Shown here: one piece after another, positions 1 to 64,000 of the stretch | Layout: each line of letters starts with the position of its first letter | Position numbering within the stretch: the stretch's first letter is position 1 | Source: Planctomycetota bacterium | Lineage (GTDB): Bacteria; Planctomycetota; UBA1135 | Length of the DNA stretch: 64,000 bases | Direction: 5' to 3' | Assembly (NCBI GenBank): GCA_049609225.1 | Contig: JBMYYH010000002.1 | Span: 3,368-67,367 of the forward strand | The notes under the pieces: model-generated | What the model saw: the letters and a program-made list of their open reading frames with translations, nothing else | What the model was told of the DNA's origin: nothing | Databases searched by the model: none | Position numbers and translations under genes: made by a program

Positions 1-290
1 AACTCACGACCGGTGAGAACCTTGTCGAGCGCCGACTCTTGTCCGGCATAACCCATGCAACCACGGGCTTCTCTGGGGTCGGTCGCGACGTCGATGCCAT
101 CGACCGACAGAGCGCCGGAGTCGAGTTGCTCCAAGGTCATGATGCTGCGGATCAGCGTGCTCTTACCGGCCCCGTTTGGGCCCAGCAGCGCGACGACCTC
201 GCCGGCCGCGACCTCGAAGCCGACACCTTGCAGTGCCTGAACTTCGTCGAATTTCTTCGAGGCGCCTTCAATGCGGAGGATGGGTTCCAT
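1..290 (-). CDS. ABC transporter ATP-binding protein, N-terminal part (3-prime end lies outside the window)
   Basis: Absent from the ORF track because it runs off the window edge. Reverse-strand translation from the ATG at 290-288 reads MEPILRIEGASKKFDEVQALQGVGFEVAAGEVVALLGPNGAGKSTLIRS..., with Walker A loop GPNGAGKST. The plus-strand ORFs at 39-347 and 55-240 are its shadows. Confidence 0.8.
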   Translation of the reverse strand, partial: MEPILRIEGASKKFDEVQALQGVGFEVAAGEVVALLGPNGAGKSTLIRSIMTLEQLDSGALSVDGIDVATDPREARGCMGYAGQESALDKVLTGRE

Positions 291-343
291 GAACCCAGGA
301 TTGTATCCCTGCCGGCCCCTCTGCCGACGGCGGAATCCGGTCC

Positions 344-423
344 CTGAAACAAGGCTGAAACATCCATTGGAGAACACACCGACCCGGATTACTCCGCCAC
401 CGTGCATGGCGCGATGTTTTCAG
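344..423. repeat. Three copies of CTGAAA(A)CA in the spacer upstream of the ABC ATPase gene: two direct, one inverted
   Basis: CTGAAACA at 344-351 and 355-362. The reverse complement of CTGAAAACA lies at 415-423. An imperfect long-range inverted repeat (GGCGGAATCCGG / CCGGATTACTCCGCC, about 329-340 and 385-399) brackets the direct copies. Function unknown. Confidence 0.3.
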
Positions 424-460
424 GACATCACGCGGCCAAGCAAATACGTCAGTGGGCGAA

Positions 461-709
461 TTAGTCTTTGCCCCAGCGCCACTCTGGACGTTCGCCCTTG
501 ATCCAACAGATCGCGATCAAGGCGATGGTGCACAGCGCCACGAATCCGATGTACATGCCCATGCGCTCTTCCGCATCGATCAGGAAGGCGCTGCCGGTGA
601 CCACGGCAATGTAGGTGATCAAGGTCACCCAACCCATCTTGTGGCTCGGCAATCCCCAACCCCAGCCATAACGCTTGGACGGGAACCAGTAGTCGTGGGA
701 GTCGGACAT
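461..709 (-). CDS. Small two-TM membrane protein, family not recognised
   Basis: 82-aa ORF with two hydrophobic segments (WVTLITYIAVVTGSAFLI, IGFVALCTIALIAICWI). It lies 20 nt downstream of ctaB on the same strand. Confidence 0.5.
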   Translation of the reverse strand: MSDSHDYWFPSKRYGWGWGLPSHKMGWVTLITYIAVVTGSAFLIDAEERMGMYIGFVALCTIALIAICWIKGERPEWRWGKD

Positions 710-729
710 GACCCCACCTTAACCGATGT

Positions 730-1596
730 CTAGATGCGGTTGTCGATCGCCAGCAGCGCGAACAGCGCCGGCAGATAGATGATCGAAGCCCAGAACACGG
801 TCTTCGCGCGTTTGTCCCGCCGCTTCATGCCGAAGAAGATGACCGTTGCCAAGAATCCGAGCGACATGGTGAAGGCGCCATAGAAATAGATCCTTCCTGC
901 GGCATCGAAGACCGTCGGCAACATGCTGGCTGGAACCAGCATCATGGCGTAATGCACCGACTGACGGCCGGAAGCTGCACCGGTCGGATCCACTCCTGGC
1001 AGCATGCGAAGCCCGCCCTGCACATAGTCTTCGCGGTACAACCAAGCGATGGCGAAGAAGTGCGGTAACTGCCACAGGAACAGGATCAGGAACAGCACGC
1101 CCGCCATGATGTCGAGGCCATTACCGGCCGCGGCATATCCAACGAGCAGTGGCAGGGCTCCAGGAATCGCGCCGACCAAGGTATTCATCGGCGTGATGCG
1201 CTTCAGTGGCGTGTAGATGAAATCGTAAAGCACGATCATCACCAAGGAGAGCCACGCGGTCAGTGGATTCAAGAACAGCCACAACCACAACACTCCGACG
1301 ATCGCCGTGAGTGCCGCAACAAGCTTGGCATCCTTCACCGTGACACGTCCCGTAGGCAGAGGGCGGTTGCAGGTGCGCGGCATGCGCTTGTCGATATCCA
1401 CCTCGATGATCTGATTGATGATCGCCGAAGCCGAGCTGGTGAGAGTCAGGCCGATCACCAAGTGCAGTGCATCCAACCAAGACCATGCACCATCTCCACC
1501 GATCCAGTAGCACAATAAGGCCGCCGGCGAGGCGAGCATCTGAATGCGCGCCTTCGCAAGATCGACCCAATCCTTCGGGCTTCCGCTCAGGCTCAT
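730..1596 (-). CDS. ctaB: Protohaem IX farnesyltransferase (haem O synthase)
   Basis: UbiA-type polytopic prenyltransferase with NRPLPTGRV and YREDY motifs. I prefer the ATG at 1596 (MSLSGSPKDW...), which makes an ATGA overlap with the ctaA stop, over the track start at 1638. Confidence 0.85.
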   Translation of the reverse strand: MSLSGSPKDWVDLAKARIQMLASPAALLCYWIGGDGAWSWLDALHLVIGLTLTSSASAIINQIIEVDIDKRMPRTCNRPLPTGRVTVKDAKLVAALTAIVGVLWLWLFLNPLTAWLSLVMIVLYDFIYTPLKRITPMNTLVGAIPGALPLLVGYAAAGNGLDIMAGVLFLILFLWQLPHFFAIAWLYREDYVQGGLRMLPGVDPTGAASGRQSVHYAMMLVPASMLPTVFDAAGRIYFYGAFTMSLGFLATVIFFGMKRRDKRAKTVFWASIIYLPALFALLAIDNRI

Positions 1597-2525
1597 CGAC
1601 GTTCCTCTGCGGTAATGCGATGCCGCACTTCCATCCACAAGGCCGTCACATATGACAGCACCAGGACACCACAGACCAAGTGGCCGGTCGCAAGGATGCT
1701 TTGAATGAGGAAGCGTTCGCCTTCATCCTGAAAGCTGCCCATCAACGGGCCCATCAAGAAGGCCCAAGCCGCCACACCCAGTGCGAGTTGCGTGCCGAGC
1801 ACATGCGCCAAACCACGCGCGGTCTTGGTCATGCGTTCTTGACCACGGAACTTGGTCATGGTCTGTTGAATCAGGAACAGGACCACCACCGAAGTCGTGA
1901 TGGCGAGGACCAAGTGGCCTTCAAAAGCGCCTTGCTTATGGCGCAGGCTGGCTGCGCTGAACAGGTTCAGGAACAACAGCACCAGTGCGACCACGCTCCA
2001 GACCTTGAGCCGCGCGACGCGATGTGCGGGGAAGGCGTCGGAGGGGCGATGCCAGGTTGGGGCGGTGCATTTGCACAGCATCACCAACAACAGGACCACG
2101 AACTGCGCTCCTACGGCGTGCAGGATGGCGACGAGATAATCATTATCCAAGACCCTGCTCGCGCCAAGCAGACCTTGGCCGGTGACGATGAGCAGGGAAG
2201 CCGTCGTCAGCATGCGTAGTCGGGAGGGGACCTGCTTGGTGAACCAGGATGTCAGGCACAGCAGCAGGATCAACAGGCCGGTCAAGCTCGCAGCTTGACG
2301 ATGCGTATGCTCGACCACCGAACCAAGCCCGAAAGCATTGGCGAGTTTGCCGTAGAAGATGTTGAATAGCGAACCGCCATTGATGTCCGGCCAAGTCGGA
2401 TAGGCCATGCCGACTTCCGCGCTGGTGATGGTGCCGCCGATGCCGCAAGTGAGCGCGATGGTCACCACCAATCCGGCGATGGAAAGGCGATGCAGCCACG
2501 GGAAGTAGGTCGTGCCGGTTTCCAT
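1593..2525 (-). CDS. ctaA: Haem A synthase (COX15/CtaA family)
   Basis: Eight-TM-like protein with His-containing motifs in both halves (VVEHTHRQAA, FEGHLVLAIT). It sits directly upstream of ctaB. Start taken at METGTTYFPW (2525), overlapping the cytochrome c stop by 1 nt (TGATG). Confidence 0.75.
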   Translation of the reverse strand: METGTTYFPWLHRLSIAGLVVTIALTCGIGGTITSAEVGMAYPTWPDINGGSLFNIFYGKLANAFGLGSVVEHTHRQAASLTGLLILLLCLTSWFTKQVPSRLRMLTTASLLIVTGQGLLGASRVLDNDYLVAILHAVGAQFVVLLLVMLCKCTAPTWHRPSDAFPAHRVARLKVWSVVALVLLFLNLFSAASLRHKQGAFEGHLVLAITTSVVVLFLIQQTMTKFRGQERMTKTARGLAHVLGTQLALGVAAWAFLMGPLMGSFQDEGERFLIQSILATGHLVCGVLVLSYVTALWMEVRHRITAEERR

Positions 2526-3160
2526 CACTGCACCTCCTCGCCCATGGGATTGGTCCAACGCTCCTTCTCGATATCCATCGCTGCGACGAAAGCCTCCGCC
2601 GGAGTGTGAGTGCCAAGCAGCGACAAGGCGCGATTCCAGACCGCCCCGCGAATCATCAGGTAGTAGACATAATCCACAGCCGCATGCCGGTCCTCTTCGC
2701 TGAGCGCAGAGAACTCACTCATCGAGGTCGACGGCACCCCTTCCAATACCGTGCGACGTAGATCCGAACGCAAGGGAGGGCGCCCGATCGGTGTGCTTTG
2801 GTGGGTGGCGGCGCCGAGACTGAAGTTGCGCGGCGGCGGTGTGAGGAGAGCGGCGGTCGGGGTATCCGCACCACCATCCCCGCCATGACAATGCAGGCAG
2901 TTCACTGCATAAACCTTGCGCCCATAGTCCAAGTCGGCGAAGGGGCCGTCGTACCAACTGATGTCGACCATCGGCTGGGTGAAGGCACCGAACTCACTGC
3001 CGATCAAGTTGAACAGGACTTCCTGCTCCTCAGTATCGAGGGTGTAGATCGGTTCGGCATCGGGCGCGTAATAAGGCTTGGTCAAGGTCAGCCCTAAGCC
3101 AGCTGCCGCAGCGACGGCAACGACGACCAATGCGATCCTGTCGGCTTTGGGCAGACTCAT
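2525..3160 (-). CDS. Membrane-anchored mono-haem c-type cytochrome
   Basis: CLHCHG (CxxCH) with a downstream Met candidate (TSMSEF). N-terminal anchor MSLPKADRIALVVVAVAAAAGLGL. The first 108 codons of track ORF 2525-3484 overlap the DUF420 gene and have Arg/Pro/Ser-rich shadow composition, so the start is set at ATG 3160 (ATGA overlap). Confidence 0.75.
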   Translation of the reverse strand: MSLPKADRIALVVVAVAAAAGLGLTLTKPYYAPDAEPIYTLDTEEQEVLFNLIGSEFGAFTQPMVDISWYDGPFADLDYGRKVYAVNCLHCHGGDGGADTPTAALLTPPPRNFSLGAATHQSTPIGRPPLRSDLRRTVLEGVPSTSMSEFSALSEEDRHAAVDYVYYLMIRGAVWNRALSLLGTHTPAEAFVAAMDIEKERWTNPMGEEVQ

Positions 3161-3621
3161 GCTTGGCTCGGTAGTGCAGAAACTGCGAGGCTGCCGGAGT
3201 CGGTCAAGACATACAGCACCAGATAGATCACTACGCCCGTGATCGAAACATAAAGCCAAATCGGAAAGGTGATCTTGGCCAGACGCTTGTGTTGCTCCCG
3301 ACGTTCCTTCAGTCCGAGGAAGATGGTGCGCACTGCGAGGAAAGGCACCGCAGCAGCAAGCACGGTGTGGGAAAGCAGCAGACCGAAGTAGGGGTAGCGT
3401 CCCCAGTCGGGTCCTTGGTACTTCACCTGAATGGCAAAGTGGAAGTGGTAATAGAGATAGGAGATCAGGAAGACGACCGAGCAACCAAAGGCCGCCAACA
3501 TGAACTTCTTATGCGCGCTTTCCTGGCCGCGTTTCACCTGGAGCACACCAATCACAAGGAGCAACCCCGCCAGCCCGTTGAGGGTGGCGTTCAGTGGGGG
3601 AAAAATGGTGGGGTCGTCCAT
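3157..3621 (-). CDS. DUF420-family membrane protein (cytochrome oxidase-associated, CtaM-like)
   Basis: Four-TM protein MDDPTIFPPLNATLNGLAGLLLVIGV...HKKFMLAAFGCSVVFLISYLYYHF...FPIWLYVSITGVVIYLVLY, matching the DUF420 pattern. It is the first gene of the cta operon. Start taken at ATG 3621. Confidence 0.7.
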   Translation of the reverse strand: MDDPTIFPPLNATLNGLAGLLLVIGVLQVKRGQESAHKKFMLAAFGCSVVFLISYLYYHFHFAIQVKYQGPDWGRYPYFGLLLSHTVLAAAVPFLAVRTIFLGLKERREQHKRLAKITFPIWLYVSITGVVIYLVLYVLTDSGSLAVSALPSQA

Positions 3622-3651
3622 GGCTATCGAGCCCCATAGAATAGGCGTTCC

Positions 3652-4026
3652 ATGGCTCGTCTGCTTCTCATCGCCGCCGCCGGTGCTGCCGGCACATTGG
3701 CGCGCTACGGTCTCAGTACCTGGGTCCGGCAATGGGCTGGATCGGGCTTCCCGTGGGGCACTCTGGCGGTCAATGGACTCGGCTGCCTGCTGTTCGGCGT
3801 GATTCTGACGCTCTCCAGCGAGAAGGGACTTCTGGAAGACGAAACCGCCACTTGGATCATGGTTGGTTTCCTCGGTGCCTTCACCACCTTCTCGACCTTC
3901 GCCTTTGAAAGCGGCGATTTCCTGAAGGCGGGGGACCTCGGTGCTGCAGCGCTCAATATCGGCGCCAATGTGGTGCTTGGCCTAGGCCTCTTCTTCGCCG
4001 GCGTGTGGCTGGCGCGCGCGCTTTAA
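3652..4026 (+). CDS. crcB: Fluoride ion channel CrcB/FluC
   Basis: 124 aa with four TM segments. Typical motifs GTLARY, FPWGTLAVN and GFLGAFTTFSTF. Confidence 0.85.
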   Translation: MARLLLIAAAGAAGTLARYGLSTWVRQWAGSGFPWGTLAVNGLGCLLFGVILTLSSEKGLLEDETATWIMVGFLGAFTTFSTFAFESGDFLKAGDLGAAALNIGANVVLGLGLFFAGVWLARAL

Positions 4027-4421
4027 TCGCCGTCGGTCGGGGCTTCCCGTGGCAATGGCCGCGTCAGCAGGAAGACGATGATGGCCAGCACGATGAGGAC
4101 GGAAGTGATCTTCATCCAAACGGCAATGTCGCGCAATAGCATCGGAACGGCGCCGAGGCCTAGAAGCACCACCGTCGACCAAACCTTGGCCTTCTTCGAA
4201 ACGGCGCCCTGTTCTTCCCAGGCGCGCAGCTCCGGCCCAACCGCCGGCCAATTCAGGATCCATTGGTGCATGCGCTCGGAGCTGCGTGAGAAACAGGCCA
4301 TCGACAGCAACAGGAAGGGGACCGTCGGCATGACGGGCAGCAGGGTCCCGATCACTGCCAGGAGCAGGAACAGGAATCCGCCTGTCAGCAACAGGGTGCG
4401 GAGGACGTGCTTTGCAACCAT
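4023..4421 (-). CDS. DUF454/YbaN-like inner-membrane protein
   Basis: 132 aa, LLAVIGTLLPVMPTVPFLLLSMACFSRSSERMHQWIL is the YbaN-type signature. Its stop overlaps the convergent crcB stop within TTAA (4023-4026). Confidence 0.65.
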   Translation of the reverse strand: MVAKHVLRTLLLTGGFLFLLLAVIGTLLPVMPTVPFLLLSMACFSRSSERMHQWILNWPAVGPELRAWEEQGAVSKKAKVWSTVVLLGLGAVPMLLRDIAVWMKITSVLIVLAIIVFLLTRPLPREAPTDGD

Positions 4422-4423
4422 GC

Positions 4424-4954
4424 CTAACGGCCAGTGCGCAACGGCTTGTGGCCCTTGGCCTTGCGTCGCTCATTGAGGGCGTGGAGGGCGGCGGGCTCGG
4501 TTCCGAGGAACTTGATCAACTGACTCTTGCTGACCTGGAAGGCGGTGGCGGTGCGATCGAGGTCATCTTCTTCCAGATGAAGGCGGTCGAGGACCTGGGC
4601 GAGGATGGCCGGGAAGTCGTTGTGGGTTGGGTTGACGCGAATGCGACCCCCACGCAGGCGGCTAGTCCACAACTCTGACGGCTTGTAGGCGCCAGGGGGG
4701 ATGAAGTCTGCGTCTACCAATTCCGATCGGATCTGGAGCGCGAGCTTCAAACGCAGTCTAAACAATGCCTCGACCTTGTTTTCTAGCTGAGAACGCCTCT
4801 CCGTCGCCATGGCTTGGATGCCTGAGGGCAAATGTTCGACCCGAATCGCCGTTGCGACGCGATTTCGATGTTGTCCACCGGGCCCTCGCGAACGCGTGGC
4901 CTCGTATTTGAGCTCCTTGGCCAGCTCTTCGGCGGATTTTTCAGCGGGATGCAC
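4424..4954 (-). CDS. GGQ-domain protein (class-I release factor / ArfB-like peptidyl-tRNA hydrolase domain) with an extra C-terminal region
   Basis: SRGPGGQHRNRVATAIRVEHLPSGI..ATERRSQLENK is the RF-1/ArfB catalytic GGQ domain. It is followed by about 100 residues that are not the short basic ArfB tail. Two nt upstream of the YbaN-like gene. Confidence 0.7.
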   Translation of the reverse strand: MHPAEKSAEELAKELKYEATRSRGPGGQHRNRVATAIRVEHLPSGIQAMATERRSQLENKVEALFRLRLKLALQIRSELVDADFIPPGAYKPSELWTSRLRGGRIRVNPTHNDFPAILAQVLDRLHLEEDDLDRTATAFQVSKSQLIKFLGTEPAALHALNERRKAKGHKPLRTGR

Positions 4955-5066
4955 GTTCCCATCATAATCTTCTCTGAGGCTGAGGGAGTCACCAATGAGG
5001 TTCTGGGGACTAATGTTGGAACAGATTCCCCTCTGCGCACCTCTTAGGTGTAGACCCTAAACAGAC

Positions 5067-7136
5067 ATGTTCCAGACCCTGATTCTCCTTGCACTTCCCC
5101 TGGCCCAAAGTGGCCAGATCTCCCAAGAGCCGACCCTGACTTGGGTCGATGCTGGTTTCGATCGCGCCCTGTTCCAGGTCGATCGTCTCGACGCCGAGCT
5201 CTCGGCCGCAACCCGCATCAACGACGACCTCATCTCCAAGAAAGGCATCATCCCTGAGCCGACTCCTGGTTATGAGCTGACCTCCACGGTCATCGTCGAA
5301 ACCGATGCGCCTGAGATGCTGGCCGCCATCGCCAGCGACATCGTCCCGAGTTGGACTGAGCCGCTGACCGCAGCTCCTGGCTTCCACTTGGTGCACGCCA
5401 ACAGCGTCCGCGATGCCCTCACCCTTTCGCGCGACCTCGAGGCCTACTTCGGTGATGAAGCGGTCTACATGGATGTCGAGCGTCCATGGAACACGCGCGC
5501 TCTGCCCACCGATCCGAGCTTCGGCAATCAGTGGCACCTGAAGAACAACATCAACACCATCGCCGACGCCAACCTCGAAGGCGCTTGGAATGCTGGCTTC
5601 ACCGGTGACGGTGTGGTCATCGGCATCATCGATGGTGGTGTTTACGTCACGCACCCAGACCTCAACGACAACTACAACTCCACCGCTTCCACTTCGGGTG
5701 GTAACAGCAACCACGGCACCTCGTGCGCCGGCGTCGCTGCAGCGGAAGGTAACAACGGTGCCGGTGGTGTCGGTGCTGCATACGGCGCGCAGTGGTCGAA
5801 GCTCTACTACGGCGGATCCAGCACCACGGCGAATGCCTTCGGTCACCGCAACGACATCAACGACATCAAGTCCAACTCTTGGGGTCCTTGGGATGATGGA
5901 ACCATCTCCTACATGTCGAGCGCAGAACGTTCCGCACTGGAAACCGCGATTGCTTCCGGCCGCGGCGGACTCGGCGAGATCTTCGCATGGGCTGCAGGTA
6001 ACGGCGGCACCGGCGACCGCGTCGAATACGATCCTTACGCATCTAGCCGTTACACCATCGCGATTGGCGCGGTTGGTGATGGCGACACCCGCTCTTGGTA
6101 CAACGAGCAGGGCAGCTCCATGACTGTGGTTTCCCACTCTGATGGCAACAGCCGCGGCATCTACACCACCACCGGTGGCGGCGGCTACACCAGCAACTTC
6201 GGCGGAACCTCGAGCTCCTGTCCGCTCGGCGCAGGCGTCACCGCTTTGGTGTTGGAAGCAAACCCAGCGCTCACTTGGCGCGACGTCACGGGTGTGCTGA
6301 TCGAATCGGCACGCAAGAACGATGGCGGTAACGGCAACTGGCAGGTGAACCCGGCCGGCTACGACGTCAACATTAACTATGGCTTCGGTGCCATCGATGC
6401 GGATGCAGCAGTCGCTTTGGCACAGACCTGGGTCAACTTCCCTGCGGAGCAGTCCGCAACCAGCGGTCAGGTCAACGTCAACCAGACCATCCTGGATAAC
6501 AACACCACGGGCATCGATCGCATCGTCAACATCCCGACCGACATCATCATCGAGTCGGTGGAGTTGAAGATGAACATCAGCCACAACAACGTCGGTGACC
6601 TCGACATCAAGCTGACCAGCCCGAGTGGCCAGGGTTCGCAGCTCACCAAGGTGCGCTCGGATGGAACCAACAACTACTCGAACTTCATCTTCACTTCCAT
6701 GCGTCACTGGGGCGAGAGCTCGCAGGGCGACTGGACCGTGCATGTGAGCGATGAGGATGCAGGCACCACCGGTACCTGGACCAACTTCACCTTGACGGTC
6801 TATGGTCACGATGGCTCTTCCACCTCGATGACGCTGGCAAACCCGACCCTCGTGGGCGGCGCCTCCAGCTCGATCGACATCAGCAACGCCACTCCGAACG
6901 CCTCGACTTGGCTCGCCTACTCGATCACGGGTCTGGGTAGCTTCAACATCCCGGCGCTTGGCGTGACCCTCGGCCTGGCGAACCCATCTCAGCTCGGTTC
7001 GATGCAGACCACCAGCGGTTCTGGTGACACCTCCTACCTGGTGACGCCTCCGTCCTCCGCGACCGGCATCAACTACTGGATGCAGGCCATCCAATCGGGC
7101 CAGGTGAGTAACATCATCAGCGGCACGATTCAGTAG
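5067..7136 (+). CDS. Secreted subtilisin-family (S8) protease with a kexin/furin-type P-domain and an extra C-terminal beta-rich module
   Basis: Signal peptide MFQTLILLALPLAQSG. Catalytic triad contexts VIGIIDGG (Asp), HGTSCAGVAAA (His), GTSSSCPLGAGV (Ser). P-domain pattern NISHNNVGDLDIKLTSPSG...WGESSQGDWTVHVSDEDAGTTGTWTNFTLTVYG. Confidence 0.85.
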   Translation: MFQTLILLALPLAQSGQISQEPTLTWVDAGFDRALFQVDRLDAELSAATRINDDLISKKGIIPEPTPGYELTSTVIVETDAPEMLAAIASDIVPSWTEPLTAAPGFHLVHANSVRDALTLSRDLEAYFGDEAVYMDVERPWNTRALPTDPSFGNQWHLKNNINTIADANLEGAWNAGFTGDGVVIGIIDGGVYVTHPDLNDNYNSTASTSGGNSNHGTSCAGVAAAEGNNGAGGVGAAYGAQWSKLYYGGSSTTANAFGHRNDINDIKSNSWGPWDDGTISYMSSAERSALETAIASGRGGLGEIFAWAAGNGGTGDRVEYDPYASSRYTIAIGAVGDGDTRSWYNEQGSSMTVVSHSDGNSRGIYTTTGGGGYTSNFGGTSSSCPLGAGVTALVLEANPALTWRDVTGVLIESARKNDGGNGNWQVNPAGYDVNINYGFGAIDADAAVALAQTWVNFPAEQSATSGQVNVNQTILDNNTTGIDRIVNIPTDIIIESVELKMNISHNNVGDLDIKLTSPSGQGSQLTKVRSDGTNNYSNFIFTSMRHWGESSQGDWTVHVSDEDAGTTGTWTNFTLTVYGHDGSSTSMTLANPTLVGGASSSIDISNATPNASTWLAYSITGLGSFNIPALGVTLGLANPSQLGSMQTTSGSGDTSYLVTPPSSATGINYWMQAIQSGQVSNIISGTIQ

Positions 7137-7229
7137 GGAAACCTACGAATCCCGAATGACGGGCGTCTTCCCAGCAGGGAAGGCGCCCGTTCTCGTTTGC
7201 ACCTCCAAGGCACTTGCTATGCTTGGCTT

Positions 7230-8927
7230 ATGGACGAACGCCGTTGGTATGACCACTACGAGGATGGTGTCCCTCGCACCATTAACTTCGAGGATGTTCC
7301 GCTTCCGGAATACCTCGAAAGGGCCGTGCGTCGCTATCCCGAAGCAGACGCCATCCACTTCCTGAATTGCCGGCTGAGTTATCGCCAGCTCAAGGATGAG
7401 GTCGATCGATTCGCGACCGCGCTGGCTGGACTGGGTGTCCGTAAAGGCACTCGCGTTGCCGTGCAGGCGCCGAACATTCCGCAGACCGCGATTGCCTACT
7501 TGGCGATCCAACGCCTCGGCGCACATGCGGTGATGACCAACCCGCTGTACATGCCGCGCGAGATCGAACATCAATGGAATGATGCGGAAGTCGAGGTCGC
7601 CATCACCATGGATTTCCTGTGGGACCAGAAGGTCCGCGCCATGCGCGACAAGGTTGGGGTGCGCGAATACATCATCGCCTCGATCCCCGAGTACCTGAAG
7701 TTCCCGGTCAAGCAGCTGGCGCCGCTGAAGCTGAAGAAGAACGACCCACCCGCAATCGCCAAGGTCAAGCCGGAGCCTGGCGTGCACTTCTTCCGCAAGT
7801 TGCTGAAGTCCTCGGCCGCCACGCCGCCGCAGGTCGACATCAGCATGGACGACATCGCCGTGATCCAATACACCGGCGGTACCACAGGTGTGTCGAAGGG
7901 TGCCATCCTGACTCACGGCAACCTCAGCTACAACGTGCAGCAGGTGCGCAACTGGTTCACCGGCTTGGAGCCTGGCAAGGAAGTCCTGCTCGCAGCACTA
8001 CCGTTCTTCCATATCTTCGGCCTGACGGTCTGCCTGACCTGGCCGGTCGCTGTGGGTGCAGCCATCGTCCTGCAGGCCAACCCGCGGGATATCGATGGCA
8101 TGGTCAAGCGCATCTCCAAGCACCGCGTGACCCTGTTCCCGGCCCTGCCTGCGCTGTTCAATGCGATCAACCAATACCCTGGCGTCGAGAACATCGACCT
8201 CTCCAGTGTGAAGCGTTGTTTCTCGGGCTCGGCTCCGCTGCCGGAGGATGTGCAGAACCGCTTCGAACAGTTGACGGGCGCCATCATCGTCGAAGGTTTC
8301 GGCCTTACCGAGACTTCCCCGGTGGTCACGGCGAACCCATGCATGGGCAAGCGCAAGATCGGTCACATTGGATTGCCTTTGCCGGAAACCGATGTACGCA
8401 TCGTCGATCCGGAAGGCGGTCTGCCGGAACTGCCCGTCGGCGAGACCGGCGAACTCATCGTGCAAGGCCCGCAGGTCATGCAGGGTTACTTGAACCGCGA
8501 ACAAGAGACCGCCAACACCATCCGCAATGGTTGGCTCTACACCGGCGACCTCGCGGTGATGGATGCCGAGGGTTACTTCAAGATCGTCGGTCGTAAGAAA
8601 GACATGATTATCGCTTCCGGCTACAACGTCTTCCCGGATGAGATCGATCGCGTGTTGATGGCGAATGAGAAGGTGTTCGAGTCCTGCACCATCGGTGTGC
8701 CGGATGCCAAGCGCGGTGAAACCGTGAAGGCCTTCATCGTGCCGCAGCCGGGTGAGATGATCAGCGAAGAAGAGCTGAAGGAATGGTGCGCCAATGAGCT
8801 CGCGGCCTACAAGGTGCCGAAGTTCTGGGAGTTCCGCGAGGAGTTGCCGAAGTCGGCGATGATGAAGCTCCTGCGTCGGGAGTTGCGCGATGAAGAAGTG
8901 AAGAAGATGGCCAACGGCAATGCCTGA
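7230..8927 (+). CDS. fadD: Long-chain fatty-acid--CoA ligase (AMP-forming)
   Basis: AMP-binding motifs IQYTGGTTGVSKGA, GFGLTETSP, YTGDLA and GRKKDMI. The track ORF starts at TTG 7197; I prefer ATG 7230 (MDERRWYDHY...). Confidence 0.85.
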   Translation: MDERRWYDHYEDGVPRTINFEDVPLPEYLERAVRRYPEADAIHFLNCRLSYRQLKDEVDRFATALAGLGVRKGTRVAVQAPNIPQTAIAYLAIQRLGAHAVMTNPLYMPREIEHQWNDAEVEVAITMDFLWDQKVRAMRDKVGVREYIIASIPEYLKFPVKQLAPLKLKKNDPPAIAKVKPEPGVHFFRKLLKSSAATPPQVDISMDDIAVIQYTGGTTGVSKGAILTHGNLSYNVQQVRNWFTGLEPGKEVLLAALPFFHIFGLTVCLTWPVAVGAAIVLQANPRDIDGMVKRISKHRVTLFPALPALFNAINQYPGVENIDLSSVKRCFSGSAPLPEDVQNRFEQLTGAIIVEGFGLTETSPVVTANPCMGKRKIGHIGLPLPETDVRIVDPEGGLPELPVGETGELIVQGPQVMQGYLNREQETANTIRNGWLYTGDLAVMDAEGYFKIVGRKKDMIIASGYNVFPDEIDRVLMANEKVFESCTIGVPDAKRGETVKAFIVPQPGEMISEEELKEWCANELAAYKVPKFWEFREELPKSAMMKLLRRELRDEEVKKMANGNA

Positions 8928-9780
8928 TCCAGCTTTCGAATTTCCCGACCTCAGCGGTCAAGTCGCGATCGTCACCGGAGCGAGTCGTGGCATCGGCAAG
9001 GTTATCGCTTTAGCCCTGGCCGGCGCCGGCGCCGACATCGTGGTCGCGGCCAAAAGCGAGAAATCGCGCGATAGCCTGCCGGGCAACATCCACGAGACTG
9101 CCGATGAGGTTCGAGCCCTCGGACGTCGCGCATTGGCGGTCAAGACCAATGTCCGCAACGCAGAGGAAGTCGAGGCGATGGTGCAAGCCGCACTCTCCGA
9201 GTTCGGACGCATCGACATCCTGCTGAACAACGCCGGTGCGATGTTCTGGCGTCCCGTCGTCCAGACGCCACCCAAGCGTTTCGATCTGATGATGGAGGTG
9301 AATGCACGTGCCGCATACTTGGCCACGCATTTCGTCCTGCCGCACATGATGGAGCGGGGCAGTGGCTGCATCGTGCAGATGTCACCGCCGCCGGTCGTCG
9401 AGATGATGCGTGGCAAGACTCCCTACTGCATCTCCAAGTTCGGCATGAGCCTGTTGGCGATGGGCTTGGCGCAGGAAGTCGGCGATAGCGCCATTCGCAG
9501 TTGCGCCCTGTGGCCAGCCACCGCGATCGAATCGCAGGCCACCATCAATCATGGTCTAGGTGGTCCGAAGGATTGGCGCAAAGCCGACATCCTCGCCGAC
9601 GCGACCTTGGCCATCCTCCAAGCACCGATCGAGAAGGTGCAGGGGCAATGCCTGATCGATGAACAGGCGCTCCACCTCGTCGGCGTGACCGACTTCGAAT
9701 CCTACAACTGTGTGGAGGGCGGCAAGCCCATCCGCATTGTCGGGGATGGCGGAGTGCAGGCCGGCTTGTGGCAGACCTGA
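8920..9780 (+). CDS. Short-chain dehydrogenase/reductase (SDR) family oxidoreductase
   Basis: VAIVTGASRGIGK Rossmann motif, NNAG, catalytic YCISK (YxxxK). Overlaps the fadD end by 8 nt. Confidence 0.8.
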   Translation: MPDPAFEFPDLSGQVAIVTGASRGIGKVIALALAGAGADIVVAAKSEKSRDSLPGNIHETADEVRALGRRALAVKTNVRNAEEVEAMVQAALSEFGRIDILLNNAGAMFWRPVVQTPPKRFDLMMEVNARAAYLATHFVLPHMMERGSGCIVQMSPPPVVEMMRGKTPYCISKFGMSLLAMGLAQEVGDSAIRSCALWPATAIESQATINHGLGGPKDWRKADILADATLAILQAPIEKVQGQCLIDEQALHLVGVTDFESYNCVEGGKPIRIVGDGGVQAGLWQT

Positions 9781-9810
9781 ACGCGAGGTTCTTTCTGAGA
9801 GGCGCCGCGC

Positions 9811-10704
9811 CTACTGCGCCGACGACGTCTTCAGTTTGCGCGCAGCGAGTTCGGCCTTGACCTTGTCGCGGGCATTCTGAATCGCATCCTTCGAGGCACG
9901 CTTGAGGTCCCAGGTCAGGTTGACCTTGGAGAGCGTCCAGACCCACCACTTGGTGGGGTCGAAGTGGAACCAGCGCACGCCATTGCGATAATCGTTGGCG
10001 AAGCGATGGTGGAAGTTGTGGTAGCCCTCGCCCATGGTGACCAGCGCCGTGATGAAGGAATCACGTGCCGAGTTCGCCAGGCTGTACGGGCGGCTGCCGA
10101 TCATGTGCGCGATCGAGTTGATCGAGAAGGTGCTGTGCCATTCGAACACGAGGCGCAGGAAACCAGCGATCAGGAGCGCGCCGATGGGATCTCCCCAAAG
10201 GAAGCCAAGCAGGAACGGAGTGACGCCGCCGGACATGATGGCCCAGGCGAGGTAGTGCTCGTGCTGATGCATGACCAGGCGACTCTTCTTGAGGTCTGGC
10301 ACGTTGGCCAGATCAGGCTCCTTGGCCTGGTGCAGGACCCAGCCGATATGTGCCCACCAAAATCCTTTTCGGATGTTGTAGGGATCGTCCTTTTTGTCGA
10401 CCTGGCCGTGATGGATGCGATGGTCGGAGGACCACTTCAGGGCCGAGTTCTGGATCGAGGCCGCGCCGAAGAAGAGGTACATGGCGCGGAGCACGGCGCG
10501 GGCGCGGTGCGTGGGGTGTGCGAACAAACGGTGGTAGCCAGCGCTGATCGACAGGGTGCAGATCCAGGCGTAGAACACACCGAGTCCGAGACTCATCCAA
10601 GAGAACTTGATGAGGCACATGTAAAGCACCGCAACAACGGCGAGCACATGCGCGATCAAGATGAAGTTCGTATTGACCTTGTCTAGAGGACGGCGTCTGG
10701 ACAT
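9811..10704 (-). CDS. Acyl-CoA (stearoyl-CoA type, delta-9) fatty-acid desaturase
   Basis: Three His boxes, HRLFAH, HRIHH and HNFHHRF, in a four-TM protein. Confidence 0.85.
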   Translation of the reverse strand: MSRRRPLDKVNTNFILIAHVLAVVAVLYMCLIKFSWMSLGLGVFYAWICTLSISAGYHRLFAHPTHRARAVLRAMYLFFGAASIQNSALKWSSDHRIHHGQVDKKDDPYNIRKGFWWAHIGWVLHQAKEPDLANVPDLKKSRLVMHQHEHYLAWAIMSGGVTPFLLGFLWGDPIGALLIAGFLRLVFEWHSTFSINSIAHMIGSRPYSLANSARDSFITALVTMGEGYHNFHHRFANDYRNGVRWFHFDPTKWWVWTLSKVNLTWDLKRASKDAIQNARDKVKAELAARKLKTSSAQ

Positions 10705-10711
10705 CGCAACA

Positions 10712-11500
10712 TTATGCAGGTTTAGGGGGGGCAGGCGGCAGGAACCTCAAGAACAATTCGCGCAGCTCCTTGGACTTTTCCCGTAACTCCCTTCTACTCC
10801 AATCCACGGTGTCTACGGCCGGAAGGAAGTCAATCCGGATCACCCCAGAGCGCACAATGAGGCTGCCCATCGGGTTAACGGTGTCTGCACCCCGCATAAT
10901 GCACGGAATGATGGGGGCACCGGTCTGCAGGGCGAGGTGAAAAGCGCCCATTTTGAACTCCTGTAGGCCTCCAAGGCGGGAACGGGTGCCTTCCGGGGCA
11001 ATCCACAGCGCCAAACCCTCCTCGCGGATGCGTCGGGCCGAAAGTTCCATGCTGGAGCGCGCCGCCTCACTGTTTCCGCGGTCGACCTCGATGAATCCGA
11101 GCATGCGCATCACCCTTCCCATTAAGGGGATACGTCCGAATTCCTTCTTGTAGATGACGGTTCCCGGGTGCGACCAAGCAGCACTCCAGACGAACAGGTC
11201 GACCAGGCTCACATGGTTGACGGCAAGGATGCGGGGGCCGTCCTGATCGCGATTTTCGAGGCCGTTGAGGTCCAGTTTGATCCCAAAAAGCCAGCAAAGG
11301 CCTTTTCCCCAGCCACGGAGCAGTCCTTGGCGGTGCTTGCGGCTCCAACCAGGGAGCAGCAATAGCAGCAGAATCAGGACAATAATGTAGAGGAAGGCAT
11401 AGAGCACCGCCGGCACGATCATGAGGACGGCACGGATGACGCCTCCAGGCTTGGGTGGCTCCCATTCCAAGGGAGCGCCACCGGTGGGATCGGGGCTCAT
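10712..11500 (-). CDS. plsC: 1-acyl-sn-glycerol-3-phosphate acyltransferase
   Basis: NHVSLVD (HX4D) and PEGTRS acyltransferase motifs with an N-terminal TM anchor. Confidence 0.8.
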   Translation of the reverse strand: MSPDPTGGAPLEWEPPKPGGVIRAVLMIVPAVLYAFLYIIVLILLLLLLPGWSRKHRQGLLRGWGKGLCWLFGIKLDLNGLENRDQDGPRILAVNHVSLVDLFVWSAAWSHPGTVIYKKEFGRIPLMGRVMRMLGFIEVDRGNSEAARSSMELSARRIREEGLALWIAPEGTRSRLGGLQEFKMGAFHLALQTGAPIIPCIMRGADTVNPMGSLIVRSGVIRIDFLPAVDTVDWSRRELREKSKELRELFLRFLPPAPPKPA

Positions 11501-11512
11501 AGGGGCTTGGCG

Positions 11513-11854
11513 CTAGTCGCGCTGCCCACGCACGCGGATCTGCTGCTTCTCAAACCAGCGCGTCAGTTGCGCGCGGCGATCGCCTTGGATGACGAGCAGG
11601 CCATTGTCATCCACGGTGCCACCTGTTCCGAAGGCCTTCTTGATGAAGCCGAGGATTTCATCGGTGCGCGCCTCGGGGATATCCCGGACGGTGGTCACGA
11701 CCTTAGAGCCGCCACGGCGCTCATAGCCGAGGACGACTTCCTTGAAAGGCTTGCCGGTCTCGGGATCGAGCTCGTTGCCCTGGTCATCGAATTTCCCCGT
11801 GCCCTCAATGCCGGCCTCGGCGAACAGTTTCATGAACGGATTGTCTTCACCCAT
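11513..11854 (-). CDS. yciH: Translation initiation factor SUI1/YciH family
   Basis: 113 aa. The C-terminal SUI1 fold pattern GGSKVVTTVRDI...IKKAFGTGGTVDDNGLLVIQGDRR. Confidence 0.8.
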   Translation of the reverse strand: MGEDNPFMKLFAEAGIEGTGKFDDQGNELDPETGKPFKEVVLGYERRGGSKVVTTVRDIPEARTDEILGFIKKAFGTGGTVDDNGLLVIQGDRRAQLTRWFEKQQIRVRGQRD

Positions 11855-11937
11855 TTCCCGCCTATTGTAGACCCGACCTGCGATTCGTGTGCGGGCATCC
11901 GGTGAGGTGGTTGTCGGAGGGCTGGTACGATGTGCGC

Positions 11938-12921
11938 ATGATCATCGTGACGGGCGGTGCAGGATTCATCGGCAGCAATCTGCTGGCTGGCCTCGAGGGG
12001 CGTGGCGACTTGGTCGTCGTGGACACCCTCGGTTCCGGAGATATGTGGCGAAACCTCGCCAAGCGCGAACTGGCAGATGTGGTGCGTCCAGAGGATCTGG
12101 GCGCCTTCCTGGCCGGACGCGACGGTGATGAGGTCGAGGCGATCTTCCATATGGGAGCGATTTCGGCCACCACCGAGACCGATGTCGATCGGATCGTGCA
12201 GAACAACATCCGCCTCAGCTTGGATCTGTTCCGCTGGTGCGGGATGAGCAAGGTGCGGTTGATCTACGCGAGTTCCGCCGCCACTTACGGCGATGGTTCG
12301 CAAGGCTTCTCCGATGATGACGCCGTCGATTCCTTGGCGCGATTGCGTCCGCTCAATGCCTATGGCTGGAGCAAGCATGTCGTCGACCGACGTCTGGCAC
12401 GATTGCTGCGGCAAGGTGGAAGCCTGCCACCGCAATGTGTTGGCTTGAAGTTCTTCAACGTCTACGGCCCGAATGAATATCACAAGGGTTCGATGCGCAG
12501 CGTGGTGCATCAACTCACGCCGAAGGTCGAGGCAGGGGAGGAAGCGGTGTTGTTCCGCTCGCATCATCCGGATTATCAAGATGGTGGACAGTTGCGCGAC
12601 TTCATCTACGTGAAGGATGTGGTGGACGTGATGCTGTGGTTGCTCGACCACCCAGAAGTGCAGGGTTTGTTCAACGTCGGTACGGGCAAGGCGCGCAGCT
12701 TTGCCGATCTTGCGCATGCAGTCTTTGCAGCCTGCGACAAGGAACCGAAGTTGAAGTTCATCGATACGCCGATCGAGATTCGGGATAAGTACCAGTACTT
12801 CACCCAAGCCGAGATGAGCAAGCTGCAGGGTGCTGGATACGACAAGCCGTTCACCTCGCTGGAAGATGGCGTGAAGGATTACGTGCAGGCGCACTTGCAG
12901 GCCGAAGATCAGTACGTATGA
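11938..12921 (+). CDS. hldD: ADP-L-glycero-D-manno-heptose 6-epimerase
   Basis: MIIVTGGAGFIGSN...EAIFHMGA...LIYASSAATYG...LNAYGWSK is colinear with enterobacterial HldD/RfaD. Start taken at ATG 11938, not the upstream track start. Confidence 0.85.
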   Translation: MIIVTGGAGFIGSNLLAGLEGRGDLVVVDTLGSGDMWRNLAKRELADVVRPEDLGAFLAGRDGDEVEAIFHMGAISATTETDVDRIVQNNIRLSLDLFRWCGMSKVRLIYASSAATYGDGSQGFSDDDAVDSLARLRPLNAYGWSKHVVDRRLARLLRQGGSLPPQCVGLKFFNVYGPNEYHKGSMRSVVHQLTPKVEAGEEAVLFRSHHPDYQDGGQLRDFIYVKDVVDVMLWLLDHPEVQGLFNVGTGKARSFADLAHAVFAACDKEPKLKFIDTPIEIRDKYQYFTQAEMSKLQGAGYDKPFTSLEDGVKDYVQAHLQAEDQYV

Positions 12922-13169
12922 GCCGCCTGCGACGTCCGGCCAATATCCTCTTCATTGCGGTCGACTTCCTGTGTTCGGCCTATGCGGCTTTGTGGCTCTC
13001 CAGTTGGCTGATGGAGTGGTTCTTCAGCCAAGAAGGCCGCATCATGCCGGAAGGCCAACAGCACACCTTGGTCTTGATGGCGGTGTGGTTGCCGATCTTC
13101 CTGGTCCTATATTCCTTGATTGCCGTGCTCTGGGCGCGGTTGCGATTCGGTGGGCAGAAAAAAGATTGA
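12918..13169 (+). CDS. Hypothetical small membrane protein
   Basis: 83-aa ORF with two hydrophobic segments. Its start overlaps the hldD stop (ATGA-type). No family recognised. Confidence 0.4.
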   Translation: MSRLRRPANILFIAVDFLCSAYAALWLSSWLMEWFFSQEGRIMPEGQQHTLVLMAVWLPIFLVLYSLIAVLWARLRFGGQKKD

Positions 13170-13617
13170 GGCTCCGAAGAAGGGGATTCTCGCCACCCTG
13201 AAATCGCCTGTGCTTTGGGCTGCTCCAGTGGGAGGCCCCTTAGCGATTCTTGCTCTGTCGATTTCCCTAATCATTCTCTTCGCCTTGTTGACTGGAGAGT
13301 TTTCGGTGCAGGCAGTCGTGAACCATGGATTCAAGACATGGGATCAACTGCTTCCCTACTTGGGTGTCTTCCTGCTTCCAACGGGCCTATTTTCCAACCT
13401 GCTGGTCATCTTCTTCCGGAAGGAGGGGGTCGAATCCTGGGATTGGGTAGCAAGTATGTCTAGCGCCGCGGTTGGGGCATGTACCGCTATGGCAGTGAGC
13501 ATGGCGTTCTGGGGGGAATCCTCCGCGATCTTATGGTTCGCTGCCTTTACCCTCGGCGGTGCCTGCCATTGGATAGGGAATCTCTTTCTCATGCGTAAGG
13601 GGTTGTTTCACGACTGA
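13120..13617 (+). CDS. Hypothetical four-TM membrane protein (start uncertain)
   Basis: 165-aa ORF with membrane-protein-like composition. The 5-prime 50 nt overlap the preceding ORF, so the true start may be an internal GTG. Confidence 0.45.
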   Translation: MPCSGRGCDSVGRKKIEAPKKGILATLKSPVLWAAPVGGPLAILALSISLIILFALLTGEFSVQAVVNHGFKTWDQLLPYLGVFLLPTGLFSNLLVIFFRKEGVESWDWVASMSSAAVGACTAMAVSMAFWGESSAILWFAAFTLGGACHWIGNLFLMRKGLFHD

Positions 13618-13699
13618 AGGCGATCGCCGTCGGAATCCGAAACAGACGGTTTGCCTGGCCTGCTATTCCTGTTAGGTTCAGGAGTGAAAGTTTCCGCCC

Positions 13700-14041
13700 G
13701 TGCAGCATCAACGCACCCACCTCCTCTTCGTCTGCTCCCGCAATCAATGGCGGAGCCCCACCGGAGAGCAGATCTACGCCCGCGATTCCCGTGTCGCGGT
13801 GCGTTCCTGCGGGGTGAGCATGAAGGCACGGCGTCGGCTGCGCGAAGAGGATCTGGACTGGGCCGACGTCGTGCTGGTGATGGAACATGCCCATCGGCAA
13901 CGCATCCTGCAGCGCTTCCCGGATGCAGGGCGCGATGTCGCGATCGAAGTGCTCGACATTCCCGACGACTATGGATTCATGGACCCGGAGCTTCAGGAGA
14001 TGCTGCGCGGTCATGTCGAGGCCTTGTTGGAAAACCTGTAA
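13700..14041 (+). CDS. Low-molecular-weight phosphotyrosine-phosphatase-family protein (short form)
   Basis: GTG start. LLFVCSRNQWRS is a C-X5-R-S P-loop near the N-terminus, and DIPDDYG provides a candidate general-acid Asp. Confidence 0.7.
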   Translation: MQHQRTHLLFVCSRNQWRSPTGEQIYARDSRVAVRSCGVSMKARRRLREEDLDWADVVLVMEHAHRQRILQRFPDAGRDVAIEVLDIPDDYGFMDPELQEMLRGHVEALLENL

Positions 14042-14107
14042 CGAATCGAGAACACGAGCGAATGCCTAGTCGAGCCGCGGGGATGGTCCCCGAGGCTGCC
14101 AACGACC

Positions 14108-14500
14108 ATGCAATCCAAGATCACCCTCGTCGCTCGCCTCGTCGCCGCCGTCATTCTCGGCCAGACTTTGTTCTTCAAGTTCACCGGGGCGGAGGAATCG
14201 GTGCACATCTTCACCACGCTCGGCGCGGAGCCTTGGGGGCGCATCGGCAGCGGCGTGGCGGAACTGATTGCGGTCCTGCTGTTGTTGATGCCACGTACCG
14301 CAGCGATCGGCGGCGCGATGACCGTCGGCTTGATGGTGGGTGCAGTGGGTTCGCATCTCGGCCCGCTCGGTATCGATGTGCAAGGGGATGGAGGAACCTT
14401 GTTCACGATGGCACTCATCGCGCTGGTTGCCGGCGCCGTCGTCGCTTGGATCGGACGTAGGGAGCTTCCCATTGTTGGCGGGCTGTTTCGAAAGGCTTGA
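14108..14500 (+). CDS. DoxX-family membrane protein
   Basis: 130 aa, four TM. Pattern LVARLVAAVILGQTLFFKFTG...GVAELIAVLLLLMPRTA. Confidence 0.7.
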   Translation: MQSKITLVARLVAAVILGQTLFFKFTGAEESVHIFTTLGAEPWGRIGSGVAELIAVLLLLMPRTAAIGGAMTVGLMVGAVGSHLGPLGIDVQGDGGTLFTMALIALVAGAVVAWIGRRELPIVGGLFRKA

Positions 14501-14534
14501 TTGCGCCTAACCTGGGGTGGGTAACCTCGTATCC

Positions 14535-15131
14535 ATGTGTATGACCTCCAGGCCCACCTTGCTGATTTTTACGCTGGCCCTCGTCACCACGACCTCCTGC
14601 GCTATGCCGTGGACGGATGTGAATACGCGCCTGCGTGCGAGCGGCACTTTCGTCGAATCGATGGACGTCGATACCACCGCACCAGGTGGCGCGACCACCA
14701 CCGCCGATAGTGAATATGAATCCATCGAAGTCGGCTTCGGTAGCTTGGCCTCGCAGGATGGCGAGAAGAAGTGGTTGCGCGAGATGTTCGTGGCGAAGTC
14801 TTCCGTCCGCGAAGTCGATGCCTATGAGATCGGCGCTGGCGGACGCTTCTTCCTCGGTAACTACAGCGGCTTCGAGCCCTTCCTCGGATTGCACGCCGTG
14901 GTCTCGATCTACGATGAACTTGCTGGCACCAATAGTGCGGGCACGCAATTCGGCGTCCGTTTGGGCGCGGGCACGGAATACGCTCTCAACGACTGGATTT
15001 TCCTCGACGCCGGCCTGCATTACCTGGTGCCGATCAGCGGTTCCTCTTTCTCCTACACCGGCATCGGCGCAGTAGACGACACTGAGGTGGGGGGCTTATC
15101 GCTCGGCGTCGGTATCGGTATCGACTTCTAG
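14535..15131 (+). CDS. Small outer-membrane beta-barrel lipoprotein (OmpW/porin-like)
   Basis: Signal peptide with Cys (LALVTTTSC), alternating beta-strand pattern, C-terminal ...GVGIGIDF ending in Phe. The track start at 14517 is GTG; ATG 14535 preferred. Confidence 0.6.
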   Translation: MCMTSRPTLLIFTLALVTTTSCAMPWTDVNTRLRASGTFVESMDVDTTAPGGATTTADSEYESIEVGFGSLASQDGEKKWLREMFVAKSSVREVDAYEIGAGGRFFLGNYSGFEPFLGLHAVVSIYDELAGTNSAGTQFGVRLGAGTEYALNDWIFLDAGLHYLVPISGSSFSYTGIGAVDDTEVGGLSLGVGIGIDF

Positions 15132-15177
15132 GCGGTTTCCCGCAGCAACGTAGCCGAATCGTGCTCGAGTGGTTCGG

Positions 15178-16122
15178 TTACTCGACGCCTTTGCGTCGCA
15201 CCACGTAGATCGGGCGCTGCTTCACTTCCTGATAGATGCGCCCGACATACTCGCCGATCACGCCGATGCCGAGCATCGTTGCGCCACCGATCAACACGAT
15301 CAGTGCAGTGAGGTAAGAGATGTCGTTGCCCATATCCAACACGTTGAACCAGTTGCCAAACAAAAGGAACAATGCGGCAATGATGCTGAAGATGATGGCG
15401 AAGGCGCCAACGATCATCAGCACGCGCAGCGGGAACACCGAGAAGGCCAACAAACCTTCGATCGCGATGCCTGAGAGGATCCAGAAGTTGGTCTTCTCTT
15501 CGCCGGCCGCACGGCCAGGACGGTCGAAGGCGATGCCATCTTGCTTGAAGCCGACGAAGGCTCGCAGACCCGGCACGAAACGACCGCGCTCGCGCATGGA
15601 GCACAGGGCATTGACCACATCGCGACGCATCAGGCAGAAGTTGCCGGCATCGAGCGGTACGTGGATGTAGGCGGTGCGCTTCCACAAGCGGTAGAAGATC
15701 TTCATCGAGGTGCGCTTCACGAACCCCTCCTTCTCGCGCTTGAGCCTTTGCCCATAAACCACATCAAGGTCTTCGTCTTCGAGCTTCTTGAGGAACTCTT
15801 CGATCATCTCGGGAGGATCCTGCAGATCCCCATCCATCATGACGACGAATTCCCCATCCGCGTGATCCAGGCCACAGGCCACTGCACCGGCGTGGCCGAA
15901 ATTCCTAGACAAGCTCAGGTACTTGTACCTTGGCTCTTCTGCATGAAGCTTCTCGAGCAGACCAAGGGATCCGTCCACCGAGCCGTTCTCGACCCACAGG
16001 ACTTCCCACGACTCCTCGCCCATCTTCTCGAAGGTAGCCTTCAGCCGCTCAGCAAGCGCCTGGATGTTGGGTTCCTCGTCGTAAGACGGGATGACGACCG
16101 AGAAGCGGGGGTGTTCGCTCAT
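15178..16122 (-). CDS. Family-2 glycosyltransferase, polyprenyl-phosphate sugar transferase type (GtrB/ArnC-like)
   Basis: FSVVIPSYDEEPNI, the DGDLQD (DxD) motif, and two C-terminal TM helices. Confidence 0.85.
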   Translation of the reverse strand: MSEHPRFSVVIPSYDEEPNIQALAERLKATFEKMGEESWEVLWVENGSVDGSLGLLEKLHAEEPRYKYLSLSRNFGHAGAVACGLDHADGEFVVMMDGDLQDPPEMIEEFLKKLEDEDLDVVYGQRLKREKEGFVKRTSMKIFYRLWKRTAYIHVPLDAGNFCLMRRDVVNALCSMRERGRFVPGLRAFVGFKQDGIAFDRPGRAAGEEKTNFWILSGIAIEGLLAFSVFPLRVLMIVGAFAIIFSIIAALFLLFGNWFNVLDMGNDISYLTALIVLIGGATMLGIGVIGEYVGRIYQEVKQRPIYVVRRKGVE

Positions 16123-16134
16123 GGAATCAACAGT

Positions 16135-17085
16135 TTATGACTGCGTCGACGCCTCGCGTGCCGCTTCCACCATCTGCCGCAGACCTTCTTCCAGGTCCAT
16201 GGTCGGCGTCCAACCGAGCAACCGCTCCGCCTTCGTAATATCCGCGACGCAACGCTGGCTCTCACCCTCGCGCATCTGCATCGCACCGAAGTTCGGCTGA
16301 CCTCCACCAGCGTGACGGCAGACCGTCTCCACCACTTCGCGCACTGGAGTTTCCACTCCCGCACCCAAGTTGATGATCTCACCTTCGACGTTCTCGGCGA
16401 CCGCAGCGGCCAAGATGCCGTCGACCAAGTCATCGACCCAGAGGAAGTCGCGGGTTTGCTTGCCCTCGGTGGTATCGAAGGCTTGGTCCGCGAAGCCCAT
16501 GCGGATCAAAAACGGGATTAGACCGCGTTCTTGGCCGATGCCGTAGATCACGAAGGGCCGCACAATGCAGATCGGCGCCTTCTCGTAGTCGGCCAGCATC
16601 TTCAAGTGATGTGTGGTCGCGACCTTGGCCACCGAATAAGCCGACACCGGGTCTTCGCGCATGTCTTCGGTGAAAGGCACCGGGTTGTTGCCATATTCCT
16701 CGTTGCTGCCGCAGTGCACCCAACGCTTGAGCGAGGGTCCGTCGAGGATCGCGCGACCCAAGTGGCGAGCGGCGGCGTAGTGGCTCTCGGCCATCGCATC
16801 ATCGTTGTCGCGGCTGTGCGACTGATCCGTGCGACCGGAGAGGTCGAGCACATAGGCCGGGTCGAAATCGCGAATCGCCTGTTGGATCGCCGGATTGGCG
16901 ACCGGACCTTCAAAGACCTGCACCTTGAGGTCCTTCAACGGTTCTACATAGGAGGCCTGCACTGCGAGGTCGCAGCCGGCTTCGAGGAGGTGGGGAATCA
17001 TGCGCGAGGCGATGTATCCGCCAGCGCCGACGACGAGGACGCGTCCTTCGGTCAGCGGGGAGAGGTCGGGGAGTGAGGCAGCCAT
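16135..17085 (-). CDS. NAD-dependent sugar epimerase/dehydratase (extended SDR)
   Basis: VLVVGAGGYIASR Rossmann motif and YSVAK (YxxxK). Start set at ATG 17085 (MAASLPDL...). The upstream part of track ORF 16135-17568 is antisense to rfbF. Confidence 0.8.
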   Translation of the reverse strand: MAASLPDLSPLTEGRVLVVGAGGYIASRMIPHLLEAGCDLAVQASYVEPLKDLKVQVFEGPVANPAIQQAIRDFDPAYVLDLSGRTDQSHSRDNDDAMAESHYAAARHLGRAILDGPSLKRWVHCGSNEEYGNNPVPFTEDMREDPVSAYSVAKVATTHHLKMLADYEKAPICIVRPFVIYGIGQERGLIPFLIRMGFADQAFDTTEGKQTRDFLWVDDLVDGILAAAVAENVEGEIINLGAGVETPVREVVETVCRHAGGGQPNFGAMQMREGESQRCVADITKAERLLGWTPTMDLEEGLRQMVEAAREASTQS

Positions 17086-17124
17086 GGTGGTCCTAGAAAG
17101 GGTAGGCAGGCATATACTACCGCC

Positions 17125-17904
17125 ATGCAGGTCGCCATCCTTTGCGGAGGCCGCGGCACCCGAATTCAGGGTGAAGTGGCGAATGTCCCGAAACCTATGG
17201 TCCCAATCGGTGGATTTCCCATCGTTTGGCACATCATGAAGATCTATAGCCACTTCGGGCACAAGGAGTTCATCCCGTGCCTCGGCTACCGGTCCTGGGA
17301 TTTCAAGGACTACTTCATGAACTACCGCGCCAAGATGGCGGATGTCACCGTCCGTTTGGGTGACAACTCGGTGGAGACCCACGCGCATGAATCCGCCGAT
17401 GAGAAGGATTGGGTCGTGCATCTCGCTGAGACCGGCCTGGATTCGCTGACCGGCGCGCGCGTCAAGAAGATCCAGAAGTACATCACCGATGATGTCTTCA
17501 TGCTGACCTACGGCGATGGCCTGGCCGACATCGACATCGATGCTCTGGTCAAGTTCCACAAGTCGCATGGCAAGATCGCCACGCTGACTGCCGTGCGCCC
17601 GCCAAGTCGTTTCGGTGACTTAGAAATGGATGGCCAAGCGATCACCGCCTTCAAGGAGAAGCTTGAGGTTGGTCAAGGCGCCATCAATGGTGGCTACTTC
17701 GTCTTGAACCGCGAAGTCTTCGACTACCTTGATGATCGCGAGGATCTCACCTTTGAGCAGGAGCCGCTACGCAATCTCGCCGCCGATGGTCAGTTGATGG
17801 CCTTCGAGCATGAAGGCTTCTGGCTGCCCATGGACACCTTCCGCGAGTGGAACATGCTCGAGAAGATGTGGGCCAGCGGCAAGGCCCCTTGGAAGAGCTG
17901 GTAG
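17125..17904 (+). CDS. rfbF: Glucose-1-phosphate cytidylyltransferase
   Basis: MQVAILCGGRGTRIQGEVANVPKPMVPIGGFPIVWHIMKIYSHFGHKEFIPCLGY is colinear with RfbF. Confidence 0.85.
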   Translation: MQVAILCGGRGTRIQGEVANVPKPMVPIGGFPIVWHIMKIYSHFGHKEFIPCLGYRSWDFKDYFMNYRAKMADVTVRLGDNSVETHAHESADEKDWVVHLAETGLDSLTGARVKKIQKYITDDVFMLTYGDGLADIDIDALVKFHKSHGKIATLTAVRPPSRFGDLEMDGQAITAFKEKLEVGQGAINGGYFVLNREVFDYLDDREDLTFEQEPLRNLAADGQLMAFEHEGFWLPMDTFREWNMLEKMWASGKAPWKSW

Positions 17905-17907
17905 AAA

Positions 17908-18705
17908 GTGATTCCCCCAAGGATTTTGTGCATGACCCTCGTTGGGTTGCTTGGCATTCTTGGGGGGAGTTGTTCGCTAACATCAGGCGAGCTGGGGCGC
18001 TTGAGCCTGCAGCCTGGAATCACAACCACGAAGTATCACCTGCGCCAGGATGGCCCCGGTGCGGTCGGAAGTGATTTCTTCCCTTGGGATATCGATAGCC
18101 TGCAATCGAATTCCAGCGGCCAAGTGCGCGCCGAGTTTCTTTTGCCGGATGATTCCTGGGTAGACAGCCTTGGCTTCGGCTATAGCAAGGTCGACGCCGA
18201 GCAGTCCGTGGTTCTAGATCCATCCCGGACTTGGATCTGGAACGGAGCTTCCATCACAACCTTTTCCGGTTCCGCCTCCTTTGAGCGGATGGACCTTGCC
18301 GCACTTGGATCCACACCCATTCTCGAAGACATTCACCTTCGTTATGGCGCGCGCCTGCGCCGTTTCCATTTTGATGGAGACATCGAAACCGATGCCAACG
18401 ACGAAAGCTTCAACTTCGATTCGTTGTGGTTGAGCCCAGAGTTGGGCCTCACGTTTTTTCTGCCCTGGGAGTTCCGCGCCGACATGGTGTATTCAGGCTT
18501 CCACCTTGGCGACGCCTCCCTGGGAGACCAAGTCTTGCGCCCATATGGCCTCATGGGGGAGTTACGTCGTGATTTCGGTCGCATAGACCTCGCTGCCGGA
18601 TACGAATTGGATCATGTGGAGCTCGAACGCCCCCTAGGCACAGCTCTGGAGTTCGCCCACCTGCGGGTGCGGACCGTGTATCTTGTTTTGGATCTGGAAT
18701 TCTGA
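17908..18705 (+). CDS. Hypothetical outer-membrane lipoprotein / beta-barrel
   Basis: GTG start. Signal peptide with Cys (LLGILGGSC), beta-strand-like alternation, C-terminal ...LVLDLEF. Confidence 0.5.
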   Translation: MIPPRILCMTLVGLLGILGGSCSLTSGELGRLSLQPGITTTKYHLRQDGPGAVGSDFFPWDIDSLQSNSSGQVRAEFLLPDDSWVDSLGFGYSKVDAEQSVVLDPSRTWIWNGASITTFSGSASFERMDLAALGSTPILEDIHLRYGARLRRFHFDGDIETDANDESFNFDSLWLSPELGLTFFLPWEFRADMVYSGFHLGDASLGDQVLRPYGLMGELRRDFGRIDLAAGYELDHVELERPLGTALEFAHLRVRTVYLVLDLEF

Positions 18706-18716
18706 TCCAAACAAGC

Positions 18717-20045
18717 ATGCTCGCCACTTATCTCCTCCCGCTCCTACTCCAAACGCCCGCCGAGGCGCCAACCTCCTGGGAATTCCCAGAACACCAGCTT
18801 GAGGTTCACATGGCGGGTGGCGTCACGCATGTGAGCAACGCGCCGATCAAGGATTCTCAGACCTTGCACGGTTGGAAGCTGGCTCTGGGTGAGCACAAGA
18901 TTTCCATGCGCTTGGTGGTGGTGCCGCGTCAGGAATGGGGGCTGCAAGATCCCTTCGATGTGATGCAGAACATCGCCTACAACCGGCGTATGAATCCCAA
19001 GGAGGCAAGCTTCAAGTTTGAAATGGAAGATGTTTTGAATGGCCCCTTCGGGACCGTGCCTTATGCCGCCTTTGCCACGGCCGGTATGTACGACGTCACG
19101 GAGCGCACCGGCACCGAGTTTTACATGGCGGGTTTGACCGTGAATAAGGGTTGGTCGATCCGCATGACTTGCGAGCCTGCGCCTAAGGAGGATGCGAAGG
19201 CGGCCTTGCGCACTTTCTTGATGGAAGGCGTGAAGTTCACTGGAGAAACCGAGGAGCTTGCGTGGGCGGAAGACGAAGCTCTAGCACGTTGGGATCAAGT
19301 CAAGCCAGATGAACTCAAAGGCGATCTCAATATTTATCGCACCGAGCACTACATCATCTTTACGAACTCTTCGAGCGGCAAGAAGTTCGGCAAGAAGATG
19401 GAAGAGTGCTACGACGAAATCCAAAAGACCTACCCCTTCGCTGAGATCGAGGGGCGCAAGTTGATGCCGGTGTTCCTATTTCGCACGAAGGAGGAGTACG
19501 TCGATTTCTACGTGAAGATTGCTGGTACTTCGCGTTCATCGGCGGCGGCGTCGAAGGGACATGCGTGGCGGGATTACTACGCTACCTATTACGACTCACC
19601 GGTGGACCCGGTGCACATCCATGAGGCTACGCACCAGATCTTCTCCAACCGCTTGAAACTGGGTGGGGGTGGATCGTGGTTCCAGGAAGGCGTCGCGGAG
19701 TACATGTCGACATCTAAAAATGAGCGTAAGAGTTATGCGCGTAAGGCGGCCCGAAAGGGTGGCTTCACTCCATTTGAGGAGTTCGTCACGATTCCAAGCC
19801 TGCTGAACTCTGCGGGCAAATCGAATACGGGCGAGAACATGGCCTCCAACCACTATGCGCAGGCAGCAAGCATCATCGATTTCCTGCGTAACTCCAAGTT
19901 TGGCAAGGATCGCTTCGATCAGTTCCTAGAGGCCGTCGGCAAGTTGCCGCGCGGTAATCGCGAGTTGATCGAGCAGGCTATCCAACGCGTTTACAGCGTG
20001 GATTTGGAAGGCCTGCAGGAAGAGTGGACCGCTTACTGGGACTAG
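18717..20045 (+). CDS. Secreted HExxH protein, DUF1570-like (MA-clan peptidase-like)
   Basis: The HEATHQIF motif with a downstream WFQEGVAEY (candidate third ligand Glu) is the DUF1570 pattern common in planctomycetes. Hydrophobic N-terminus. Confidence 0.6.
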   Translation: MLATYLLPLLLQTPAEAPTSWEFPEHQLEVHMAGGVTHVSNAPIKDSQTLHGWKLALGEHKISMRLVVVPRQEWGLQDPFDVMQNIAYNRRMNPKEASFKFEMEDVLNGPFGTVPYAAFATAGMYDVTERTGTEFYMAGLTVNKGWSIRMTCEPAPKEDAKAALRTFLMEGVKFTGETEELAWAEDEALARWDQVKPDELKGDLNIYRTEHYIIFTNSSSGKKFGKKMEECYDEIQKTYPFAEIEGRKLMPVFLFRTKEEYVDFYVKIAGTSRSSAAASKGHAWRDYYATYYDSPVDPVHIHEATHQIFSNRLKLGGGGSWFQEGVAEYMSTSKNERKSYARKAARKGGFTPFEEFVTIPSLLNSAGKSNTGENMASNHYAQAASIIDFLRNSKFGKDRFDQFLEAVGKLPRGNRELIEQAIQRVYSVDLEGLQEEWTAYWD

Positions 20046-20049
20046 GGCG

Positions 20050-21147
20050 GTGAAGCTTAGGCACATGCTGATGCTGGGATTGATGATCCTCATACCAGGA
20101 TGTGTCATGCCGGAGCAGGATGCCGCGCAGTGGCCGGATGTCATGGAGACCATCACCGCCGGGCGTCTGCAGCGGGTGCTAAATCATGGCGTCGACCTCG
20201 AAGCGTATTCGGAAGAGGGGCTGACGGCATTGGAGGTAGCTGTTTGGAATGGGCGTCCATTCGCCCTCGTCGAGACCTTGCTGGATGCCGGTGCCCAGGT
20301 AGACGTCTTGGGTATCGATGAGGAGAGCATCCTCCACGGCGCGGTGAGGCACTATGACGGTGAAGTTGGCCCAATCGTGGAGCAGCTGATAGCAGCCGGA
20401 GTCGATCCGCACCGAACCAATTCAAAAGGCCGCACTGCAATCACACTCGCAGCACTTGCAAGTTGGAATGATTCCTTTACATGGTTTCTAGATGCAGGCT
20501 TGGTCCATTGGGGACGAGGCGAGAATGGCCCGGTCATCGTGAAGGATTTACTCGCGACCAACGAGTTGGTGGCCCTTGGGTTCCCATCCATGCACAAACG
20601 GATCGAACTTGCCCTAACCACTTGGAAAAGGACTTCGCCCGAAACTTGGTTGGCCGAAGTCCCCTTGCCCGATCTTCTTTTTGCCAGGCGGGGGTGGAGC
20701 TGGCGGGACCTCAATGGAAACATCCATACCACCCAGAACACGGTTTCGATGCCCGTTTTGGACTTCCTTGATCGTCTCGGGTTCCCAGCGCAAAAGCAAA
20801 CCTCCGCCGGCTTTAACTTTTTACACGTCGCCAGCAAGTATGGGCATGGCCCCGAACGATTGATTCCCTGGCTCTTGGAACGTGGTGTTGATCCCATGCA
20901 GCGAACAGTCACTGGCGCCTTGCCGATTCACCTTTGGGCGAGGCGGGAAGGTTGGCATGATTCCTGGAGGGAAGACCTCGACGACTTGGTCGAGGCCGGA
21001 AACCCTCCACTAGCTACCGACGGTTACGGCAACACTCCGATTGAGCTTGCCTGGTTCGCTTATGGACAACCGAACTATCGCATGATTGAGGCCCTTGAGG
21101 CGCATGGTGCCCCGGTGCTCGACCTTGATGGGCAGCCAACCCGATAG
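20050..21147 (+). CDS. Ankyrin-repeat lipoprotein
   Basis: GTG start. Lipobox MILIPGC. Ankyrin-like units such as GLTALEVAVWNGRPFALVETLLDAGAQVDV, SILHGAVRHYDGEVGPIVEQLIAAGVDP and GRTAITLAA. Confidence 0.65.
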   Translation: MKLRHMLMLGLMILIPGCVMPEQDAAQWPDVMETITAGRLQRVLNHGVDLEAYSEEGLTALEVAVWNGRPFALVETLLDAGAQVDVLGIDEESILHGAVRHYDGEVGPIVEQLIAAGVDPHRTNSKGRTAITLAALASWNDSFTWFLDAGLVHWGRGENGPVIVKDLLATNELVALGFPSMHKRIELALTTWKRTSPETWLAEVPLPDLLFARRGWSWRDLNGNIHTTQNTVSMPVLDFLDRLGFPAQKQTSAGFNFLHVASKYGHGPERLIPWLLERGVDPMQRTVTGALPIHLWARREGWHDSWREDLDDLVEAGNPPLATDGYGNTPIELAWFAYGQPNYRMIEALEAHGAPVLDLDGQPTR

Positions 21148-21158
21148 GGCGCTTGCGC

Positions 21159-23156
21159 CTAGTCGGAGGTCACGAACTGGAGGTTGTTCAGCAGGGCTTC
21201 AATCTCGGGGCCAGCCACTTCCCAGTCGGATTCGCGAGTCATGATCGAGAAGACGAGCACATCTTCAGGCATGCGGAAGTAAGCCGTGAAGGAAACGATG
21301 CGCAGAGGATCGCCATCGACCTCGGCTCCGGGCAGGTTGGCGTAAAAGGTTTCGGTACCAAAGGCGATGCCACCGAAGTCGCCGGACATGAAGGTAGCTT
21401 CGGAGGCTTCTTCGTAGTTTTGGACCACCGCGGCCTGAATGTTCTTCATGTAGGCCTCAGTGACGGTCTCGCCATCAGCGATGGCCGCTCGGGAAGCGCC
21501 CAGCACGATCTCCGGATCTTGGTAGACCAACTGAAACTCGATGCCTTCGGCTAAGTGCTCAGTCTCTAACCACTTGCTTGAGGCCTCCAACACATATCCA
21601 AGATGACTGCGGTCATAGGTGATCACGGTCTTCGCTTCCGGGAACTGCATATCCTGCAGCAAAGCTTCCGCCAGGGGTCCGAACTGTTCCCAGGATTCAA
21701 CCACGGCCTGCATGTTGATGTGCAGCAGGCGGTCGCCGAGGTTTAAGAAGACCTGGCGAATGTGCAACTCTTGCTCTTGTCCTTCCGGGAATCCAGTGCG
21801 CGGACCGTAGATTTCTGAATAGCCGAAGGGCACGTCAAACATTTGGCCTACCCCACTGCCAAGATCATGCGGCTCCACGTATTCCTCCAGGTTGGAGCTG
21901 TGCATAAAGTCGGTGAAGGCTTCGAACTGTTCCACAGTCATGGTGGTTTCGACCACACTGAAGTCGATCAAGGCATCGACGCCGGTGTACTCCAAGCGCA
22001 AGTCCACGCCTTCGGGAGCGTCGAGCAGGGTGGTCCAAGGCCGTTCGGCGTAGACCTGATAGCCCAAAATCGAGCGATCGACCAAGAGCGACATGGGGTA
22101 TTCCCCAAACTCCAAATGCAACATAGCCTCCTCGAGAATGGGCGTGAATAATCCCACACCGGATTCCGGCACCAGGAAGTTAAGCATATGCAAATGCTCA
22201 CCCACTGCGCTTAAGTACACGATGCCGCGCTTCTCGGTGCTTCCGAATCGATAGGCCACGCGGACGTCGGCGCGCCCATCCCATTCACCGCGTTCTTGGG
22301 CGAGGATTTCAGCGGTGTCGTCGCCGCCCAAGATGCCCACCAAGACGGCGCTGATGGTGCTGTCTTCGATGGCGAAGTCCTTCGGCCAGGGCAAGGAGAC
22401 AACGGTAGCTTCTGCATCCATCCACGGCAGGATGTAGACCATTTCATCACGCGTTTCGTCGTGCATCCAGCCAGCACTGGAAAGCATGCGCATGCCATGC
22501 GAGGCGTGGGTGAAGGCGACAGGTGGTTTCCCCTCAAGCTCACCCATGACGGACCAGCGATCGAGTGCGGGGTTTAGGTAGTCTTTGGTGGCGTCGTAGA
22601 GTTCACGCGTTTTGACCGGGATACTTTCAATGCGTGCGAGCTCCTCTTGCGCATTTTCAAGATTGCGCAGATTGAGCGCGCGGTCTTCTTCGTCGAGGTT
22701 TGGATCCTCAAGGCGTTGTTGGTGATTGTCGATTGACCATGCTGCGCGTTGAAGCGTGTCGTCATAAGGGTCGGCATAAAGGAATAGCAGGTAGACCTTT
22801 GACAGGGTGGTCATAAAGGGCAGTGGGTCGCGCCCGACCTGTTCCCAAAAAGGAAGCTCACGGATGCCTTCCAGCATGGGTGTGGTGTCGAAAATGCCAT
22901 TCCAGGTAAACTGATTGGCGCGTGCCCAAGCCTCAAGGGCGTCGATGGTGGCGAGGAAGTCAGCGACTTCTGCGAAGGTCAATTCATAAGGGAATAGGCC
23001 TTCAATGGCCGCATCAAGATTTGCCGCAGCAGCGACCACTTCCTGGCCGGGGACTGGTTCCGATTCTTGTGCGAAGCTTGGCGTGCTGAAGCCAAGCAGC
23101 AGGAGGCATGCGGTTGCGAGGCTGGCCCATGGGAATAACCGAGGGAGGAAAAGCAT
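21159..23156 (-). CDS. Secreted protein with three tandem repeats of about 150 aa (family not recognised)
   Basis: Signal peptide ...LLLLGFSTPSFAQ. Three repeats end in LHMLNFLVPESGVGLFTPILEEAMLHLEF, LHINMQAVVESWEQFGPLAEALLQDMQF and VFSIMTRESDWEVAGPEIEALLNNLQF. Confidence 0.6.
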   Translation of the reverse strand: MLFLPRLFPWASLATACLLLLGFSTPSFAQESEPVPGQEVVAAAANLDAAIEGLFPYELTFAEVADFLATIDALEAWARANQFTWNGIFDTTPMLEGIRELPFWEQVGRDPLPFMTTLSKVYLLFLYADPYDDTLQRAAWSIDNHQQRLEDPNLDEEDRALNLRNLENAQEELARIESIPVKTRELYDATKDYLNPALDRWSVMGELEGKPPVAFTHASHGMRMLSSAGWMHDETRDEMVYILPWMDAEATVVSLPWPKDFAIEDSTISAVLVGILGGDDTAEILAQERGEWDGRADVRVAYRFGSTEKRGIVYLSAVGEHLHMLNFLVPESGVGLFTPILEEAMLHLEFGEYPMSLLVDRSILGYQVYAERPWTTLLDAPEGVDLRLEYTGVDALIDFSVVETTMTVEQFEAFTDFMHSSNLEEYVEPHDLGSGVGQMFDVPFGYSEIYGPRTGFPEGQEQELHIRQVFLNLGDRLLHINMQAVVESWEQFGPLAEALLQDMQFPEAKTVITYDRSHLGYVLEASSKWLETEHLAEGIEFQLVYQDPEIVLGASRAAIADGETVTEAYMKNIQAAVVQNYEEASEATFMSGDFGGIAFGTETFYANLPGAEVDGDPLRIVSFTAYFRMPEDVLVFSIMTRESDWEVAGPEIEALLNNLQFVTSD

Positions 23157-23237
23157 GACGGGAATTCTATCCCGCCATGGCTTAAGCGCGGAGACGTCTT
23201 TCTTCGACGGCCGGGCGAGGAGAAAGAACCCTTATTT

Positions 23238-25679
23238 TTACCGGTGTTTCTTTAACCGCAAGCTGTTGCCCAGCACGAAAAGGCTAGAAAGTGCCATCGC
23301 ACCAGCTCCAAGGTCCGGTGAAAGCAGGATGCCGTAGCGTGGGAAGAGGACGCCCGCTGCAATCGGGATTAGGGCCGTGTTGTAGCCGAAAGCCCAAAAC
23401 AGGTTCTGCTTGATGTTGCGCATTGTGGCCTTGGACAGGCTAATGGCATAGGGGACACCCTCCAGGCTGCCAGACATAAGCACCACATCCGCGGCTTCGA
23501 TCGCGATGTCGGTGCCTGTACCAATGGCGATGCCCACCTCGGCTTCAGCGAGGGCAGGCGCATCGTTGATGCCGTCACCGATGTAGGCGACGGGGCCGGA
23601 TTCCAGACGCAGCTCCTTGAGAGCTTCCACCTTCTGGCCAGGTAATACTTCGGCGACGACATGGTCGATACCTAGATTCGATGCGATCGCCTCCGCGGTG
23701 CGGCGGTTGTCGCCCGTAATCATCGCGACGTGGAGCCCGAGGTCGTGCAAGCGTGCGATTGCCCTTGGGGTGGATTCCTTGATCGGATCTGAGACGGCAA
23801 GGATGGCAGCGATCCTGCCTCCGATAGAGACATAAAGGGGAGTCTTGCCTTGTTCGCCGAGTGCGACCGCGTGATCCGCAAAGGCCTGGGGATCGGCGCC
23901 CAGCTGTACCATGAAACGGTCGGCACCGATGGCAACTTGCTCCGTCTCGACGGTAGCCGAGACCCCGAGACCGGTGAATGATCGGAAATCCTCCATGGGA
24001 GGAACTGAGATTTCTTCCTCAGCAGCAGCGGCCACAAGAGCGCGTGCAATCGGATGTTCAGAATGAGATTCGACCGCCGCGACCCTGGAAAGGATGTGGT
24101 CCCGTTCGCTTTCGGCTGCTGGGATGAGATCGGTCAAGGCCGGACGCCCCTGAGTCAAGGTGCCAGTCTTGTCGACTGCGACAACCATGGTCTCCTGGAG
24201 CGACTGTAGGGCTTCCCCTTTTCGGAACAACACACCCATCTCTGCTCCACGTCCCGTGCCGACCATGATGGAGGTCGGGGTGGCGAGTCCCATGGCACAC
24301 GGGCAGGCGACGATTAGCACTGCGACCGCATTGACCAAAGCGTAGGTTAGGCTAGGGGCGGGACCAAGGAGTAGCCAAGCCACGAATGTTAAGGCAGCAG
24401 AAAGGACCACTGCGGGGACAAACCGCATCGTCACCCTATCAACCAAGGCTTGGATTGGAAGTTTGGCTCCCTGGGCGTCCTCCACCATGCGGATGATCTG
24501 CGCCAATACGGTCCCACTGCCCACCGCGGTGGCCCGCATCGTGAAGCTACCTTCCTGGTTCACGGTGCCACCGATGACGGGCATCTCTTGCGTCTTCCGC
24601 ACCGGAATCGGCTCTCCAGTCACCATCGACTCGTCTACGAAACTCTCCCCCTCGAGCACGACCCCATCGACTGGAATGCGTGCCCCTGGACGCACTAGGA
24701 GTTTGGCACCTTGTTCTACTTCCTCGATTGGGACTTCGCGAATGGCATCACCTTGTTTGAGGTGGGCGGTTTTCGGCTGAATCTCGACCAGCCTCCGAAT
24801 CGCTTGCGAGGTGCGTCCTTTCGCCTTGGCCTCAAGGAAACGGCCAAGCAGGATGAGTGTCACGATGACGGCAGCCGCCTCGAAATAGACGAAGACGGTT
24901 CCTTGCGGCAGCAGCTGCGGTGCGATTGTCGCGACGGCAGAGTAGCCATAGGCCGCGGTGGTGCCGAGGGCGACTAAGGAATTCATGTCCGGCGCCAGGC
25001 GGCGCAATGCTGGCACACCCTTTGTGAAAAATTCCCTCCCAGGCCAAGCCAGGATTAATGTGGTTAAGGCCATCTGCACGAACCATTGATTGCGCATGCC
25101 GATCTGCTCAGCGAGGAAATCATGGAATGCAGGAATCAGGTGCGCACCCATATCCAGGATGAACACAGGCAAGGTCAAAACCGCAGCTACAAAAAGATTT
25201 CTGGCGTCTGAAAAGGCCTCAGCTTGCTGGGGACCCTCAGCCTGCAAGCCATGAACGGCCGACTCGTGGGAGCCATGTGCGCTATAGCCTGTCTTGGCGA
25301 CCACCTCGATGATTGTCGCAAGGTCGACACCATGCACATGTTCCACCGTGCCTTTGCCAGTGGCCAGGTTCACGCTCGCTTCCACCACGCCTTCGACACC
25401 CTTGATGGCCGACTCAATCCGCCCGACACAGGATGCACAAGTCATGCCCTCGATCTGCAGGGCAGTCCGTATCGGAATCGCTTCATATCCTGCCTGGTCA
25501 ATAGCCTGGAGGGCTTCCGTGGCAGAGAATGGACCATCCACTTGGATCACGGCACTCGCGGTTGCCAAATGAACTTGTGCTCCCTTCACACCCGAGACTC
25601 CGAGCAATGCCTTTTCGATATGCGCGACGCAGGAAGCGCAGGACATGGACTGGACGGATAGACGGTATTCCTTTTGCAT
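23238..25679 (-). CDS. copA: Cu(I)-translocating P1B-type ATPase
   Basis: Two N-terminal HMA domains ([22 protein letters not shown]). CPC motif [19 protein letters not shown], and GDGINDAP. Confidence 0.9.
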
Positions 25680-25711
25680 GACGGATTTCTCCTTCGGGTC
25701 CCCCTCTTAGA

Positions 25712-25745
25712 GTCGCAGTTGCCGCTTTGGGGCGACAACTGCGAG
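25712..25745 (-). other. Stem-loop in the 76-nt spacer between the YHS-repeat gene and copA
   Basis: TCGCAGTTGCCGC / GCGACAACTGCGA arms with a 1-nt bulge. No U-tract follows on the transcribed strand, so it is not a classical terminator. It may be an mRNA processing or stability element. Confidence 0.3.
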
Positions 25746-25755
25746 GTTTAGGGAT

Positions 25756-26604
25756 CTAGTGGTGATCGTGACCACCGCCGGAGGCAGATACCATTCCCGT
25801 GGCCTTGGCCTGCGCGGCGTACCACTTAGGAAGGTACTTCCCGGTGTCACGGACGAACATCACAGCTGCCTTTTCACTGCAGAGGTAATAGCGTTTGGCA
25901 CCGAGAGTCACTGGATAGGCCTTGCTCCCGTCCATGCCGGGCATGAGCGGGCAGATCATGGTTGCAGGCTCCAGAACCACTTTAGCCTCTTCCATCTTTG
26001 TGAAGAATGCTGCGGGTTCCGCGAACCACTTTTTTTCGCACCCCGGACAGCACTGCCCGACGGTCATACCCTCGATGACGAAATCCGCATCAGGGTCAAT
26101 TTCGCCACCGCGAACTGCACACTTCTCTTGGGCAGTTCGTCCTCCGAGGATGTCGAGATACCTCGCCGGATCGGCGGACACCTTTTCCAGGTCCTTGGCA
26201 TCATTGACGTAGATGCGCTTGTTGTAGATCTGGTGGAAGTGCTCCTTCGTCTCAAGCTCTTCCCCGGAGACGGGGTCCATAGTCTGGAGGTTTTCGAGCA
26301 GGATTCCCTGCACGAACATCTCCATCACGACCTGCTCCGGTTTAGCCTTCGCCTTTCGCTTGCACTTCTTGCAGCAGACGTAAATGCGATGCCCCTCATA
26401 GTCGAGGTAGGTCTCACGGTCCTCCAATTCCTCACCCGAAATGGGGCAAGTGGTTTGGGCACCGAATTTGGTCGGCATGACGAGCTTGGCTTTGTCACCT
26501 TTCGCTGGCTTCTGGCCATTTTCGTCGTGACTGCCATGGTCATGTTGTGCTGCTGCGGGCAAGGCCAGCAGGCAGGCGGTCAGGATGGTAAGGATGATTC
26601 TCAT
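25756..26604 (-). CDS. Secreted protein with four YHS/TRASH-like repeats and His-rich termini
   Basis: Signal peptide MRIILTILTACLLALPAAAQ, then HDHGSHD. The four repeats are quoted in the finding for this gene; all four keep the YHS/TRASH spacing, with different Cys retention. C-terminus GGGHDHH. ATGA overlap with the cusA stop. Confidence 0.7.
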   Translation of the reverse strand: MRIILTILTACLLALPAAAQHDHGSHDENGQKPAKGDKAKLVMPTKFGAQTTCPISGEELEDRETYLDYEGHRIYVCCKKCKRKAKAKPEQVVMEMFVQGILLENLQTMDPVSGEELETKEHFHQIYNKRIYVNDAKDLEKVSADPARYLDILGGRTAQEKCAVRGGEIDPDADFVIEGMTVGQCCPGCEKKWFAEPAAFFTKMEEAKVVLEPATMICPLMPGMDGSKAYPVTLGAKRYYLCSEKAAVMFVRDTGKYLPKWYAAQAKATGMVSASGGGHDHH

Positions 26605-29600
26605 GATGATTTCTGGTTAAGAAGACGACGTTCTTCGACGGCGCTGTAGAGGACGGGGACCACGAACATGGTCAACAGGGCGATGCACATGCCCCCGAAG
26701 CTGGGAATGGCCATCGGCACCATGACGTCGGCGCCGCGGCCAGTGGAGGTGAGCACTGGCAACAACGCCAACATGGTGGTTGCTGTCGTCATGAGGCAGG
26801 GACCGACCCTGCGTTTGCCGGCCTCGAGGACGGCGGCACGGACTTCCTCGCGGTCCTTCGGAGTGCGGTTGCGGAAGGACTGCTGGAGGTAGGTCCCCAT
26901 GATCACGCCGTCGTCGGTGGCGATGCCGAACAGGGCGAGGAAGCCGACCCAGACGGCGACCGAGAGATTCAAGGTCTTGACCTGGAACAGGTCGCGCATC
27001 TCGGAACCGAAGATGGAGAAGTCGAGGAACCACTCCTGGCCGTAGAGCCACAACATCAGGAATCCTCCGGACCAGGCCACGAACACGCCGCTGAACACCA
27101 TCAAGGTCGTGAGGAGCGAGCGGAAGTTCAGCTGGAGGATCACGAGGATGAGCAGCAATGCGACCGGCAAGACGATGGCCAAGGTCCGCGAAGCACGCAC
27201 CTGGTTCTCGTAGGTGCCCGCGAAACGGTAGGTGACTCCTTCCGGAAGCATGAGGCTTCCGTCGGCTATCCGCGCATCGAGGATGGCTTGGGCATTCTCG
27301 ACCACGTCGACCTCCGCGAGCTGCGGTTCACGGTCGAACGTGACGTAGGCGGTGAGGAAGGTGTCTTCCGTCTTGATGACCTGCGGCCCGCGTCGATAAC
27401 CGACGTCCGCCACCTGTGCTAGGGGCACATGCCCGCCTTGGGGCAGAGGCAGCCAGAGGGAGCGGAGGTCATCGGTGTCGCCGCGGAGCTCATGCGGGTA
27501 GCGCAGGCGCAGGTTGAAGCGCTCCCTTCCCTCGACCGACTGTGCGATGACCTTGCCGCCGAATGCGGTCATCAGGTGTTCCTGGACCGCGGCGACGGTG
27601 AGGCCGTAACGGGCAGCATCCTCCCGTCGGATTTCAACCTCGAGGTAGGGCTTGCCGATGACCCGGTCGGCGAACACCGTAGCCGGCACCACTCCAGGCA
27701 TCTCCTTCATCGCACCTTCCAGGATCAAGGCAGCCTCCTCCAGACGCTCGAGATCTGGAGCCGCGACCTTGATGCCCATGGGCGCTCGCATGCCGCTCTG
27801 CAGCATCACCAGCCGTGTCTCGATCGGTTGCAGCTTCGGCGCCGAGGTGACCCCGAGGAGCTTGGCCCGTGAGACAACTTCGTTCCAGATGTCGTCTGGG
27901 CTCTGGATCTCGTCGCGCCACAACCGGACCCGCTCGCCTTCCTCATCCAGTCCGAACTCCGGTTTATAGAGGATGACGTTCTCCACCATCGAGATCGGTG
28001 CCGGGTCGAGCGCGGTTTCGGCGCGGCCGATCTTGCCGACCGAGGACTCGATTTCAGGGATGGAGGAAATCGCCTGATCCAGCAATCCCACCATCTCCAC
28101 CGCTTGTTGCATCGATGCATGGGGAGGGGTGGTCGGCATGTAGAGGAAACTGCCCTCGTCTAGAGGCGGCATGAATTCCTTTCCGAAGCCTGGAAGCATC
28201 ACATGTCCTTCCCTCCAGAATGAGGTGCGATAGACGCTGGTCTTCTCCACGCCTACCTTCGCTAGGCCATTCGGGATGAAGCCAAATACTTTGTCGAAGC
28301 CGAGCCATGCGCTGGAGCCAAACAGGGCGAGAGCGATCGGGAGGCTCAGGAATAGCAGCTTGTGGCGGAGACACCAGGCGAGGATCCACGCATAGCAGCG
28401 GTGGAACACCCAGAACAAAAGCAACAGGCTGCCAATGAGGAGCGCCACGAAGAGGAAATTGGTGAAATCCCGGTCGACGCCGAGAGGTTGCCAACGGCCA
28501 CTGAGGGTCAAGGCCAGGAAGACCGCGGCGCCGAGCACCAATGCGAGGTGGGGGAGGCCCGCCGCCTTGCCGAGTTTCTCACTGATCCTGTTGGTGAGGG
28601 TTTGCCACGGTGCACCCTTTTCATTGCGGTTGCGGAAAAACATCATCGCAAGCGTGGGGATCATCAAGAGGGCGACCACGATGCTTGCCACAAGGGTGAA
28701 GGTCTTGGTGAAGGCGAGAGGCTTGAACAGCTTGCCTTCCGCGCCGGTCATCACGAACACCGGAAGGAATCCGATGATGGTGGTTAGGACGGCGGTCATC
28801 ACCGCACCACCAACCTCGGTAGCGGCCTGGTGCACCGAACGGAACCGGGATTCCCCATCCGGTGCGCTCTGCAATCGCTGCAGGATGTTCTCGCTCAGGA
28901 CGATCCCCATGTCGGCGATAGTTCCGATTGCGATAGCGATGCCGGACAAGGCCACGATGTTGGCCTCAATTTCGAAGACCTTCATCAGGACAAAGGCACC
29001 GAAGACGGTGACGGGCAAGGTCAGCGCGACCAGGAAGGCAGCGCGCATCTTCCACAGCATCAGCAGGATGACGATCATGGTCACTAGGACCTGAAGCACC
29101 AGGGCCTCCTCCAGGGTGCCGAGGGTCTCGTGAATCAGCCCGGTGCGGTCGTAGAAGGGCACGATCGTCACTTGGCTGATTGAGCCATCCGCCATTGTCC
29201 GGCGTGGCAGACTCGGCGCGATGCGCGTGATCTCCTCCTTGACCCGGTCGAGTACCTCCAGCGGATTGGTGCCGTAACGGACCGTCACTACGCCGCCGAC
29301 AACCTCATGGCCGTCCTTGTCTAGGGCGCCGCGACGAGGCGCTGGCCCGAGCGTCACGTGAGCGACGTCTTGTACCCTCAAGGGGGTGCCGTCGCGGGCA
29401 CGGATGGGGGAGGAAGCAATGTCGGCAGGATCGTCGATCCAACCCTTGCCGCGCAGAATGTATTCGACGCGGTTGAACTCAAGTACGCCGGCGCCGGTCT
29501 CCATGTTGGCGCCACGGACGGCGGCCTGGACTTCCTTGAGGTCGACATTGAAGGCATGCAGGGCGTCGGGATCGACCTCGACCACGTATTCCCGTTCGAA

Positions 29601-30209
29601 TCCGCCGATGCTCGCTACTTCGCTGACACCGTCGACGGCAGTCAGGGCATAGCGCACGGTCCAATCCTGGATCGCCCGCAATTCATCGAGGTCGAAGCCG
29701 CCACTGGCGTTCCCTTCCGCGTCGCGGCCTTCGAGGGTATACCAGAAGACCTGGCCTAAGCCTGTGGAATCTGGGCCGAGCGCGGGCTGGACATCTCCCG
29801 GAAGGGTGCCGGCGGGGAGGCTGTTGAGCTTCTCAAGGATGCGCGAACGCGCCCAATAGAAATCGATGTCCTCATTGAAGATGATGTAAATCGAACTGAA
29901 TCCAAAGATGCTGTTCGAGCGGATAGTCTTAACGCCGGGCACGCCGAGCAGGGCGACGGTAAGCGGGTAGGTGACCTGATCCTCCACGTCGCGCGGCGAG
30001 TTTCCTGGCCAGGCTGTGAAGACGATCTGTTGGTTCTCACCGAGATCGGGGATGGCGTCGGCCGCGACGGGGAAACGGGGCAGACGGCCTTCGCCTTCGG
30101 CACTGCCAAAGGGAGAGACCATCAGGCCGCCGAACACGATACCGACCAGCACCATGCAGGTCAGTAGGCGCTCACGCAGGATTAAGGCTAGGAAACGTCC
30201 CATAGTCAA
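26601..30209 (-). CDS. cusA: Heavy-metal (Cu/Ag type) RND efflux permease
   Basis: 1202-aa RND permease. LDEGSFLYMPTTPP matches the CusA-subgroup signature (EG.LLYMP). Extra hydrophobic segments between canonical TM6 and TM7. Confidence 0.9.
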   Translation of the reverse strand: MTMGRFLALILRERLLTCMVLVGIVFGGLMVSPFGSAEGEGRLPRFPVAADAIPDLGENQQIVFTAWPGNSPRDVEDQVTYPLTVALLGVPGVKTIRSNSIFGFSSIYIIFNEDIDFYWARSRILEKLNSLPAGTLPGDVQPALGPDSTGLGQVFWYTLEGRDAEGNASGGFDLDELRAIQDWTVRYALTAVDGVSEVASIGGFEREYVVEVDPDALHAFNVDLKEVQAAVRGANMETGAGVLEFNRVEYILRGKGWIDDPADIASSPIRARDGTPLRVQDVAHVTLGPAPRRGALDKDGHEVVGGVVTVRYGTNPLEVLDRVKEEITRIAPSLPRRTMADGSISQVTIVPFYDRTGLIHETLGTLEEALVLQVLVTMIVILLMLWKMRAAFLVALTLPVTVFGAFVLMKVFEIEANIVALSGIAIAIGTIADMGIVLSENILQRLQSAPDGESRFRSVHQAATEVGGAVMTAVLTTIIGFLPVFVMTGAEGKLFKPLAFTKTFTLVASIVVALLMIPTLAMMFFRNRNEKGAPWQTLTNRISEKLGKAAGLPHLALVLGAAVFLALTLSGRWQPLGVDRDFTNFLFVALLIGSLLLLFWVFHRCYAWILAWCLRHKLLFLSLPIALALFGSSAWLGFDKVFGFIPNGLAKVGVEKTSVYRTSFWREGHVMLPGFGKEFMPPLDEGSFLYMPTTPPHASMQQAVEMVGLLDQAISSIPEIESSVGKIGRAETALDPAPISMVENVILYKPEFGLDEEGERVRLWRDEIQSPDDIWNEVVSRAKLLGVTSAPKLQPIETRLVMLQSGMRAPMGIKVAAPDLERLEEAALILEGAMKEMPGVVPATVFADRVIGKPYLEVEIRREDAARYGLTVAAVQEHLMTAFGGKVIAQSVEGRERFNLRLRYPHELRGDTDDLRSLWLPLPQGGHVPLAQVADVGYRRGPQVIKTEDTFLTAYVTFDREPQLAEVDVVENAQAILDARIADGSLMLPEGVTYRFAGTYENQVRASRTLAIVLPVALLLILVILQLNFRSLLTTLMVFSGVFVAWSGGFLMLWLYGQEWFLDFSIFGSEMRDLFQVKTLNLSVAVWVGFLALFGIATDDGVIMGTYLQQSFRNRTPKDREEVRAAVLEAGKRRVGPCLMTTATTMLALLPVLTSTGRGADVMVPMAIPSFGGMCIALLTMFVVPVLYSAVEERRLLNQKSS

Positions 30210-30212
30210 TTC

Positions 30213-32216
30213 CTAGTGACCCTCATGGCTGGGGATTATGCGCTTCTCGCTGCCGCACTTGAGCATGCCCGATCCGTAGTAGGGATTACGGACGCCATCG
30301 CCGGCGAAGTCGATCCAATCGCCGCCGTCTTCCAGAGCCATGGGGCAGTGGTAGATAGCCATCGGGCGCTCCGTGCCGAGGTAGCCATAGGTGCTCGCCA
30401 ATTCGACCATCGGTTTTTGCAGGTGCTGGAATGCGATGCGGAAGGTCTCGAGTTGCTCGACGTCCTGCAACTCATGGATCGCGTGCTCCAGGGCGTCAAG
30501 CGGCTCTTGGGCTGAGACCGGTGCGTTTGCGCGGTCCAGGTCCGCTAGAGACTGGGCCAATCCCTTCAGCGCGGACTTGCCGCTAGCAAGGTCGTCACTG
30601 GCGAGGCCTTCTCCGACAGCGGCGAGGTCCTGGAGCAGGGCGCCCAGGCCAGTGCGGAAGCCATCGTCGGCACTCTCCATCGCGAACTCCATCTCATGGG
30701 GATGGTTCGCTACGACGGGGCCTGCGGCACCGCCACCGTGTTGGTGTCCTCCGGCTCCTCCGCCATCGGGGGCCATCATCGAGGTCTTGCCACGCAGCTG
30801 CAGTTCCGAGTCGATGGTGAAGGCACCCCGCGAGACGATGACCTCTCCTTCCTCTAATCCGTCGAGTACCACGAAAGTTTCGCCGGCACGTGGACCGAGG
30901 ACCACGTCGCGAGCTTCATAGAGGTTGGCGCCGTGCTGTTCCCGATCTGGAATCTCGACGAACACGATGGCCCGGTCGCCGGTAAGCAAAGGGGCGGTGA
31001 TGGGGATGAGGAGCGGGTCCTCAAGGTCAGGGTCCTCCTCCAGGAAGCCGAGGCTTTCTGCCGTCTCCAAGGGCATGCCGCAGATGGTGCAGTCGCCTTT
31101 CTCCTCGCTCACGACTTCGGGGTGCATCGGGCACATCCACTTGCCGTTCAGGTCTACGGGTGCCGCGATCCCCGAGCCCAGGACGTCGGTCTCGACGCGG
31201 GCGCGGGCATACATCTCCGGACGCAGACGACCATCCTGGTTGTCGACCTCCACCCGCACGTGCACGGTACGGGTGATGGGGTCGAGGACCGGGTCGAGGA
31301 AACTGATGGTCCCCTCGAAGGTCTCCCCTGGCCAGGCGTCGACCTCGAAGGCGACGACCTGCCCATAGCGGATCCAAGGGAGGTCCGATTCATAGGCATC
31401 CAGCTCCAACCACAGCTGATCAAGGTCCGCGATGGTGTAGAGTGGGTCGCCTTCCTTGACGTATTGTCCTTCGACTGCATTGCGGTGGATGACGGTACCT
31501 CCCATGGGTGCGTTCAGCGTGATTTGCTCGGAAGGTTCACCTATTGCGACGATCTCCTCCATCTGCGCTTCGGTCAATCCGTAGAGCGCGAGTTTCTTGC
31601 GTGCCGCGATGACCGTCGCGTGGGAGATCTTGGCCAGGGATGCGTCGCTGGACGCTCCGAATCGTTTAGCCGATTCGACCGAGACGATGAGCTCTTCTTG
31701 GGCATGGAACAATTGCGGCGAGTAGATTTCAGCTAGGTGATCACCAGCCCGGACCTTGAGGCCGGTGTAATCCACATAGAGGCGGTCCAGTCGTCCACCG
31801 ACATAGGCGGAGAGGGTGGCGATCGCGGTCTCGTCGACTGCCAGCTTGCCAACCAGGCGTACCTGATGGCTTGCCTTCGAGCGTGCCACGACGGAGGTCT
31901 GAATCCCGGCGATAGCCTTCTGACCGTCCGCGAGTCGCAGGGCATGAGGATTCGCCTCGTCGCCTGCGCCTGTTTCCATGGGAACCAAGTCCATGCCGCA
32001 GAGGGGGCAATCGCCTGGCTTCGGTGCCATAACCGAGGGGTGCATGGAGCAAGTCCAGGTAGTCTCCGCCTCCTCTGTGCTTGCTTGCTCTGCTCCAGTG
32101 CTGGCAGATCCGGTGGACTTCTCTACCGGGGTGAAGCAACGGCCGATGATAAGTCCAAGGAAGAGGACCAAGAGGAGGGTCGCTGGCTTGGGTAGGTATG
32201 AAAACAGGTTTTTCAT
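30213..32216 (-). CDS. cusB: RND periplasmic adaptor (CusB type) with added metal-binding modules
   Basis: Membrane-fusion core plus two CP.HP...CP.CGM modules (WTCSMHPSVMAPKPGDCPLCGMDL, WMCPMHPEVVSEEKGDCTICGMPL). DUF3347-like C-terminus YHCPMALEDGGDWIDFAGDGVRNPYYGSGMLKCGSE. Confidence 0.85.
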   Translation of the reverse strand: MKNLFSYLPKPATLLLVLFLGLIIGRCFTPVEKSTGSASTGAEQASTEEAETTWTCSMHPSVMAPKPGDCPLCGMDLVPMETGAGDEANPHALRLADGQKAIAGIQTSVVARSKASHQVRLVGKLAVDETAIATLSAYVGGRLDRLYVDYTGLKVRAGDHLAEIYSPQLFHAQEELIVSVESAKRFGASSDASLAKISHATVIAARKKLALYGLTEAQMEEIVAIGEPSEQITLNAPMGGTVIHRNAVEGQYVKEGDPLYTIADLDQLWLELDAYESDLPWIRYGQVVAFEVDAWPGETFEGTISFLDPVLDPITRTVHVRVEVDNQDGRLRPEMYARARVETDVLGSGIAAPVDLNGKWMCPMHPEVVSEEKGDCTICGMPLETAESLGFLEEDPDLEDPLLIPITAPLLTGDRAIVFVEIPDREQHGANLYEARDVVLGPRAGETFVVLDGLEEGEVIVSRGAFTIDSELQLRGKTSMMAPDGGGAGGHQHGGGAAGPVVANHPHEMEFAMESADDGFRTGLGALLQDLAAVGEGLASDDLASGKSALKGLAQSLADLDRANAPVSAQEPLDALEHAIHELQDVEQLETFRIAFQHLQKPMVELASTYGYLGTERPMAIYHCPMALEDGGDWIDFAGDGVRNPYYGSGMLKCGSEKRIIPSHEGH

Positions 32217-33586
32217 CGTTCCGATTCCTCGGCGATCAATTCATGTGCAGGAAGGAGTCCATTGAGGACTGCGAAGGCCAAGTGGGCGTCTGAAGAGGCG
32301 CGCACTGCGGCGAGGCGGAAATCGAGGATCACGCGTGCGGCGTCCAACATCTCCTGGAATCCGGACTGGCCGGATTGATAGGCGACCAAGGTAGTCTCAT
32401 AGGTCTCCTGACCTTTCGGCAGGAGGCGGTCCCGGTAGAGGGTCATGCGCCTCTCCGCGTCGGCAAGGTCACTGAGCGCCTCATCGAGATCCGCGGTCAG
32501 ACCCCACCGGGTCTCCTCGAGGGAAGCGAGGACCCTCTTTTGGTTCGCCATGGCCTCGCGGCGTGCGGCGTCGATTCGGCCGCGCTGGATCGGAAGCTCC
32601 ACCGCGAGGCTCAGGGAGAAGGCATCGTCGCCGGCATCAGGCGAGACTGCATTCCCTTGCCCAATCCAGGTCCAATCGGCGCCGACGGCGAGATCGGGCC
32701 GGTCTTCCAGTTCCGCTAATTTTCTTTCTGCTTGGCTGGCTCGCATTTCATCTGAAAGCCTAATCATCGCAGGGGAATGGTCTTGGAAACGTGATTTGAG
32801 CAGGTCTGGAGAAGCGAGGTCCGGCACTCCCGGGACCTTTACTCCAGTCCAAATCGCATCCTGAGACATCCTTGAACCTAGAAGTTGCTCCAGTCGAGGG
32901 ATTAAGTTGCTGGTCTTTTGTTGGAGGGTTGCGAGACGATCCTCCATCTCGAGCCTCTCGACCTGGGCGCGAAGTACGTCGGCTTGTGAGACTCGCGAGG
33001 ACTCATAAAGCCTGAGGCTGACGTCCTCGATGTGCTGGAGAAGTACTACCTGGGACTTGGTGATGTCAATGGCCTGTTGCAGGTAAGCCATTTCAGTCCA
33101 GACTTTCAGGAAGGTACTGCGGACCTTAAGTCGTGCTTCCTCGATACCCCAGTGTGCCGCATCGGCCAAGGAAGAAGCCCTGTCGCCAGCGGTTTCGAGC
33201 TTGCCGGGCCAGGGGATGCTCTGGTTGATGCCGACACGACCATCCATGGGGCCGTTGCGGGTCTCAACAGCTTGGAGGTAAGCCCCAAGGCTTAGCCAGG
33301 GATCCGGAAGTGCTGAGGCCTGGTCGACACGGGCGGCCTTTGCTTGCCAAGCATGGACTGCGGACAGGACGCGGGGACTCTCCGCCTGGGCACGTGCTAA
33401 CAGCGTGACTAGCCCCTCTTGTGGGGACCAGGTTGTGGAGGAGACTGAGTGTGAGGGTAGGGCAAGCGTGCCGGCCTGCACCCGGTGCAGGGCATCTCCA
33501 TCTGCAGGTGGAGCAGGGCTTCCAGCTTGGCAGGAGAAGCCAAGCCCGAGCAGTACGATGCCAGCGAATCGAATTTTGGTTTCCAT
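32213..33586 (-). CDS. cusC: TolC-family outer-membrane efflux lipoprotein (CusC type)
   Basis: Lipobox LLGLGFSC and an internally duplicated OEP architecture. ATGA overlap with the cusB start. The track start at 33622 is TTG; ATG 33586 (METKIRF...) preferred. Confidence 0.8.
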   Translation of the reverse strand: METKIRFAGIVLLGLGFSCQAGSPAPPADGDALHRVQAGTLALPSHSVSSTTWSPQEGLVTLLARAQAESPRVLSAVHAWQAKAARVDQASALPDPWLSLGAYLQAVETRNGPMDGRVGINQSIPWPGKLETAGDRASSLADAAHWGIEEARLKVRSTFLKVWTEMAYLQQAIDITKSQVVLLQHIEDVSLRLYESSRVSQADVLRAQVERLEMEDRLATLQQKTSNLIPRLEQLLGSRMSQDAIWTGVKVPGVPDLASPDLLKSRFQDHSPAMIRLSDEMRASQAERKLAELEDRPDLAVGADWTWIGQGNAVSPDAGDDAFSLSLAVELPIQRGRIDAARREAMANQKRVLASLEETRWGLTADLDEALSDLADAERRMTLYRDRLLPKGQETYETTLVAYQSGQSGFQEMLDAARVILDFRLAAVRASSDAHLAFAVLNGLLPAHELIAEESER

Positions 33587-33677
33587 GTTTTCCTCATGGG
33601 TTTGAATGCACAGGTTCCGCAAACGCGGAATGAATCAGACAGTCCTCACGCGGAAGGTGGGACAGCTTTTCTGTGTT

Positions 33678-34079
33678 TCAAATGAGGAATCGCTGGAAAC
33701 GGACCAGGATGGAACCTGGTGGAGCCCTCGGAGGCCCGTACTCGACCACGAACAGGACACAATTCGGGTCGTGATAATCAGGGATTTGGACTGCGACTGC
33801 AGTTCGGTCGAACTGGGGTAGGGGCTCCCCACTTTCGATGGCCCTAGGCTGTTCCTGGCGATGCAGTGGTTCCAGTGGGGCATCGAACTCGCAGCAGCAC
33901 CCCTTTGAGAGAAAGGGTCCGAGACCCGCATCTGGGTCATCATGCTCGCAGCAACAGGAGGCGGCCTCCGGGGAAGGCATGGCCATGGCACTGCAATCCT
34001 CGACCGCACGCACCACAGCGCCGAGACTGCTTGGTAGCAGCAACAGCACAATGGCAAGAAGGGCGGTCAGGCGCGGCAT
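33678..34079 (-). CDS. Small secreted Cys-rich protein, first gene of the cus-cop operon
   Basis: 133 aa. Signal peptide MPRLTALLAIVLLLLPSSLGA. Two triple-Cys motifs, SCCCEHDD and GCCCEFD, 19 residues apart. No family recognised. Confidence 0.55.
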   Translation of the reverse strand: MPRLTALLAIVLLLLPSSLGAVVRAVEDCSAMAMPSPEAASCCCEHDDPDAGLGPFLSKGCCCEFDAPLEPLHRQEQPRAIESGEPLPQFDRTAVAVQIPDYHDPNCVLFVVEYGPPRAPPGSILVRFQRFLI

Positions 34080-34131
34080 GGCACTAGTTTAGACCAGGAA
34101 TCCAGGATGACATTCCCAAATATTCCATCTC

Positions 34132-36060
34132 TTATCGACGCCGCAGCAGGCGATAACCATGCGCTTCCAGGGCTGCGCCGCCGGTCAGATCAATCATGCC
34201 GTTGGTCACGGTGTAACTCGCTGCGCTCAGCAGATCATCCAGCACATCGCCATCAGCAAAGTAGCGATCCACGGGAATGCTCATGCCGACGGCTTGGCTA
34301 TTCGATCCTGCAATCGCAAGCAAAGTATCGTGTGCATCTTCGCGCGCAAAAACCATGATGCGACCGGCATGGTGCACCCAGAACGGATCAAACGAACCTT
34401 CCCGGAGAGCGCTGTACTGCCCGCGCAGTTGCGACAACTTGCGCGTGATCTTGACGGTGCCAACATCCCAGTTGGCGAGGTTCCAATCAAAGGTGCGTCG
34501 GTTGTCGGGATCCGCACCACCGGCCAAACCAATCTCATCGCCGTAGTAGACAACGGGGGAGCCAGGCAGCGTGAACTGCAGGAAGGTGGCTTCCCGTACA
34601 CGTTTTTCATCCATGCCCGCGCGGGTTAAAGCACGCGAAAGATCATGGTTGCCAAGTTGGTGCCAGGAGGTGTGATTGGCAGTGGCTGGATAAGCGCGCA
34701 ATCCACTCAGGATGCGATTGCGGAAGGTGGCCACGCTGTCGTTGCGTTGTAGGCAGTAATCCTGCACTGGAAACAGGAAGCCTTTGAAATCCATCACGCC
34801 GTCGAACTGATCACCCGCGAGCCATGGGAGGGCGTCACTCCATTCCTCCAGAACCAATAAGGCTTCAGGGTCGTCGGCCTTGAGATAACTCCGCATCTCT
34901 TGCCACACACTATGGTCGTCGCCACTGCAACCAGGGCCGACATCCTCCGCAGCATCTAAACGCCAGCCACCGATGCCCGTTTGCTGCCAACCCCGCATGA
35001 CACTATCGGTATCCCGAATCATGCGTTCGCGGACCGCAGTCTGGGAATAGTCGAGCTTCGGAAGGGAGTTGATGCCGAACCAACTGCAGTAGTTTTCCGG
35101 CGCCGTGAGATGGTCAAAACCAGGCATGAAGGTAAACCAATCGCCATAGGCGCTGTTGATCGGATCTTCATGTGCACCCAGCCACGGATAAACGCCGTAG
35201 CGGTCGAACCATTCGCTCCAGCTGCTGCAATGATTCAGCACCCCATCCAAGATGACACGCACACCTTGCGCGCGCATGCCGTTCACGAACAGTTGAAAGG
35301 TGGCATTGTCGCCAAGGCGCGGATCAATACGGTCATAGCTAGTGGCGTCGTAGCGATGATTGCTGCGTGATTCAAAGACGGGATTGAACCACAAAAAATC
35401 GACACCCAACCACTGCAAGTAATCACGCCGTTGCCACACACCAGCGAGGTCGCCGCCATAAAAATCATGGCCGCCCACTGGTGTTGCATCCCAGTTGCTG
35501 TGCGAAAGGATGGGGATGCCAGGAGCGATATCCCACTCGCCGTCGAGCGGATCATTACTGGGATCACCATTGAGGAAACGATCGGGAAAGATCTGATAAC
35601 CCACCGCGCCACGCGCCCATGCTGGACCGACAAAGCCGGGTCGAATTTGAAAATCGCGAATGGATAGATCCCAGTGATCGAGAGTGCCGGTGACCTGGTA
35701 CCAATCCTCACAGCCCTGGTCTTCCAGGCGGAAGCGATACCAAAGGGTGTCGGTTCCAACTTGCACATCGGCACGCCACAAATCGAAGCTGCCGCCGGGA
35801 CCAACTTGGGTTTCAATCCACATCGGCACCATGACTTCGCCGCCGGTACCACCGTTTAGGCCGGTATCCCAAATGCGCACGGTCGCCGAACTCAAATCAC
35901 CGGCTCGCGCGCGCAATCGCAACTCCAAGGTGTCGCCGGGCATGGGTTCCAACGGCGTGCAGTAGAGTGGCGACTGGTCGTGAAAAATGGCTTCCCCGTC
36001 GATGTTTCCGCATTGGGCGGACAAGGCGAGGGAAAGGAGGGGAAGAAGGGCCGAAAACAT
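34132..36060 (-). CDS. GH13 alpha-amylase-family glycosidase (cyclomaltodextrinase/neopullulanase-like)
   Basis: GH13 conserved regions VILDGVLNHCS, GGWRLDAAEDV, VLEEWSD and LGNHDLSR. N-terminal beta-sandwich domain and signal peptide. Confidence 0.85.
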   Translation of the reverse strand: MFSALLPLLSLALSAQCGNIDGEAIFHDQSPLYCTPLEPMPGDTLELRLRARAGDLSSATVRIWDTGLNGGTGGEVMVPMWIETQVGPGGSFDLWRADVQVGTDTLWYRFRLEDQGCEDWYQVTGTLDHWDLSIRDFQIRPGFVGPAWARGAVGYQIFPDRFLNGDPSNDPLDGEWDIAPGIPILSHSNWDATPVGGHDFYGGDLAGVWQRRDYLQWLGVDFLWFNPVFESRSNHRYDATSYDRIDPRLGDNATFQLFVNGMRAQGVRVILDGVLNHCSSWSEWFDRYGVYPWLGAHEDPINSAYGDWFTFMPGFDHLTAPENYCSWFGINSLPKLDYSQTAVRERMIRDTDSVMRGWQQTGIGGWRLDAAEDVGPGCSGDDHSVWQEMRSYLKADDPEALLVLEEWSDALPWLAGDQFDGVMDFKGFLFPVQDYCLQRNDSVATFRNRILSGLRAYPATANHTSWHQLGNHDLSRALTRAGMDEKRVREATFLQFTLPGSPVVYYGDEIGLAGGADPDNRRTFDWNLANWDVGTVKITRKLSQLRGQYSALREGSFDPFWVHHAGRIMVFAREDAHDTLLAIAGSNSQAVGMSIPVDRYFADGDVLDDLLSAASYTVTNGMIDLTGGAALEAHGYRLLRRR

Positions 36061-36119
36061 GCCACTCCAGGATATCCCAGATTCTCCCTTCCTGACTGCA
36101 ATCCAACCGTACGGAAAAC

Positions 36120-37853
36120 ATGTTGTCCCATCTCCTCCTGCTCTCCTGCGCCTTCAGCACACCTCCAGTGGTTCAGGCCGCCCCCTCGCAGCAACCGGCA
36201 CAACAACCTGCGCAGCAGCCGTCGGCCCAATCCGAATTGCAGAGAGCAGGGCAGGCCATGCGCCAGGGCAACATGGATCAGGCGATTGGGATTCTCAAGC
36301 CGCTCACCGAAACGCAGCCGAACCAAGCCAACGCCTGGTATCTGCTCGGCTACTGCTATCACGCGAAAAAGGATTTCGCCAACGCCATTCCTGCACATAC
36401 GCGTGCCGCAACTTTCCCGGCGACGGCAGCCAATGCTAGTTACAACCTTGCTTGCGCGCATGCCTTGCAAGGGAATACCGAAGATGCCTTCACATGGTTG
36501 GGCAAGGCTAAGGCGGCCGGTTTTTCCAACTGGGGGTCGCTTTGGAGTGACCCGGATCTCACTAGCATTCAAAGCGATCCGCGTTTTCTAAACTTTGCGC
36601 CACCGCAGGCCAATTTTGAATCTCCCTTTGTAGAAGAGACGGAAATCCTGTTCGCATGGCATGGCGAAGGCACCAATGATCAATTCGGTTGGGTTGCTGC
36701 GGATGCTGGAGATATCGATGCCGATGGTGTACACGATGTCATCACCAGTGCGCCTTACCTCAAGGCTTCGAGCGCCGCGCCTGCCGCTGCGGGCCGCGTT
36801 TACCTTTATTCCGGTCGCACCGGTGAGGAGATTCGCCAGCACTCTGGAGCAGCTGGAGACTTACTCGGTCTTTCCGTTTCGGGAGTCGGCGACCTCAATG
36901 GTGATGGCCATGCCGATTATGCGGCAACCGCCACCCGCACCAATAACACCAAGCAAGCAGGCTCAGTGATGGTGTGGTCCGGCAAGGATGGATTGGTTCT
37001 GCTCGACATTCAAGGTGCCGCCCCGGGCGACGGCTTCGGCCGCGAAGTGGGGAGCATTTTTGATGTCGACGGCGATGGCATCCCAGATGTTCTTATTGGC
37101 AGTTATCAATGGGGCCAGGGCCGTGGCAAAGTCACGATTCACAGCGGTGCCGATGGCTCCCTCTTACAGGAGATTGCCGGGGAAAGCGCCACCGACGGTT
37201 TTGGATCCACGGTTTCTGCTGGTGGCGAAGGCAACCACCGTTTCCTCGTGGTCGGTGCGATGACCGCAGGCGCCAGCGGAACTGGTCAAGTGCAGGTTTA
37301 TCGTTACCACGAAGAGACCAAGTCTTTTCGCGGCGTGTTCCGCATGTCGGCAGAGAAAGGCAATGTCGCCTATGGGCAGTACTTCAGTTCGGTGATTGGC
37401 GACACCAACGCCGATGGCATCGACGATATTTACACCGTTGACTTTAGTGCCTCTTCCGGCGGCAACGGCAGTGGCCAAGTGCGCATTCATTCCGGTGCCG
37501 ATGGCAAACAACTGTGGCGTCGCGATGGCTTGGCAGGGGAGGGCCTCGGCATTGGCAATGCGATTGCCGGAGACATTAATGGCGATGGTCACGACGATGT
37601 CTTAACCGGTGCCTGGACCAACTCTGCAGCCGCTGCCTCCGGCGGGCGTTGTTATCTACTCAGCGGCAAGGATGGCAAGGTCCTGCGCATGTGGACCTGC
37701 AACATCGCTGGTGCCACGATGGGCTTCGATTCCACCTCTTTGCCTGACTGCAATGAAGATGGAGCGCGCGACCTTCTCTTCACCGCGGCATGGACTGGCG
37801 TGAAGGGCCCGAAAACAGGTTCGGTTTATCTGGTGTCTGGCAAGGCAGACTAG
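36120..37853 (+). CDS. Secreted TPR plus FG-GAP (integrin-alpha-like) repeat protein
   Basis: Signal peptide, QQPAQQPAQQP linker, TPR units (NAWYLLGYCYHAKKDF...). Repeated FG-GAP calcium-loop motifs DIDADGVHDV, DLNGDGHADY, DVDGDGIPDV, DTNADGIDDI and DINGDGHDDV. Confidence 0.75.
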   Translation: MLSHLLLLSCAFSTPPVVQAAPSQQPAQQPAQQPSAQSELQRAGQAMRQGNMDQAIGILKPLTETQPNQANAWYLLGYCYHAKKDFANAIPAHTRAATFPATAANASYNLACAHALQGNTEDAFTWLGKAKAAGFSNWGSLWSDPDLTSIQSDPRFLNFAPPQANFESPFVEETEILFAWHGEGTNDQFGWVAADAGDIDADGVHDVITSAPYLKASSAAPAAAGRVYLYSGRTGEEIRQHSGAAGDLLGLSVSGVGDLNGDGHADYAATATRTNNTKQAGSVMVWSGKDGLVLLDIQGAAPGDGFGREVGSIFDVDGDGIPDVLIGSYQWGQGRGKVTIHSGADGSLLQEIAGESATDGFGSTVSAGGEGNHRFLVVGAMTAGASGTGQVQVYRYHEETKSFRGVFRMSAEKGNVAYGQYFSSVIGDTNADGIDDIYTVDFSASSGGNGSGQVRIHSGADGKQLWRRDGLAGEGLGIGNAIAGDINGDGHDDVLTGAWTNSAAAASGGRCYLLSGKDGKVLRMWTCNIAGATMGFDSTSLPDCNEDGARDLLFTAAWTGVKGPKTGSVYLVSGKAD

Positions 37854-40465
37854 AAAGCTTTCTCCGAACGCTCGTCGGCGTGCTTGAGGATGCTCTTCGG
37901 AATCTCGACAGAGAAGACTTGCGGCGAGGTGCGATCCAGAATGTCGATGAGGTGATCCCCGCCTGGCAATGCCCAGCTCTGTGAGCCATTCCGAACCGAA
38001 CGGTCGAGGGTGAACTGCACCTTGTAGGTGCCTGGTGCATGCACCGTCCCTTTGAGAAGCTCGCGGCCGGAATCCGTTTGGCCATCATTGCGGCCATGGA
38101 ATGAGGCTTGCTCGCCGTCTTCGGTGAGCAACTGCATGCGACCGGAAACTGCGAATCCTTCGGGCAACATGGAACCATTGGTTAGCTGGAGGTGAATCGG
38201 AATGCCTTCTACCAGCGTGACGGTCGTCTCGGAGCTAACGTCCTTGAGTTCCTGGGGGCGATAACCATTGGCGGAAACGTAGATGTCCAGAGCGGTACCG
38301 GTGGTCAGAATCTGCACAGGGTTCTCTTCACTGGAGCGCCCCCAAGATTGATCGATTTGGCGCACGGTCGGGTGGCTGACGAGGTTGCCAAGGCTATCTA
38401 CGACACGAATGTTGAAGGCGGTGAGGCGGCCGCGGAGATCAATATCGCCGAGGTCATGCAGCGTGCCATTGGCCGAGCTGAGTTGTATGGCATCCAGTGA
38501 GAAGAGTTCTTCATTGGAGCGAGTGGAGATCAATGCAATGCGTGCAGACCCCTCTCGGCGATGCTCAAAGGAGAACTTTCCGGTGCTACCGAGTTCTGTT
38601 CTGTTCGATTCTTCCGTATCTGGATCGTCCTTACTCGCCTGCCAAATCGTGACCTTGAGTTGCTTTGGATCAATGCCCTCATCGAAAAGGAAACGCCCTT
38701 CGAGTTTCACGGCTTGCTTCAAACTCAACTGCACGCCTGTTGCACCAAGGGAGATTTCCTTTTCAGACTGCAAGTACTCGTCGTGGCGGGCGGCAACACG
38801 ATAGACCGCATCCTTGACATGACCGCGAATTTCAAAGGTGCCATCCTTGGCGGTTTCTTCGCGCAGGTCCCAATGCCCATTCCACCACTTATGCTCTTTG
38901 TTCTCGCCATAGTAGGTGGCTTCTTCAAGAATGACCTTGGCCTTGGCTAATGGCTGCCCCTGAGGATCAAACACCATGCCTTCGGCCAGCAATGGCGGCA
39001 CGATGACCACCAAATCGCCGAGATCATGCACACCAGGATCGTAATTGCGGCTGAGATCCACCATCACCGAACGTTTCGGCTTCCGCTTTGTCTTGCGCAT
39101 CGTGACGGTGAGTTCGCGCGTGCCACCATCCTCAAACTTTTCCTCAAGGACCATGCGGAAGCGACCTTCCTCATCGGTATGGATGCTTGCATTGTGGCTC
39201 GAAGTGCTGCCGCCATTCTTCACCATCAGCCGGCTCTTCAGTGTCAAGTTAGCCCCAGCCATGCCCTCCTCATTGAGAATGCGGCCAATCACGATGGGGC
39301 GATCAATCGCCGGTGCCACGGAAAGGCTGACACGTTCTCCGATCTTGCTTGGGCCGAAGTCGTCCACATGCGCGCGTTGTTCCTGATCGCGTGAGACTGC
39401 AGTAGCGCGAAGCTTGGTACCGGGCTGTACCAAGGGGAACATGGCGACACCTTGGTTGGTCGAGCCGGTGATATGTGGATGCGGATCCATCCAATAGTTG
39501 AGCGGCTCCTCAAAGTCCTGTTGGAATTCTTCATCTTTGAGGATGGCAAGGTCGACCACATAGGAATCCGTGACGAGGTTTCCGGTTTCGTCGTAGACCT
39601 TGACCTCGACTTGCCCAACCTGCGGCATGATGAGCACTGGAGCTTCCTCCGGCATCTCCTTAAGGTCCACCGGGTGTTGAATCGGATCGTCGGTAAGGGC
39701 GAGAAGCGCCACAAACATTTCATCGTCGCCAAGTTCGACCTTCAGCAGATCAAAGATCTTGAGGTTGGCAAGGCCTTCCGCGTTGGTGTAGGCCTGAATG
39801 AGGTCTTGGGTAAAGCCGCTATTGGCCATGCGCAAGGCAACCGGCGCACCTTTCACGGGGAGTCCACGTTCATCCACCACCTTGACCGGCAGCAACTCCA
39901 CAGGGTTGAGGCGCAGGAAAACCTCATCCTCATCTGTATCGACGTCGAAGGCGAAGTTGAAGTGGGTGGGGGTGCGTCCGGCGATGAGTAGATCATCAAG
40001 CGGATGCGGGATGACGACTTGCCCGTTCTTGTCGGTGCGATAGGTCACACCGAGTTTGAGGAACAAATGTTCAAAGTCTGGTCGACTTTGGATCTCGACC
40101 TCGAGTAACTTCATATTGGTCATGCCGGTGTCGATCACCATGACGTCGGCCAAAGGCAAGGGTTCGCTGGTGGTGCCGTCGACGACCGAAATCAGAATGC
40201 CTTCTTCTACAGCCTTGGCGTATTGCACTTGCGGGCCGGATTTCGGCAAGACCAACTCCGTACGCTCGACAGTTCCGGTGGTATGGTCCGCCTGCGTGCG
40301 ATCGATAGAAGGAGCAATCTCAGGCGCCGCATCGATGGTCTCCTCGACTTGCGGCGGCTGGACCGGGTCGACGGTTTCAGGAGTATCGGCCGGAGGCTGC
40401 AGGAACAAGAATAGTCCGACACCAAGCAGCAGGACGACAGCGAATGGAAGCCAAATGCGGGGCAT
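37850..40465 (-). CDS. Membrane-anchored protein with multiple beta-sandwich repeats, MxRIW family, 871 aa
   Basis: N-terminus MPRIWLPFAVVLLLGVGLFLF. Carboxypeptidase-regulatory-like repeat motifs (VKVVDERGLPVKGAPVAL, AEGMVFDPQGQPLAKAKVIL). Paralogous to 40475-42409, 52449-53699 and 53719-54963. Confidence 0.65.
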   Translation of the reverse strand: MPRIWLPFAVVLLLGVGLFLFLQPPADTPETVDPVQPPQVEETIDAAPEIAPSIDRTQADHTTGTVERTELVLPKSGPQVQYAKAVEEGILISVVDGTTSEPLPLADVMVIDTGMTNMKLLEVEIQSRPDFEHLFLKLGVTYRTDKNGQVVIPHPLDDLLIAGRTPTHFNFAFDVDTDEDEVFLRLNPVELLPVKVVDERGLPVKGAPVALRMANSGFTQDLIQAYTNAEGLANLKIFDLLKVELGDDEMFVALLALTDDPIQHPVDLKEMPEEAPVLIMPQVGQVEVKVYDETGNLVTDSYVVDLAILKDEEFQQDFEEPLNYWMDPHPHITGSTNQGVAMFPLVQPGTKLRATAVSRDQEQRAHVDDFGPSKIGERVSLSVAPAIDRPIVIGRILNEEGMAGANLTLKSRLMVKNGGSTSSHNASIHTDEEGRFRMVLEEKFEDGGTRELTVTMRKTKRKPKRSVMVDLSRNYDPGVHDLGDLVVIVPPLLAEGMVFDPQGQPLAKAKVILEEATYYGENKEHKWWNGHWDLREETAKDGTFEIRGHVKDAVYRVAARHDEYLQSEKEISLGATGVQLSLKQAVKLEGRFLFDEGIDPKQLKVTIWQASKDDPDTEESNRTELGSTGKFSFEHRREGSARIALISTRSNEELFSLDAIQLSSANGTLHDLGDIDLRGRLTAFNIRVVDSLGNLVSHPTVRQIDQSWGRSSEENPVQILTTGTALDIYVSANGYRPQELKDVSSETTVTLVEGIPIHLQLTNGSMLPEGFAVSGRMQLLTEDGEQASFHGRNDGQTDSGRELLKGTVHAPGTYKVQFTLDRSVRNGSQSWALPGGDHLIDILDRTSPQVFSVEIPKSILKHADERSEKAF

Positions 40466-40474
40466 CCTGCGAGT

Positions 40475-42409
40475 CTAACCGCCGGATGTCGATTCGGCGC
40501 GGTGGAGGGCGTCGCGCCAGTCATCGGCGGTGATAGGCACCGCAAAAGACTTGGGATCATCTGGATCGATATGGATGGGAATGCTGGAGGACCCGTTGGC
40601 GAAAACGGGAAAAGGACCACCAAGGCCTGGAACTTTCAACAGGGGATTGAGGAAAAGGTGTACGGAATAGGTTCCAGCTTCTGGAATACGAACTCCTCCA
40701 ATGCGAAGGACATCCACGATGGGATAGACCTGGCCAGAAGGATCTCCGGAGCGGGTCAAATATCCCCTGGGCATGAGGTCCTTGAAACGTCGTTCCTCCT
40801 CCACTGTTTGGAAATTCGGCAGGCCGAGGTTCAGGGGCACTGGAATGCCCTCTTCGAATTCCACGATTTGATCTTCCGCAAGATCATCGAGAAGGATGGC
40901 GACGTGTCCAGGAGTATGCGCGAGGAAAGTTTTGGTCGAGCCAGGCATGACGACGCTGCCTTCATACTGGAACTTTCCACGGAGCTCCATGCCTTTTGTT
41001 TCGTAGATCTGCGCCGAACGGACTGGATTGCCCGCGGCCGTGACGAAACGAAGATGAATGGAACGAATCTTTGCTTGGATGTCGAGTAAGCCCCAGTCCT
41101 GCACGGTGGTTGCTGGGCTCTCGCGGTCGAAGAAGAAGGTCGCAAGAATGGTCCTCGTCGCTTTGTCTACGATGTCCACGCGATAACTCTCTCCACTCAG
41201 ACCACGAATGCGGAAGAGTCCACCGGGAGTAGTTTCCACGAAGGTGCGTTTGCGTGGGAGATCCCTGGCACTAATGCCGACCTGGATCAAGCTTGCATCA
41301 AGGCCTTCCGGCAGGAAGACTCTTCCTTCTGCAGACCAGGTGGAGCCGAGGACAACCGGTGTTTCCAATCCCTCCGGCGCGACGGACACGCTGGTTTTTT
41401 TGAACTGATCTTTCTGCGCCAGGACAAAACGGAATCGTTCCTCTGCCGGCGCATATAGTTGGTAGCGTCCATTTCGATCGGACTTGGTGTAGAACTTACT
41501 TTGGAAGGCCTCCGGAGAATTGCCATCGACGCTAGGCCAAACGACAGCGCCCGCTACCGGTTTCCCGGAACTCTCCGTGACCAATCCTTGGGCCAAGAGT
41601 GGCATCGGAACAGCAACCAAATCGCCAAACTCGCGTACTTCAGGCTGAAAGGGAGGATCCAGTGGGATGGAAAAGCTAAGCCCACGTTGGCCTGGACTGG
41701 TCTTTGAATACAGCTTGATCGTCATCGGATCCTTCTTGTCCGCCGGAGCGGGCAACCAGAGATGCCCATCCTTGTCCGTTTCGGCGGCTACCGTGGTTGA
41801 TTCGTTTAGCGGGCCACCATCTTGATGGATCCTTGTGATGCAGTGAAAGGATTTCAGAGGGATTGGTTTTCCCGCTTGGTCCACCACCCTGCACTTGGCG
41901 ACGAAATCCTTAGTGAGCATGGTGACGTTTAGAACCGTGGGAGTGCTGGCATCCATGGGGGAGTGGCCGATGGCTTCCGCCCTGGGACTGACACCTTGCG
42001 AAATTGCATGGACCTCGAACTTTTGATTGAAACCAACTTCCGGGAAGACGCCATAGCCGCCAACGGCATCCACCCTAAAGAAGATTTCCTCGTCGTTATG
42101 CACTGGCTGTAGCTTCGTGAGGTGGACGGTGGTGGGGCGCCCCCAAGCTACACCTGGCACAGCCTCCAACTTGACGATGACCATGCCTTTCGTCATATCA
42201 AGCTCTGGTGTTTCTATCTCACCCTTCAGAGCCGTGCGTTCCACCTCGGTAAATTCCGTCGGCATGGAAGGGGTTGGTTCCTCTATTGCCACGGAGGAAG
42301 CTTCCTCAACCTGATCCAACCAGGGAGTTTCATCCTCGCCATCAGCCAGCAGCATGATGAAGCCTAGGCCAAATAGGATCGCCCCAAGGATCAACGCGAT
42401 ACGAGACAT
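40475..42409 (-). CDS. Membrane-anchored protein with multiple beta-sandwich repeats, MxRIW family, 644 aa
   Basis: N-terminus MSRIALILGAILFGLGFIML. FGDLVAVPMPLLAQGLVTESSGKPVAGAVVWPS aligns with LGDLVVIVPPLLAEGMVFDPQGQPLAKAKVILE of the 871-aa neighbour, 9 nt downstream. Confidence 0.65.
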   Translation of the reverse strand: MSRIALILGAILFGLGFIMLLADGEDETPWLDQVEEASSVAIEEPTPSMPTEFTEVERTALKGEIETPELDMTKGMVIVKLEAVPGVAWGRPTTVHLTKLQPVHNDEEIFFRVDAVGGYGVFPEVGFNQKFEVHAISQGVSPRAEAIGHSPMDASTPTVLNVTMLTKDFVAKCRVVDQAGKPIPLKSFHCITRIHQDGGPLNESTTVAAETDKDGHLWLPAPADKKDPMTIKLYSKTSPGQRGLSFSIPLDPPFQPEVREFGDLVAVPMPLLAQGLVTESSGKPVAGAVVWPSVDGNSPEAFQSKFYTKSDRNGRYQLYAPAEERFRFVLAQKDQFKKTSVSVAPEGLETPVVLGSTWSAEGRVFLPEGLDASLIQVGISARDLPRKRTFVETTPGGLFRIRGLSGESYRVDIVDKATRTILATFFFDRESPATTVQDWGLLDIQAKIRSIHLRFVTAAGNPVRSAQIYETKGMELRGKFQYEGSVVMPGSTKTFLAHTPGHVAILLDDLAEDQIVEFEEGIPVPLNLGLPNFQTVEEERRFKDLMPRGYLTRSGDPSGQVYPIVDVLRIGGVRIPEAGTYSVHLFLNPLLKVPGLGGPFPVFANGSSSIPIHIDPDDPKSFAVPITADDWRDALHRAESTSGG

Positions 42410-42425
42410 GATGCGATTCTAGCGC

Positions 42426-42573
42426 CTAACGCTCAAGTACGATGACTTGGTCTTCTGTGGGATTGGAGACGGTTTGCATATCCGTGGTCTGCTTACTCAC
42501 GACAAGGTCCGGTGCATCAAATCCCCGCACTTGCGATGAGCAGAATCAACCAGGGCAACCAAATACGGGGCAT
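42426..42573 (-). pseudogene. 5-prime remnant (or 18-codon leader ORF) of an MxRIW-family gene
   Basis: ATG at 42573 gives MPRIWLPWLILLIASAGI-stop (42517-42573). The first 7 residues are identical to the 871-aa protein, and 15 of the first 16 nt match. A one-base frame change would extend it only to the TAG at 42426-42428. Confidence 0.3.
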
Positions 42574-42626
42574 GCGCTTAGTTTAGCTAGACTCGGGAAG
42601 GTCGTTACAACCCGCGGCCGCACCTC

Positions 42627-43385
42627 ATGTCCACCCCACGCCTCACGGACATCCTGCCCGATCTCCAGACCTTTGCTGCACAGCGGCTTGGTCCGGCTTC
42701 GTTGGAAGTGGTGGGCGATCCAGCGACGCAGGCACGGTTATTGGGTCGTCTGCGCACCGGCGCGGCAGCGGAAGACGCCCTGCTCGCACTCATCCATCGT
42801 CTCGCCGCCGACCATGCCGAACTTGCCGCCGAGTTCGTGCAGTTCTTTTTCGAAGACTTACATCGTCTCGGCCACGGACGTGTGCGCATCGGCCTACGTC
42901 GCTTTATTGAAACGGGTGATCTCGTGCAATCGGTCGTGGGCGATCTATGGCCGCAGATGTTCGACCTCGAGTTCCGCACACGCGACGCTTTCCTTGCACT
43001 GCTCGCTGCCCGCGTGCGATGGAAAGCCAATGATCGCGCTCGGTCCTTCGATGCGGGACGTCGTCGTGAGGACCGACGCCGGGATATTCCCCATGCAAAA
43101 TGCTCTTCCGCATCTGCCGAAGACACCGTTTGGGAGCCGGAAGATCCCGGTGCTGGCCCTGCAACGGAACTGGTTTCGCGAGAAGAATACGAAGCCATGG
43201 TTCTTGCCTTGCAGCGTCTTCCCGAACGCGCACGCAGGTTGTTGCGGGCGCATCTTGCTGGTGAAGATTGGGCAACCATTGCCGCACGCGAAGACTTGCA
43301 GCCGGAGTCTGCGCGGAAAGCAGTGCAACGCGCGCTTGCCGCTGCCCGCGATTGGTGGCGTCGCCATCAGGAGGACACGGCATGA
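42627..43385 (+). CDS. ECF-type RNA polymerase sigma factor of the Ser/Thr-kinase-associated kind
   Basis: Sigma-2-like GDLVQSVVGDLWPQMFDLEFRTRDAFLALLAARVRWKANDRAR. Sigma-4 HTH LPERARRLLRAHLAGEDWATIAAREDLQPESARKAVQRAL. Its stop overlaps the kinase ATG (ATGA at 43382-43385). Confidence 0.7.
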   Translation: MSTPRLTDILPDLQTFAAQRLGPASLEVVGDPATQARLLGRLRTGAAAEDALLALIHRLAADHAELAAEFVQFFFEDLHRLGHGRVRIGLRRFIETGDLVQSVVGDLWPQMFDLEFRTRDAFLALLAARVRWKANDRARSFDAGRRREDRRRDIPHAKCSSASAEDTVWEPEDPGAGPATELVSREEYEAMVLALQRLPERARRLLRAHLAGEDWATIAAREDLQPESARKAVQRALAAARDWWRRHQEDTA

Positions 43386-45706
43386 ATGCATCTCCTGATT
43401 ACCAAGCGCGTGCGGAAGCCTTGTTCCAGGAGTTTCTGGATCAAGAAGCCCAGGGGAGCGATGCTGAGACTTTCCTCGCCCTGCAAAAAACCGCCGCGAG
43501 TGTTCCGGCGGAAGTCTTCGCCTTGCTCGAAACCATCCTCGAGGATTATCACGCCTTGCGAGAAGGCCGAGCGAGCACCAGTGACAGCCGTCCCATCACC
43601 GGACCGCAAGCTGGGGAACATCTCGACGACTATGAACTCCTAAAACCCCTTGGCCGCGGCGGCATGGGCATCGTTTGGGAAGCGCGGCAACGTTCGCTCG
43701 ACCGTCGCGTGGCCGTCAAGGTCCTGCATGCGCACCTGGGCATCTCCGGACGCTTCCTCGAACGCTTCCAACGCGAAGCTCAAGCCGGCGGACGTCTGCA
43801 GCACAGCGGCATCGTTGCCGTGCATGGCGTGGGAGAATCGGAGGGAACGCACTTCATCGTGCAGGAACTCATCGCCGACGGCATCAGTCTCGAAACTTGG
43901 TTGCAGGAGCAAGCTCAGCGTCAGGATTTGCCGCGGCGTGATTATCGTCAACTGGCGCAATGGACTCTGGAGATTGCCGAAGCACTTGCCGCCGCGCATG
44001 AAGCAGGGGTGATCCACCGGGACTTGAAGCCTGGCAACATCTTGCTGCAAGATGGCCATCCCAAGCTCGCAGACTTCGGACTCGCCTCGCTCAGTGAAGA
44101 GGCTTCCATTTCCTTGACCGGCGAAGTCTTGGGCACACCTTATGCCATGAGCCCGGAGCAAACCCGCCCTGGTGGGGAAGTCGGACCACTCAGTGACCTC
44201 TTTAGCCTCGGCGTCACCCTCTATCGCCTGCTCACTTTCACCCAACCCTTCCAAGGCGATACTCGCGAGCAAGTTCTAGAAGCGATTCGTCATCACGAGC
44301 CCATCGACCCTCGACGTCTGCGCAACCGCATTCCAAAGGAGCTCGCCATTCTTTGTTTGAAGTTGCTCGAGAAACATCCGGAACACCGGTATGCCCATGC
44401 CGAAGCGGTGGCGGAAGATTTACGTCGTTTTCTCGACGGACGCCCCATTCTTGCACGCCCTCCCAATGCTCTTGCGCGTAGTTGGAAATGGATCCGCCGC
44501 AATCCGACGCCGTCCGCGGCTTTCGGAGTCGCGGTTGCAGCCCTCGCCATCATTTCGTGGTTCTTCCTCGACGCCCAGCAGGCACGCGAAGATGCCGAAA
44601 ACGCACTCGGCCTTGCGGAAGATCGCCAGAAGGTGGCGGATGCGATTGAAGGCTTCCTCATTGGCCTATTCGCCGACGCCGGCCCTGGCGGTGGGGCAAA
44701 TGCAGACACCCCAGCCGGAGTTTTGCTGCAACGAGGCAGTGACCGTCTCCAGCAAGATGAATCCCAGGATCCTATGGTGCGTGCTGGATTGTTGATGGCC
44801 TTGGGCCAAGTGAATAAAACCCTCGCCAACCATGATTTGGCGGAAGAGCAGTTGCGGGAAGCGCTCGCATTGCATGAGAAGCATCTCTTGCAGCTCGATC
44901 AACGCACTTTGAAGGCGCGCAATCAACTTGGCTTACTGTTATTGCAGCGTGCTCGTTTTGCTGAAGCCGAGGAAATGTTGGCTTTCGCGCAGGAAGGCCA
45001 TGATGCGCTGTACGGCCCCAATTCTGCAGAGGCTCTCGAAAATCAGGGCAATCTCGCTTATGCCTACATTATGCAGGGAGACCTCGACCGCGCCGCACCG
45101 GCACTGGAGGCCTCCCTACGCGGAACCACTCTGCGCTGGGGCGAAGATCACTTTCATGCTTGGTCAGCGCGCAACAACTTGGCTTCTTTGCAGATGCGTC
45201 GTGGGGATTATGAAGCGGCGGAACCGATCTTTGAATCCGTGGTCGCGCATCGCATGACAACTTTGGGTGCCCACGAACCTGCAACTTTAAGCGCCTTAAG
45301 TAACTTGGCGCAGACGGAGCAAGAGTTGCATCAATGGGAAGATGCGGAACAACATCTGCAGTTACTGCTCGAGGGTTGTCTGCTGACTTTTGGCGAGGAG
45401 CATCCGACCACAGCCTCGGCGCAACGAGATTACGGAGCCTTGTGCTTGAAACGAGATCGGCCACGGGAGGCCTTGGAGCTATATCGCGCTTCCGAACGCA
45501 CGGCTCGCGCGAAGTTGCGCGTTGGACATCCATCGATTCTGAAAGCAGCCGAAGGACACATCCGTAGTTTGCTGGCTTTGAATCGCGCAGAAGAAGCCTT
45601 GCCGTTGGCGCAACAGTTGGTTCAGGATGCGGAGGAAACGGGCAGTCGAGAGAAGCGTTGCCGTGCCTTGCTGAAGGAAGTCGAAGATTTGTTGTCCCAG
45701 TCTTGA
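43382..45706 (+). CDS. Receptor-type Ser/Thr protein kinase (kinase domain, one TM, TPR region)
   Basis: LGRGGMGIVWEA, VAVKVL, HRDLKPGNILL, ADFGLA and GTPYAMSPEQ are all canonical. TM FGVAVAALAIISWFFL. TPR-like repeats in the C-terminal half. Start at MNASPDYQ. Confidence 0.85.
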   Translation: MNASPDYQARAEALFQEFLDQEAQGSDAETFLALQKTAASVPAEVFALLETILEDYHALREGRASTSDSRPITGPQAGEHLDDYELLKPLGRGGMGIVWEARQRSLDRRVAVKVLHAHLGISGRFLERFQREAQAGGRLQHSGIVAVHGVGESEGTHFIVQELIADGISLETWLQEQAQRQDLPRRDYRQLAQWTLEIAEALAAAHEAGVIHRDLKPGNILLQDGHPKLADFGLASLSEEASISLTGEVLGTPYAMSPEQTRPGGEVGPLSDLFSLGVTLYRLLTFTQPFQGDTREQVLEAIRHHEPIDPRRLRNRIPKELAILCLKLLEKHPEHRYAHAEAVAEDLRRFLDGRPILARPPNALARSWKWIRRNPTPSAAFGVAVAALAIISWFFLDAQQAREDAENALGLAEDRQKVADAIEGFLIGLFADAGPGGGANADTPAGVLLQRGSDRLQQDESQDPMVRAGLLMALGQVNKTLANHDLAEEQLREALALHEKHLLQLDQRTLKARNQLGLLLLQRARFAEAEEMLAFAQEGHDALYGPNSAEALENQGNLAYAYIMQGDLDRAAPALEASLRGTTLRWGEDHFHAWSARNNLASLQMRRGDYEAAEPIFESVVAHRMTTLGAHEPATLSALSNLAQTEQELHQWEDAEQHLQLLLEGCLLTFGEEHPTTASAQRDYGALCLKRDRPREALELYRASERTARAKLRVGHPSILKAAEGHIRSLLALNRAEEALPLAQQLVQDAEETGSREKRCRALLKEVEDLLSQS

Positions 45707-45747
45707 GGAAAGCACTCTGCCAAGGGGAGCCCCAACCCCAAAGCATC

Positions 45748-47388
45748 ATGAAACAGCTCCTCAAACCAATCCTTCTGGCCGTAAGTGCCATCTTCATAAC
45801 GAGTTCCGCCACTGCGCAGGACTACACCGCCATCAGTAAGAGCACCACCGGCCTGGTCGCCGATGACCACTGTGGAGAAGCGCGGATGTCTGGCGATGGC
45901 CGTTATGTGGCTTTCACAAGTAAGGCCTCAAATCTCACCGTGGCGGGATCCACGAACGGTTTTTACGACATTTACCTGCGCGACACCGTGCTCGAAACGA
46001 CCGAGCGCATCAGTCTCGCAATCGGCGGCGTCGAGCCCAATGGCGATAGTCGTTGGCCTGAAATCACCGAGAGTGGTAGCCACATCTTGTTCAGCAGCAC
46101 TGCAACCAATCTTGTTGGCGGCGATACCAACGGCTCTGGCGACCTCTTCCTCTACACCGTTGCCACCGGCGCAACCGAACGCGTCAACCTAACATATCTT
46201 GGGCTCGAAGCGGGCGCAGGCGTGCAGATGGATACCCGCCGTTACGACCTTTCCGATGACGGGCGTTTCATCGTCTTCACTTCGACCTCGGATGATTACG
46301 TGACAATCATGACGAGTAATGCCACACGCAACGTGTTCCTGCGCGATCGCCTTTCTGGAACCACCACCTTGGTGAGTTATGTCCTGGGAGATAGCGGCAG
46401 CGCTGGTGGTTATGCACCCACCATCGATGGTGACGGCAGCCACATCGCCTTCACCAGTGGTTATTACCTGATGGTCCCAGAAGACACCGATTCCAATGAC
46501 GACGTCTTCCTTTACACCGTCAGCACCGGGGTCGTCAGCTTGATTAGTGTGGCAGTGGGAGGCTCTTCCGGTAGTAGCCCCGGACATTCGAAGAACCCTC
46601 GCTTCAGCCCGGATGGACGATTCGTAGTCTTTGAAAGTACCAGTGCCGACCTGGCCATGGAAGACACCAATCCCTATAGCGACATCTTCCTGCGCGACCT
46701 GACTCTAAGTACGACGGAGATGATCAGCCTCAACAGCGCAGGCGCGGTGGGTCCTTATGAGACCGCACAGAACGCTGACCTTTCCGCCGACGGACGCTAC
46801 ATCGTGTTTAGCGGAACCAGTAAATCGCAAGCGCCAACCCCCATCCTTAGCCAAAACAGTTATCTGCGCGATCGCACTGCGGCTACGACCACTTTGATCA
46901 ATGCTCCACGCTGGTGGTTCGCCATCGTCATGCGAGGCGGCACCGCGCCGCAGATCACCGACGCCGGCGATGCCGTGATTATGCTGGATCCATCAGCCGG
47001 AACTTCTGAGGAAGGTTCCAGCATCTACGCCCAGGTGAACCATCGCAAAATCGAGGCGGGTGTTGGCACCATGTCGTGCCTCAGCGGCGGTAGCGGCTTG
47101 GTCGGTGGCACCATGTATGTCACGGGTTACGACGGCCCAGCCTCGGCACCGTTCTACATCGTCTACAGTCCCAATATGTCGGGTCTTAGTTACGCCGGTC
47201 ATAGCTTCGACGTTGGAGCACCAGCGACCATCCTCGGTTCCGGCACCACCGACGCCGATGGCAACCTCACTTGGACTTCACCAATTATCCCAGCGTCTGC
47301 ATCCGGCAAAGTGATCTACATCGAGATCGCCGCCACCGACGCCGGGATTTGGTACGACTCCAATCCAGTGCGTTTCGAGGTGCTCTAA
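45748..47388 (+). CDS. Secreted beta-propeller protein with PD40/TolB-like repeats and a C-terminal beta-rich module
   Basis: Signal peptide MKQLLKPILLAVSAIFITSSATAQ. Recurring S.DGR.V.FTS....L...DTN...D.FL.D units (MSGDGRYVAFTS, LSDDGRFIVFTS, FSPDGRFVVFES, LSADGRYIVFSG). Confidence 0.7.
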   Translation: MKQLLKPILLAVSAIFITSSATAQDYTAISKSTTGLVADDHCGEARMSGDGRYVAFTSKASNLTVAGSTNGFYDIYLRDTVLETTERISLAIGGVEPNGDSRWPEITESGSHILFSSTATNLVGGDTNGSGDLFLYTVATGATERVNLTYLGLEAGAGVQMDTRRYDLSDDGRFIVFTSTSDDYVTIMTSNATRNVFLRDRLSGTTTLVSYVLGDSGSAGGYAPTIDGDGSHIAFTSGYYLMVPEDTDSNDDVFLYTVSTGVVSLISVAVGGSSGSSPGHSKNPRFSPDGRFVVFESTSADLAMEDTNPYSDIFLRDLTLSTTEMISLNSAGAVGPYETAQNADLSADGRYIVFSGTSKSQAPTPILSQNSYLRDRTAATTTLINAPRWWFAIVMRGGTAPQITDAGDAVIMLDPSAGTSEEGSSIYAQVNHRKIEAGVGTMSCLSGGSGLVGGTMYVTGYDGPASAPFYIVYSPNMSGLSYAGHSFDVGAPATILGSGTTDADGNLTWTSPIIPASASGKVIYIEIAATDAGIWYDSNPVRFEVL

Positions 47389-47392
47389 AACC

Positions 47393-47980
47393 TCAGGATG
47401 ACGAAACCCGCAGAGCGGTGGATGCTCGTAACAGAGTGTCCACCAAATCCTGTAGGCGCAGGTCCAAGCCGTCGTCGACTAGGCCGCCATCTTCGCGGAA
47501 GGCCTGGAAGCCACTGCCGACGGCAAGGTCACCCGGGACCACGTGCACTCCGAGCCCCGAAAGGATGGCGCGCACATGAACTAAACCCCGCATGCCACCG
47601 AGTCCGCCTGGTGAAGTTGCCGCAAGTGCAGCAACTTTGCCTTGGTAAGCAATGAGTCCTTCCGCTACACCTTCTTGCGGACGCGAAACCCAATCGATGG
47701 TGTTCTTCAACAGCGGAGTAAGCGAACCGTTGTACTCAGGACTTGCGATAAAGAGGCCGTCCGCCGCGATCATTTTGCCACGTACGATACGCACGTTTTC
47801 AGGGAAGGCTTCGGCTTCGAGGTCACCGTCGTAGAGCGGCATGGGGAAGTCCGCTAAATCGAGGAGTTCCACTTCTGCTCCGAGTGCCGTGGCTTTTCTG
47901 GCCGCCGAGGACGCCAGCTTTTTGTTAATGGAATCACGGCGGCCGCTGCCGGCGAACATGAGAATACGAGGAGGCTTCAT
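47393..47980 (-). CDS. NADPH-dependent FMN reductase family protein
   Basis: ILMFAGSGRRDSINKKLA flavodoxin-like P-loop and IASPEYNGS. Confidence 0.8.
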   Translation of the reverse strand: MKPPRILMFAGSGRRDSINKKLASSAARKATALGAEVELLDLADFPMPLYDGDLEAEAFPENVRIVRGKMIAADGLFIASPEYNGSLTPLLKNTIDWVSRPQEGVAEGLIAYQGKVAALAATSPGGLGGMRGLVHVRAILSGLGVHVVPGDLAVGSGFQAFREDGGLVDDGLDLRLQDLVDTLLRASTALRVSSS

Positions 47981-48387
47981 GGCTTGACGATGTACTTTTG
48001 GACGTTGATGGCACCGCCGCCGATGAGGGCGAAGGCCATCAAGAACAAGGCGAGGCTGAGCGGGTACTCACGCTCGGTGAGTCCACTGTGTGCCATGAAT
48101 CCGCCGACGAGCAAGGTGAACGCCGCGGGGATCGCGGCAATCCTTACATAGACTCCGAGGAGCAGGGCAATGCCGCCGAAGAACTCAGCCGCGGCTGCAA
48201 GGAAGGCGCTGACGGAGGGCATGGGCACTCCCATGCTGCCGAGCCAGGCGCCGAACCCTTCTAGGCCTGGTCCGCCCCAGATGCCGAACAGCTTTTGGCC
48301 GCCGTGGTGGATGAGGATGAACGCCAAAGTGAAGCGCATCAGGAAGAGGCCGTAATCCAGGCGAGTGAAGTTCTTGGTGTTTGTCAT
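47977..48387 (-). CDS. DoxX-family membrane protein
   Basis: 136 aa, four TM. LFLMRFTLAFILIHHGGQKLFG is the DoxX pattern. Overlaps the reductase start by 4 nt. Confidence 0.75.
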   Translation of the reverse strand: MTNTKNFTRLDYGLFLMRFTLAFILIHHGGQKLFGIWGGPGLEGFGAWLGSMGVPMPSVSAFLAAAAEFFGGIALLLGVYVRIAAIPAAFTLLVGGFMAHSGLTEREYPLSLALFLMAFALIGGGAINVQKYIVKP

Positions 48388-48443
48388 GCCAGAAGTTTAG
48401 GCTGGAACAAAAGCACGACAATTCCCCAAAATGAGGTCAGATT

Positions 48444-48459
48444 GTCTCGATAATGAGAC
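48444..48459. promoter_or_regulatory. Palindrome GTCTC-N6-GAGAC, candidate LysR operator
   Basis: Perfect 5-6-5 dyad in the divergent DoxX / LysR spacer, just upstream of the preferred LysR start (ATG 48465). Function is inferred from position only. Confidence 0.3.
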
Positions 48460-48464
48460 GCGCT

Positions 48465-49361
48465 ATGGATCTGGAAGCCCTCAGCTACCTCGGACAAGTC
48501 CTGCACTCCGGCAGCTTCAGCGCTGCTGCGCGTCAGCTTGATATCCCGCGCCAACGCGTGCATCGGCGCATCGCCTCGCTGGAGCGAGACCTGGGAGTAC
48601 GCCTCCTCGATCGCACCACGCGTAGCCTTCGACCCACAGCGGCAGGGCGACGGATGCAAGCCCATGCCGTCCGCATCTTGGAAGAGGGGCGAGCGGCGCG
48701 TGCCTCGCTAAGGGGAGTCAAAGAACATCCATCCGGCACCCTCCGTGTGACGACCACGCCGATTTTTGGAGAGATGGTCCTGAGTCCCGTGATCCAAGAG
48801 TTCCTGCAAGCTTGGCCGGAGACGCGCATTGAAGCTCTATTCACGATGGAGCCGGAGCCATTATTGGAGCGTGATCTCGATCTTGCGATTCGTTTCGGCG
48901 CCTTGCAGGATTCGAGTTTGATCGCCAAACCTCTGGGTACGGCGCAACTGCGTTGGGTCGCAAGCCCGGCCTATCTTGCCGAACGCGGCATCCCGAAGGA
49001 CTTGGATGATTTGGCGAACCATGATGTTCTGACTTTCAACCGTCGGCCTGGGCATGAACCGGCTTGGTCTTGGTTGCCCAAAACCACCACCGCCGCCCTG
49101 CGTTCCCGCTTCAGTTGCACCTTGGAGACCGTCGTCCTGGAGACTTGTCTGCAGGGAGTCGGCGTAGCTTTGATGGCGAATGCACTCTCGCGACCTCATC
49201 TGGAGAAGGGGGATCTGGTCGAGGTCCTGCCTGATTTTCGATCCCCGGAAGGAGCCTTTCACGCGGTGTATTCCGGGCGCCTGAGCGGCAACCCCACCCT
49301 CAAGGCTTTCTTGGAGACTTTGGAGGCTCATTTGCGTATCTCGCCGTGGACTACGGATTAG
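48465..49361 (+). CDS. LysR-family transcriptional regulator
   Basis: MDLEALSYLGQVLHSGSFSAAARQLDIPRQRVHRRIASLERDLGVRLLDR is a canonical LTTR HTH. Divergent from the DoxX/reductase pair. The track start 48453 would add 4 residues. Confidence 0.85.
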   Translation: MDLEALSYLGQVLHSGSFSAAARQLDIPRQRVHRRIASLERDLGVRLLDRTTRSLRPTAAGRRMQAHAVRILEEGRAARASLRGVKEHPSGTLRVTTTPIFGEMVLSPVIQEFLQAWPETRIEALFTMEPEPLLERDLDLAIRFGALQDSSLIAKPLGTAQLRWVASPAYLAERGIPKDLDDLANHDVLTFNRRPGHEPAWSWLPKTTTAALRSRFSCTLETVVLETCLQGVGVALMANALSRPHLEKGDLVEVLPDFRSPEGAFHAVYSGRLSGNPTLKAFLETLEAHLRISPWTTD

Positions 49362-49416
49362 TCATAGCTTGGAATAAACCCACTCCGCTAGACTTCTAAC
49401 CACTGTCAGCTTCCCC

Positions 49417-50331
49417 ATGTACCGCCCCCTTCTAACGACTTTCGCCATGCTCCTGGTCGGAGTGGGCGCCTCTTCCAACGCCCATGCACAATCCGGTGGC
49501 GTTGAGACCCTCACGGGAGAGATGCTGTTCTCCGGTGGCAATCGCCTGACCATCAATCATCGCCACACGGAACGTAGTGGTCTGATGATGGGGTCCACCA
49601 GCATTGCCGATCCTGCCAACACCAGCATGACCGAGGACCGCACGACCCTGAGCTTCGATCACGGAATCTCACCGCGTCTCACGCTGACGGCATTGATGCC
49701 TTATGTGCAGAAGACGCGCGAGAGTAGCGGCACCACCTTGTCTTCGGATGGCATCGGCGACCTTGCGATCCTCGCCAAGTTCCTGCTCGGCCATGAGTAT
49801 TGGTCTCGTAGCGGTTGGCATTTGGCCATGGCCGCAGGTGTGGAAGCACCCACAGGCGAAACGGATGTCATGGATGGCGGAAGTCTCTTGAGCCCAGGCA
49901 TGCAGCCCGGTTCTGGTTCGTGGGATCCATTCGTTTCCTTCTCCGCGAACCTGGAGTTGGATCGTTGGCGCTTCGACTTGATCACTCTGTACAAGAACAA
50001 CCGCAAGGGCGATCAGCAATTCGAAGCCGGCGATCAACTTGCCGTCGACCTGGTGGGCGCTTATCGCTTCCAGCATGAGCAGTACCCTGGTCCAAGCGCC
50101 AACGTCAAGCTTGGTTTGCTTTACCGCGATCAAAGCCAAGCTTCCCAGTTTGATGCGCCGATCGCCAACTCCGGCTACGATCGATGGCTGGGCCGCGTGG
50201 CCTTGGCTTGGCATCCACAACCGCAATGGGATCTCTCCTTGAGTGTGGATGTCCCGCTTTCCGAATCCTACGATGGGATTCAACTCGCCTACGACTACTC
50301 GGTTTCCTTGACCGTGGGCATGCGCTTCTGA
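49417..50331 (+). CDS. Outer-membrane channel of the MetA-pathway/transporter-like beta-barrel family
   Basis: Signal peptide, GIGDLAILAKF and GSGSWD motifs, C-terminal ...LTVGMRF. Confidence 0.7.
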   Translation: MYRPLLTTFAMLLVGVGASSNAHAQSGGVETLTGEMLFSGGNRLTINHRHTERSGLMMGSTSIADPANTSMTEDRTTLSFDHGISPRLTLTALMPYVQKTRESSGTTLSSDGIGDLAILAKFLLGHEYWSRSGWHLAMAAGVEAPTGETDVMDGGSLLSPGMQPGSGSWDPFVSFSANLELDRWRFDLITLYKNNRKGDQQFEAGDQLAVDLVGAYRFQHEQYPGPSANVKLGLLYRDQSQASQFDAPIANSGYDRWLGRVALAWHPQPQWDLSLSVDVPLSESYDGIQLAYDYSVSLTVGMRF

Positions 50332-50341
50332 TTCGCAAAAC

Positions 50342-50470
50342 ATGCGTCGTCTTCTCTACCTTCTACCTCTACTGCTTGCCCTGTTCGCAGGTTCCTGCAG
50401 CATCGCTCCCGATACCGCCTGGGACGACGGCGACCCATTCGCCAAGGTCCGCCTCCTGTTCGATAGCTGA
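50342..50470 (+). CDS. 42-codon ORF encoding a lipoprotein-type signal peptide plus 23 residues (see findings)
   Basis: MRRLLYLLPLLLALFAGSCSIAPDTAWDDGDPFAKVRLLFDS, then TGA. It is below the size cutoff of the ORF track and in the same frame as 50501-50842. Confidence 0.4.
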   Translation: MRRLLYLLPLLLALFAGSCSIAPDTAWDDGDPFAKVRLLFDS

Positions 50471-50481
50471 ATATGAAACGA

Positions 50482-50509
50482 TAAGGCCTTCGGACTCGAA
50501 ATGGCCTTA
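50482..50509 (+). promoter_or_regulatory. 11-bp stem-loop 5 nt after the second in-frame TGA, containing the ATG of the next ORF
   Basis: TAAGGCC TTCG [GACT] CGAA (AT) GGCCTTA. The outer 7 bp plus inner 4 bp were verified base by base. The ATG at 50501-50503 lies in the bulge and 3-prime arm. Confidence 0.45.
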
Positions 50510-50842
50510 CGGCGCCAGGCTGGTGCCGACACTGTTTACCTCGACACGGTCGATAGCTACGCGCATTACGCGTTGCAGGATCCGCAGTCGATTGATTTCG
50601 CCGACATCGAAAAGGCTGCCTACGACGCAGCCTACGACATCACGGAGATTCGTCTGGATCTCAAGGGTGAAGTGGTGGAGCATGCTTGCGATTCCTGCAA
50701 TGGGGCGCAGCGTCAGTTCCTACGCATGTCTACGGGGCAGGAATTCGAATTGCGTGGCTCCACGACTGGAGTTGGAACGCAGTCCATCCGCGCAGTGGTC
50801 GTGGATTGGGCGGGGGAGCACCCCCGATTGAGCGTGCAGTAA
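50501..50842 (+). CDS. 113-aa protein without signal peptide, contains CDSC; possibly the body of a gene interrupted by two TGA codons
   Basis: Protein-like composition (Asp/Glu/Tyr/Lys-rich), unlike the Arg/Ser/Pro-rich overlapping ORF 50184-50831. CxxC at HACDSCNG. Confidence 0.55.
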   Translation: MALRRQAGADTVYLDTVDSYAHYALQDPQSIDFADIEKAAYDAAYDITEIRLDLKGEVVEHACDSCNGAQRQFLRMSTGQEFELRGSTTGVGTQSIRAVVVDWAGEHPRLSVQ

Positions 50843-50858
50843 GACTAAGCTGGGGGCG

Positions 50859-52403
50859 ATGAAGACCCCCAGCTTGCTTTGCCTCGCCGGGTTGTGCGTA
50901 TGGAGTTCCTGCGTACAACCTGAGCCGAAACCGGACTCCCTAGAGCCGCTTGATATCCCGTTCGCTCCCTTTGGGGATTACCCATGGATGCATCTGCGTT
51001 TTCATAATGAAGATGCAACGGCTTTCGATGAAAGTTGGGTTTTCGGCGAAGTCACCGGCGTCACTCCTGATCTCTACGACGTCCGCCTCGATCGCACCAC
51101 CTCGACTACCCCCGGTGGAAGCCTGCGCTTTGAGGGTGAACCCGATAGCGCTTACCACACGATGTGGCAGGAGCTCATACTCCCGGAGGAGGGAGCCGCC
51201 TACATGGTGGAGTTGCGCTGGGACCAACTGCTGGAAGACGATTCCGTCATGCCATTGGTTTGGGTACGACTCGATGGGGAGGAAGGCATGATCGGCATGA
51301 CCGACAGTCGATCCCTGGCCAAGACTACGGCCGGTGTCTGGGAGAGCTGCACCCTCCAGGTTGCGGTTCCCATCGAGGCGACCGTTGCGAATGTGGGAGT
51401 GGGCATGATGGGGCAGGGGGTTGTCCGATTCGACCACTTGCGGATGCGGAGTGGGTGGGTAGGCGAACCGGTGCCCGCCAGCGAGGAGGCGCGTGCTTAT
51501 GTGGATACCTTCCTCGAGATCGTCGAAGCCGAAGCCATGATGCGCGACAACGTCGATTGGGTGCAGATGCACAAGGACATGACTTCGCTGATCCAAAGGG
51601 CGGGCACGCCGGCGGATACGTATCCGGCGTTGCAGTTCTGTCTCGAGGCCTTAGGCGATCATCACAGTCGGCTGCTCACTCCGGCTTTTCAGGCCTCGCG
51701 CGGAGGTGGTGAGGAGAAGGAGAAGTCCGCGGAATCGGAACCACCCCAATACTTACTGCCGGTGCAGGAACGTCTTGATGGAGATCTCGGCTATCTCTGG
51801 TTGCCTGGGCATTTGACCTTCGGTGAGGAAGGCCCGCGCGTCTATGCCTCCACGCTTGCCCGCGCCTTGGAAGACCTGCAGGATTGCAAAGGCTTCGTCA
51901 TCGATCTGCGTCAAAACGGCGGCGGCAACATGTGGCCGATGCTTGCAGGACTTGGACCGTTGTTGGGTACGGAAGTCGTCGGCGGATTCCAATATCCAGA
52001 GGGCACTCAAGACACCTGGTGGTATCGCGATGGCGTTTCCGGTCAGGCGGATATCCCTTGCACCGAAGTCGTCCCGCCGCATGGTGCATCCTTTGCGCAA
52101 GACATCCCGATTGCCATCCTGACTTCCCGTAGGACCGGCAGTTCCGGCGAAGCCACCTTGGTCTCCTTCCTTGGACGCCCCAACGTCCGCACCTTCGGTC
52201 AAGCGACGACCGGCCTGTCGACGGGCAACTCCTCAATCCCGCTTTCCGATGGTGCGATGCTGCTGCTCACGACCAGTGTCTATGCGGATCGCAACGGCAA
52301 GCAGTACGGCGGAGTGATTGAACCGGATGTCGCGGTGCCGGCACATGTGGAGGGCGAAGAGGATGCCGCGCTTCAGCAAGCCGTCGACTGGCTCCTGCAA
52401 TAA
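50859..52403 (+). CDS. S41-family (tail-specific/C-terminal processing type) peptidase lipoprotein
   Basis: Lipobox-like CVWSSC. VIDLRQNGGGN and SRRTGSSGE (nucleophile Ser context) are typical of S41. Confidence 0.8.
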   Translation: MKTPSLLCLAGLCVWSSCVQPEPKPDSLEPLDIPFAPFGDYPWMHLRFHNEDATAFDESWVFGEVTGVTPDLYDVRLDRTTSTTPGGSLRFEGEPDSAYHTMWQELILPEEGAAYMVELRWDQLLEDDSVMPLVWVRLDGEEGMIGMTDSRSLAKTTAGVWESCTLQVAVPIEATVANVGVGMMGQGVVRFDHLRMRSGWVGEPVPASEEARAYVDTFLEIVEAEAMMRDNVDWVQMHKDMTSLIQRAGTPADTYPALQFCLEALGDHHSRLLTPAFQASRGGGEEKEKSAESEPPQYLLPVQERLDGDLGYLWLPGHLTFGEEGPRVYASTLARALEDLQDCKGFVIDLRQNGGGNMWPMLAGLGPLLGTEVVGGFQYPEGTQDTWWYRDGVSGQADIPCTEVVPPHGASFAQDIPIAILTSRRTGSSGEATLVSFLGRPNVRTFGQATTGLSTGNSSIPLSDGAMLLLTTSVYADRNGKQYGGVIEPDVAVPAHVEGEEDAALQQAVDWLLQ

Positions 52404-52448
52404 AGGCGAACCGCAGCGCCCCTGGTTGGAGCATCTGGATTCTCAGGA

Positions 52449-53699
52449 TTAGTTGCGGTTCTTCCCTTCGAGTTCCCGCAGTTCTGCAAGTGCATCCATC
52501 ACCAGCTGATCCTCTATGGAGGCGTGAATCACCTGCAGTTCCGATCCCTCCTTCACTTCGATGATGGGGCCCTGCGTTCCGGAGACTAGGTGAGACATCG
52601 TCGTGGAGAACCCAGCAGGCAAGCCCTCCTCGACCAATCCCAGAATGGCATGCAGACGGAATCGGCCAGGTTCTGATACATGATGCTCTAAGCCAGGAGA
52701 GCGGTAGGTCCTTTGTGCCAGGTAGCCAGGCAACCCCGGCCCGTCTTCCGGATCTTCGACCCTCACCAGCAGGGTGGTGATGAAGACCCCCTCGGGAAGC
52801 TCGCGCACCGCATCGATTTCGACGGCCACGGGGATGCCAGGCTCCAAGGTTATTTCCGCTTCCCGCTTCAACTCGTCAATCAAGATCGTTCGATAACCCT
52901 GCACCCACAAGGCAAGCTCGTGCGTGTCTTCTGGATAGGCCACCAACAAGGTGCGGCCAAAGTCAGCGCCCAGGATCGAACCATCTCGATCCACTACGGC
53001 AAATCCTCCATCTTCCTTTCCAATCCCCGAAGCAAGGGTGAAAGTCGTTTGCGCCAACTTCCCATGAAGATCGATGCTGCCAAGGTCGAGACGCCCGCCT
53101 TCTCCTTCCAATTGCAGTTCTTGCCTATGAAGAACGTTTCCTCCGTAGCCCAACCCAATACGAAGGGTGTAGTTTCCGCTGCCGATCCTTTGAAGCGACC
53201 AGGGTTTACCCTTATCCACGAAGTCGGTGCCATTGGAATCCATGGAGAAGCCCAAATCAGGGTCCCGCTTCAACTCGACCCAATATCGCTCCATGTCGAG
53301 ATCCTCTCCCCAGTCCACGGTGCCGGTCACTTCCCAGCCTTGCTCAAGGACCAACTCAATACCCGTCTGGCCGGGTTCGACTTCCAGGAAAGCCACGGCG
53401 TAATCCCGATGATCTGCCTTGAGAACCCAAGGGCCGGCTTCCCCTGGATCTGGAATGGAGAAGTTGCCATCGAAGCCAGCGAAGACGGAATCTTTGCTGC
53501 TGGGAAACGAATAGAAGAGTCGATCTTCATCGTTTGCCGGATCTGGGTTCAAACTCATGATTGCCCCGACGGCCGCTTTGCCAGCGGAATCAACCACTGT
53601 TCCCATGATTGGGCCTTCCTTGCCGGATCCGCCGGAACACGCGATAAGCGTCACCCCGATGCAGGTGGCCGCGGTTAAGTCATGCCATAAACGTGCCAT
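52449..53699 (-). CDS. Lipoprotein with beta-sandwich repeats, MxR(I/L)W family, 416 aa
   Basis: MARLWHDL...LIACSGG. IMGTVVDSAGKAAVGAIMSL carboxypeptidase-regulatory-like motif. LDLGSIDLHGKL motif shared with paralogues. The track start 53702 is TTG; ATG 53699 preferred. Confidence 0.65.
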   Translation of the reverse strand: MARLWHDLTAATCIGVTLIACSGGSGKEGPIMGTVVDSAGKAAVGAIMSLNPDPANDEDRLFYSFPSSKDSVFAGFDGNFSIPDPGEAGPWVLKADHRDYAVAFLEVEPGQTGIELVLEQGWEVTGTVDWGEDLDMERYWVELKRDPDLGFSMDSNGTDFVDKGKPWSLQRIGSGNYTLRIGLGYGGNVLHRQELQLEGEGGRLDLGSIDLHGKLAQTTFTLASGIGKEDGGFAVVDRDGSILGADFGRTLLVAYPEDTHELALWVQGYRTILIDELKREAEITLEPGIPVAVEIDAVRELPEGVFITTLLVRVEDPEDGPGLPGYLAQRTYRSPGLEHHVSEPGRFRLHAILGLVEEGLPAGFSTTMSHLVSGTQGPIIEVKEGSELQVIHASIEDQLVMDALAELRELEGKNRN

Positions 53700-53718
53700 C
53701 AACTTAGTGTACCTGAGA

Positions 53719-54963
53719 TTACTCCGGCCAATCCAAATGCCGCAGCCGTGTGATGGCGCGCCAAACGGTGGATTGGCTCATGGAAATTTGGAATAACTGC
53801 ATCTCTTCGCTCTCTTTCACATGAATGATGGGTGCCTCCGCTTCGGTCGTGACGTATGTGAATGGAAGCAACCTCGGAGAGGTATCGAAATCCTCACTCA
53901 TTTCCATCAGTCTGACCATCACCTGGTACGCGCCTGGCGCGGGAACTTGGAAGTCCGGACCTCCGTAATTGGAGAAGACACGTTTTCCTCGGTGACCGCT
54001 AGGTGTCGCAGGGTCACCCGCTTCAAAGTGATGAAGCAAGGTGATTTCGACGATGATGTCTTCCGGGAAGTTAGGGACTGCGTCAAAAGCGATCTCAATG
54101 GGAATGCCAGGAGTGAGGGATACTTCACGATCTCCGCGGACATCTTCCAACAGAACATCGCGGTACCCATTCATCCAAAGGATCAGGTCCACGGACTCCT
54201 CCGTGAAATAAACCGTGACCTTGCCCTCAAAAGCCCAGGCCATCTGACGCCCCAGTAGATCGACCACTGTCGTCATGGGGGCATCTTCCTCCGTTACCCC
54301 GACCAGGGTCAGAGTGGCGCTGTTGATTTCGCCCCGCAAATCGATATGCCCTAGATCCGAAGAACCTCCACCCGCATCCAATACCAGTTCCCTGGTGTAA
54401 AGAGGATGGCTGTCATGTTCGTGAAGTACCACAAGCTGATAAGTTCCCGGCTCAACCTGCTCGATCCAGAAATCATCCAAGATGGGATCGACCTGAGCAC
54501 GAGGTTGCTCAAAGGAAAGTAACTCACCCTCGCCCTGCATAAGTACCACGAGAAAATACCCAGGGATGGCATCCGTGTCCCAACTCAACTTTCCGGTGAG
54601 TTTCCACGCCGGCTCAAGGATCACCTCCACTCCTGGATCCCCACGCTGCACCGGAATGCGCCCAATGCCTGAATACCCATCATCCACCACAACTCGCAGA
54701 TTCCCATCCACGTCCGGATCTTCGATCAAGAACCTGCCGTCGGCCTGGGTCGTTGCGGAGGCATCGCGCAGGTCTTCCCAGCGCATGGACACAGGGAACA
54801 TCTCTTCCCCATATTCCTTCTCCAAGTGCACCTCCGCACCTGCAATCGGCTTCCCATTCTCATCCAATACCACTCCCGTGATGGGGCCAGGCGCCCCGAA
54901 CCACCAGATGCCGGCGCCGATCGCTCCCACTACCAGAGCAAGCAAAACCCATAAACGAATCAT
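53719..54963 (-). CDS. Membrane-anchored protein with beta-sandwich repeats, MxR(I/L)W family, 414 aa
   Basis: MIRLWVLLALVVGAIGAGIWWF. ITGVVLDENGKPIAGAEVHL and SDLGHIDLRGEI. Colinear with the downstream 416-aa paralogue. Confidence 0.65.
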   Translation of the reverse strand: MIRLWVLLALVVGAIGAGIWWFGAPGPITGVVLDENGKPIAGAEVHLEKEYGEEMFPVSMRWEDLRDASATTQADGRFLIEDPDVDGNLRVVVDDGYSGIGRIPVQRGDPGVEVILEPAWKLTGKLSWDTDAIPGYFLVVLMQGEGELLSFEQPRAQVDPILDDFWIEQVEPGTYQLVVLHEHDSHPLYTRELVLDAGGGSSDLGHIDLRGEINSATLTLVGVTEEDAPMTTVVDLLGRQMAWAFEGKVTVYFTEESVDLILWMNGYRDVLLEDVRGDREVSLTPGIPIEIAFDAVPNFPEDIIVEITLLHHFEAGDPATPSGHRGKRVFSNYGGPDFQVPAPGAYQVMVRLMEMSEDFDTSPRLLPFTYVTTEAEAPIIHVKESEEMQLFQISMSQSTVWRAITRLRHLDWPE

Positions 54964-54994
54964 CCTCCCAGTCTATCGCTAGACGGGGAGGATG
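54961..54994 (-). promoter_or_regulatory. Extended hairpin that sequesters the GGGAGG-ATG start region of the 414-aa gene
   Basis: On the transcribed strand: CAUCCUCCC C GUCUA GCGA UAGAC U GGGAGGAUG. That is 9 bp, one mismatch, 5 bp and a GNRA tetraloop. The 3-prime arm holds the SD-like GGGAGG and the AUG (54963-54961). Confidence 0.45.
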
Positions 54995-55015
54995 GTGCGG
55001 CGGAAACGCCGAAGC

Positions 55016-55501
55016 CTACATATGCTTCAGATCCCAGTCGTAATCGATCTCATCGGAGAACGGATCGATACGATCCATCTCCGGAGCACCGTGCGGCTGG
55101 TCCGAGCAGTTACAGGTAAGAGCAGGCTTAGTGCCGTAGGTCTTGTAGCCGTTGGCCACGCCGACCGGAATGCGGATGAGGTTGTAGTTATCCTCGCCGA
55201 GGAAGTGCTCCTCGATCACACCCTTGGAAGGCGAATCCTCACGCAGATCGCACAACACCAACTTGATCATGCCTTGGATCACGGCGTAGTGCTGGGTCTG
55301 CTCGCGATGGATGTGCCAGCCCTTGATCGCGCCAGGCATCGACTGCGAGAAGTAGACCTCACCGAACTTGACGAAGATCGGGCTGTCGCAGCGGAACATG
55401 TGCATGATCATGCCGCGCTCATCACAGATCTTGCGCAGTGGCTGGACATAGACTCCTTCGATCTTGGAGCCTTGGGTGAGTTTCATGACGTCTTCAGTCA
55501 T
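55016..55501 (-). CDS. RmlC-like cupin, dTDP/CDP-4-dehydro-6-deoxysugar 3,5-epimerase family (short form)
   Basis: 161 aa. ...DERGMIMHMFR...GEVYFSQSMPGAIKGWHIHREQTQHYAVIQGMIKLVLCD... matches the RmlC fold pattern. Confidence 0.7.
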   Translation of the reverse strand: MTEDVMKLTQGSKIEGVYVQPLRKICDERGMIMHMFRCDSPIFVKFGEVYFSQSMPGAIKGWHIHREQTQHYAVIQGMIKLVLCDLREDSPSKGVIEEHFLGEDNYNLIRIPVGVANGYKTYGTKPALTCNCSDQPHGAPEMDRIDPFSDEIDYDWDLKHM

Positions 55502-55504
55502 CGC

Positions 55505-56539
55505 TCAGTCTTTCTTGGAGAGTTCGGTGAAGTATTCAGGCAAGGCGCCATCGGCCATCTTGCCTTGGAGGGTGATCAGGCGGGTGTAGCGCCCGTTCTC
55601 GAATTCCGAGGAGAAGCCATCACGCTCCTTGTACTCGGTGTACATGACCGGCACCGCCGAACGGACCGACCACTCGAGCTTGAACTCGGGCAGCTTTTGG
55701 TTCAGCAGGTCGAAGGACACGCGGTAGTTGCGCGGATCCGGCACCGCCTGGTCGGCGATGGTGATCTCGGAACCTTCCACATTCTTGTGGACGATCTCGG
55801 CGACCTCGCAGATCTGGTAGTTGTCCTCGTTGCCACCGACGTTCACGGCCAGGCCGCGCACATCTTCGATCGGGGCTTCGCTCAGGGCCAGGAAGGCACG
55901 CGCGATATCGCGGCAGTGCACAAGCGGGCGCCAGGAGGTTCCATCCGACATCAACTTCACCTCGTTGATGCTCACCGCGAAGGCCAACAGGTTGTTGACA
56001 GCCAGGTCGGTGCGCAGGCGCGGGCTCTGACCGTAGGCGGTGGAGTTGCGCAGGTAGGTGATGGCGAAATCATCGCTTTCGAGCTCCTTCAGCTCGGCTT
56101 CCGCATTCACCTTGGACTCGGCGTAGGCCGAAACCGGAGTGAACTCGGCGCTCTCATCGAGGATCTTGTCGCCGGCGGCGCCGTAGATCGAGCAGGAGCT
56201 GGCGAACAGGAAGCGGGGGACTCCAGCTTCTTTGGCCGCCCGCGCCACATGCATGGTGCCACCCGTGTTGATGTGGTGGGTGATGCGCGGATCGAGATCG
56301 CCCATCGGGTCGTTGGAGATGGCAGCGAGGTGCACCACCGCATCGACACCTTTCAGCATCTCAGGAGTGATGTCGAAGACATCCAAGGTGAGGTCTTCGT
56401 TGGCGACTGCAGGAGTGCCGAACTCGACTCCATCGTAGAGGCCAATATCCACACCCATGACGGTGTGGCCGGCGGCCTGGTAAACGTCGATGGCGTGAGC
56501 GCCGATGTAGCCGCGATGGCCTGTGATGAGGACTTTCAT
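55505..56539 (-). CDS. NAD-dependent sugar epimerase/dehydratase (extended SDR)
   Basis: MKVLITGHRGYIGAH Rossmann motif and YAESK (YxxxK). Start set at ATG 56539, not the 22-codon upstream extension. Confidence 0.8.
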   Translation of the reverse strand: MKVLITGHRGYIGAHAIDVYQAAGHTVMGVDIGLYDGVEFGTPAVANEDLTLDVFDITPEMLKGVDAVVHLAAISNDPMGDLDPRITHHINTGGTMHVARAAKEAGVPRFLFASSCSIYGAAGDKILDESAEFTPVSAYAESKVNAEAELKELESDDFAITYLRNSTAYGQSPRLRTDLAVNNLLAFAVSINEVKLMSDGTSWRPLVHCRDIARAFLALSEAPIEDVRGLAVNVGGNEDNYQICEVAEIVHKNVEGSEITIADQAVPDPRNYRVSFDLLNQKLPEFKLEWSVRSAVPVMYTEYKERDGFSSEFENGRYTRLITLQGKMADGALPEYFTELSKKD

Positions 56540-56640
56540 GATCGAATCTGAAGGGGGAGACTCTGACGGGGGAAGTGCAGATTCTAACCTCTCTTTTTCG
56601 GCCAACTCCGGCTTCCAGGTTAGGATTCCGGCTACCTAAT

Positions 56641-58449
56641 ATGCCGGATACGACCCCTTCCAACGACCGAAATCAGGCCCTGCAGAGCCTCTTGGATGCC
56701 GCCCGACGCAATCCAGACACTCAAGTCGGCCCATACCTGCTCTTGGAGCGCGTGGGAGGGTCCGGCATCACCGAGGTTTACCGCGCCTATGATCCCAAGC
56801 AGGAGCGTCTCGTCGCGGTGAAGCGGATCGCGGTCCGGCATCTTTCACCGGACCAGGTCGAGGACCTCCAAGACTCTTGTGCCTTCCTGGAGCAACGCGC
56901 CGTCCCGGGATTGGTGCGGATCTACAGCCATGGCATGGCGGGCGACCGCTATTACGTCGCGATGGAGTGGATGAGCGGCGGCACGCTGGCGCAAAGCGGA
57001 TTGCTGGGCACCCTCGATGAAGATGAAATCTTCGCTCTGGCGAAGACCCTGAGCATCGGCCTTGGCCATCTCCACGAGCATCGGTTGTGGCACTTGTCGA
57101 TTGAGCCCAACAGCCTGCTGGTCGACGGCAAGGATGTCCGCATCCCAAGCCTCGAAACCATCCTGCGCAAGATTCCGGCTAAGCGTGGGGGGCCGATTCC
57201 TGCCAAGCCCTCGGCCCTGTCGGCACCGGAATATGCGGAAGGCTCGCGGCATTCCATCGATCATCGCGCCGACATCTTCGGACTGGCCTACACGCTGCAG
57301 GCTTTGGTGCGCGAAGAGTCCATGGGACCATCCTTGCGCGCTGCCTTAGGTCGGGCGCAAAGAATGGAGCCGCGGAAGCGTCCCGACAACATGGAGGCCT
57401 TTCGGAAGCTGCTATTTCAGAACACCGGTGCGGCCGACCGCGACTCCCATTTGGAGCGTCAAGGGAAGGCATTCGGACTCCTGTTTGCGGGCGCGACCAT
57501 GCTGGCCCTATGGCGCAGCCAGTGCTGGGGGCCACTGGAGGAGCCCAATGGAGAGACCTATCTCGGAACGCTTCTTGCCAAGGGATCCTATGCGCAAGTC
57601 TTAGAGACCTTGGAGCACGAAGACCTGTCCATGGTTCTCGGGCCCAGTCTTCAGACCGAGTACCGCCAGCGTGCAGAGCTTGGCATCTTTCTTCAATCCT
57701 TCGGCTTCCATCCGATGGTCGCGGAAGAATCCCTGCAACTTCAAGGCAGCAAGGCATCGATTCACGGCCAGTCCATCGAGTTTGCCACGATCGATCTGCT
57801 GCAACGGATCGCTCTTGGCGTGCGCCGCGACATCGTCGCTGATATCGATTTGCTGCAACGGAAATACCCGAAGCATATTGAGCCGCAGCTTCTCGCCTTT
57901 CTCTACACCCTGAATTATGGTGCGGCGGAAGACATCACCCTGCTATTGGAGCAACCACCGCAGGCTGGGCGTCATCCGAGTATTCCGGGATTGTTGGCGC
58001 TTGCGTATCTCGCTGGAGACCGCCCCGAGCATGCGTTGCAGACCTTGCTTACCGAAGCCGAGTTCTACCCATACTTCTTGATCGACGTCGGCATGTTGCA
58101 GTTGCGTCAGGGGCATCATCAAAATGCGTTGGATACCTTGGAGCGTGCGCTGCTTCAGTATCCGGATTCGCCCAGCGCGCAACATCATCGTGCGCTCGCG
58201 CGAATCGCCCTGGATCAGGCGGAGCTGGCCGCCGCGGATCTTCTTGCTTGGGCGCAACGCGTCGATCGGGGTGAAACCGACGAGGAACTGTTGTGGGATC
58301 CCGAACCCCGCGAAGGTGAGGAAGCCTACTTACGTGGGAGTGCGGTCTATCAATGGCCATCCAAGGCCATCCTGCGTGACGACCCCGGTTTGGCTCCTTT
58401 ATGGGAAACCACCTCCGGCGCCGCCTTGTTGCAGTTGCTTGGTTCCTAA
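56641..58449 (+). CDS. Ser/Thr-kinase-like protein predicted to be catalytically dead (pseudokinase), with TM and TPR-like C-terminal region
   Basis: G-loop-like VGGSGITEVY and VAVK Lys are present. The HRD position reads WHLSIEPNS and the DFG position reads RIPSLE. SAPEY and DIFGLAYTL are retained. TM GLLFAGATMLALW. Confidence 0.7.
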   Translation: MPDTTPSNDRNQALQSLLDAARRNPDTQVGPYLLLERVGGSGITEVYRAYDPKQERLVAVKRIAVRHLSPDQVEDLQDSCAFLEQRAVPGLVRIYSHGMAGDRYYVAMEWMSGGTLAQSGLLGTLDEDEIFALAKTLSIGLGHLHEHRLWHLSIEPNSLLVDGKDVRIPSLETILRKIPAKRGGPIPAKPSALSAPEYAEGSRHSIDHRADIFGLAYTLQALVREESMGPSLRAALGRAQRMEPRKRPDNMEAFRKLLFQNTGAADRDSHLERQGKAFGLLFAGATMLALWRSQCWGPLEEPNGETYLGTLLAKGSYAQVLETLEHEDLSMVLGPSLQTEYRQRAELGIFLQSFGFHPMVAEESLQLQGSKASIHGQSIEFATIDLLQRIALGVRRDIVADIDLLQRKYPKHIEPQLLAFLYTLNYGAAEDITLLLEQPPQAGRHPSIPGLLALAYLAGDRPEHALQTLLTEAEFYPYFLIDVGMLQLRQGHHQNALDTLERALLQYPDSPSAQHHRALARIALDQAELAAADLLAWAQRVDRGETDEELLWDPEPREGEEAYLRGSAVYQWPSKAILRDDPGLAPLWETTSGAALLQLLGS

Positions 58450-58458
58450 GACGCAGGC

Positions 58459-60921
58459 CTACATCGGTGCAGTCGTCACATCGCCCGCCTTCCAGCGGTC
58501 GAGCGTTTCGGCCAACAGGCTGGCGCGCACCGGCTTAGCCATGTAATCGTCCATGCCACTATGCAGACATAGCTCACGCGTGCTCAATCGCGCGTTCGCA
58601 GTCATCGCAATCACGATCGTATGCGCGCCCGACTGAGCTTCGCGCACACGAATCAAGCGCGTCGCCTCATAGCCGTCCATGTGCGGCATTTGGCAATCCA
58701 TGAAGACCAGGTCATAACCGCCGGCCATGACTTTTTCGACGGCATCCTGTCCATTGTCGACGCGATCCACATGGCAACCCAAACGTTCGAGGAGTTTGGC
58801 CAAGACCTTCTGGTTGACGGGATCGTCTTCCGCGATCAAGACCTTCAAGCCGTCGCTCGGTTCGGTGGCGGAGTCCTGGTCGGCCGCACGTCGGGCGAAC
58901 AGGGGGGAGCGGGCGATGCCATGCGCTTCGAGCAGGGCATTATGCAGGCCTGAATGGCGCAAGGGGCTCTGCAGGCGATAGTCCCAGGGCTCTTCTCCTT
59001 GTGCCGAACCTGGCGTCGGTGGTTCGAGGCCGGTGATGAGCAGGAGCTTCAACTGATCGCCTTTTTCCGTCGCACGAATCTGACGACAGAGTTCCTTGCC
59101 GGACTGACCTTCCAGTTCATCATCCATCAGGACCAAGTCGAAGGCCGTGTCGAGCAGCAAGGATGCGCGTACTTCACGCAAGGCATCCCATCCGTCCGAC
59201 GCCGTCGTCACGCGGAATCCCCATGCCGCAAGTTGACGCTGCAGATGCTCCGTCCGCATCGGGCTACTCGCCGCCAACAGCAGACGTCGTCCCTGCCACT
59301 CTTCCACCACACGTGCCCCGCGACGATCCTCGGTGTCCTTTCCGACGCGTACCGTGAAGCAGAAGGACGTGCCTTCTCCGAGTTGGCTCTCGACCCAGAT
59401 CGATCCACCCATCAGGCGCACGATCTGACGCGTGACCGCCAATCCCAGGCCGTTGCCGCCGAACTCATGGCCATCTTCCTGACCTGGTTGCGAGAAGGAC
59501 CGCAGAATGCGCACACGCTTGTCTTCCGGCATGCCGGCGCCGGTATCCCGCACGTGAAAGCGCAGTACCACTTCATTCAGTTCCACTTCCACCAGCTCGA
59601 GCACCACATTCACCTCGCCATCGCGGGTGTGACGTAATGCATTCGCTGCCAGCTTGACCAGGATCTGACGCAACCGCCCGGCATCTCCAAGCACGCGGTT
59701 CGGCACTTCCGGTGCGACGAAACCGGACAAACGCACATTGTGCTGTTTGGCCTGTGTCGTCAGCAGTTCCAGGATCCCGTCCATCAGACGCCTTGGCTCC
59801 AGCAGTTTGCTTTCCAACTCCACCGAACCCGATTCCAAGCGCGAGAAGTCCTGGACATCTTCCACCAAGGCCAACACTGCACCCGCCGATCCGGAAATGG
59901 TTTCCGCGGCATCGCGTTGGGTGGTGTTCAATCCGGAAGTCAACAGCAGGTCGGTCATGCCGAGCACCCCGGTCATCGGAGTGCGGATTTCCTGCGTGAT
60001 CGCGGAGAGGAAATCGCTCTTGGACCGCGTCGCGATCTGGGCATCCCGACGTGCATCCTCAAAGCGCGTGCGCATCTCCCGTTCCTTCTGGAACATCAAG
60101 TAGAGCTCCGCCAACAGGCCACTCACCGGTACGAAGTAGGCCAAAGCCTTCATGACATGCGCCACATTGAAGCCGGCATCGTGCAGGCCACTGGAACCGA
60201 AGGCCATGTAGAGTTGCGTCGCGCATTGCGGGATCATCGACAGGATCAGTGCAAGCGCGAAGGGCGTGGGGTTGTGGCGATAATAAGCCGGGAACACCAG
60301 GCCGCCGCAGAGCAAGAAGATGCCAAGCGGATAGAGGTCCAAAGGTCTCTTGACCAGATTCTCCGCGTAGATGGTGCGCGGCAATCCCTCTGCCGTCGCG
60401 CAATAGTCCATCAGGAACAAGGCCGAGCCCATGAATACGGCAGCGATGCCGAACAGCGTGATGCTGCGCATCTTGCTACCTCGGTCCTTCCACAAGACGA
60501 ACAATCCCACACCACAAAGTGAGATCAGTCCCGCGAACAAACGACTACCGGCCCAGGTATACGGAATGAAACCATCGAGATCCGTCACGCTCGCGACCAG
60601 GCCACTGGCGGCAAGGGTGTGGAAGATGTCCATACCGGCGGCGCCGAGCACCGCCAAACCAATGACGGGCAAGGAAGGCTCGTCGGTCAGGCGGTATTGC
60701 AGGAAAGCCAAGAGGCCTACGATCACTGCAGCACAGACCCCGGTCCATTCCAGGAGGCTGTGGATCATGCTCTCGCCTTCGCCGCCCGTTGGGCTGGAGA
60801 AGTCGAAGCCGAGCATCATCAAGGCGGCAGGCGCGAAGCACACGGCTGCCAGCCACTTGCCGTAAGTCGTCACGGCAGGCCAGGGGCTGGAAGCGAGCTG
60901 AATGTCGCTGGAGGTTGTCAT
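58459..60921 (-). CDS. Hybrid sensor histidine-kinase-like protein / response regulator lacking the canonical phospho-His
   Basis: About 8 TM. The DHp H-box reads FLSAITQEIRTPMTG (Gln codon CAG at 59992-59994). N/G boxes NALRHT, DTGAGM and GGNGLGLAV. Degenerate middle receiver, then canonical receiver VLIAEDDPVNQ...[18 protein letters not shown]...AKP. Confidence 0.85.
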   Translation of the reverse strand: MTTSSDIQLASSPWPAVTTYGKWLAAVCFAPAALMMLGFDFSSPTGGEGESMIHSLLEWTGVCAAVIVGLLAFLQYRLTDEPSLPVIGLAVLGAAGMDIFHTLAASGLVASVTDLDGFIPYTWAGSRLFAGLISLCGVGLFVLWKDRGSKMRSITLFGIAAVFMGSALFLMDYCATAEGLPRTIYAENLVKRPLDLYPLGIFLLCGGLVFPAYYRHNPTPFALALILSMIPQCATQLYMAFGSSGLHDAGFNVAHVMKALAYFVPVSGLLAELYLMFQKEREMRTRFEDARRDAQIATRSKSDFLSAITQEIRTPMTGVLGMTDLLLTSGLNTTQRDAAETISGSAGAVLALVEDVQDFSRLESGSVELESKLLEPRRLMDGILELLTTQAKQHNVRLSGFVAPEVPNRVLGDAGRLRQILVKLAANALRHTRDGEVNVVLELVEVELNEVVLRFHVRDTGAGMPEDKRVRILRSFSQPGQEDGHEFGGNGLGLAVTRQIVRLMGGSIWVESQLGEGTSFCFTVRVGKDTEDRRGARVVEEWQGRRLLLAASSPMRTEHLQRQLAAWGFRVTTASDGWDALREVRASLLLDTAFDLVLMDDELEGQSGKELCRQIRATEKGDQLKLLLITGLEPPTPGSAQGEEPWDYRLQSPLRHSGLHNALLEAHGIARSPLFARRAADQDSATEPSDGLKVLIAEDDPVNQKVLAKLLERLGCHVDRVDNGQDAVEKVMAGGYDLVFMDCQMPHMDGYEATRLIRVREAQSGAHTIVIAMTANARLSTRELCLHSGMDDYMAKPVRASLLAETLDRWKAGDVTTAPM

Positions 60922-60969
60922 CGGTGCCTAGGTTGAGGGGATTCGGAATCGAAGTGGGAGCTACTGCAG

Positions 60970-63456
60970 CTATGTCACGGCTGCAGGTGGTAGCCATTCG
61001 CGGAAGACCTTGTGGATGTCATCCATAGAGAATGGTTTGGCGATGTAGTCATCCATGCCGGCAGCGAGGCATGCCTCACGGTCGCCGACCATGGCGTTCG
61101 CGGTCATCGCAATGATGGGGGTGTGCTCACCCTCACCTTCAGACTGACGCAGGACCTCGGTGGCTTCGTAGCCATCCATCTCCGGCATCTGGCAGTCCAT
61201 GAACACGAGGTCGTAATGGCCCTTCTGGAACATCTCGACGGCGATCTGTCCGTTGCCCGCGACCTCGACCACGCAGCCGACCTTCTCCAGGTGCTTGACC
61301 GCGACCTTCTGGTTGACCAGGTTGTCTTCGGCGAGCAGGATGCGCACTCCATCGCAGTGGATCTCGTCGGTCTCGGGTTGATCGATGGGGGCATCCGCGT
61401 TTTCCTGCGGACCAGCCATGTCTTCGGGAGCGATCTCTTCAATCCCAAGAGTGCTGCAGACCGCGTGGCGCAGCATGTTCTTCTTGATGGGCTTGCGCAG
61501 GATGCTGCGGAAGACGCCGTCGCGCAAAAGTTCACCGGGAACGCCACCTCCAATCGGAGTCATGGCGATCAGCAGCGTACCGCTTGTCGCGGGATCTTCT
61601 TCAAGAGCCTTGCAGAGTTCCTGCATCTCCTTGCCGGGAAGGGCGAGGTCGACAATCGCGACCTGGATGGGACTACCTTCCTCTTCGGCATCACGGAGGC
61701 CGTCGATAAGCTCCCATGCGTCGGCACTTTCGGCGACGCGGCAACCCCAGGAACGCAGGTGGGTGGCAAGGGATTCGCGGTTGGCGAGGTGGGCATCGGC
61801 CACCATCACGCGGGTCGCGGCAAGTGGGTCGGCGCTCGGCACCAACACACCGCTGACGCCTGCCTGTTTCGGTAGCTTCACCGTGAACCAGAAGGTCGAG
61901 CCTTCGCCTTCGATCGAATCGACGCCAATCTCACCGCCCATCAAGGTGCAAAGTTCCTTGGAGATGGCAAGGCCGAGGCCGGAGCCGCCGTACTTACGCG
62001 TGGTAGATGCGTCGACCTGCGAGAAGCTGGTGAATAGACGAGTCAGGGCGTGGGGCGGAATGCCGATGCCGGTGTCGCGCACTTCAAAGCGCAGCATCAC
62101 CGAGTGGCCATCGTCATAAACCAGGCTGCCGTGCACCGTGACTTCGCCTTCGGGCGTGAACTTCACCGCATTGCTGCCGATGTTGCGCAGGATCTGGCAC
62201 AAACGCTCCGCATCCCCGACCAACTGCGGCGGGATCTCAGGCTTCAGGCAACCCGAGAACTGCAATCCCTGCTCCGACGCCTTCAGCGCCAAGGCTTCCA
62301 TGGTCTCATCGAAGCAATGCTGCAGATCGAAGTCATGGCTTTCGATCTCTACCTTGCCGGCCTCGACGCGGGAGTAGTCGAGGATGTCATTCAGGAGTGC
62401 CAACAGGTTGTCGGCCGAAGCGCGGACGGCGCGGGTGCACTCCTTCTGCTCTTCCGTCAGATCGGTGTCGAGCAGGAGAGAACTCATGCCCACCACTCCA
62501 TTCATCGGCGTGCGGATCTCATGGCTCATGGCGGAGAGGAATTCCCCTTTGGCTTGGGAAGCCTTGTCTGCTTCCTTGCGCGCAGCCACCAACTCCACTT
62601 CTGCTTCTTGCTGACGTCCGTGCGCGGTGCGGTGCTGGATCATCAGGCCGAGGGCAGGCGTCAGATAGGCCAAGCACTTGATGGCCGAAGCACTCAAGGC
62701 GGCGACGTCGGTGGGGGCCAGTGAGCCGAACACCATGTAGAGCTGCATGGCGCCCAACGGAATCAGCGACAGCAGGAAGGCGTTGGCGAAGGGGGAGGGA
62801 TGACGTCGCACATGGAGTGGGAACACCAAGATGCCGAGTGCGGCATACAGGGCGAAGGGTGCGAGGTCGAAGGGCCGATGCAGGAGCGCATCCGCAAACT
62901 GGGTTTGGGGGAGGCCTGAAGCTCCGGCAGCGGATTGGACCAGGAAGGCGGCGGCAGCGAGCAGGATGGCTGCCACGATGGCGATCTGCGGCAGACTGAC
63001 CACCTTGCGTCCGCGGAGCCAAACCGCGAAAATACCCATGCCGATGAGCAGGATCGAGGCGTGGGCAAAACGTCCGAGGGTCCACGTGGTGGTGAGGAAA
63101 TCGGCGCTGGCTAGGTCGACGCCCTTGGAGGAGGCGGCGGCGAGGATGGGGAAGGCGTCCATCCCTGCAGCGCAAAGCAGGCCCCAAGCGAGTACCGGCA
63201 GGGCGGCTTCCCGATGCACGCGATACTGGACCAGGGCGATTCCGGCGACCATCACCGCGCAACAGGCGGCGGTCCAATCGAGTAGCGCAAGGCCCATGGC
63301 GTGCCCAGCGGTGTTCGGGACCAGGCCTGCGAGCAGCAGGACCGCGGGCAGAGCACAAATGGCCGCAAGTGTTCCTCCCCAGCGAAGAAGGAAACGACGC
63401 TCCTCCGCGGACCAGATTCCTGGTCGGGAGGGTAGACGGGAAGGCGAGCGGGCCAT
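60970..63456 (-). CDS. Hybrid sensor histidine kinase / response regulator
   Basis: About 8 TM. Canonical H-box [27 protein letters not shown] and GGSGLGLAI. Middle receiver-like domain, then C-terminal receiver [11 protein letters not shown]...[18 protein letters not shown]...AKP. Confidence 0.85.
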
Positions 63457-63540
63457 GAGGGCAGCCAGGAGCGACCTGGCGAGCCCTTCTCTATCGGCAT
63501 TCCTGGGATTTTCCTCCAGTACGCCGCTTTCCAGCCTCGA

Positions 63541-64000
63541 TCAGCCGTCGATGCGGCCCGAAACCCGTTCGACGATGGCCTTGCCGATGGCCAGGCTCGA
63601 AGTCGCGGCGGGGGACGGCGCATTGCACACGTTGACGACCTGCGCGTGCTCTTCGAACAGGAAATCGTCGATCATCGACCCATCCGGCATCAGAGCTTGG
63701 GCGCGCACTCCGGCCGGTGCCTTTTCCAGATGGCTTTCGCGAATCTCGGGCATCAGTCGGGCGAGGGCCTTGGTGAAGGCCTTCCGCGACAGGGATCGAT
63801 GCATTTCACCCATGCCACTCTTCCAGTGCTTGGCGATCAACTTCCAGAAGCCGCCATAAGTGAAGGTGCCGCCGAGATCCTTGAGGTTGATGTCGCCCCA
63901 GGTGTAGCCCTCGCGTGCCAAAGCCAACACGGCGTTCGGCCCACATTCCACCGAACCATCGATCATGCGCGTGAAGTGCACGCCCAGGAAGGGGAAGTTC
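63541..64000 (-). CDS. lhgO: L-2-hydroxyglutarate oxidase, C-terminal part (5-prime end outside the window)
   Basis: ...[13 protein letters not shown]...FWKLIAKHW...[25 protein letters not shown] is colinear with the LhgO C-terminus. The reading frame stays open to the window edge. Confidence 0.8.

Follow-up and report, generated by a model that had tools for sequence, protein, structure and literature searches.

The stretch from 50342 to 50842 on the plus strand of the 64-kb DNA analysed here (the window) is almost certainly one gene and not two ORFs. Read as a whole, it has 166 codons, of which 164 are standard sense codons and two are in-frame UGAs lying three nucleotides apart, and it ends at a TAA stop; the two UGAs are most likely read as selenocysteine. 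The case is built on one conserved frame with the same two UGAs throughout the family, a covarying SECIS-like RNA that follows them, a lipobox near the N-terminus of the product, a predicted HMA-like fold, and a β-barrel gene that is an obligate upstream neighbor. A 2026 review that lists 119 families has no U-x-U family among them, and the present one would be a selenoprotein family missing from current inventories. If confirmed, it would add a family that annotation pipelines split into a 42-aa ORF and a ~113-aa “hypothetical protein,” with 117 clusters affected.

One reading frame across two UGA codons

The original prediction described two ORFs in a single frame, and its coordinates as well as the shared frame all hold. 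ORF A (50342-50470, + strand; 42 aa, starting MRRLLYLLPLLLALFAGSC from the ATG at 50342) runs into UGA-1 (50468..50470, +), the predicted selenocysteine codon for residue 43. After a single ATA codon (Ile; 50471-73) comes UGA-2 (50474..50476, +), the predicted selenocysteine codon for residue 45, and eight further sense codons (AAC GAT AAG GCC TTC GGA CTC GAA) lead to the ATG at 50501 that opens ORF B (50501-50842, +; 113 aa). Both UGAs are invariant in all members examined, and the single gene at 50342..50842 is supported by frame and codon statistics. TGA had been said to be an ordinary stop elsewhere in the window, which is correct: it terminates 8 of the 27 confident genes, including the barrel gene upstream, and genome-wide reassignment of UGA is therefore ruled out.

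A sensitive protein search, with the stretch after UGA-2 as query and 1.84 billion proteins as target, returned 117 cluster representatives at 50% identity that match ORF B. About 110 of the 117 begin at profile position 1-4 and are thus truncated at the same place. TGA-NNN-TGA is present in every short-start representative for which DNA was read (L001-L016, L137, and L143-L145, recovered through protein similarity only), and a DNA pattern scan contributed 35 further TGA-NNN-TGA members. The frame remains open and protein-like across TGA-ATA-TGA in every relative examined, which takes in more than 55 independent contigs and extends to ~25-35% identity. TGA-NNN-TGA recurs together with the hairpins described below in every one of these relatives, and the arrangement is far beyond chance. 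In relatives the codon between the UGAs is ATC, GTC (Val), ACG or ACT (Thr), with U-V-U in L137 and U-T-U in L143 and L144. The carrier genomes that have names are Planctomycetota MAGs (e.g., JAJFFC01, JAQBXR01, and JASMKM01), and the gene family almost certainly belongs to marine Planctomycetota.

Codon positions were compared among seven sequences (the window, L001, L003, L004, L006, L009, and L011). Within the 24 codons preceding UGA-1, positions 1, 2, and 3 vary in 5, 2, and 17 codons, respectively; hence, the stretch before UGA-1 is translated and under purifying selection.

Orthologues had been expected, under recoding or recent decay, to show either TGA or Cys at both positions. TGA at both is what the family has, and Cys was never seen at either, with no Cys-form homologue at the Sec positions among the 117 cluster representatives. 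Only three of these representatives are full-length, and their residues at the Sec positions are G-I-S, P-M-Y, or unrelated or none. Cys homologues aligned to Sec are usual for selenoproteins and not obligatory, GrdA being a known selenoprotein with few Cys forms. With no Cys form found, pipelines that work from Sec/Cys pairs are blind to this family, which points to a systematic blind spot of selenoproteome surveys.

Two hairpins downstream of the UGA codons

Hairpin 1 (50482..50509, +), the predicted SECIS element, is real and has the ORF B ATG in its bulge and 3′ arm, just as first described. Its outer helix of 7 pairs (50482-88 with 50503-09) carries an inner helix of 4 pairs (50489-92 with 50497-500) and a GACU loop at 50493-96, and the leading AU of the ORF B start codon forms the bulge (50501-02). 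The hairpin begins 11 nt past UGA-1, which is the UGA-to-hairpin spacing of E. coli fdhF, and recounting confirmed that its loop is 22 nt from UGA-1 and 16 nt from UGA-2. Hairpin 2 (50510..50528, +), which is absent from the original prediction, follows immediately, with 8 bp (50510-17 with 50521-28) and a GGC loop. The folding check that had been proposed was run on 50455-50530 and gave -28.7 kcal/mol against a shuffle mean of -18.7 (z = -3.3), with 1 of 200 shuffles folding as well.

Each of the 42 distinct TGA-type members forms both hairpins, and the 39 members folded have a mean ΔG of -27.8 and a mean z of -4.1. In the TGA-less paralogue P0111, the hairpins are lost (-12.8, z +2.3) despite a similar peptide. 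Across the family, 92.6% of the cells are paired, compared with at most 42% in slid registers, and 0 of 500 shuffles reach the observed value. Compensatory double changes are found in 6 of 15 pairs (26 cells) and in both hairpins: in 3 of the 7 outer pairs of hairpin 1, which has 95.5% of its cells paired, and in 3 of the 8 pairs of hairpin 2, which is likewise conserved. RNAalifold recovers the same helices. Moreover, synonymous change is suppressed for ~20 codons following UGA-1. Among the seven sequences, 14 of the 21 codons from UGA-1 on are nucleotide-invariant; in the next 40 codons, at equal protein conservation, 37 vary at position 3.

The consensus for bacterial SECIS elements (bSECIS) originates with Zhang & Gladyshev and is summarised in PMC13188914, where the model (Fig. 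2A) calls for an apical loop of 3-9 nt, an upper stem of 4-16 bp, a G in the first two loop positions, a UGA-loop distance of 16-37 nt, and an MFE <= -7.5 kcal/mol. Taken with UGA-1, from which its loop is 21-24 nt away, hairpin 1 stays within the bSECIS limits for loop size, stem length, spacing, and MFE in every member (42 of 42). The G that the model asks for at the start of the loop is found in 32 of 42, the other 10 of 42 being without it in the MFE fold. The comparison with a SECIS model that had been suggested thus comes out in favor of hairpin 1. Taken with UGA-2, hairpin 1 is borderline, since its spacing of 15-18 nt falls in the bSECIS range for 19 of 42 members. In hairpin 2 the loop is G-first in all members (42 of 42), but at 40-47 nt from the UGAs this hairpin lies outside the bSECIS spacing. 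An Rfam gathering scan of the window returned no SECIS-family match.

Taken together with its frame, the gene is laid out like fdhF-type genes with a coding-region SECIS, in which the stem-loop lies within the coding sequence, downstream of an in-frame UGA. The stem of 7-11 bp, the loop of 4-8 nt, mostly G-first, and the MFE <= -10 are those of a bSECIS gene, and, as with known bacterial selenoprotein genes, databases show the gene cut off at the UGA. Unlike fdhF-type genes, it has two UGAs 3 nt apart, it has a second and equally conserved hairpin beyond the model spacing, and no Cys-form homologues of it were found.

A predicted lipoprotein with an HMA-like domain

ORF A had been proposed to encode a lipoprotein-type signal peptide, and the N-terminus bears this out. 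The features looked for were K/R in the n-region, a hydrophobic h-region, and the lipobox [LIVMFWSTAG]2-[LIVMFYSTAGCQ]-[AGS]-C, and all are present in the window sequence, MRR-LLYLLPLLLALF-AGS-C. The predicted signal peptide (50342..50398, +) reads MRRLLYLLPLLLALFAGS up to the lipobox Cys, the codon of which is at 50396-50398. Of 37 distinct family N-termini, 29 satisfy a strict lipobox pattern in PROSITE style and have a hydrophobic run, the others having near-lipoboxes; Asp at +2 occurs in 0 of 37. The distance from the lipobox Cys to the first Sec is 21-27 residues across the family.

Downstream of the anchor, an HMA-like ferredoxin-fold domain is predicted (50444..50662, +) from an AlphaFold2 model of a relative, from Foldseek, and from weak profile matches. 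Its elements are β1 (KVRLLF), which is encoded by ORF A, the loop DS-U-I-U, α1 (NDKAFGLEMALRRQ), β2, β3, α2, and β4. The model, built from an 80-sequence family alignment, is of the TGA-less relative P0111 and not of the window protein; it has a pLDDT of 81.9, a pTM of 0.74, and the βαββαβ topology. The equivalents of U-x-U are residues 47-49 of P0111, in the β1-α1 loop, and the original placement of the TGAs near the site of the HMA Cys pair agrees with this model. Foldseek matches the P0111 model to CsoZ, PacS-N, CopP, MerP, MNK1, Atx1, and ZntA-N, with target-normalised TM of 0.65-0.74, rmsd of 2.1-3.0 Å, and probability of ~1.0, at weak E-values of 0.016-0.12.

Sequence comparison gives fainter signals of the same kind. 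A profile search against PDB sequences aligned CopA (E 0.069), CopZ (0.73), and MerP (0.77) in one register, all below significance; hhalign gave 49%; and the relative P0108 has a weak TIGR00003 match (E 0.012). In the register of these weak matches, the first Cys of CxxC is aligned with U2, and the Met of GMxC with U1. Neither the joined product nor ORF B has a Pfam family at E <= 1; NCBIfam release 20.0, searched with C in place of U, has 0 families at E <= 1 for the joined product; and the PDB-sequence search of the joined product yielded no family. Of the suggestion that the joined protein is HMA-like, the fold is thus borne out in the P0111 model, and a significant sequence match to HMA is not.

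The likeness to the HMA (PF00403) metallochaperones MerP, CopZ, Atx1, and CopP lies in the βαββαβ fold and in the position of the ligand pair in the β1-α1 loop. The α1-β2 sequence LEKALRRQxGAxxVxLD also resembles the HMA consensus, and MerP is periplasmic too. In contrast to HMA proteins, the ligands here are one residue apart and not two, they are predicted to be Sec and not Cys, and the protein has extra residues (NDKAFG) after the pair, a C-terminal domain, a lipid anchor, and no Pfam match. A second point of reference is provided by the double-Sec metal-binding selenoproteins (NF041115 and MbdU, NF045648), which similarly have Sec for Cys ligands in a small metal-binding module and in which two close Sec presumably share one SECIS region. 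The present motif is UxU, whereas theirs is UxxU, UxxC, or CU, and the lipid anchor, the additional β domain at the C-terminus, and the obligate outer-membrane barrel partner set the present protein apart from them. Since the joined product has no NCBIfam match at E <= 1, it is not a member of the NF041115 or MbdU families.

The remainder of the product (50663..50839, +) is predicted from the P0111 model to be a β-rich domain, in which five more β-strands follow β4. It contains a CxxC (CDSC, 50687-50698), the motif that the original prediction had noticed in ORF B along with the lack of a signal peptide there, and both observations are correct. This C-terminal CxxC is kept in many members and absent in L030, L127, and many divergent U-x-U members.

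Alternative readings of the UGA codons

The reading that the original prediction listed as one of three, without choosing among them, recoding of UGA as selenocysteine in an HMA-like domain, is supported by the conserved UGAs, the covarying hairpin, and the predicted fold. Three other explanations deserve weighing. The first, which we regard as improbable, accepts one gene and has its UGAs read by a non-Sec tRNA, either near-cognate (tRNA-Trp or tRNA-Cys) or a suppressor, with stimulation by the downstream hairpins. It is in keeping with the misfit of hairpin 2 and of the UGA-2 spacing to the SECIS model, with the lack of Cys homologues that would mark the positions as Cys/Sec-type, and with the outcome of the search for the decoding machinery, which covered the 64-kb window and ~400 kb of related loci and turned up no selA, selB, selD, or tRNA-Sec. 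ARAGORN detected no tRNA-Sec in the window, tRNA scans of 32 related loci found nothing, and ten large ORFs of the window that were examined, which encode CusCBA parts, an amylase, a kinase, an ankyrin protein, and others, include no SelA, SelB, or SelD. A screen of 399 kb for SelB/SelD signature motifs had no match and was uninformative. Complete Sec machinery has been described for members of the Planctomycetota (PMC4807772), and the phylum is compatible with Sec decoding. Against a non-Sec tRNA stands hairpin 1, which in most members agrees with the bSECIS model in where it lies, how large it is, and its G-first loop. Were the residue Trp, Cys, or Gly, sense codons for it would be expected in some of the 117 clusters, and none occurs among the members for which DNA was read. 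Moreover, two successive near-cognate read-throughs give a very small yield, which is hard to square with a protein conserved across a large family, and the position in the predicted metal-binding loop would suit a Cys/Sec-type ligand.

A still less probable explanation is that there are two cistrons after all. The original prediction had raised this as a leader ORF with re-initiation: a lipopeptide encoded by ORF A would end at the UGAs, the hairpin would melt, and ribosomes would re-initiate at a cytosolic ORF B. In the window, hairpin 1 does include the ATG of ORF B, in its bulge and 3′ arm, and gene callers annotate the halves separately everywhere. However, that ATG is missing in many members, with CAG, CAA, CTA, or AAG instead in L009-L016, and the called starts shift, from ATG to TTG or CTG at the Leu before RRQ or to GTG at “VYLD.” The eight codons from UGA-2 to the ATG, which such a scheme would treat as a spacer, encode a conserved peptide, NDKA[FY]GL[ED] (NDKAFGLE in the window), and the TGA-less relatives P0111, P0108, and P0112 carry both parts in one continuous ORF across the junction. 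By itself, ORF B would be an incomplete domain, because ORF A supplies strand β1, and it would be without a signal peptide though its partner is an outer-membrane protein.

The third explanation, a lipoprotein gene recently inactivated by two nonsense mutations, as two in-frame stops in an otherwise single ORF might suggest, is next to impossible and can be regarded as refuted, because both stops stand at identical codons in more than 55 independent contigs, down to ~25-35% identity, where the same pair of nonsense mutations cannot credibly have arisen independently, and because there is purifying selection on both sides, across 117 clusters at 50% identity, along with a conserved RNA structure.

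Gene neighborhood and proposed role

The partner gene (49417..50331, +) encodes a Phenol_MetA_deg (PF13557) outer-membrane beta-barrel of 304 aa (Pfam E = 2.7e-12), and its TGA stop is 10 nt before the ATG at 50342. A homologous barrel gene is found upstream on the same strand in 36 of the 36 loci with enough upstream DNA; in these the barrel genes end 123-179 nt before UGA-1 and have 38-100% identity, and those of L137, L144, and L145 are also called PF13557. By this match the upstream gene resembles the COG4313/Phenol_MetA_deg outer-membrane channels. We know of no described pairing of a Phenol_MetA_deg-type barrel with a selenolipoprotein.

With selenocysteine as the preferred reading of both codons, decoding would follow the established bacterial mechanism, in which SelB·GTP·Sec-tRNA(Sec) binds the hairpin, here hairpin 1. 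When the ribosome holds UGA-1 in its A site, hairpin 1 would sit at the mRNA entrance, and on this proposal Sec would therefore be delivered rather than termination by RF2 taking place. UGA-2 could be served either by hairpin 1, 16 nt away, or by the adjacent hairpin 2. The 166-residue precursor would then be exported and lipid-anchored at Cys-19, placing Sec-Ile-Sec in the β1-α1 loop of an HMA-type domain, where copper and mercury chaperones hold CxxC, with the β-rich domain and its own CxxC to follow.

Just as we infer the insertion of Sec, so we infer a ligand and a direction of transport. A tentative reading, which may well be wrong, is that the pair would bind a soft metal or metalloid with very high affinity through its selenolates and work with the barrel channel in the envelope. 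A bolder version, which we think unlikely, would make the tandem hairpins a distinct SECIS class that loads two SelB, each hairpin taking one, which would permit Sec insertion at two sites just two codons apart. The product would be an obligate diselenolate U-x-U receptor without a functional sulfur equivalent, held in the envelope and forming with the barrel a hitherto undescribed two-component system for the capture of a soft metal or metalloid; its targets may be Hg, Cu, Cd, or selenium itself, present in the ocean at trace levels.

What sets the family apart is the presence of two predicted Sec with a single residue between them, in an HMA-like host domain that would be exported and lipid-anchored, and the strict coupling of this gene to an outer-membrane channel. 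It makes testable the decoding of UGAs three nucleotides apart and the role of hairpin 2. The same is true of why sulfur cannot replace selenium here, and of the use that marine Planctomycetota would make of selenolates in the envelope.

Several minor observations concern the surroundings of the gene. When the window was scanned for further ORFs in one frame that are interrupted by TGA, the one pair to emerge was 55016-56605 (- strand), and this candidate for a second recoded pair was rejected, being two ordinary adjacent sugar-nucleotide genes. The promoter and terminator scan gave no signal exceeding shuffled expectation. Across the family loci, no third conserved neighbor gene was found; LysR, DoxX, FMN reductase, and S41 peptidase genes are neighbors in close relatives only.

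One reading frame across two UGA codons

ORF A (50342-50470; 42 aa, starting MRRLLYLLPLLLALFAGSC) and ORF B (ATG at 50501, end at 50842) share a single frame with the in-frame TGA codons at 50468-70 (UGA-1) and 50474-76 (UGA-2), which have ATA between them and eight sense codons after the second. These coordinates and the common frame, taken from the original prediction, were confirmed on the sequence. TGA was also correctly described there as an ordinary stop in this window: 8 of 27 confident genes end in it, among them the one whose end lies 10 nt ahead of ORF A. All proteins matched in a search with the joined product had been annotated at 113 or 102 aa and so comprise ORF B without ORF A. 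Alignment of orthologous DNA, proposed earlier as a check on recoding, gave TGA at both positions within a contiguous coding frame, and in every aligned locus that frame is open and protein-like over its whole length, signal peptide and both TGAs included. The stretch AGC TGA ATA TGA AAC GAT AAG GCC T … GGCCTTACGGCGCCAGGCTGG is identical across all aligned relatives’ contigs, even those with only ~55% protein identity; in the latter the ORF B ATG is missing and GAC CAG stands in its place. In the 24 codons before the first TGA, codon positions 1, 2, and 3 vary in 5, 2, and 17 codons, respectively, which shows that purifying selection acts on ORF A as a sequence translated in this frame. Of the 21 codons starting with the first TGA, 14 show no nucleotide variation at all, whereas in the 40 codons that follow those 21 the third position varies in 37, with equal protein conservation. 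This suppression of silent change marks an RNA-level constraint on top of the coding sequence, at exactly the site expected for a bacterial SECIS. We regard it as very likely that ORF A and ORF B constitute one gene with recoded UGAs.

The same arrangement runs through the family. A profile built from the part after the second TGA, searched against 1.84 billion representative proteins, returned 117 clusters. In ~110 of them the protein's own first residues align to profile position 1-4; almost the entire family is “truncated” at one place. The called start codons shift among members (ATG, a Leu codon before RRQ, or a GTG further in). Every truncated member with DNA read, each located by protein similarity only, has two TGAs one codon apart. 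The intervening codon is ATA (Ile) in three Planctomycetota MAGs from GTDB (loci L012-L014) and in L145, ATC (Ile) in L015 and L016, GTC (Val) in L137, and ACG and ACT (Thr) in L143 and L144, respectively. Scanning JGI metagenomes for the DNA pattern yielded at least 35 further members, from seawater metagenomes; the other matches to the pattern were due to chance, without an ORF.

A conserved tandem-hairpin element

The hairpin of the original prediction, with its GACU loop and its bulge in the ORF B ATG, was found as described: hairpin 1 (50482-50509) comprises an outer helix of 7 pairs and an inner one of 4, and the bulge is the A and U of that ATG. It starts 11 nt after UGA-1 in the window, the same spacing as in the E. 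coli fdhF element. Directly after it lies hairpin 2, which had escaped the earlier reading, with 50510-17 paired to 50521-28. Folding of this region, suggested earlier for 50460-50520, gave -28.7 kcal/mol for 50455-50530, where shuffled sequences averaged -18.7 ± 3.0 (z = -3.3). Both tandem hairpins form in all 42 distinct TGA-type members, and the 54 nt after UGA-2 have a mean ΔG of -27.8 kcal/mol and a mean z of -4.1 (39 members folded). In a 38-sequence alignment, 92.6% of cells pair, compared with at most 42% in any slid register, and compensatory double changes occur at 6 of 15 pairs (26 cells), a level equaled by 0 of 500 shuffles. Examples are AAGGCC/GGCCUU changed to AAGGCU/AGCCUU, AAGGCG/CGCCUU, or AAAGCC/GGCUUU, and GGCGCC/GGCGCC changed to GACGCC/GGCGUC. 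RNAalifold independently recovers both helices.

The published bacterial SECIS model specifies a loop of 3-9 nt, a stem of 4-16 bp, a G in the first two loop positions, a distance of 16-37 nt from the UGA, and an MFE of -7.5 or lower (PMC13188914, Fig. 2A). Relative to UGA-1, hairpin 1 falls within the model in loop, stem, spacing (21-24 nt), and MFE in 42/42 members, with a G-first loop in 32/42. Relative to UGA-2 the spacing is borderline, 15-18 nt, and within the model range in 19/42. Hairpin 2 has a G among its first two loop positions in 42/42, but its distance of 40-47 nt from the UGAs exceeds the published range for a bacterial SECIS. It is as conserved and covarying as the SECIS-like hairpin 1 across all family loci.

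Only three full-length relatives were found (the protein representatives P0111, P0108, and P0112), single ORFs across the junction with G-I-S, P-M-Y, and unrelated residues, respectively, at the U-x-U positions; Cys is absent from the Sec positions of all three. P0111 has a similar peptide (SDQAFGLQETRRRRLGA) but lacks the hairpins (-12.8, z +2.3). It shares a 3.6-kb contig with a canonical U-V-U member, which makes it a paralogue and a natural control for the RNA element. On that contig, L137 210-2770, the order is the TGA-less G-I-S paralogue, a Cys-rich ORF (138 aa, CC…CPCC, without a Pfam match), a Phenol_MetA_deg barrel, and the canonical U-V-U member. This arrangement suggests that the lipoprotein was duplicated and that Sec and the hairpins were lost in one copy.

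Probable selenocysteine and the known selenoproteins

Neither the window nor ~400 kb of related loci contained any sel gene or tRNA-Sec. Such genes usually lie elsewhere in the genome, and their absence near the locus is therefore not informative. Some Planctomycetes are documented to possess the complete Sec machinery (PMC4807772). On balance, recoding of both UGAs is probably as Sec.

Across the 119 families of prokaryotic selenoproteins catalogued in a May 2026 review (PMC13188914), all of them with a Pfam, NCBIfam, or CDD identifier, the UxU motif is absent, and the joined product gave nothing at E ≤ 1 against Pfam and NCBIfam (June 2026). BSepDB holds previously reported families only (PMC13326102). 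Relative to these inventories, the U-x-U family is new. The marine GOS survey and similar pipelines rely on Sec/Cys homologue pairs (PMC2398784; PMC13188914), which would explain why a family without a Cys form was missed. The closest counterparts described so far are NF041115, a predicted UxxU “metal-binding protein”, together with MbdU and the Sec-containing HMA domains of P-type ATPases; the window protein matches none of their models. The proposed mechanism is the ordinary bacterial one and thus of a kind already known; what is unusual is the U-x-U spacing, the presence of a second conserved hairpin, and the lack of any Cys form among the relatives found.

A predicted HMA-like lipoprotein

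In the window protein, the N-terminus is a lipoprotein signal in which MRR and a hydrophobic stretch precede AGS|C. Among 37 distinct family N-termini, 29 pass the strict lipobox pattern and none has Asp at +2; the distance from the lipid-anchored Cys to the first Sec is 21-27 residues across the family. Structure was modeled on the TGA-less relative P0111 rather than on the window protein, with an 80-sequence family alignment (pLDDT 81.9, pTM 0.74). The topology is β1(38-44), loop, α1(50-64), β2, β3, α2, β4, and then a β-rich domain; residues 47-49, which correspond to U-x-U, fall in the loop between β1 and α1. Foldseek matches of this model in the PDB are nearly all HMA metallochaperones, including CsoZ, PacS-N, CopP, MerP, Menkes MNK1, Atx1, CopA, ZntA-N, and HAH1 (target-normalised TM 0.65-0.74, rmsd 2.1-3.0 Å, probability ~1.0, with weak E-values of 0.016-0.12); the exception is a circularly permuted S6. 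The best match, CCS, is also an HMA domain followed by a β-barrel.

At the sequence level, support for HMA is consistent but sub-significant. The family profile aligns to PDB sequences in one register (CopA, E 0.069; CopZ, 0.73; MerP, 0.77), hhalign assigns 49% probability to the match with CopZ plus MerP (P 1.7e-4), P0108 has a weak TIGR00003 match, and Pfam gave no match. The shared register aligns U2 with the first Cys of the HMA CxxC motif and U1 with the Met of GMxC. The HMA resemblance originally seen by eye is thus supported for the fold and for the position of the site, while formal family membership is not established. A C-terminal CxxC at 50687-98 is kept in many members and absent from several that retain U-x-U, which makes the Sec pair the core feature. 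Many divergent members lack the CxxC (P0075, P0088, P0095, P0114, P0118, P0119, P0121, P0125, P0127, L030, and L127). The double UGA is present in 5/5 of the CxxC-less members with upstream DNA read (L030, L127, P0114/L145, P0118/L144, and P0121/L143), and we infer it in the others from their truncation at the same point; a four-ligand (2 Se + 2 S) site is therefore not universal. Binding of a soft metal or metalloid by the predicted protein is a tentative suggestion.

Gene neighborhood and other features of the window

A Phenol_MetA_deg-type β-barrel gene precedes the lipoprotein gene in 36/36 family loci whose upstream DNA reaches far enough; it has the same orientation and stops 123-179 nt short of UGA-1, with barrel identity down to 38%. 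The LysR, DoxX, FMN reductase, and S41 peptidase genes are retained in close relatives only, and the neighbors at distant loci are unrelated and typical of Planctomycetota (sulfatase, DUF1501, methyltransferase, AAA_5, and SMP-30). The unit is thus a two-gene module of outer-membrane barrel and lipoprotein. The single gene across both UGAs encodes a predicted double-selenocysteine, HMA-like lipoprotein, paired with that barrel and widespread in marine Planctomycetota.

In the distant locus L144, a low-molecular-weight phosphatase/ArsC-type gene (PF01451; 576-1001) lies just upstream of the barrel-selenolipoprotein pair, a single instance that hints at metalloid handling. Directly after the selenoprotein stop codon in the window is a strong hairpin (50847-50875, AAGCTGGGGG-CGATGAAGA-CCCCCAGCTT; -21.9 kcal/mol for 50841-50890) whose loop holds the start codon (ATG at 50859) of the S41 peptidase gene that follows; the hairpin could mask this codon or serve as an attenuator.

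Another same-frame pair split by a single TGA, at 55016-56605 (-), is ordinary adjacency (…KKD* A MTEDV…) rather than recoding; it consists of two sugar-nucleotide genes, one for an epimerase (366 aa), the other for a dTDP-sugar isomerase-like protein (161 aa), and recurs in L006 and L009. A CusCBA-type heavy-metal efflux cluster at 26601-33622 (-), ~17 kb from the selenoprotein gene and not conserved with it, encodes an outer-membrane factor (32213-33622, -) and a CusB-like fusion protein that carries two HMBD motifs (30213-32216, -), together with a putative CusA-type RND pump (26601-30209, -; 1202 aa), assumed from position and size. Two tandem paralogous genes of ~415 aa each lie at 52449-53702 and 53719-54963 (-), and their counterparts in related loci have CarboxypepD_reg-like domains.

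Follow-up and report, generated by a model that had tools for sequence, protein, structure and literature searches.

A conserved histidine-less paralogue beside an intact MASE3 hybrid histidine kinase, a proposed pseudo-kinase partner in marine Planctomycetota

Two adjacent membrane sensor-kinase genes in an uncultured marine Planctomycetota bacterium, represented by a metagenome-assembled genome (MAG), are true paralogues. We take the product of the downstream gene to be a working pseudo-kinase partner, comparable to proteins described from a few other bacteria. It carries a glutamine at the position of the phospho-accepting histidine (hereafter, the Gln copy), and the upstream gene encodes a hybrid histidine kinase with every catalytic motif intact (the His copy). 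We give an even chance to the reading that the Gln copy is a functional, selected pseudo-histidine kinase serving as a sensing partner that drains or gates the phosphate of the intact kinase in a RetS-like manner.

Both open reading frames were re-derived on the minus strand of the window (the whole stretch of 64,000 nucleotides that was analysed), the His copy at 60970..63456 (828 aa) and the Gln copy at 58459..60921 (820 aa), on either side of a spacer of 48 nt (60922..60969); the coordinates, lengths, spacer and CAG codon at 59992-59994 given in the original prediction were all reproduced. A scan of the spacer found neither a terminator-like nor a promoter-like site, and the two genes are therefore probably co-transcribed. 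Their proposed paralogy was borne out by protein alignment (38% identity across 805 aa, E 4e-172). A domain search identified HisKA, HATPase_c and two Response_reg stretches in both proteins, giving the layout MASE3-HisKA-HATPase_c-REC1-REC2, with a semi-degenerate REC1, for the His copy and MASE3-HisKA(no His)-HATPase_c-pseudo-receiver-REC2 for the Gln copy.

The Gln copy reads TQEIRTP where the His copy reads SHEIRTP; its H-box is FLSAITQEIRTPMTG, and the 15 aligned residues of the His copy include the canonical His. The predicted replacement of His by Gln is thus confirmed, with Gln310 encoded by CAG (59992..59994, minus strand) and, from the motif alignment, the canonical phospho-acceptor His312 of the upstream protein encoded by CAT (62521..62523, minus strand). 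The DHp (HisKA) domain of the Gln copy (59827..60054, minus strand, residues 290-365) matched PF00512 at 54.9 bits, above the cut-off. Inspection of the Gln-clade DHp for an alternative His revealed none that was conserved, and none at all in the protein from this genome. Since Gln replaces His and the DHp contains no other conserved His, the Gln copy is predicted to be unable to autophosphorylate at the canonical DHp site. The sequence QEIR[T/S]P is invariant across the Gln clade, i.e. the H-box E..T/S transmitter-phosphatase motif is present, as E311 and T314 in this protein.

The HATPase_c (CA) domain of the Gln copy (59341..59691, minus strand, residues 411-527) matched PF02518 at 88.9 bits, also above the cut-off, and the ATP-binding boxes are intact, as originally claimed: the N (NALRHT), G1 (DTGAG), F (RSFSQ) and G2 (GGNGLGL) boxes are conserved, including N427 and D459-x-G461-x-G463. 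CA is conserved more strongly than any other domain of the Gln copy (81% identity, against 73% for the CA domain of the His copy). The ATP lid is QPGQEDGHEF, in place of a different 10-residue sequence, and the changes fixed in the clade are KF to RH in the N-box, F to L in the F-box, and D to G in the lid together with the loss of the lid Arg. Since the lid sequence and two residues of the N-box set the whole clade apart from every His-bearing relative, we would go only as far as calling the ATP competence of the Gln copy plausible.

The middle receiver had been described as degenerate in both proteins. This holds clearly only for the Gln copy, in which REC1 (58942..59289, minus strand, residues 545-660) has lost the acidic pair and the Lys clade-wide; the semi-degenerate REC1 of the His copy retains Asp and Lys. 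The C-terminal receiver proved canonical, as expected: an identical 18-residue stretch is found in both copies, REC2 of the Gln copy (58492..58851, minus strand, residues 691-810) has E698-D699-D700, D742, T774 and K796, and these phosphotransfer residues are all retained throughout the Gln clade. The REC1-REC2 linker contains a short conserved [FY]xRRxxD motif in 13 of the 15 Gln-clade sequences. At the N-terminus, the predicted sensor of about eight TM helices was recovered in an AlphaFold model and in a hydropathy scan, with TM8 continuous with DHp helix 1, but this domain, previously left unassigned, corresponds to Pfam MASE3 (PF17159). The sensor of the Gln copy (60097..60864, minus strand, residues about 20-275) scored 48.4 bits (gathering cut-off 31); the His copy of this genome scored 16.4 bits, under the cut-off, and its orthologues do carry PF17159. 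Sensor identity among orthologues is 65% for the Gln copy and 50% for the His copy. No paper on MASE3 was found in the literature searched, and the pair links this domain to a concrete, testable two-sensor logic.

Comparison of the orthologous tandem pairs showed Gln at this position in 15/15 full-length Gln-clade orthologue clusters (59-91% identity, three genera) and in further loci, and His in 20/20 His-clade and outgroup sequences. Both CAG and CAA encode this Gln, and the codon differs even when this genome is compared with a 91%-identical relative; the suggestion of a base-call error is thereby refuted. The Gln clade was monophyletic (support 100), with a long stem (0.86 vs 0.33) and short internal branches in the tree, and carries 21 clade-fixed substitutions. 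The tandem order, His copy then Gln copy, is found with short spacers and conserved synteny in at least ten lineages; most spacers in relatives measure about 19-48 nt, and that of G009 is 122 nt long. The dN values were lower for the Gln copy than for the His copy in 10/10 genome pairs, and in the closest pair omega was 0.055 for the Gln copy and 0.093 for the His copy. The original prediction had also envisaged a decaying copy; however, the Gln copy evolves more slowly than its paralogue, and an apparent frameshift in one relative (G003) falls in an N-masked stretch of a gene that is intact in another assembly. The exchange of His for Gln is thus permanent and the Gln copy is under strong selection, neither an error nor a dying gene. 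One relative, G006, has the His copy and lacks the Gln copy; because its His copy nests within the His clade, the Gln copy was evidently lost secondarily there, and the His copy would be self-sufficient.

By analogy with RetS, the most likely role of the Gln copy is that of an accessory co-sensor that would drain or redirect phosphate from the His copy and a single Hpt relay; we infer both the contact between the copies, physical or by phosphotransfer, and the direction of regulation. The pair would have originated when a MASE3 hybrid kinase was duplicated in tandem within one family of marine Planctomycetota, with a burst of change in the reaction centre of the Gln copy followed by tight conservation. 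The Gln copy would then work alongside the upstream kinase as an additional partner with sensing of its own, within one phosphorelay leading into a single stand-alone Hpt protein; only one Hpt domain was found in the genome, and it is unlinked to the pair. REC2 of the Gln copy would accept phosphoryl groups either from the phospho-His of the upstream kinase or, in the reverse direction, from Hpt~P, and its DHp, with the E..T transmitter-phosphatase motif, would accelerate phosphoryl loss, so that output would be attenuated or gated according to the signal at its own MASE3 sensor, with the retained nucleotide-binding domain setting its conformational state. In RetS, phosphate passes from GacS onto REC2 and the HExxT motif acts as a phosphatase (PMC5992135). 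Phosphatase activity in HisKA kinases requires T/N at His+4 rather than the His; however, PleC and some other HisKA kinases do require the His, which counts against the model (PMC3510030). Furthermore, a pure sink or phosphatase would need no ATP site, yet CA is the domain conserved best, pointing to some nucleotide-dependent role beyond this model. A metagenomic contig (L039) also counts against a partner role: it carries a 5'-truncated Gln-type gene directly after a DAO gene, with neither a His copy nor MASE3, and in this lineage either the cytoplasmic module works without the neighbour or decay is beginning. The two roles first put forward, a heterodimer partner acting in trans and a receiver-only sink or connector, would both be compatible with these data, but an accessory modulator is favoured over an obligate half-kinase because G006 keeps the intact kinase alone and the His copy has lost nothing.

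The main rival to the accessory co-sensor is a FasB/FasC-like division of labour, possible but rather doubtful in our view, in which the CA domain of the Gln copy would phosphorylate His312 of its partner in trans within mixed DHp dimers, so that one phosphorylation site would integrate two different MASE3 sensors. The intact N, G1, F and G2 boxes and the top rank of CA in conservation within the Gln copy, odd for a protein without an acceptor of its own, argue for such a heterodimer, as do the adjacency and probable co-transcription of the genes and the precedent of FasB and FasC, which heterodimerise so that the kinase domain comes from one protein and the His from its partner (PMC12675982). 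However, the complementary defect is absent here, since the His copy keeps its His and all ATP boxes and stands alone in G006, and the clade-fixed changes hit exactly the N-box, F-box and ATP lid, which suggests an autokinase chemistry that has been remodelled rather than preserved. Identity between the DHp domains of the two copies is just about 48%, and paralogous kinases usually evolve heterodimer avoidance, which also counts against this reading.

It is unlikely, though worth considering, that Gln310 is itself catalytic, its amide taking the usual place of the His imidazole opposite the aspartyl-phosphate of a receiver docked on the DHp and positioning the attacking water, as do the Gln/Asn of CheZ and CheX and the DxxxQ motif of HisKA_3 kinases. 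A catalytic Gln would explain why this residue was fixed (never Asn, Tyr, Ser or another) despite the turnover of CAG and CAA, and why the E..T motif and a lid-remodelled ATP-binding domain were kept; the duplication would then have made a dedicated phosphatase, gated by both sensor and nucleotide, that would act on the neighbouring kinase's receiver or on its own REC2.

We consider it quite improbable that the Gln copy works like DivL, as a scaffold or allosteric regulator independent of phosphotransfer, which would sense a signal or bind a phosphorylated partner and control another kinase by contact only, with REC2 used for docking. In the precedent, DivL/CckA, an intact hybrid kinase is regulated by a kinase that lacks the His but still has the CA fold, and DivL is among the structural matches of the Gln copy. 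The ShkA-like order DHp-CA-pseudoREC-REC2 and the conserved linker motif point in the same direction; in ShkA, the pseudo-receiver is a regulatory domain and the REC1-REC2 linker a tether (PMC6969517). On the other hand, the phosphoryl-chemistry residues of REC2 are complete clade-wide and the E..T of the DHp is kept, which argues that phosphate is still handled by the Gln copy. Autokinase activity on a non-canonical His or on Ser/Thr is very improbable: the nucleotide-binding boxes are intact and Ser/Thr phosphorylation has been reported for some plant kinase-like receptors, but the DHp of this protein is devoid of His, none is conserved across the clade, and no other data support it. For CCNA_03265, a His-less hybrid kinase of Caulobacter, a comparable proposal has been made (PMC11481889). 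Finally, an artefact of sequencing or assembly, or decay of the gene into a pseudogene as selection relaxed, for which the MAG origin of the genome and the truncated L039 relative could be invoked, is effectively refuted by the same substitution in independent assemblies from at least ten lineages with synonymous codon turnover, an omega of about 0.06, a dN below that of the intact paralogue, and full-length ORFs.

To our knowledge, only a handful of naturally His-less histidine kinases have been studied (RetS-like networks, DivL and FasC), and the use of such proteins in multikinase networks is a current topic. Although its value is limited by an uncultured organism and functional statements that are all inferred, the pair constitutes a clean natural experiment: the tandem duplication is recent enough, and one of its products is still a complete kinase. 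In the second product nothing but the acceptor His was lost, Gln became fixed in its place, the middle receiver degenerated, and conservation came to exceed that of the parent, a pattern that reads as a textbook signature of neofunctionalisation. The 21 clade-fixed substitutions provide a defined set for testing.

Compared with an active HisKA hybrid kinase, the Gln copy has the HisKA and HATPase_c domains, the nucleotide boxes and the receiver residues, and lacks the acceptor His. Its best structural and sequence match over DHp-CA-pseudoreceiver-REC2 is ShkA of Caulobacter crescentus (6qrj; PMC6969517; 31% identity, Foldseek E 2.6e-28). The two share the central pseudo-receiver, which in the Gln copy is without the Lys and acidic pair; however, ShkA is a soluble, active kinase with its own His. 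The ShkA type is further marked by c-di-GMP-binding residues in REC1 and a DDR motif in the linker, where the motif conserved in the Gln clade reads [FY]xRRxxD. DivL (C. crescentus; 4q20) and CCNA_03265 (PMC11481889) are likewise HisKA proteins that naturally lack the His while keeping the CA fold, and CCNA_03265 also keeps the receiver Asp. In these proteins the position is occupied by Tyr (DivL) or has no aligned residue, whereas here Gln is strictly conserved; neither is a tandem paralogue of its partner, and DivL has no receiver. FasB and FasC of Streptococcus pyogenes (PMC12675982) are products of adjacent kinase-like genes and form a proposed heterodimer with one pseudokinase chain. [quoted passage not shown]

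RetS of Pseudomonas aeruginosa, acting with GacS (PMC5992135; 6dk7, 6dk8, 7n0e), has the same order of membrane sensor, HisKA, HATPase, an unused REC1 and REC2, and its kinase core, about 35% identical to that of the Gln copy, is among the top structural matches. It is a hybrid 'kinase' that does not autophosphorylate and modulates an intact kinase, with REC2 as phosphate acceptor and the H-box E..T as phosphatase; the same role and features are proposed for the Gln copy from its sequence, which has two tandem receivers (REC1 degenerate, REC2 canonical and the predicted acceptor) and the E..T, without the RetS-type loss of the G-boxes alongside a retained His. The defects are thus mirror images, RetS having kept the His and lost the G-boxes, and the Gln copy having kept the ATP boxes and lost the His. 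The sensors also differ (7TMR-DISMED2 in RetS, MASE3 here), and whereas the partner of RetS is an unlinked kinase, the candidate partner of the Gln copy is its adjacent paralogue.

The tandem pair consists of two hybrid kinase genes on the minus strand, an upstream copy with the phospho-acceptor histidine (His copy, 60970-63456, 828 aa) and a downstream paralogue with glutamine at that position (Gln copy, 58459-60921, 820 aa), separated by a 48-nt spacer in which no terminator-like or promoter-like site was seen. Re-reading of the minus-strand sequence reproduced the ORF positions, the spacer and the Gln310 codon reported in the original prediction (CAG, 59992-59994, inside FLSAITQEIRTPMTG); His312 of the His copy is encoded by CAT (62521-62523, minus strand). 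The two proteins are 38% identical over 805 residues (BLASTP, E 4e-172), and Pfam recognised HisKA (the DHp domain), HATPase_c (the CA domain) and two Response_reg stretches (the middle receiver, REC1, and the C-terminal receiver, REC2) in each of them. A profile search, which had been proposed as a means of naming the transmembrane sensor, matched the membrane domain of the Gln copy to MASE3 (PF17159; 48.4 bits, cut-off 31). The score of the His copy from this genome lay under the cut-off, and the domain is present in His-copy orthologues. Eight TM helices were placed in the membrane domain both by hydropathy and by AlphaFold2 modelling (mean pLDDT 79), and the last of them is continuous with DHp helix 1.

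The window comes from a 3.1-Mb MAG that is roughly 90% complete, and whole-genome searches showed that two congeners and one further genus have the tandem pair too. The protein database yielded 14 full-length clusters of Gln-copy orthologues (59-91% identity), and conservation of the glutamine in orthologous pairs, suggested earlier as a check, extended to every one of these clusters, which read [A/S]I[T/S/A]-Q-EIR[T/S]P at the H-box. The sequence SHEIRTP was found in all the His-copy orthologues and in eight more distant MASE3 hybrid kinases. Some lineages encode the glutamine by CAG and others, including the nearest relative (91% identical), by CAA, so the codon has changed synonymously while the residue remained fixed. 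Since glutamine recurs in independent assemblies with differing codons, the base-call error entertained in the original prediction is not credible. The QEIR[T/S]PM box was present in 5 of the 49 species representatives of the family, spread over three genera, and in no kinase from about 400 other Planctomycetota genomes, as judged with a pattern that detects the exact motif only and also let Ser pass at the Arg codon. Six extra matches (401 genomes) fell in SecA, HisS or non-coding DNA and are not H-boxes.

Our maximum-likelihood phylogeny recovered the orthologues of the Gln copy (Gln clade) and those of the His copy (His clade) as monophyletic groups, each with a support of 100. The stem of the Gln clade was long (0.86 vs. 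0.33 substitutions per site) and its internal branches were short, indicating a single burst of change after the duplication, followed by constraint. Substitution rates were estimated by the Nei-Gojobori method with our own routine in the five genomes carrying both genes. The dN of the Gln copy was below that of the His copy in all 10 genome pairs, the reverse being found in none, which speaks against the decay of the downstream copy considered at the outset. In the closest pair, the Gln copy and the His copy had dN values of 0.069 vs. 0.097, dS values of 1.27 vs. 1.04 and omega values of 0.055 vs. 0.093. As dS was at least 1.0 in every pair, and hence near or beyond saturation, the omega values are approximate and the dN ranking alone is robust. 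An apparent frameshift splitting the Gln copy in a related genome (G003) corresponds to an N-masked stretch, and in another assembly this gene encodes an intact 819-aa protein; the split was therefore discounted as a sign of decay. Mean pairwise identities by domain in seven matched genomes were 81% (Gln copy) and 73% (His copy) for CA, 65% and 50% for the MASE3 sensor, and 55.5% and 65% for REC1.

All Gln-clade sequences lack the acceptor His and keep the E..T motif (Glu directly following the acceptor position, and Thr/Ser at +4 from it), the N-box Asn, G1 D-x-G-x-G, the F-box Phe and G2 GGNGLGL, together with the REC2 catalytic residues (E-D-D, D742, T774 and K796). REC1 lacks the Lys and the acidic pair throughout the clade, and the Asp is also missing in two sequences. 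At 21 positions, the Gln clade is invariant for one residue and everything else compared is invariant for another. The clusters of clade-fixed changes comprise M to I and H to Q in the H-box, KF to RH in the N-box, F to L and D to G in the F-box and ATP lid, and N to D and D to T in REC2. In addition, G[Q/H]EDG..[F/Y] stands where the lid normally has D.S.TR[K/R]Y, with no change in lid length. The ATP-binding boxes were originally described as looking intact, which holds for the motifs; however, the reaction centre has been remodelled, and intact motifs need not mean catalytic competence. The REC1-REC2 linker of the Gln copy (58852-58941, residues about 661-690) is short and of constant length in the Gln clade, with the motif [FY]xRRxxD in 13 of 15 sequences, and is long, variable and acidic in the His clade.

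The pair lies within a gene order conserved in at least 10 lineages: thiolase, FadB-like enzyme, DUF6249, ECF sigma factor, small ORF, FAD-dependent oxidoreductase (DAO family), His copy, Gln copy, a variable insert, NAD-epimerase and dTDP-sugar isomerase. The DAO gene (63541-63999 and further upstream on contig C2, minus strand) directly precedes the kinase pair, in the same orientation, and may share a transcription unit or regulon with it. In the relatives examined, it is preceded by the ECF sigma factor and the small ORF; in our genome, only DAO was confirmed. The inserts that separate the Gln copy from the epimerase gene differ among lineages. A Ser/Thr-kinase-like gene with TPRs (56575-58449, plus strand; Pkinase E 1.5e-13) converges on the Gln copy here. 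It was rejected as a member of the module, since no homologue was found beside the pair in the related genome G009 and the TPR half alone has a positional homologue in the nearest relative (46% identity).

In one congener (G006), the His copy is followed by unrelated genes and the Gln copy is absent. The G006 His copy nests within the His clade, so the Gln copy has been lost from this genome, and the His copy can evidently persist without it. On a metagenomic contig (L039:2479-4089; ERZ4231639 NODE_2971), the DAO gene is followed directly by a Gln-type gene truncated at its 5' end, and the locus has neither His copy nor MASE3. The ORF of the truncated gene begins MTANLAKARFLSCSLSAITQEIRTPMTG..., keeps the Q-box, has no internal stops and shares 80% identity with its closest full-length relative; it represents either a soluble derivative or a first step of decay.

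Only one Hpt domain was found in the genome (roughly 90% complete), in a stand-alone protein of 130 aa encoded between alanine symporter and DegT-type aminotransferase genes (contig C35, L025:1381-1773, plus strand), on which the hybrid kinases of the genome presumably converge. A second His-less hybrid kinase is encoded outside the window (contig C41, about nt 13561-15720, plus strand). Ser takes the place of His in its H-box (ILAKVGSEMRVPLTG) and its G1 box is gone (HVRANSQNLS), but the receiver is canonical; judged from these motifs, it is a RetS-like "doubly dead" kinase. The His is absent from two of the nine HisKA DHp matches in the genome; as the DHp HMM was narrow and returned nine matches only, this number of His-less kinases is a lower bound.

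Any mechanism has to explain four facts: the His is permanently gone, Gln has been specifically selected, the E..T phosphatase motif and REC2 are intact, and CA is retained and highly conserved although the Gln copy has no acceptor of its own. We favour, with about even confidence, the Gln copy as an accessory co-sensor that would drain or gate phosphate within the His-copy relay, because the His copy is a complete kinase and dispensability is one-way. The main rival, which we consider unlikely, makes the Gln copy a trans-kinase heterodimer partner. It is the simplest account of the conserved nucleotide-binding domain of the Gln copy; however, the clade-fixed N-box, F-box and lid changes count against it. 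A regulator acting by contact only, as for DivL, has a distinctly smaller probability, and an alternative acceptor residue in the Gln copy is very improbable. Artefact or decay has a negligible probability.

Several published systems come nearest to this combination of features. RetS does not autophosphorylate, its second receiver accepts phosphate from GacS, and its HExxT motif acts as a phosphatase toward the GacS receiver (PMC5992135). In CrdS, EnvZ and HK853, phosphatase activity requires the Thr/Asn at His+4 rather than the His itself (PMC3510030). The kinase-like tandem proteins FasB and FasC form a heterodimer with split labour (PMC12675982). The Gln copy shares its DHp-CA-pseudoreceiver-REC2 layout with ShkA, the top sequence and fold match; a DDR tether locks REC2 in ShkA (PMC6969517), and the [FY]xRRxxD motif of the Gln-clade linker is reminiscent of it. 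No paper linking MASE3 with a histidine kinase was found in the literature searched. His-less kinase paralogues acting on intact kinases form a small established category (RetS, DivL, FasC and CCNA_03265), to which the pair adds a well-resolved case from marine Planctomycetota, with a strictly conserved Gln, a motif-intact ATP site and MASE3 sensors.
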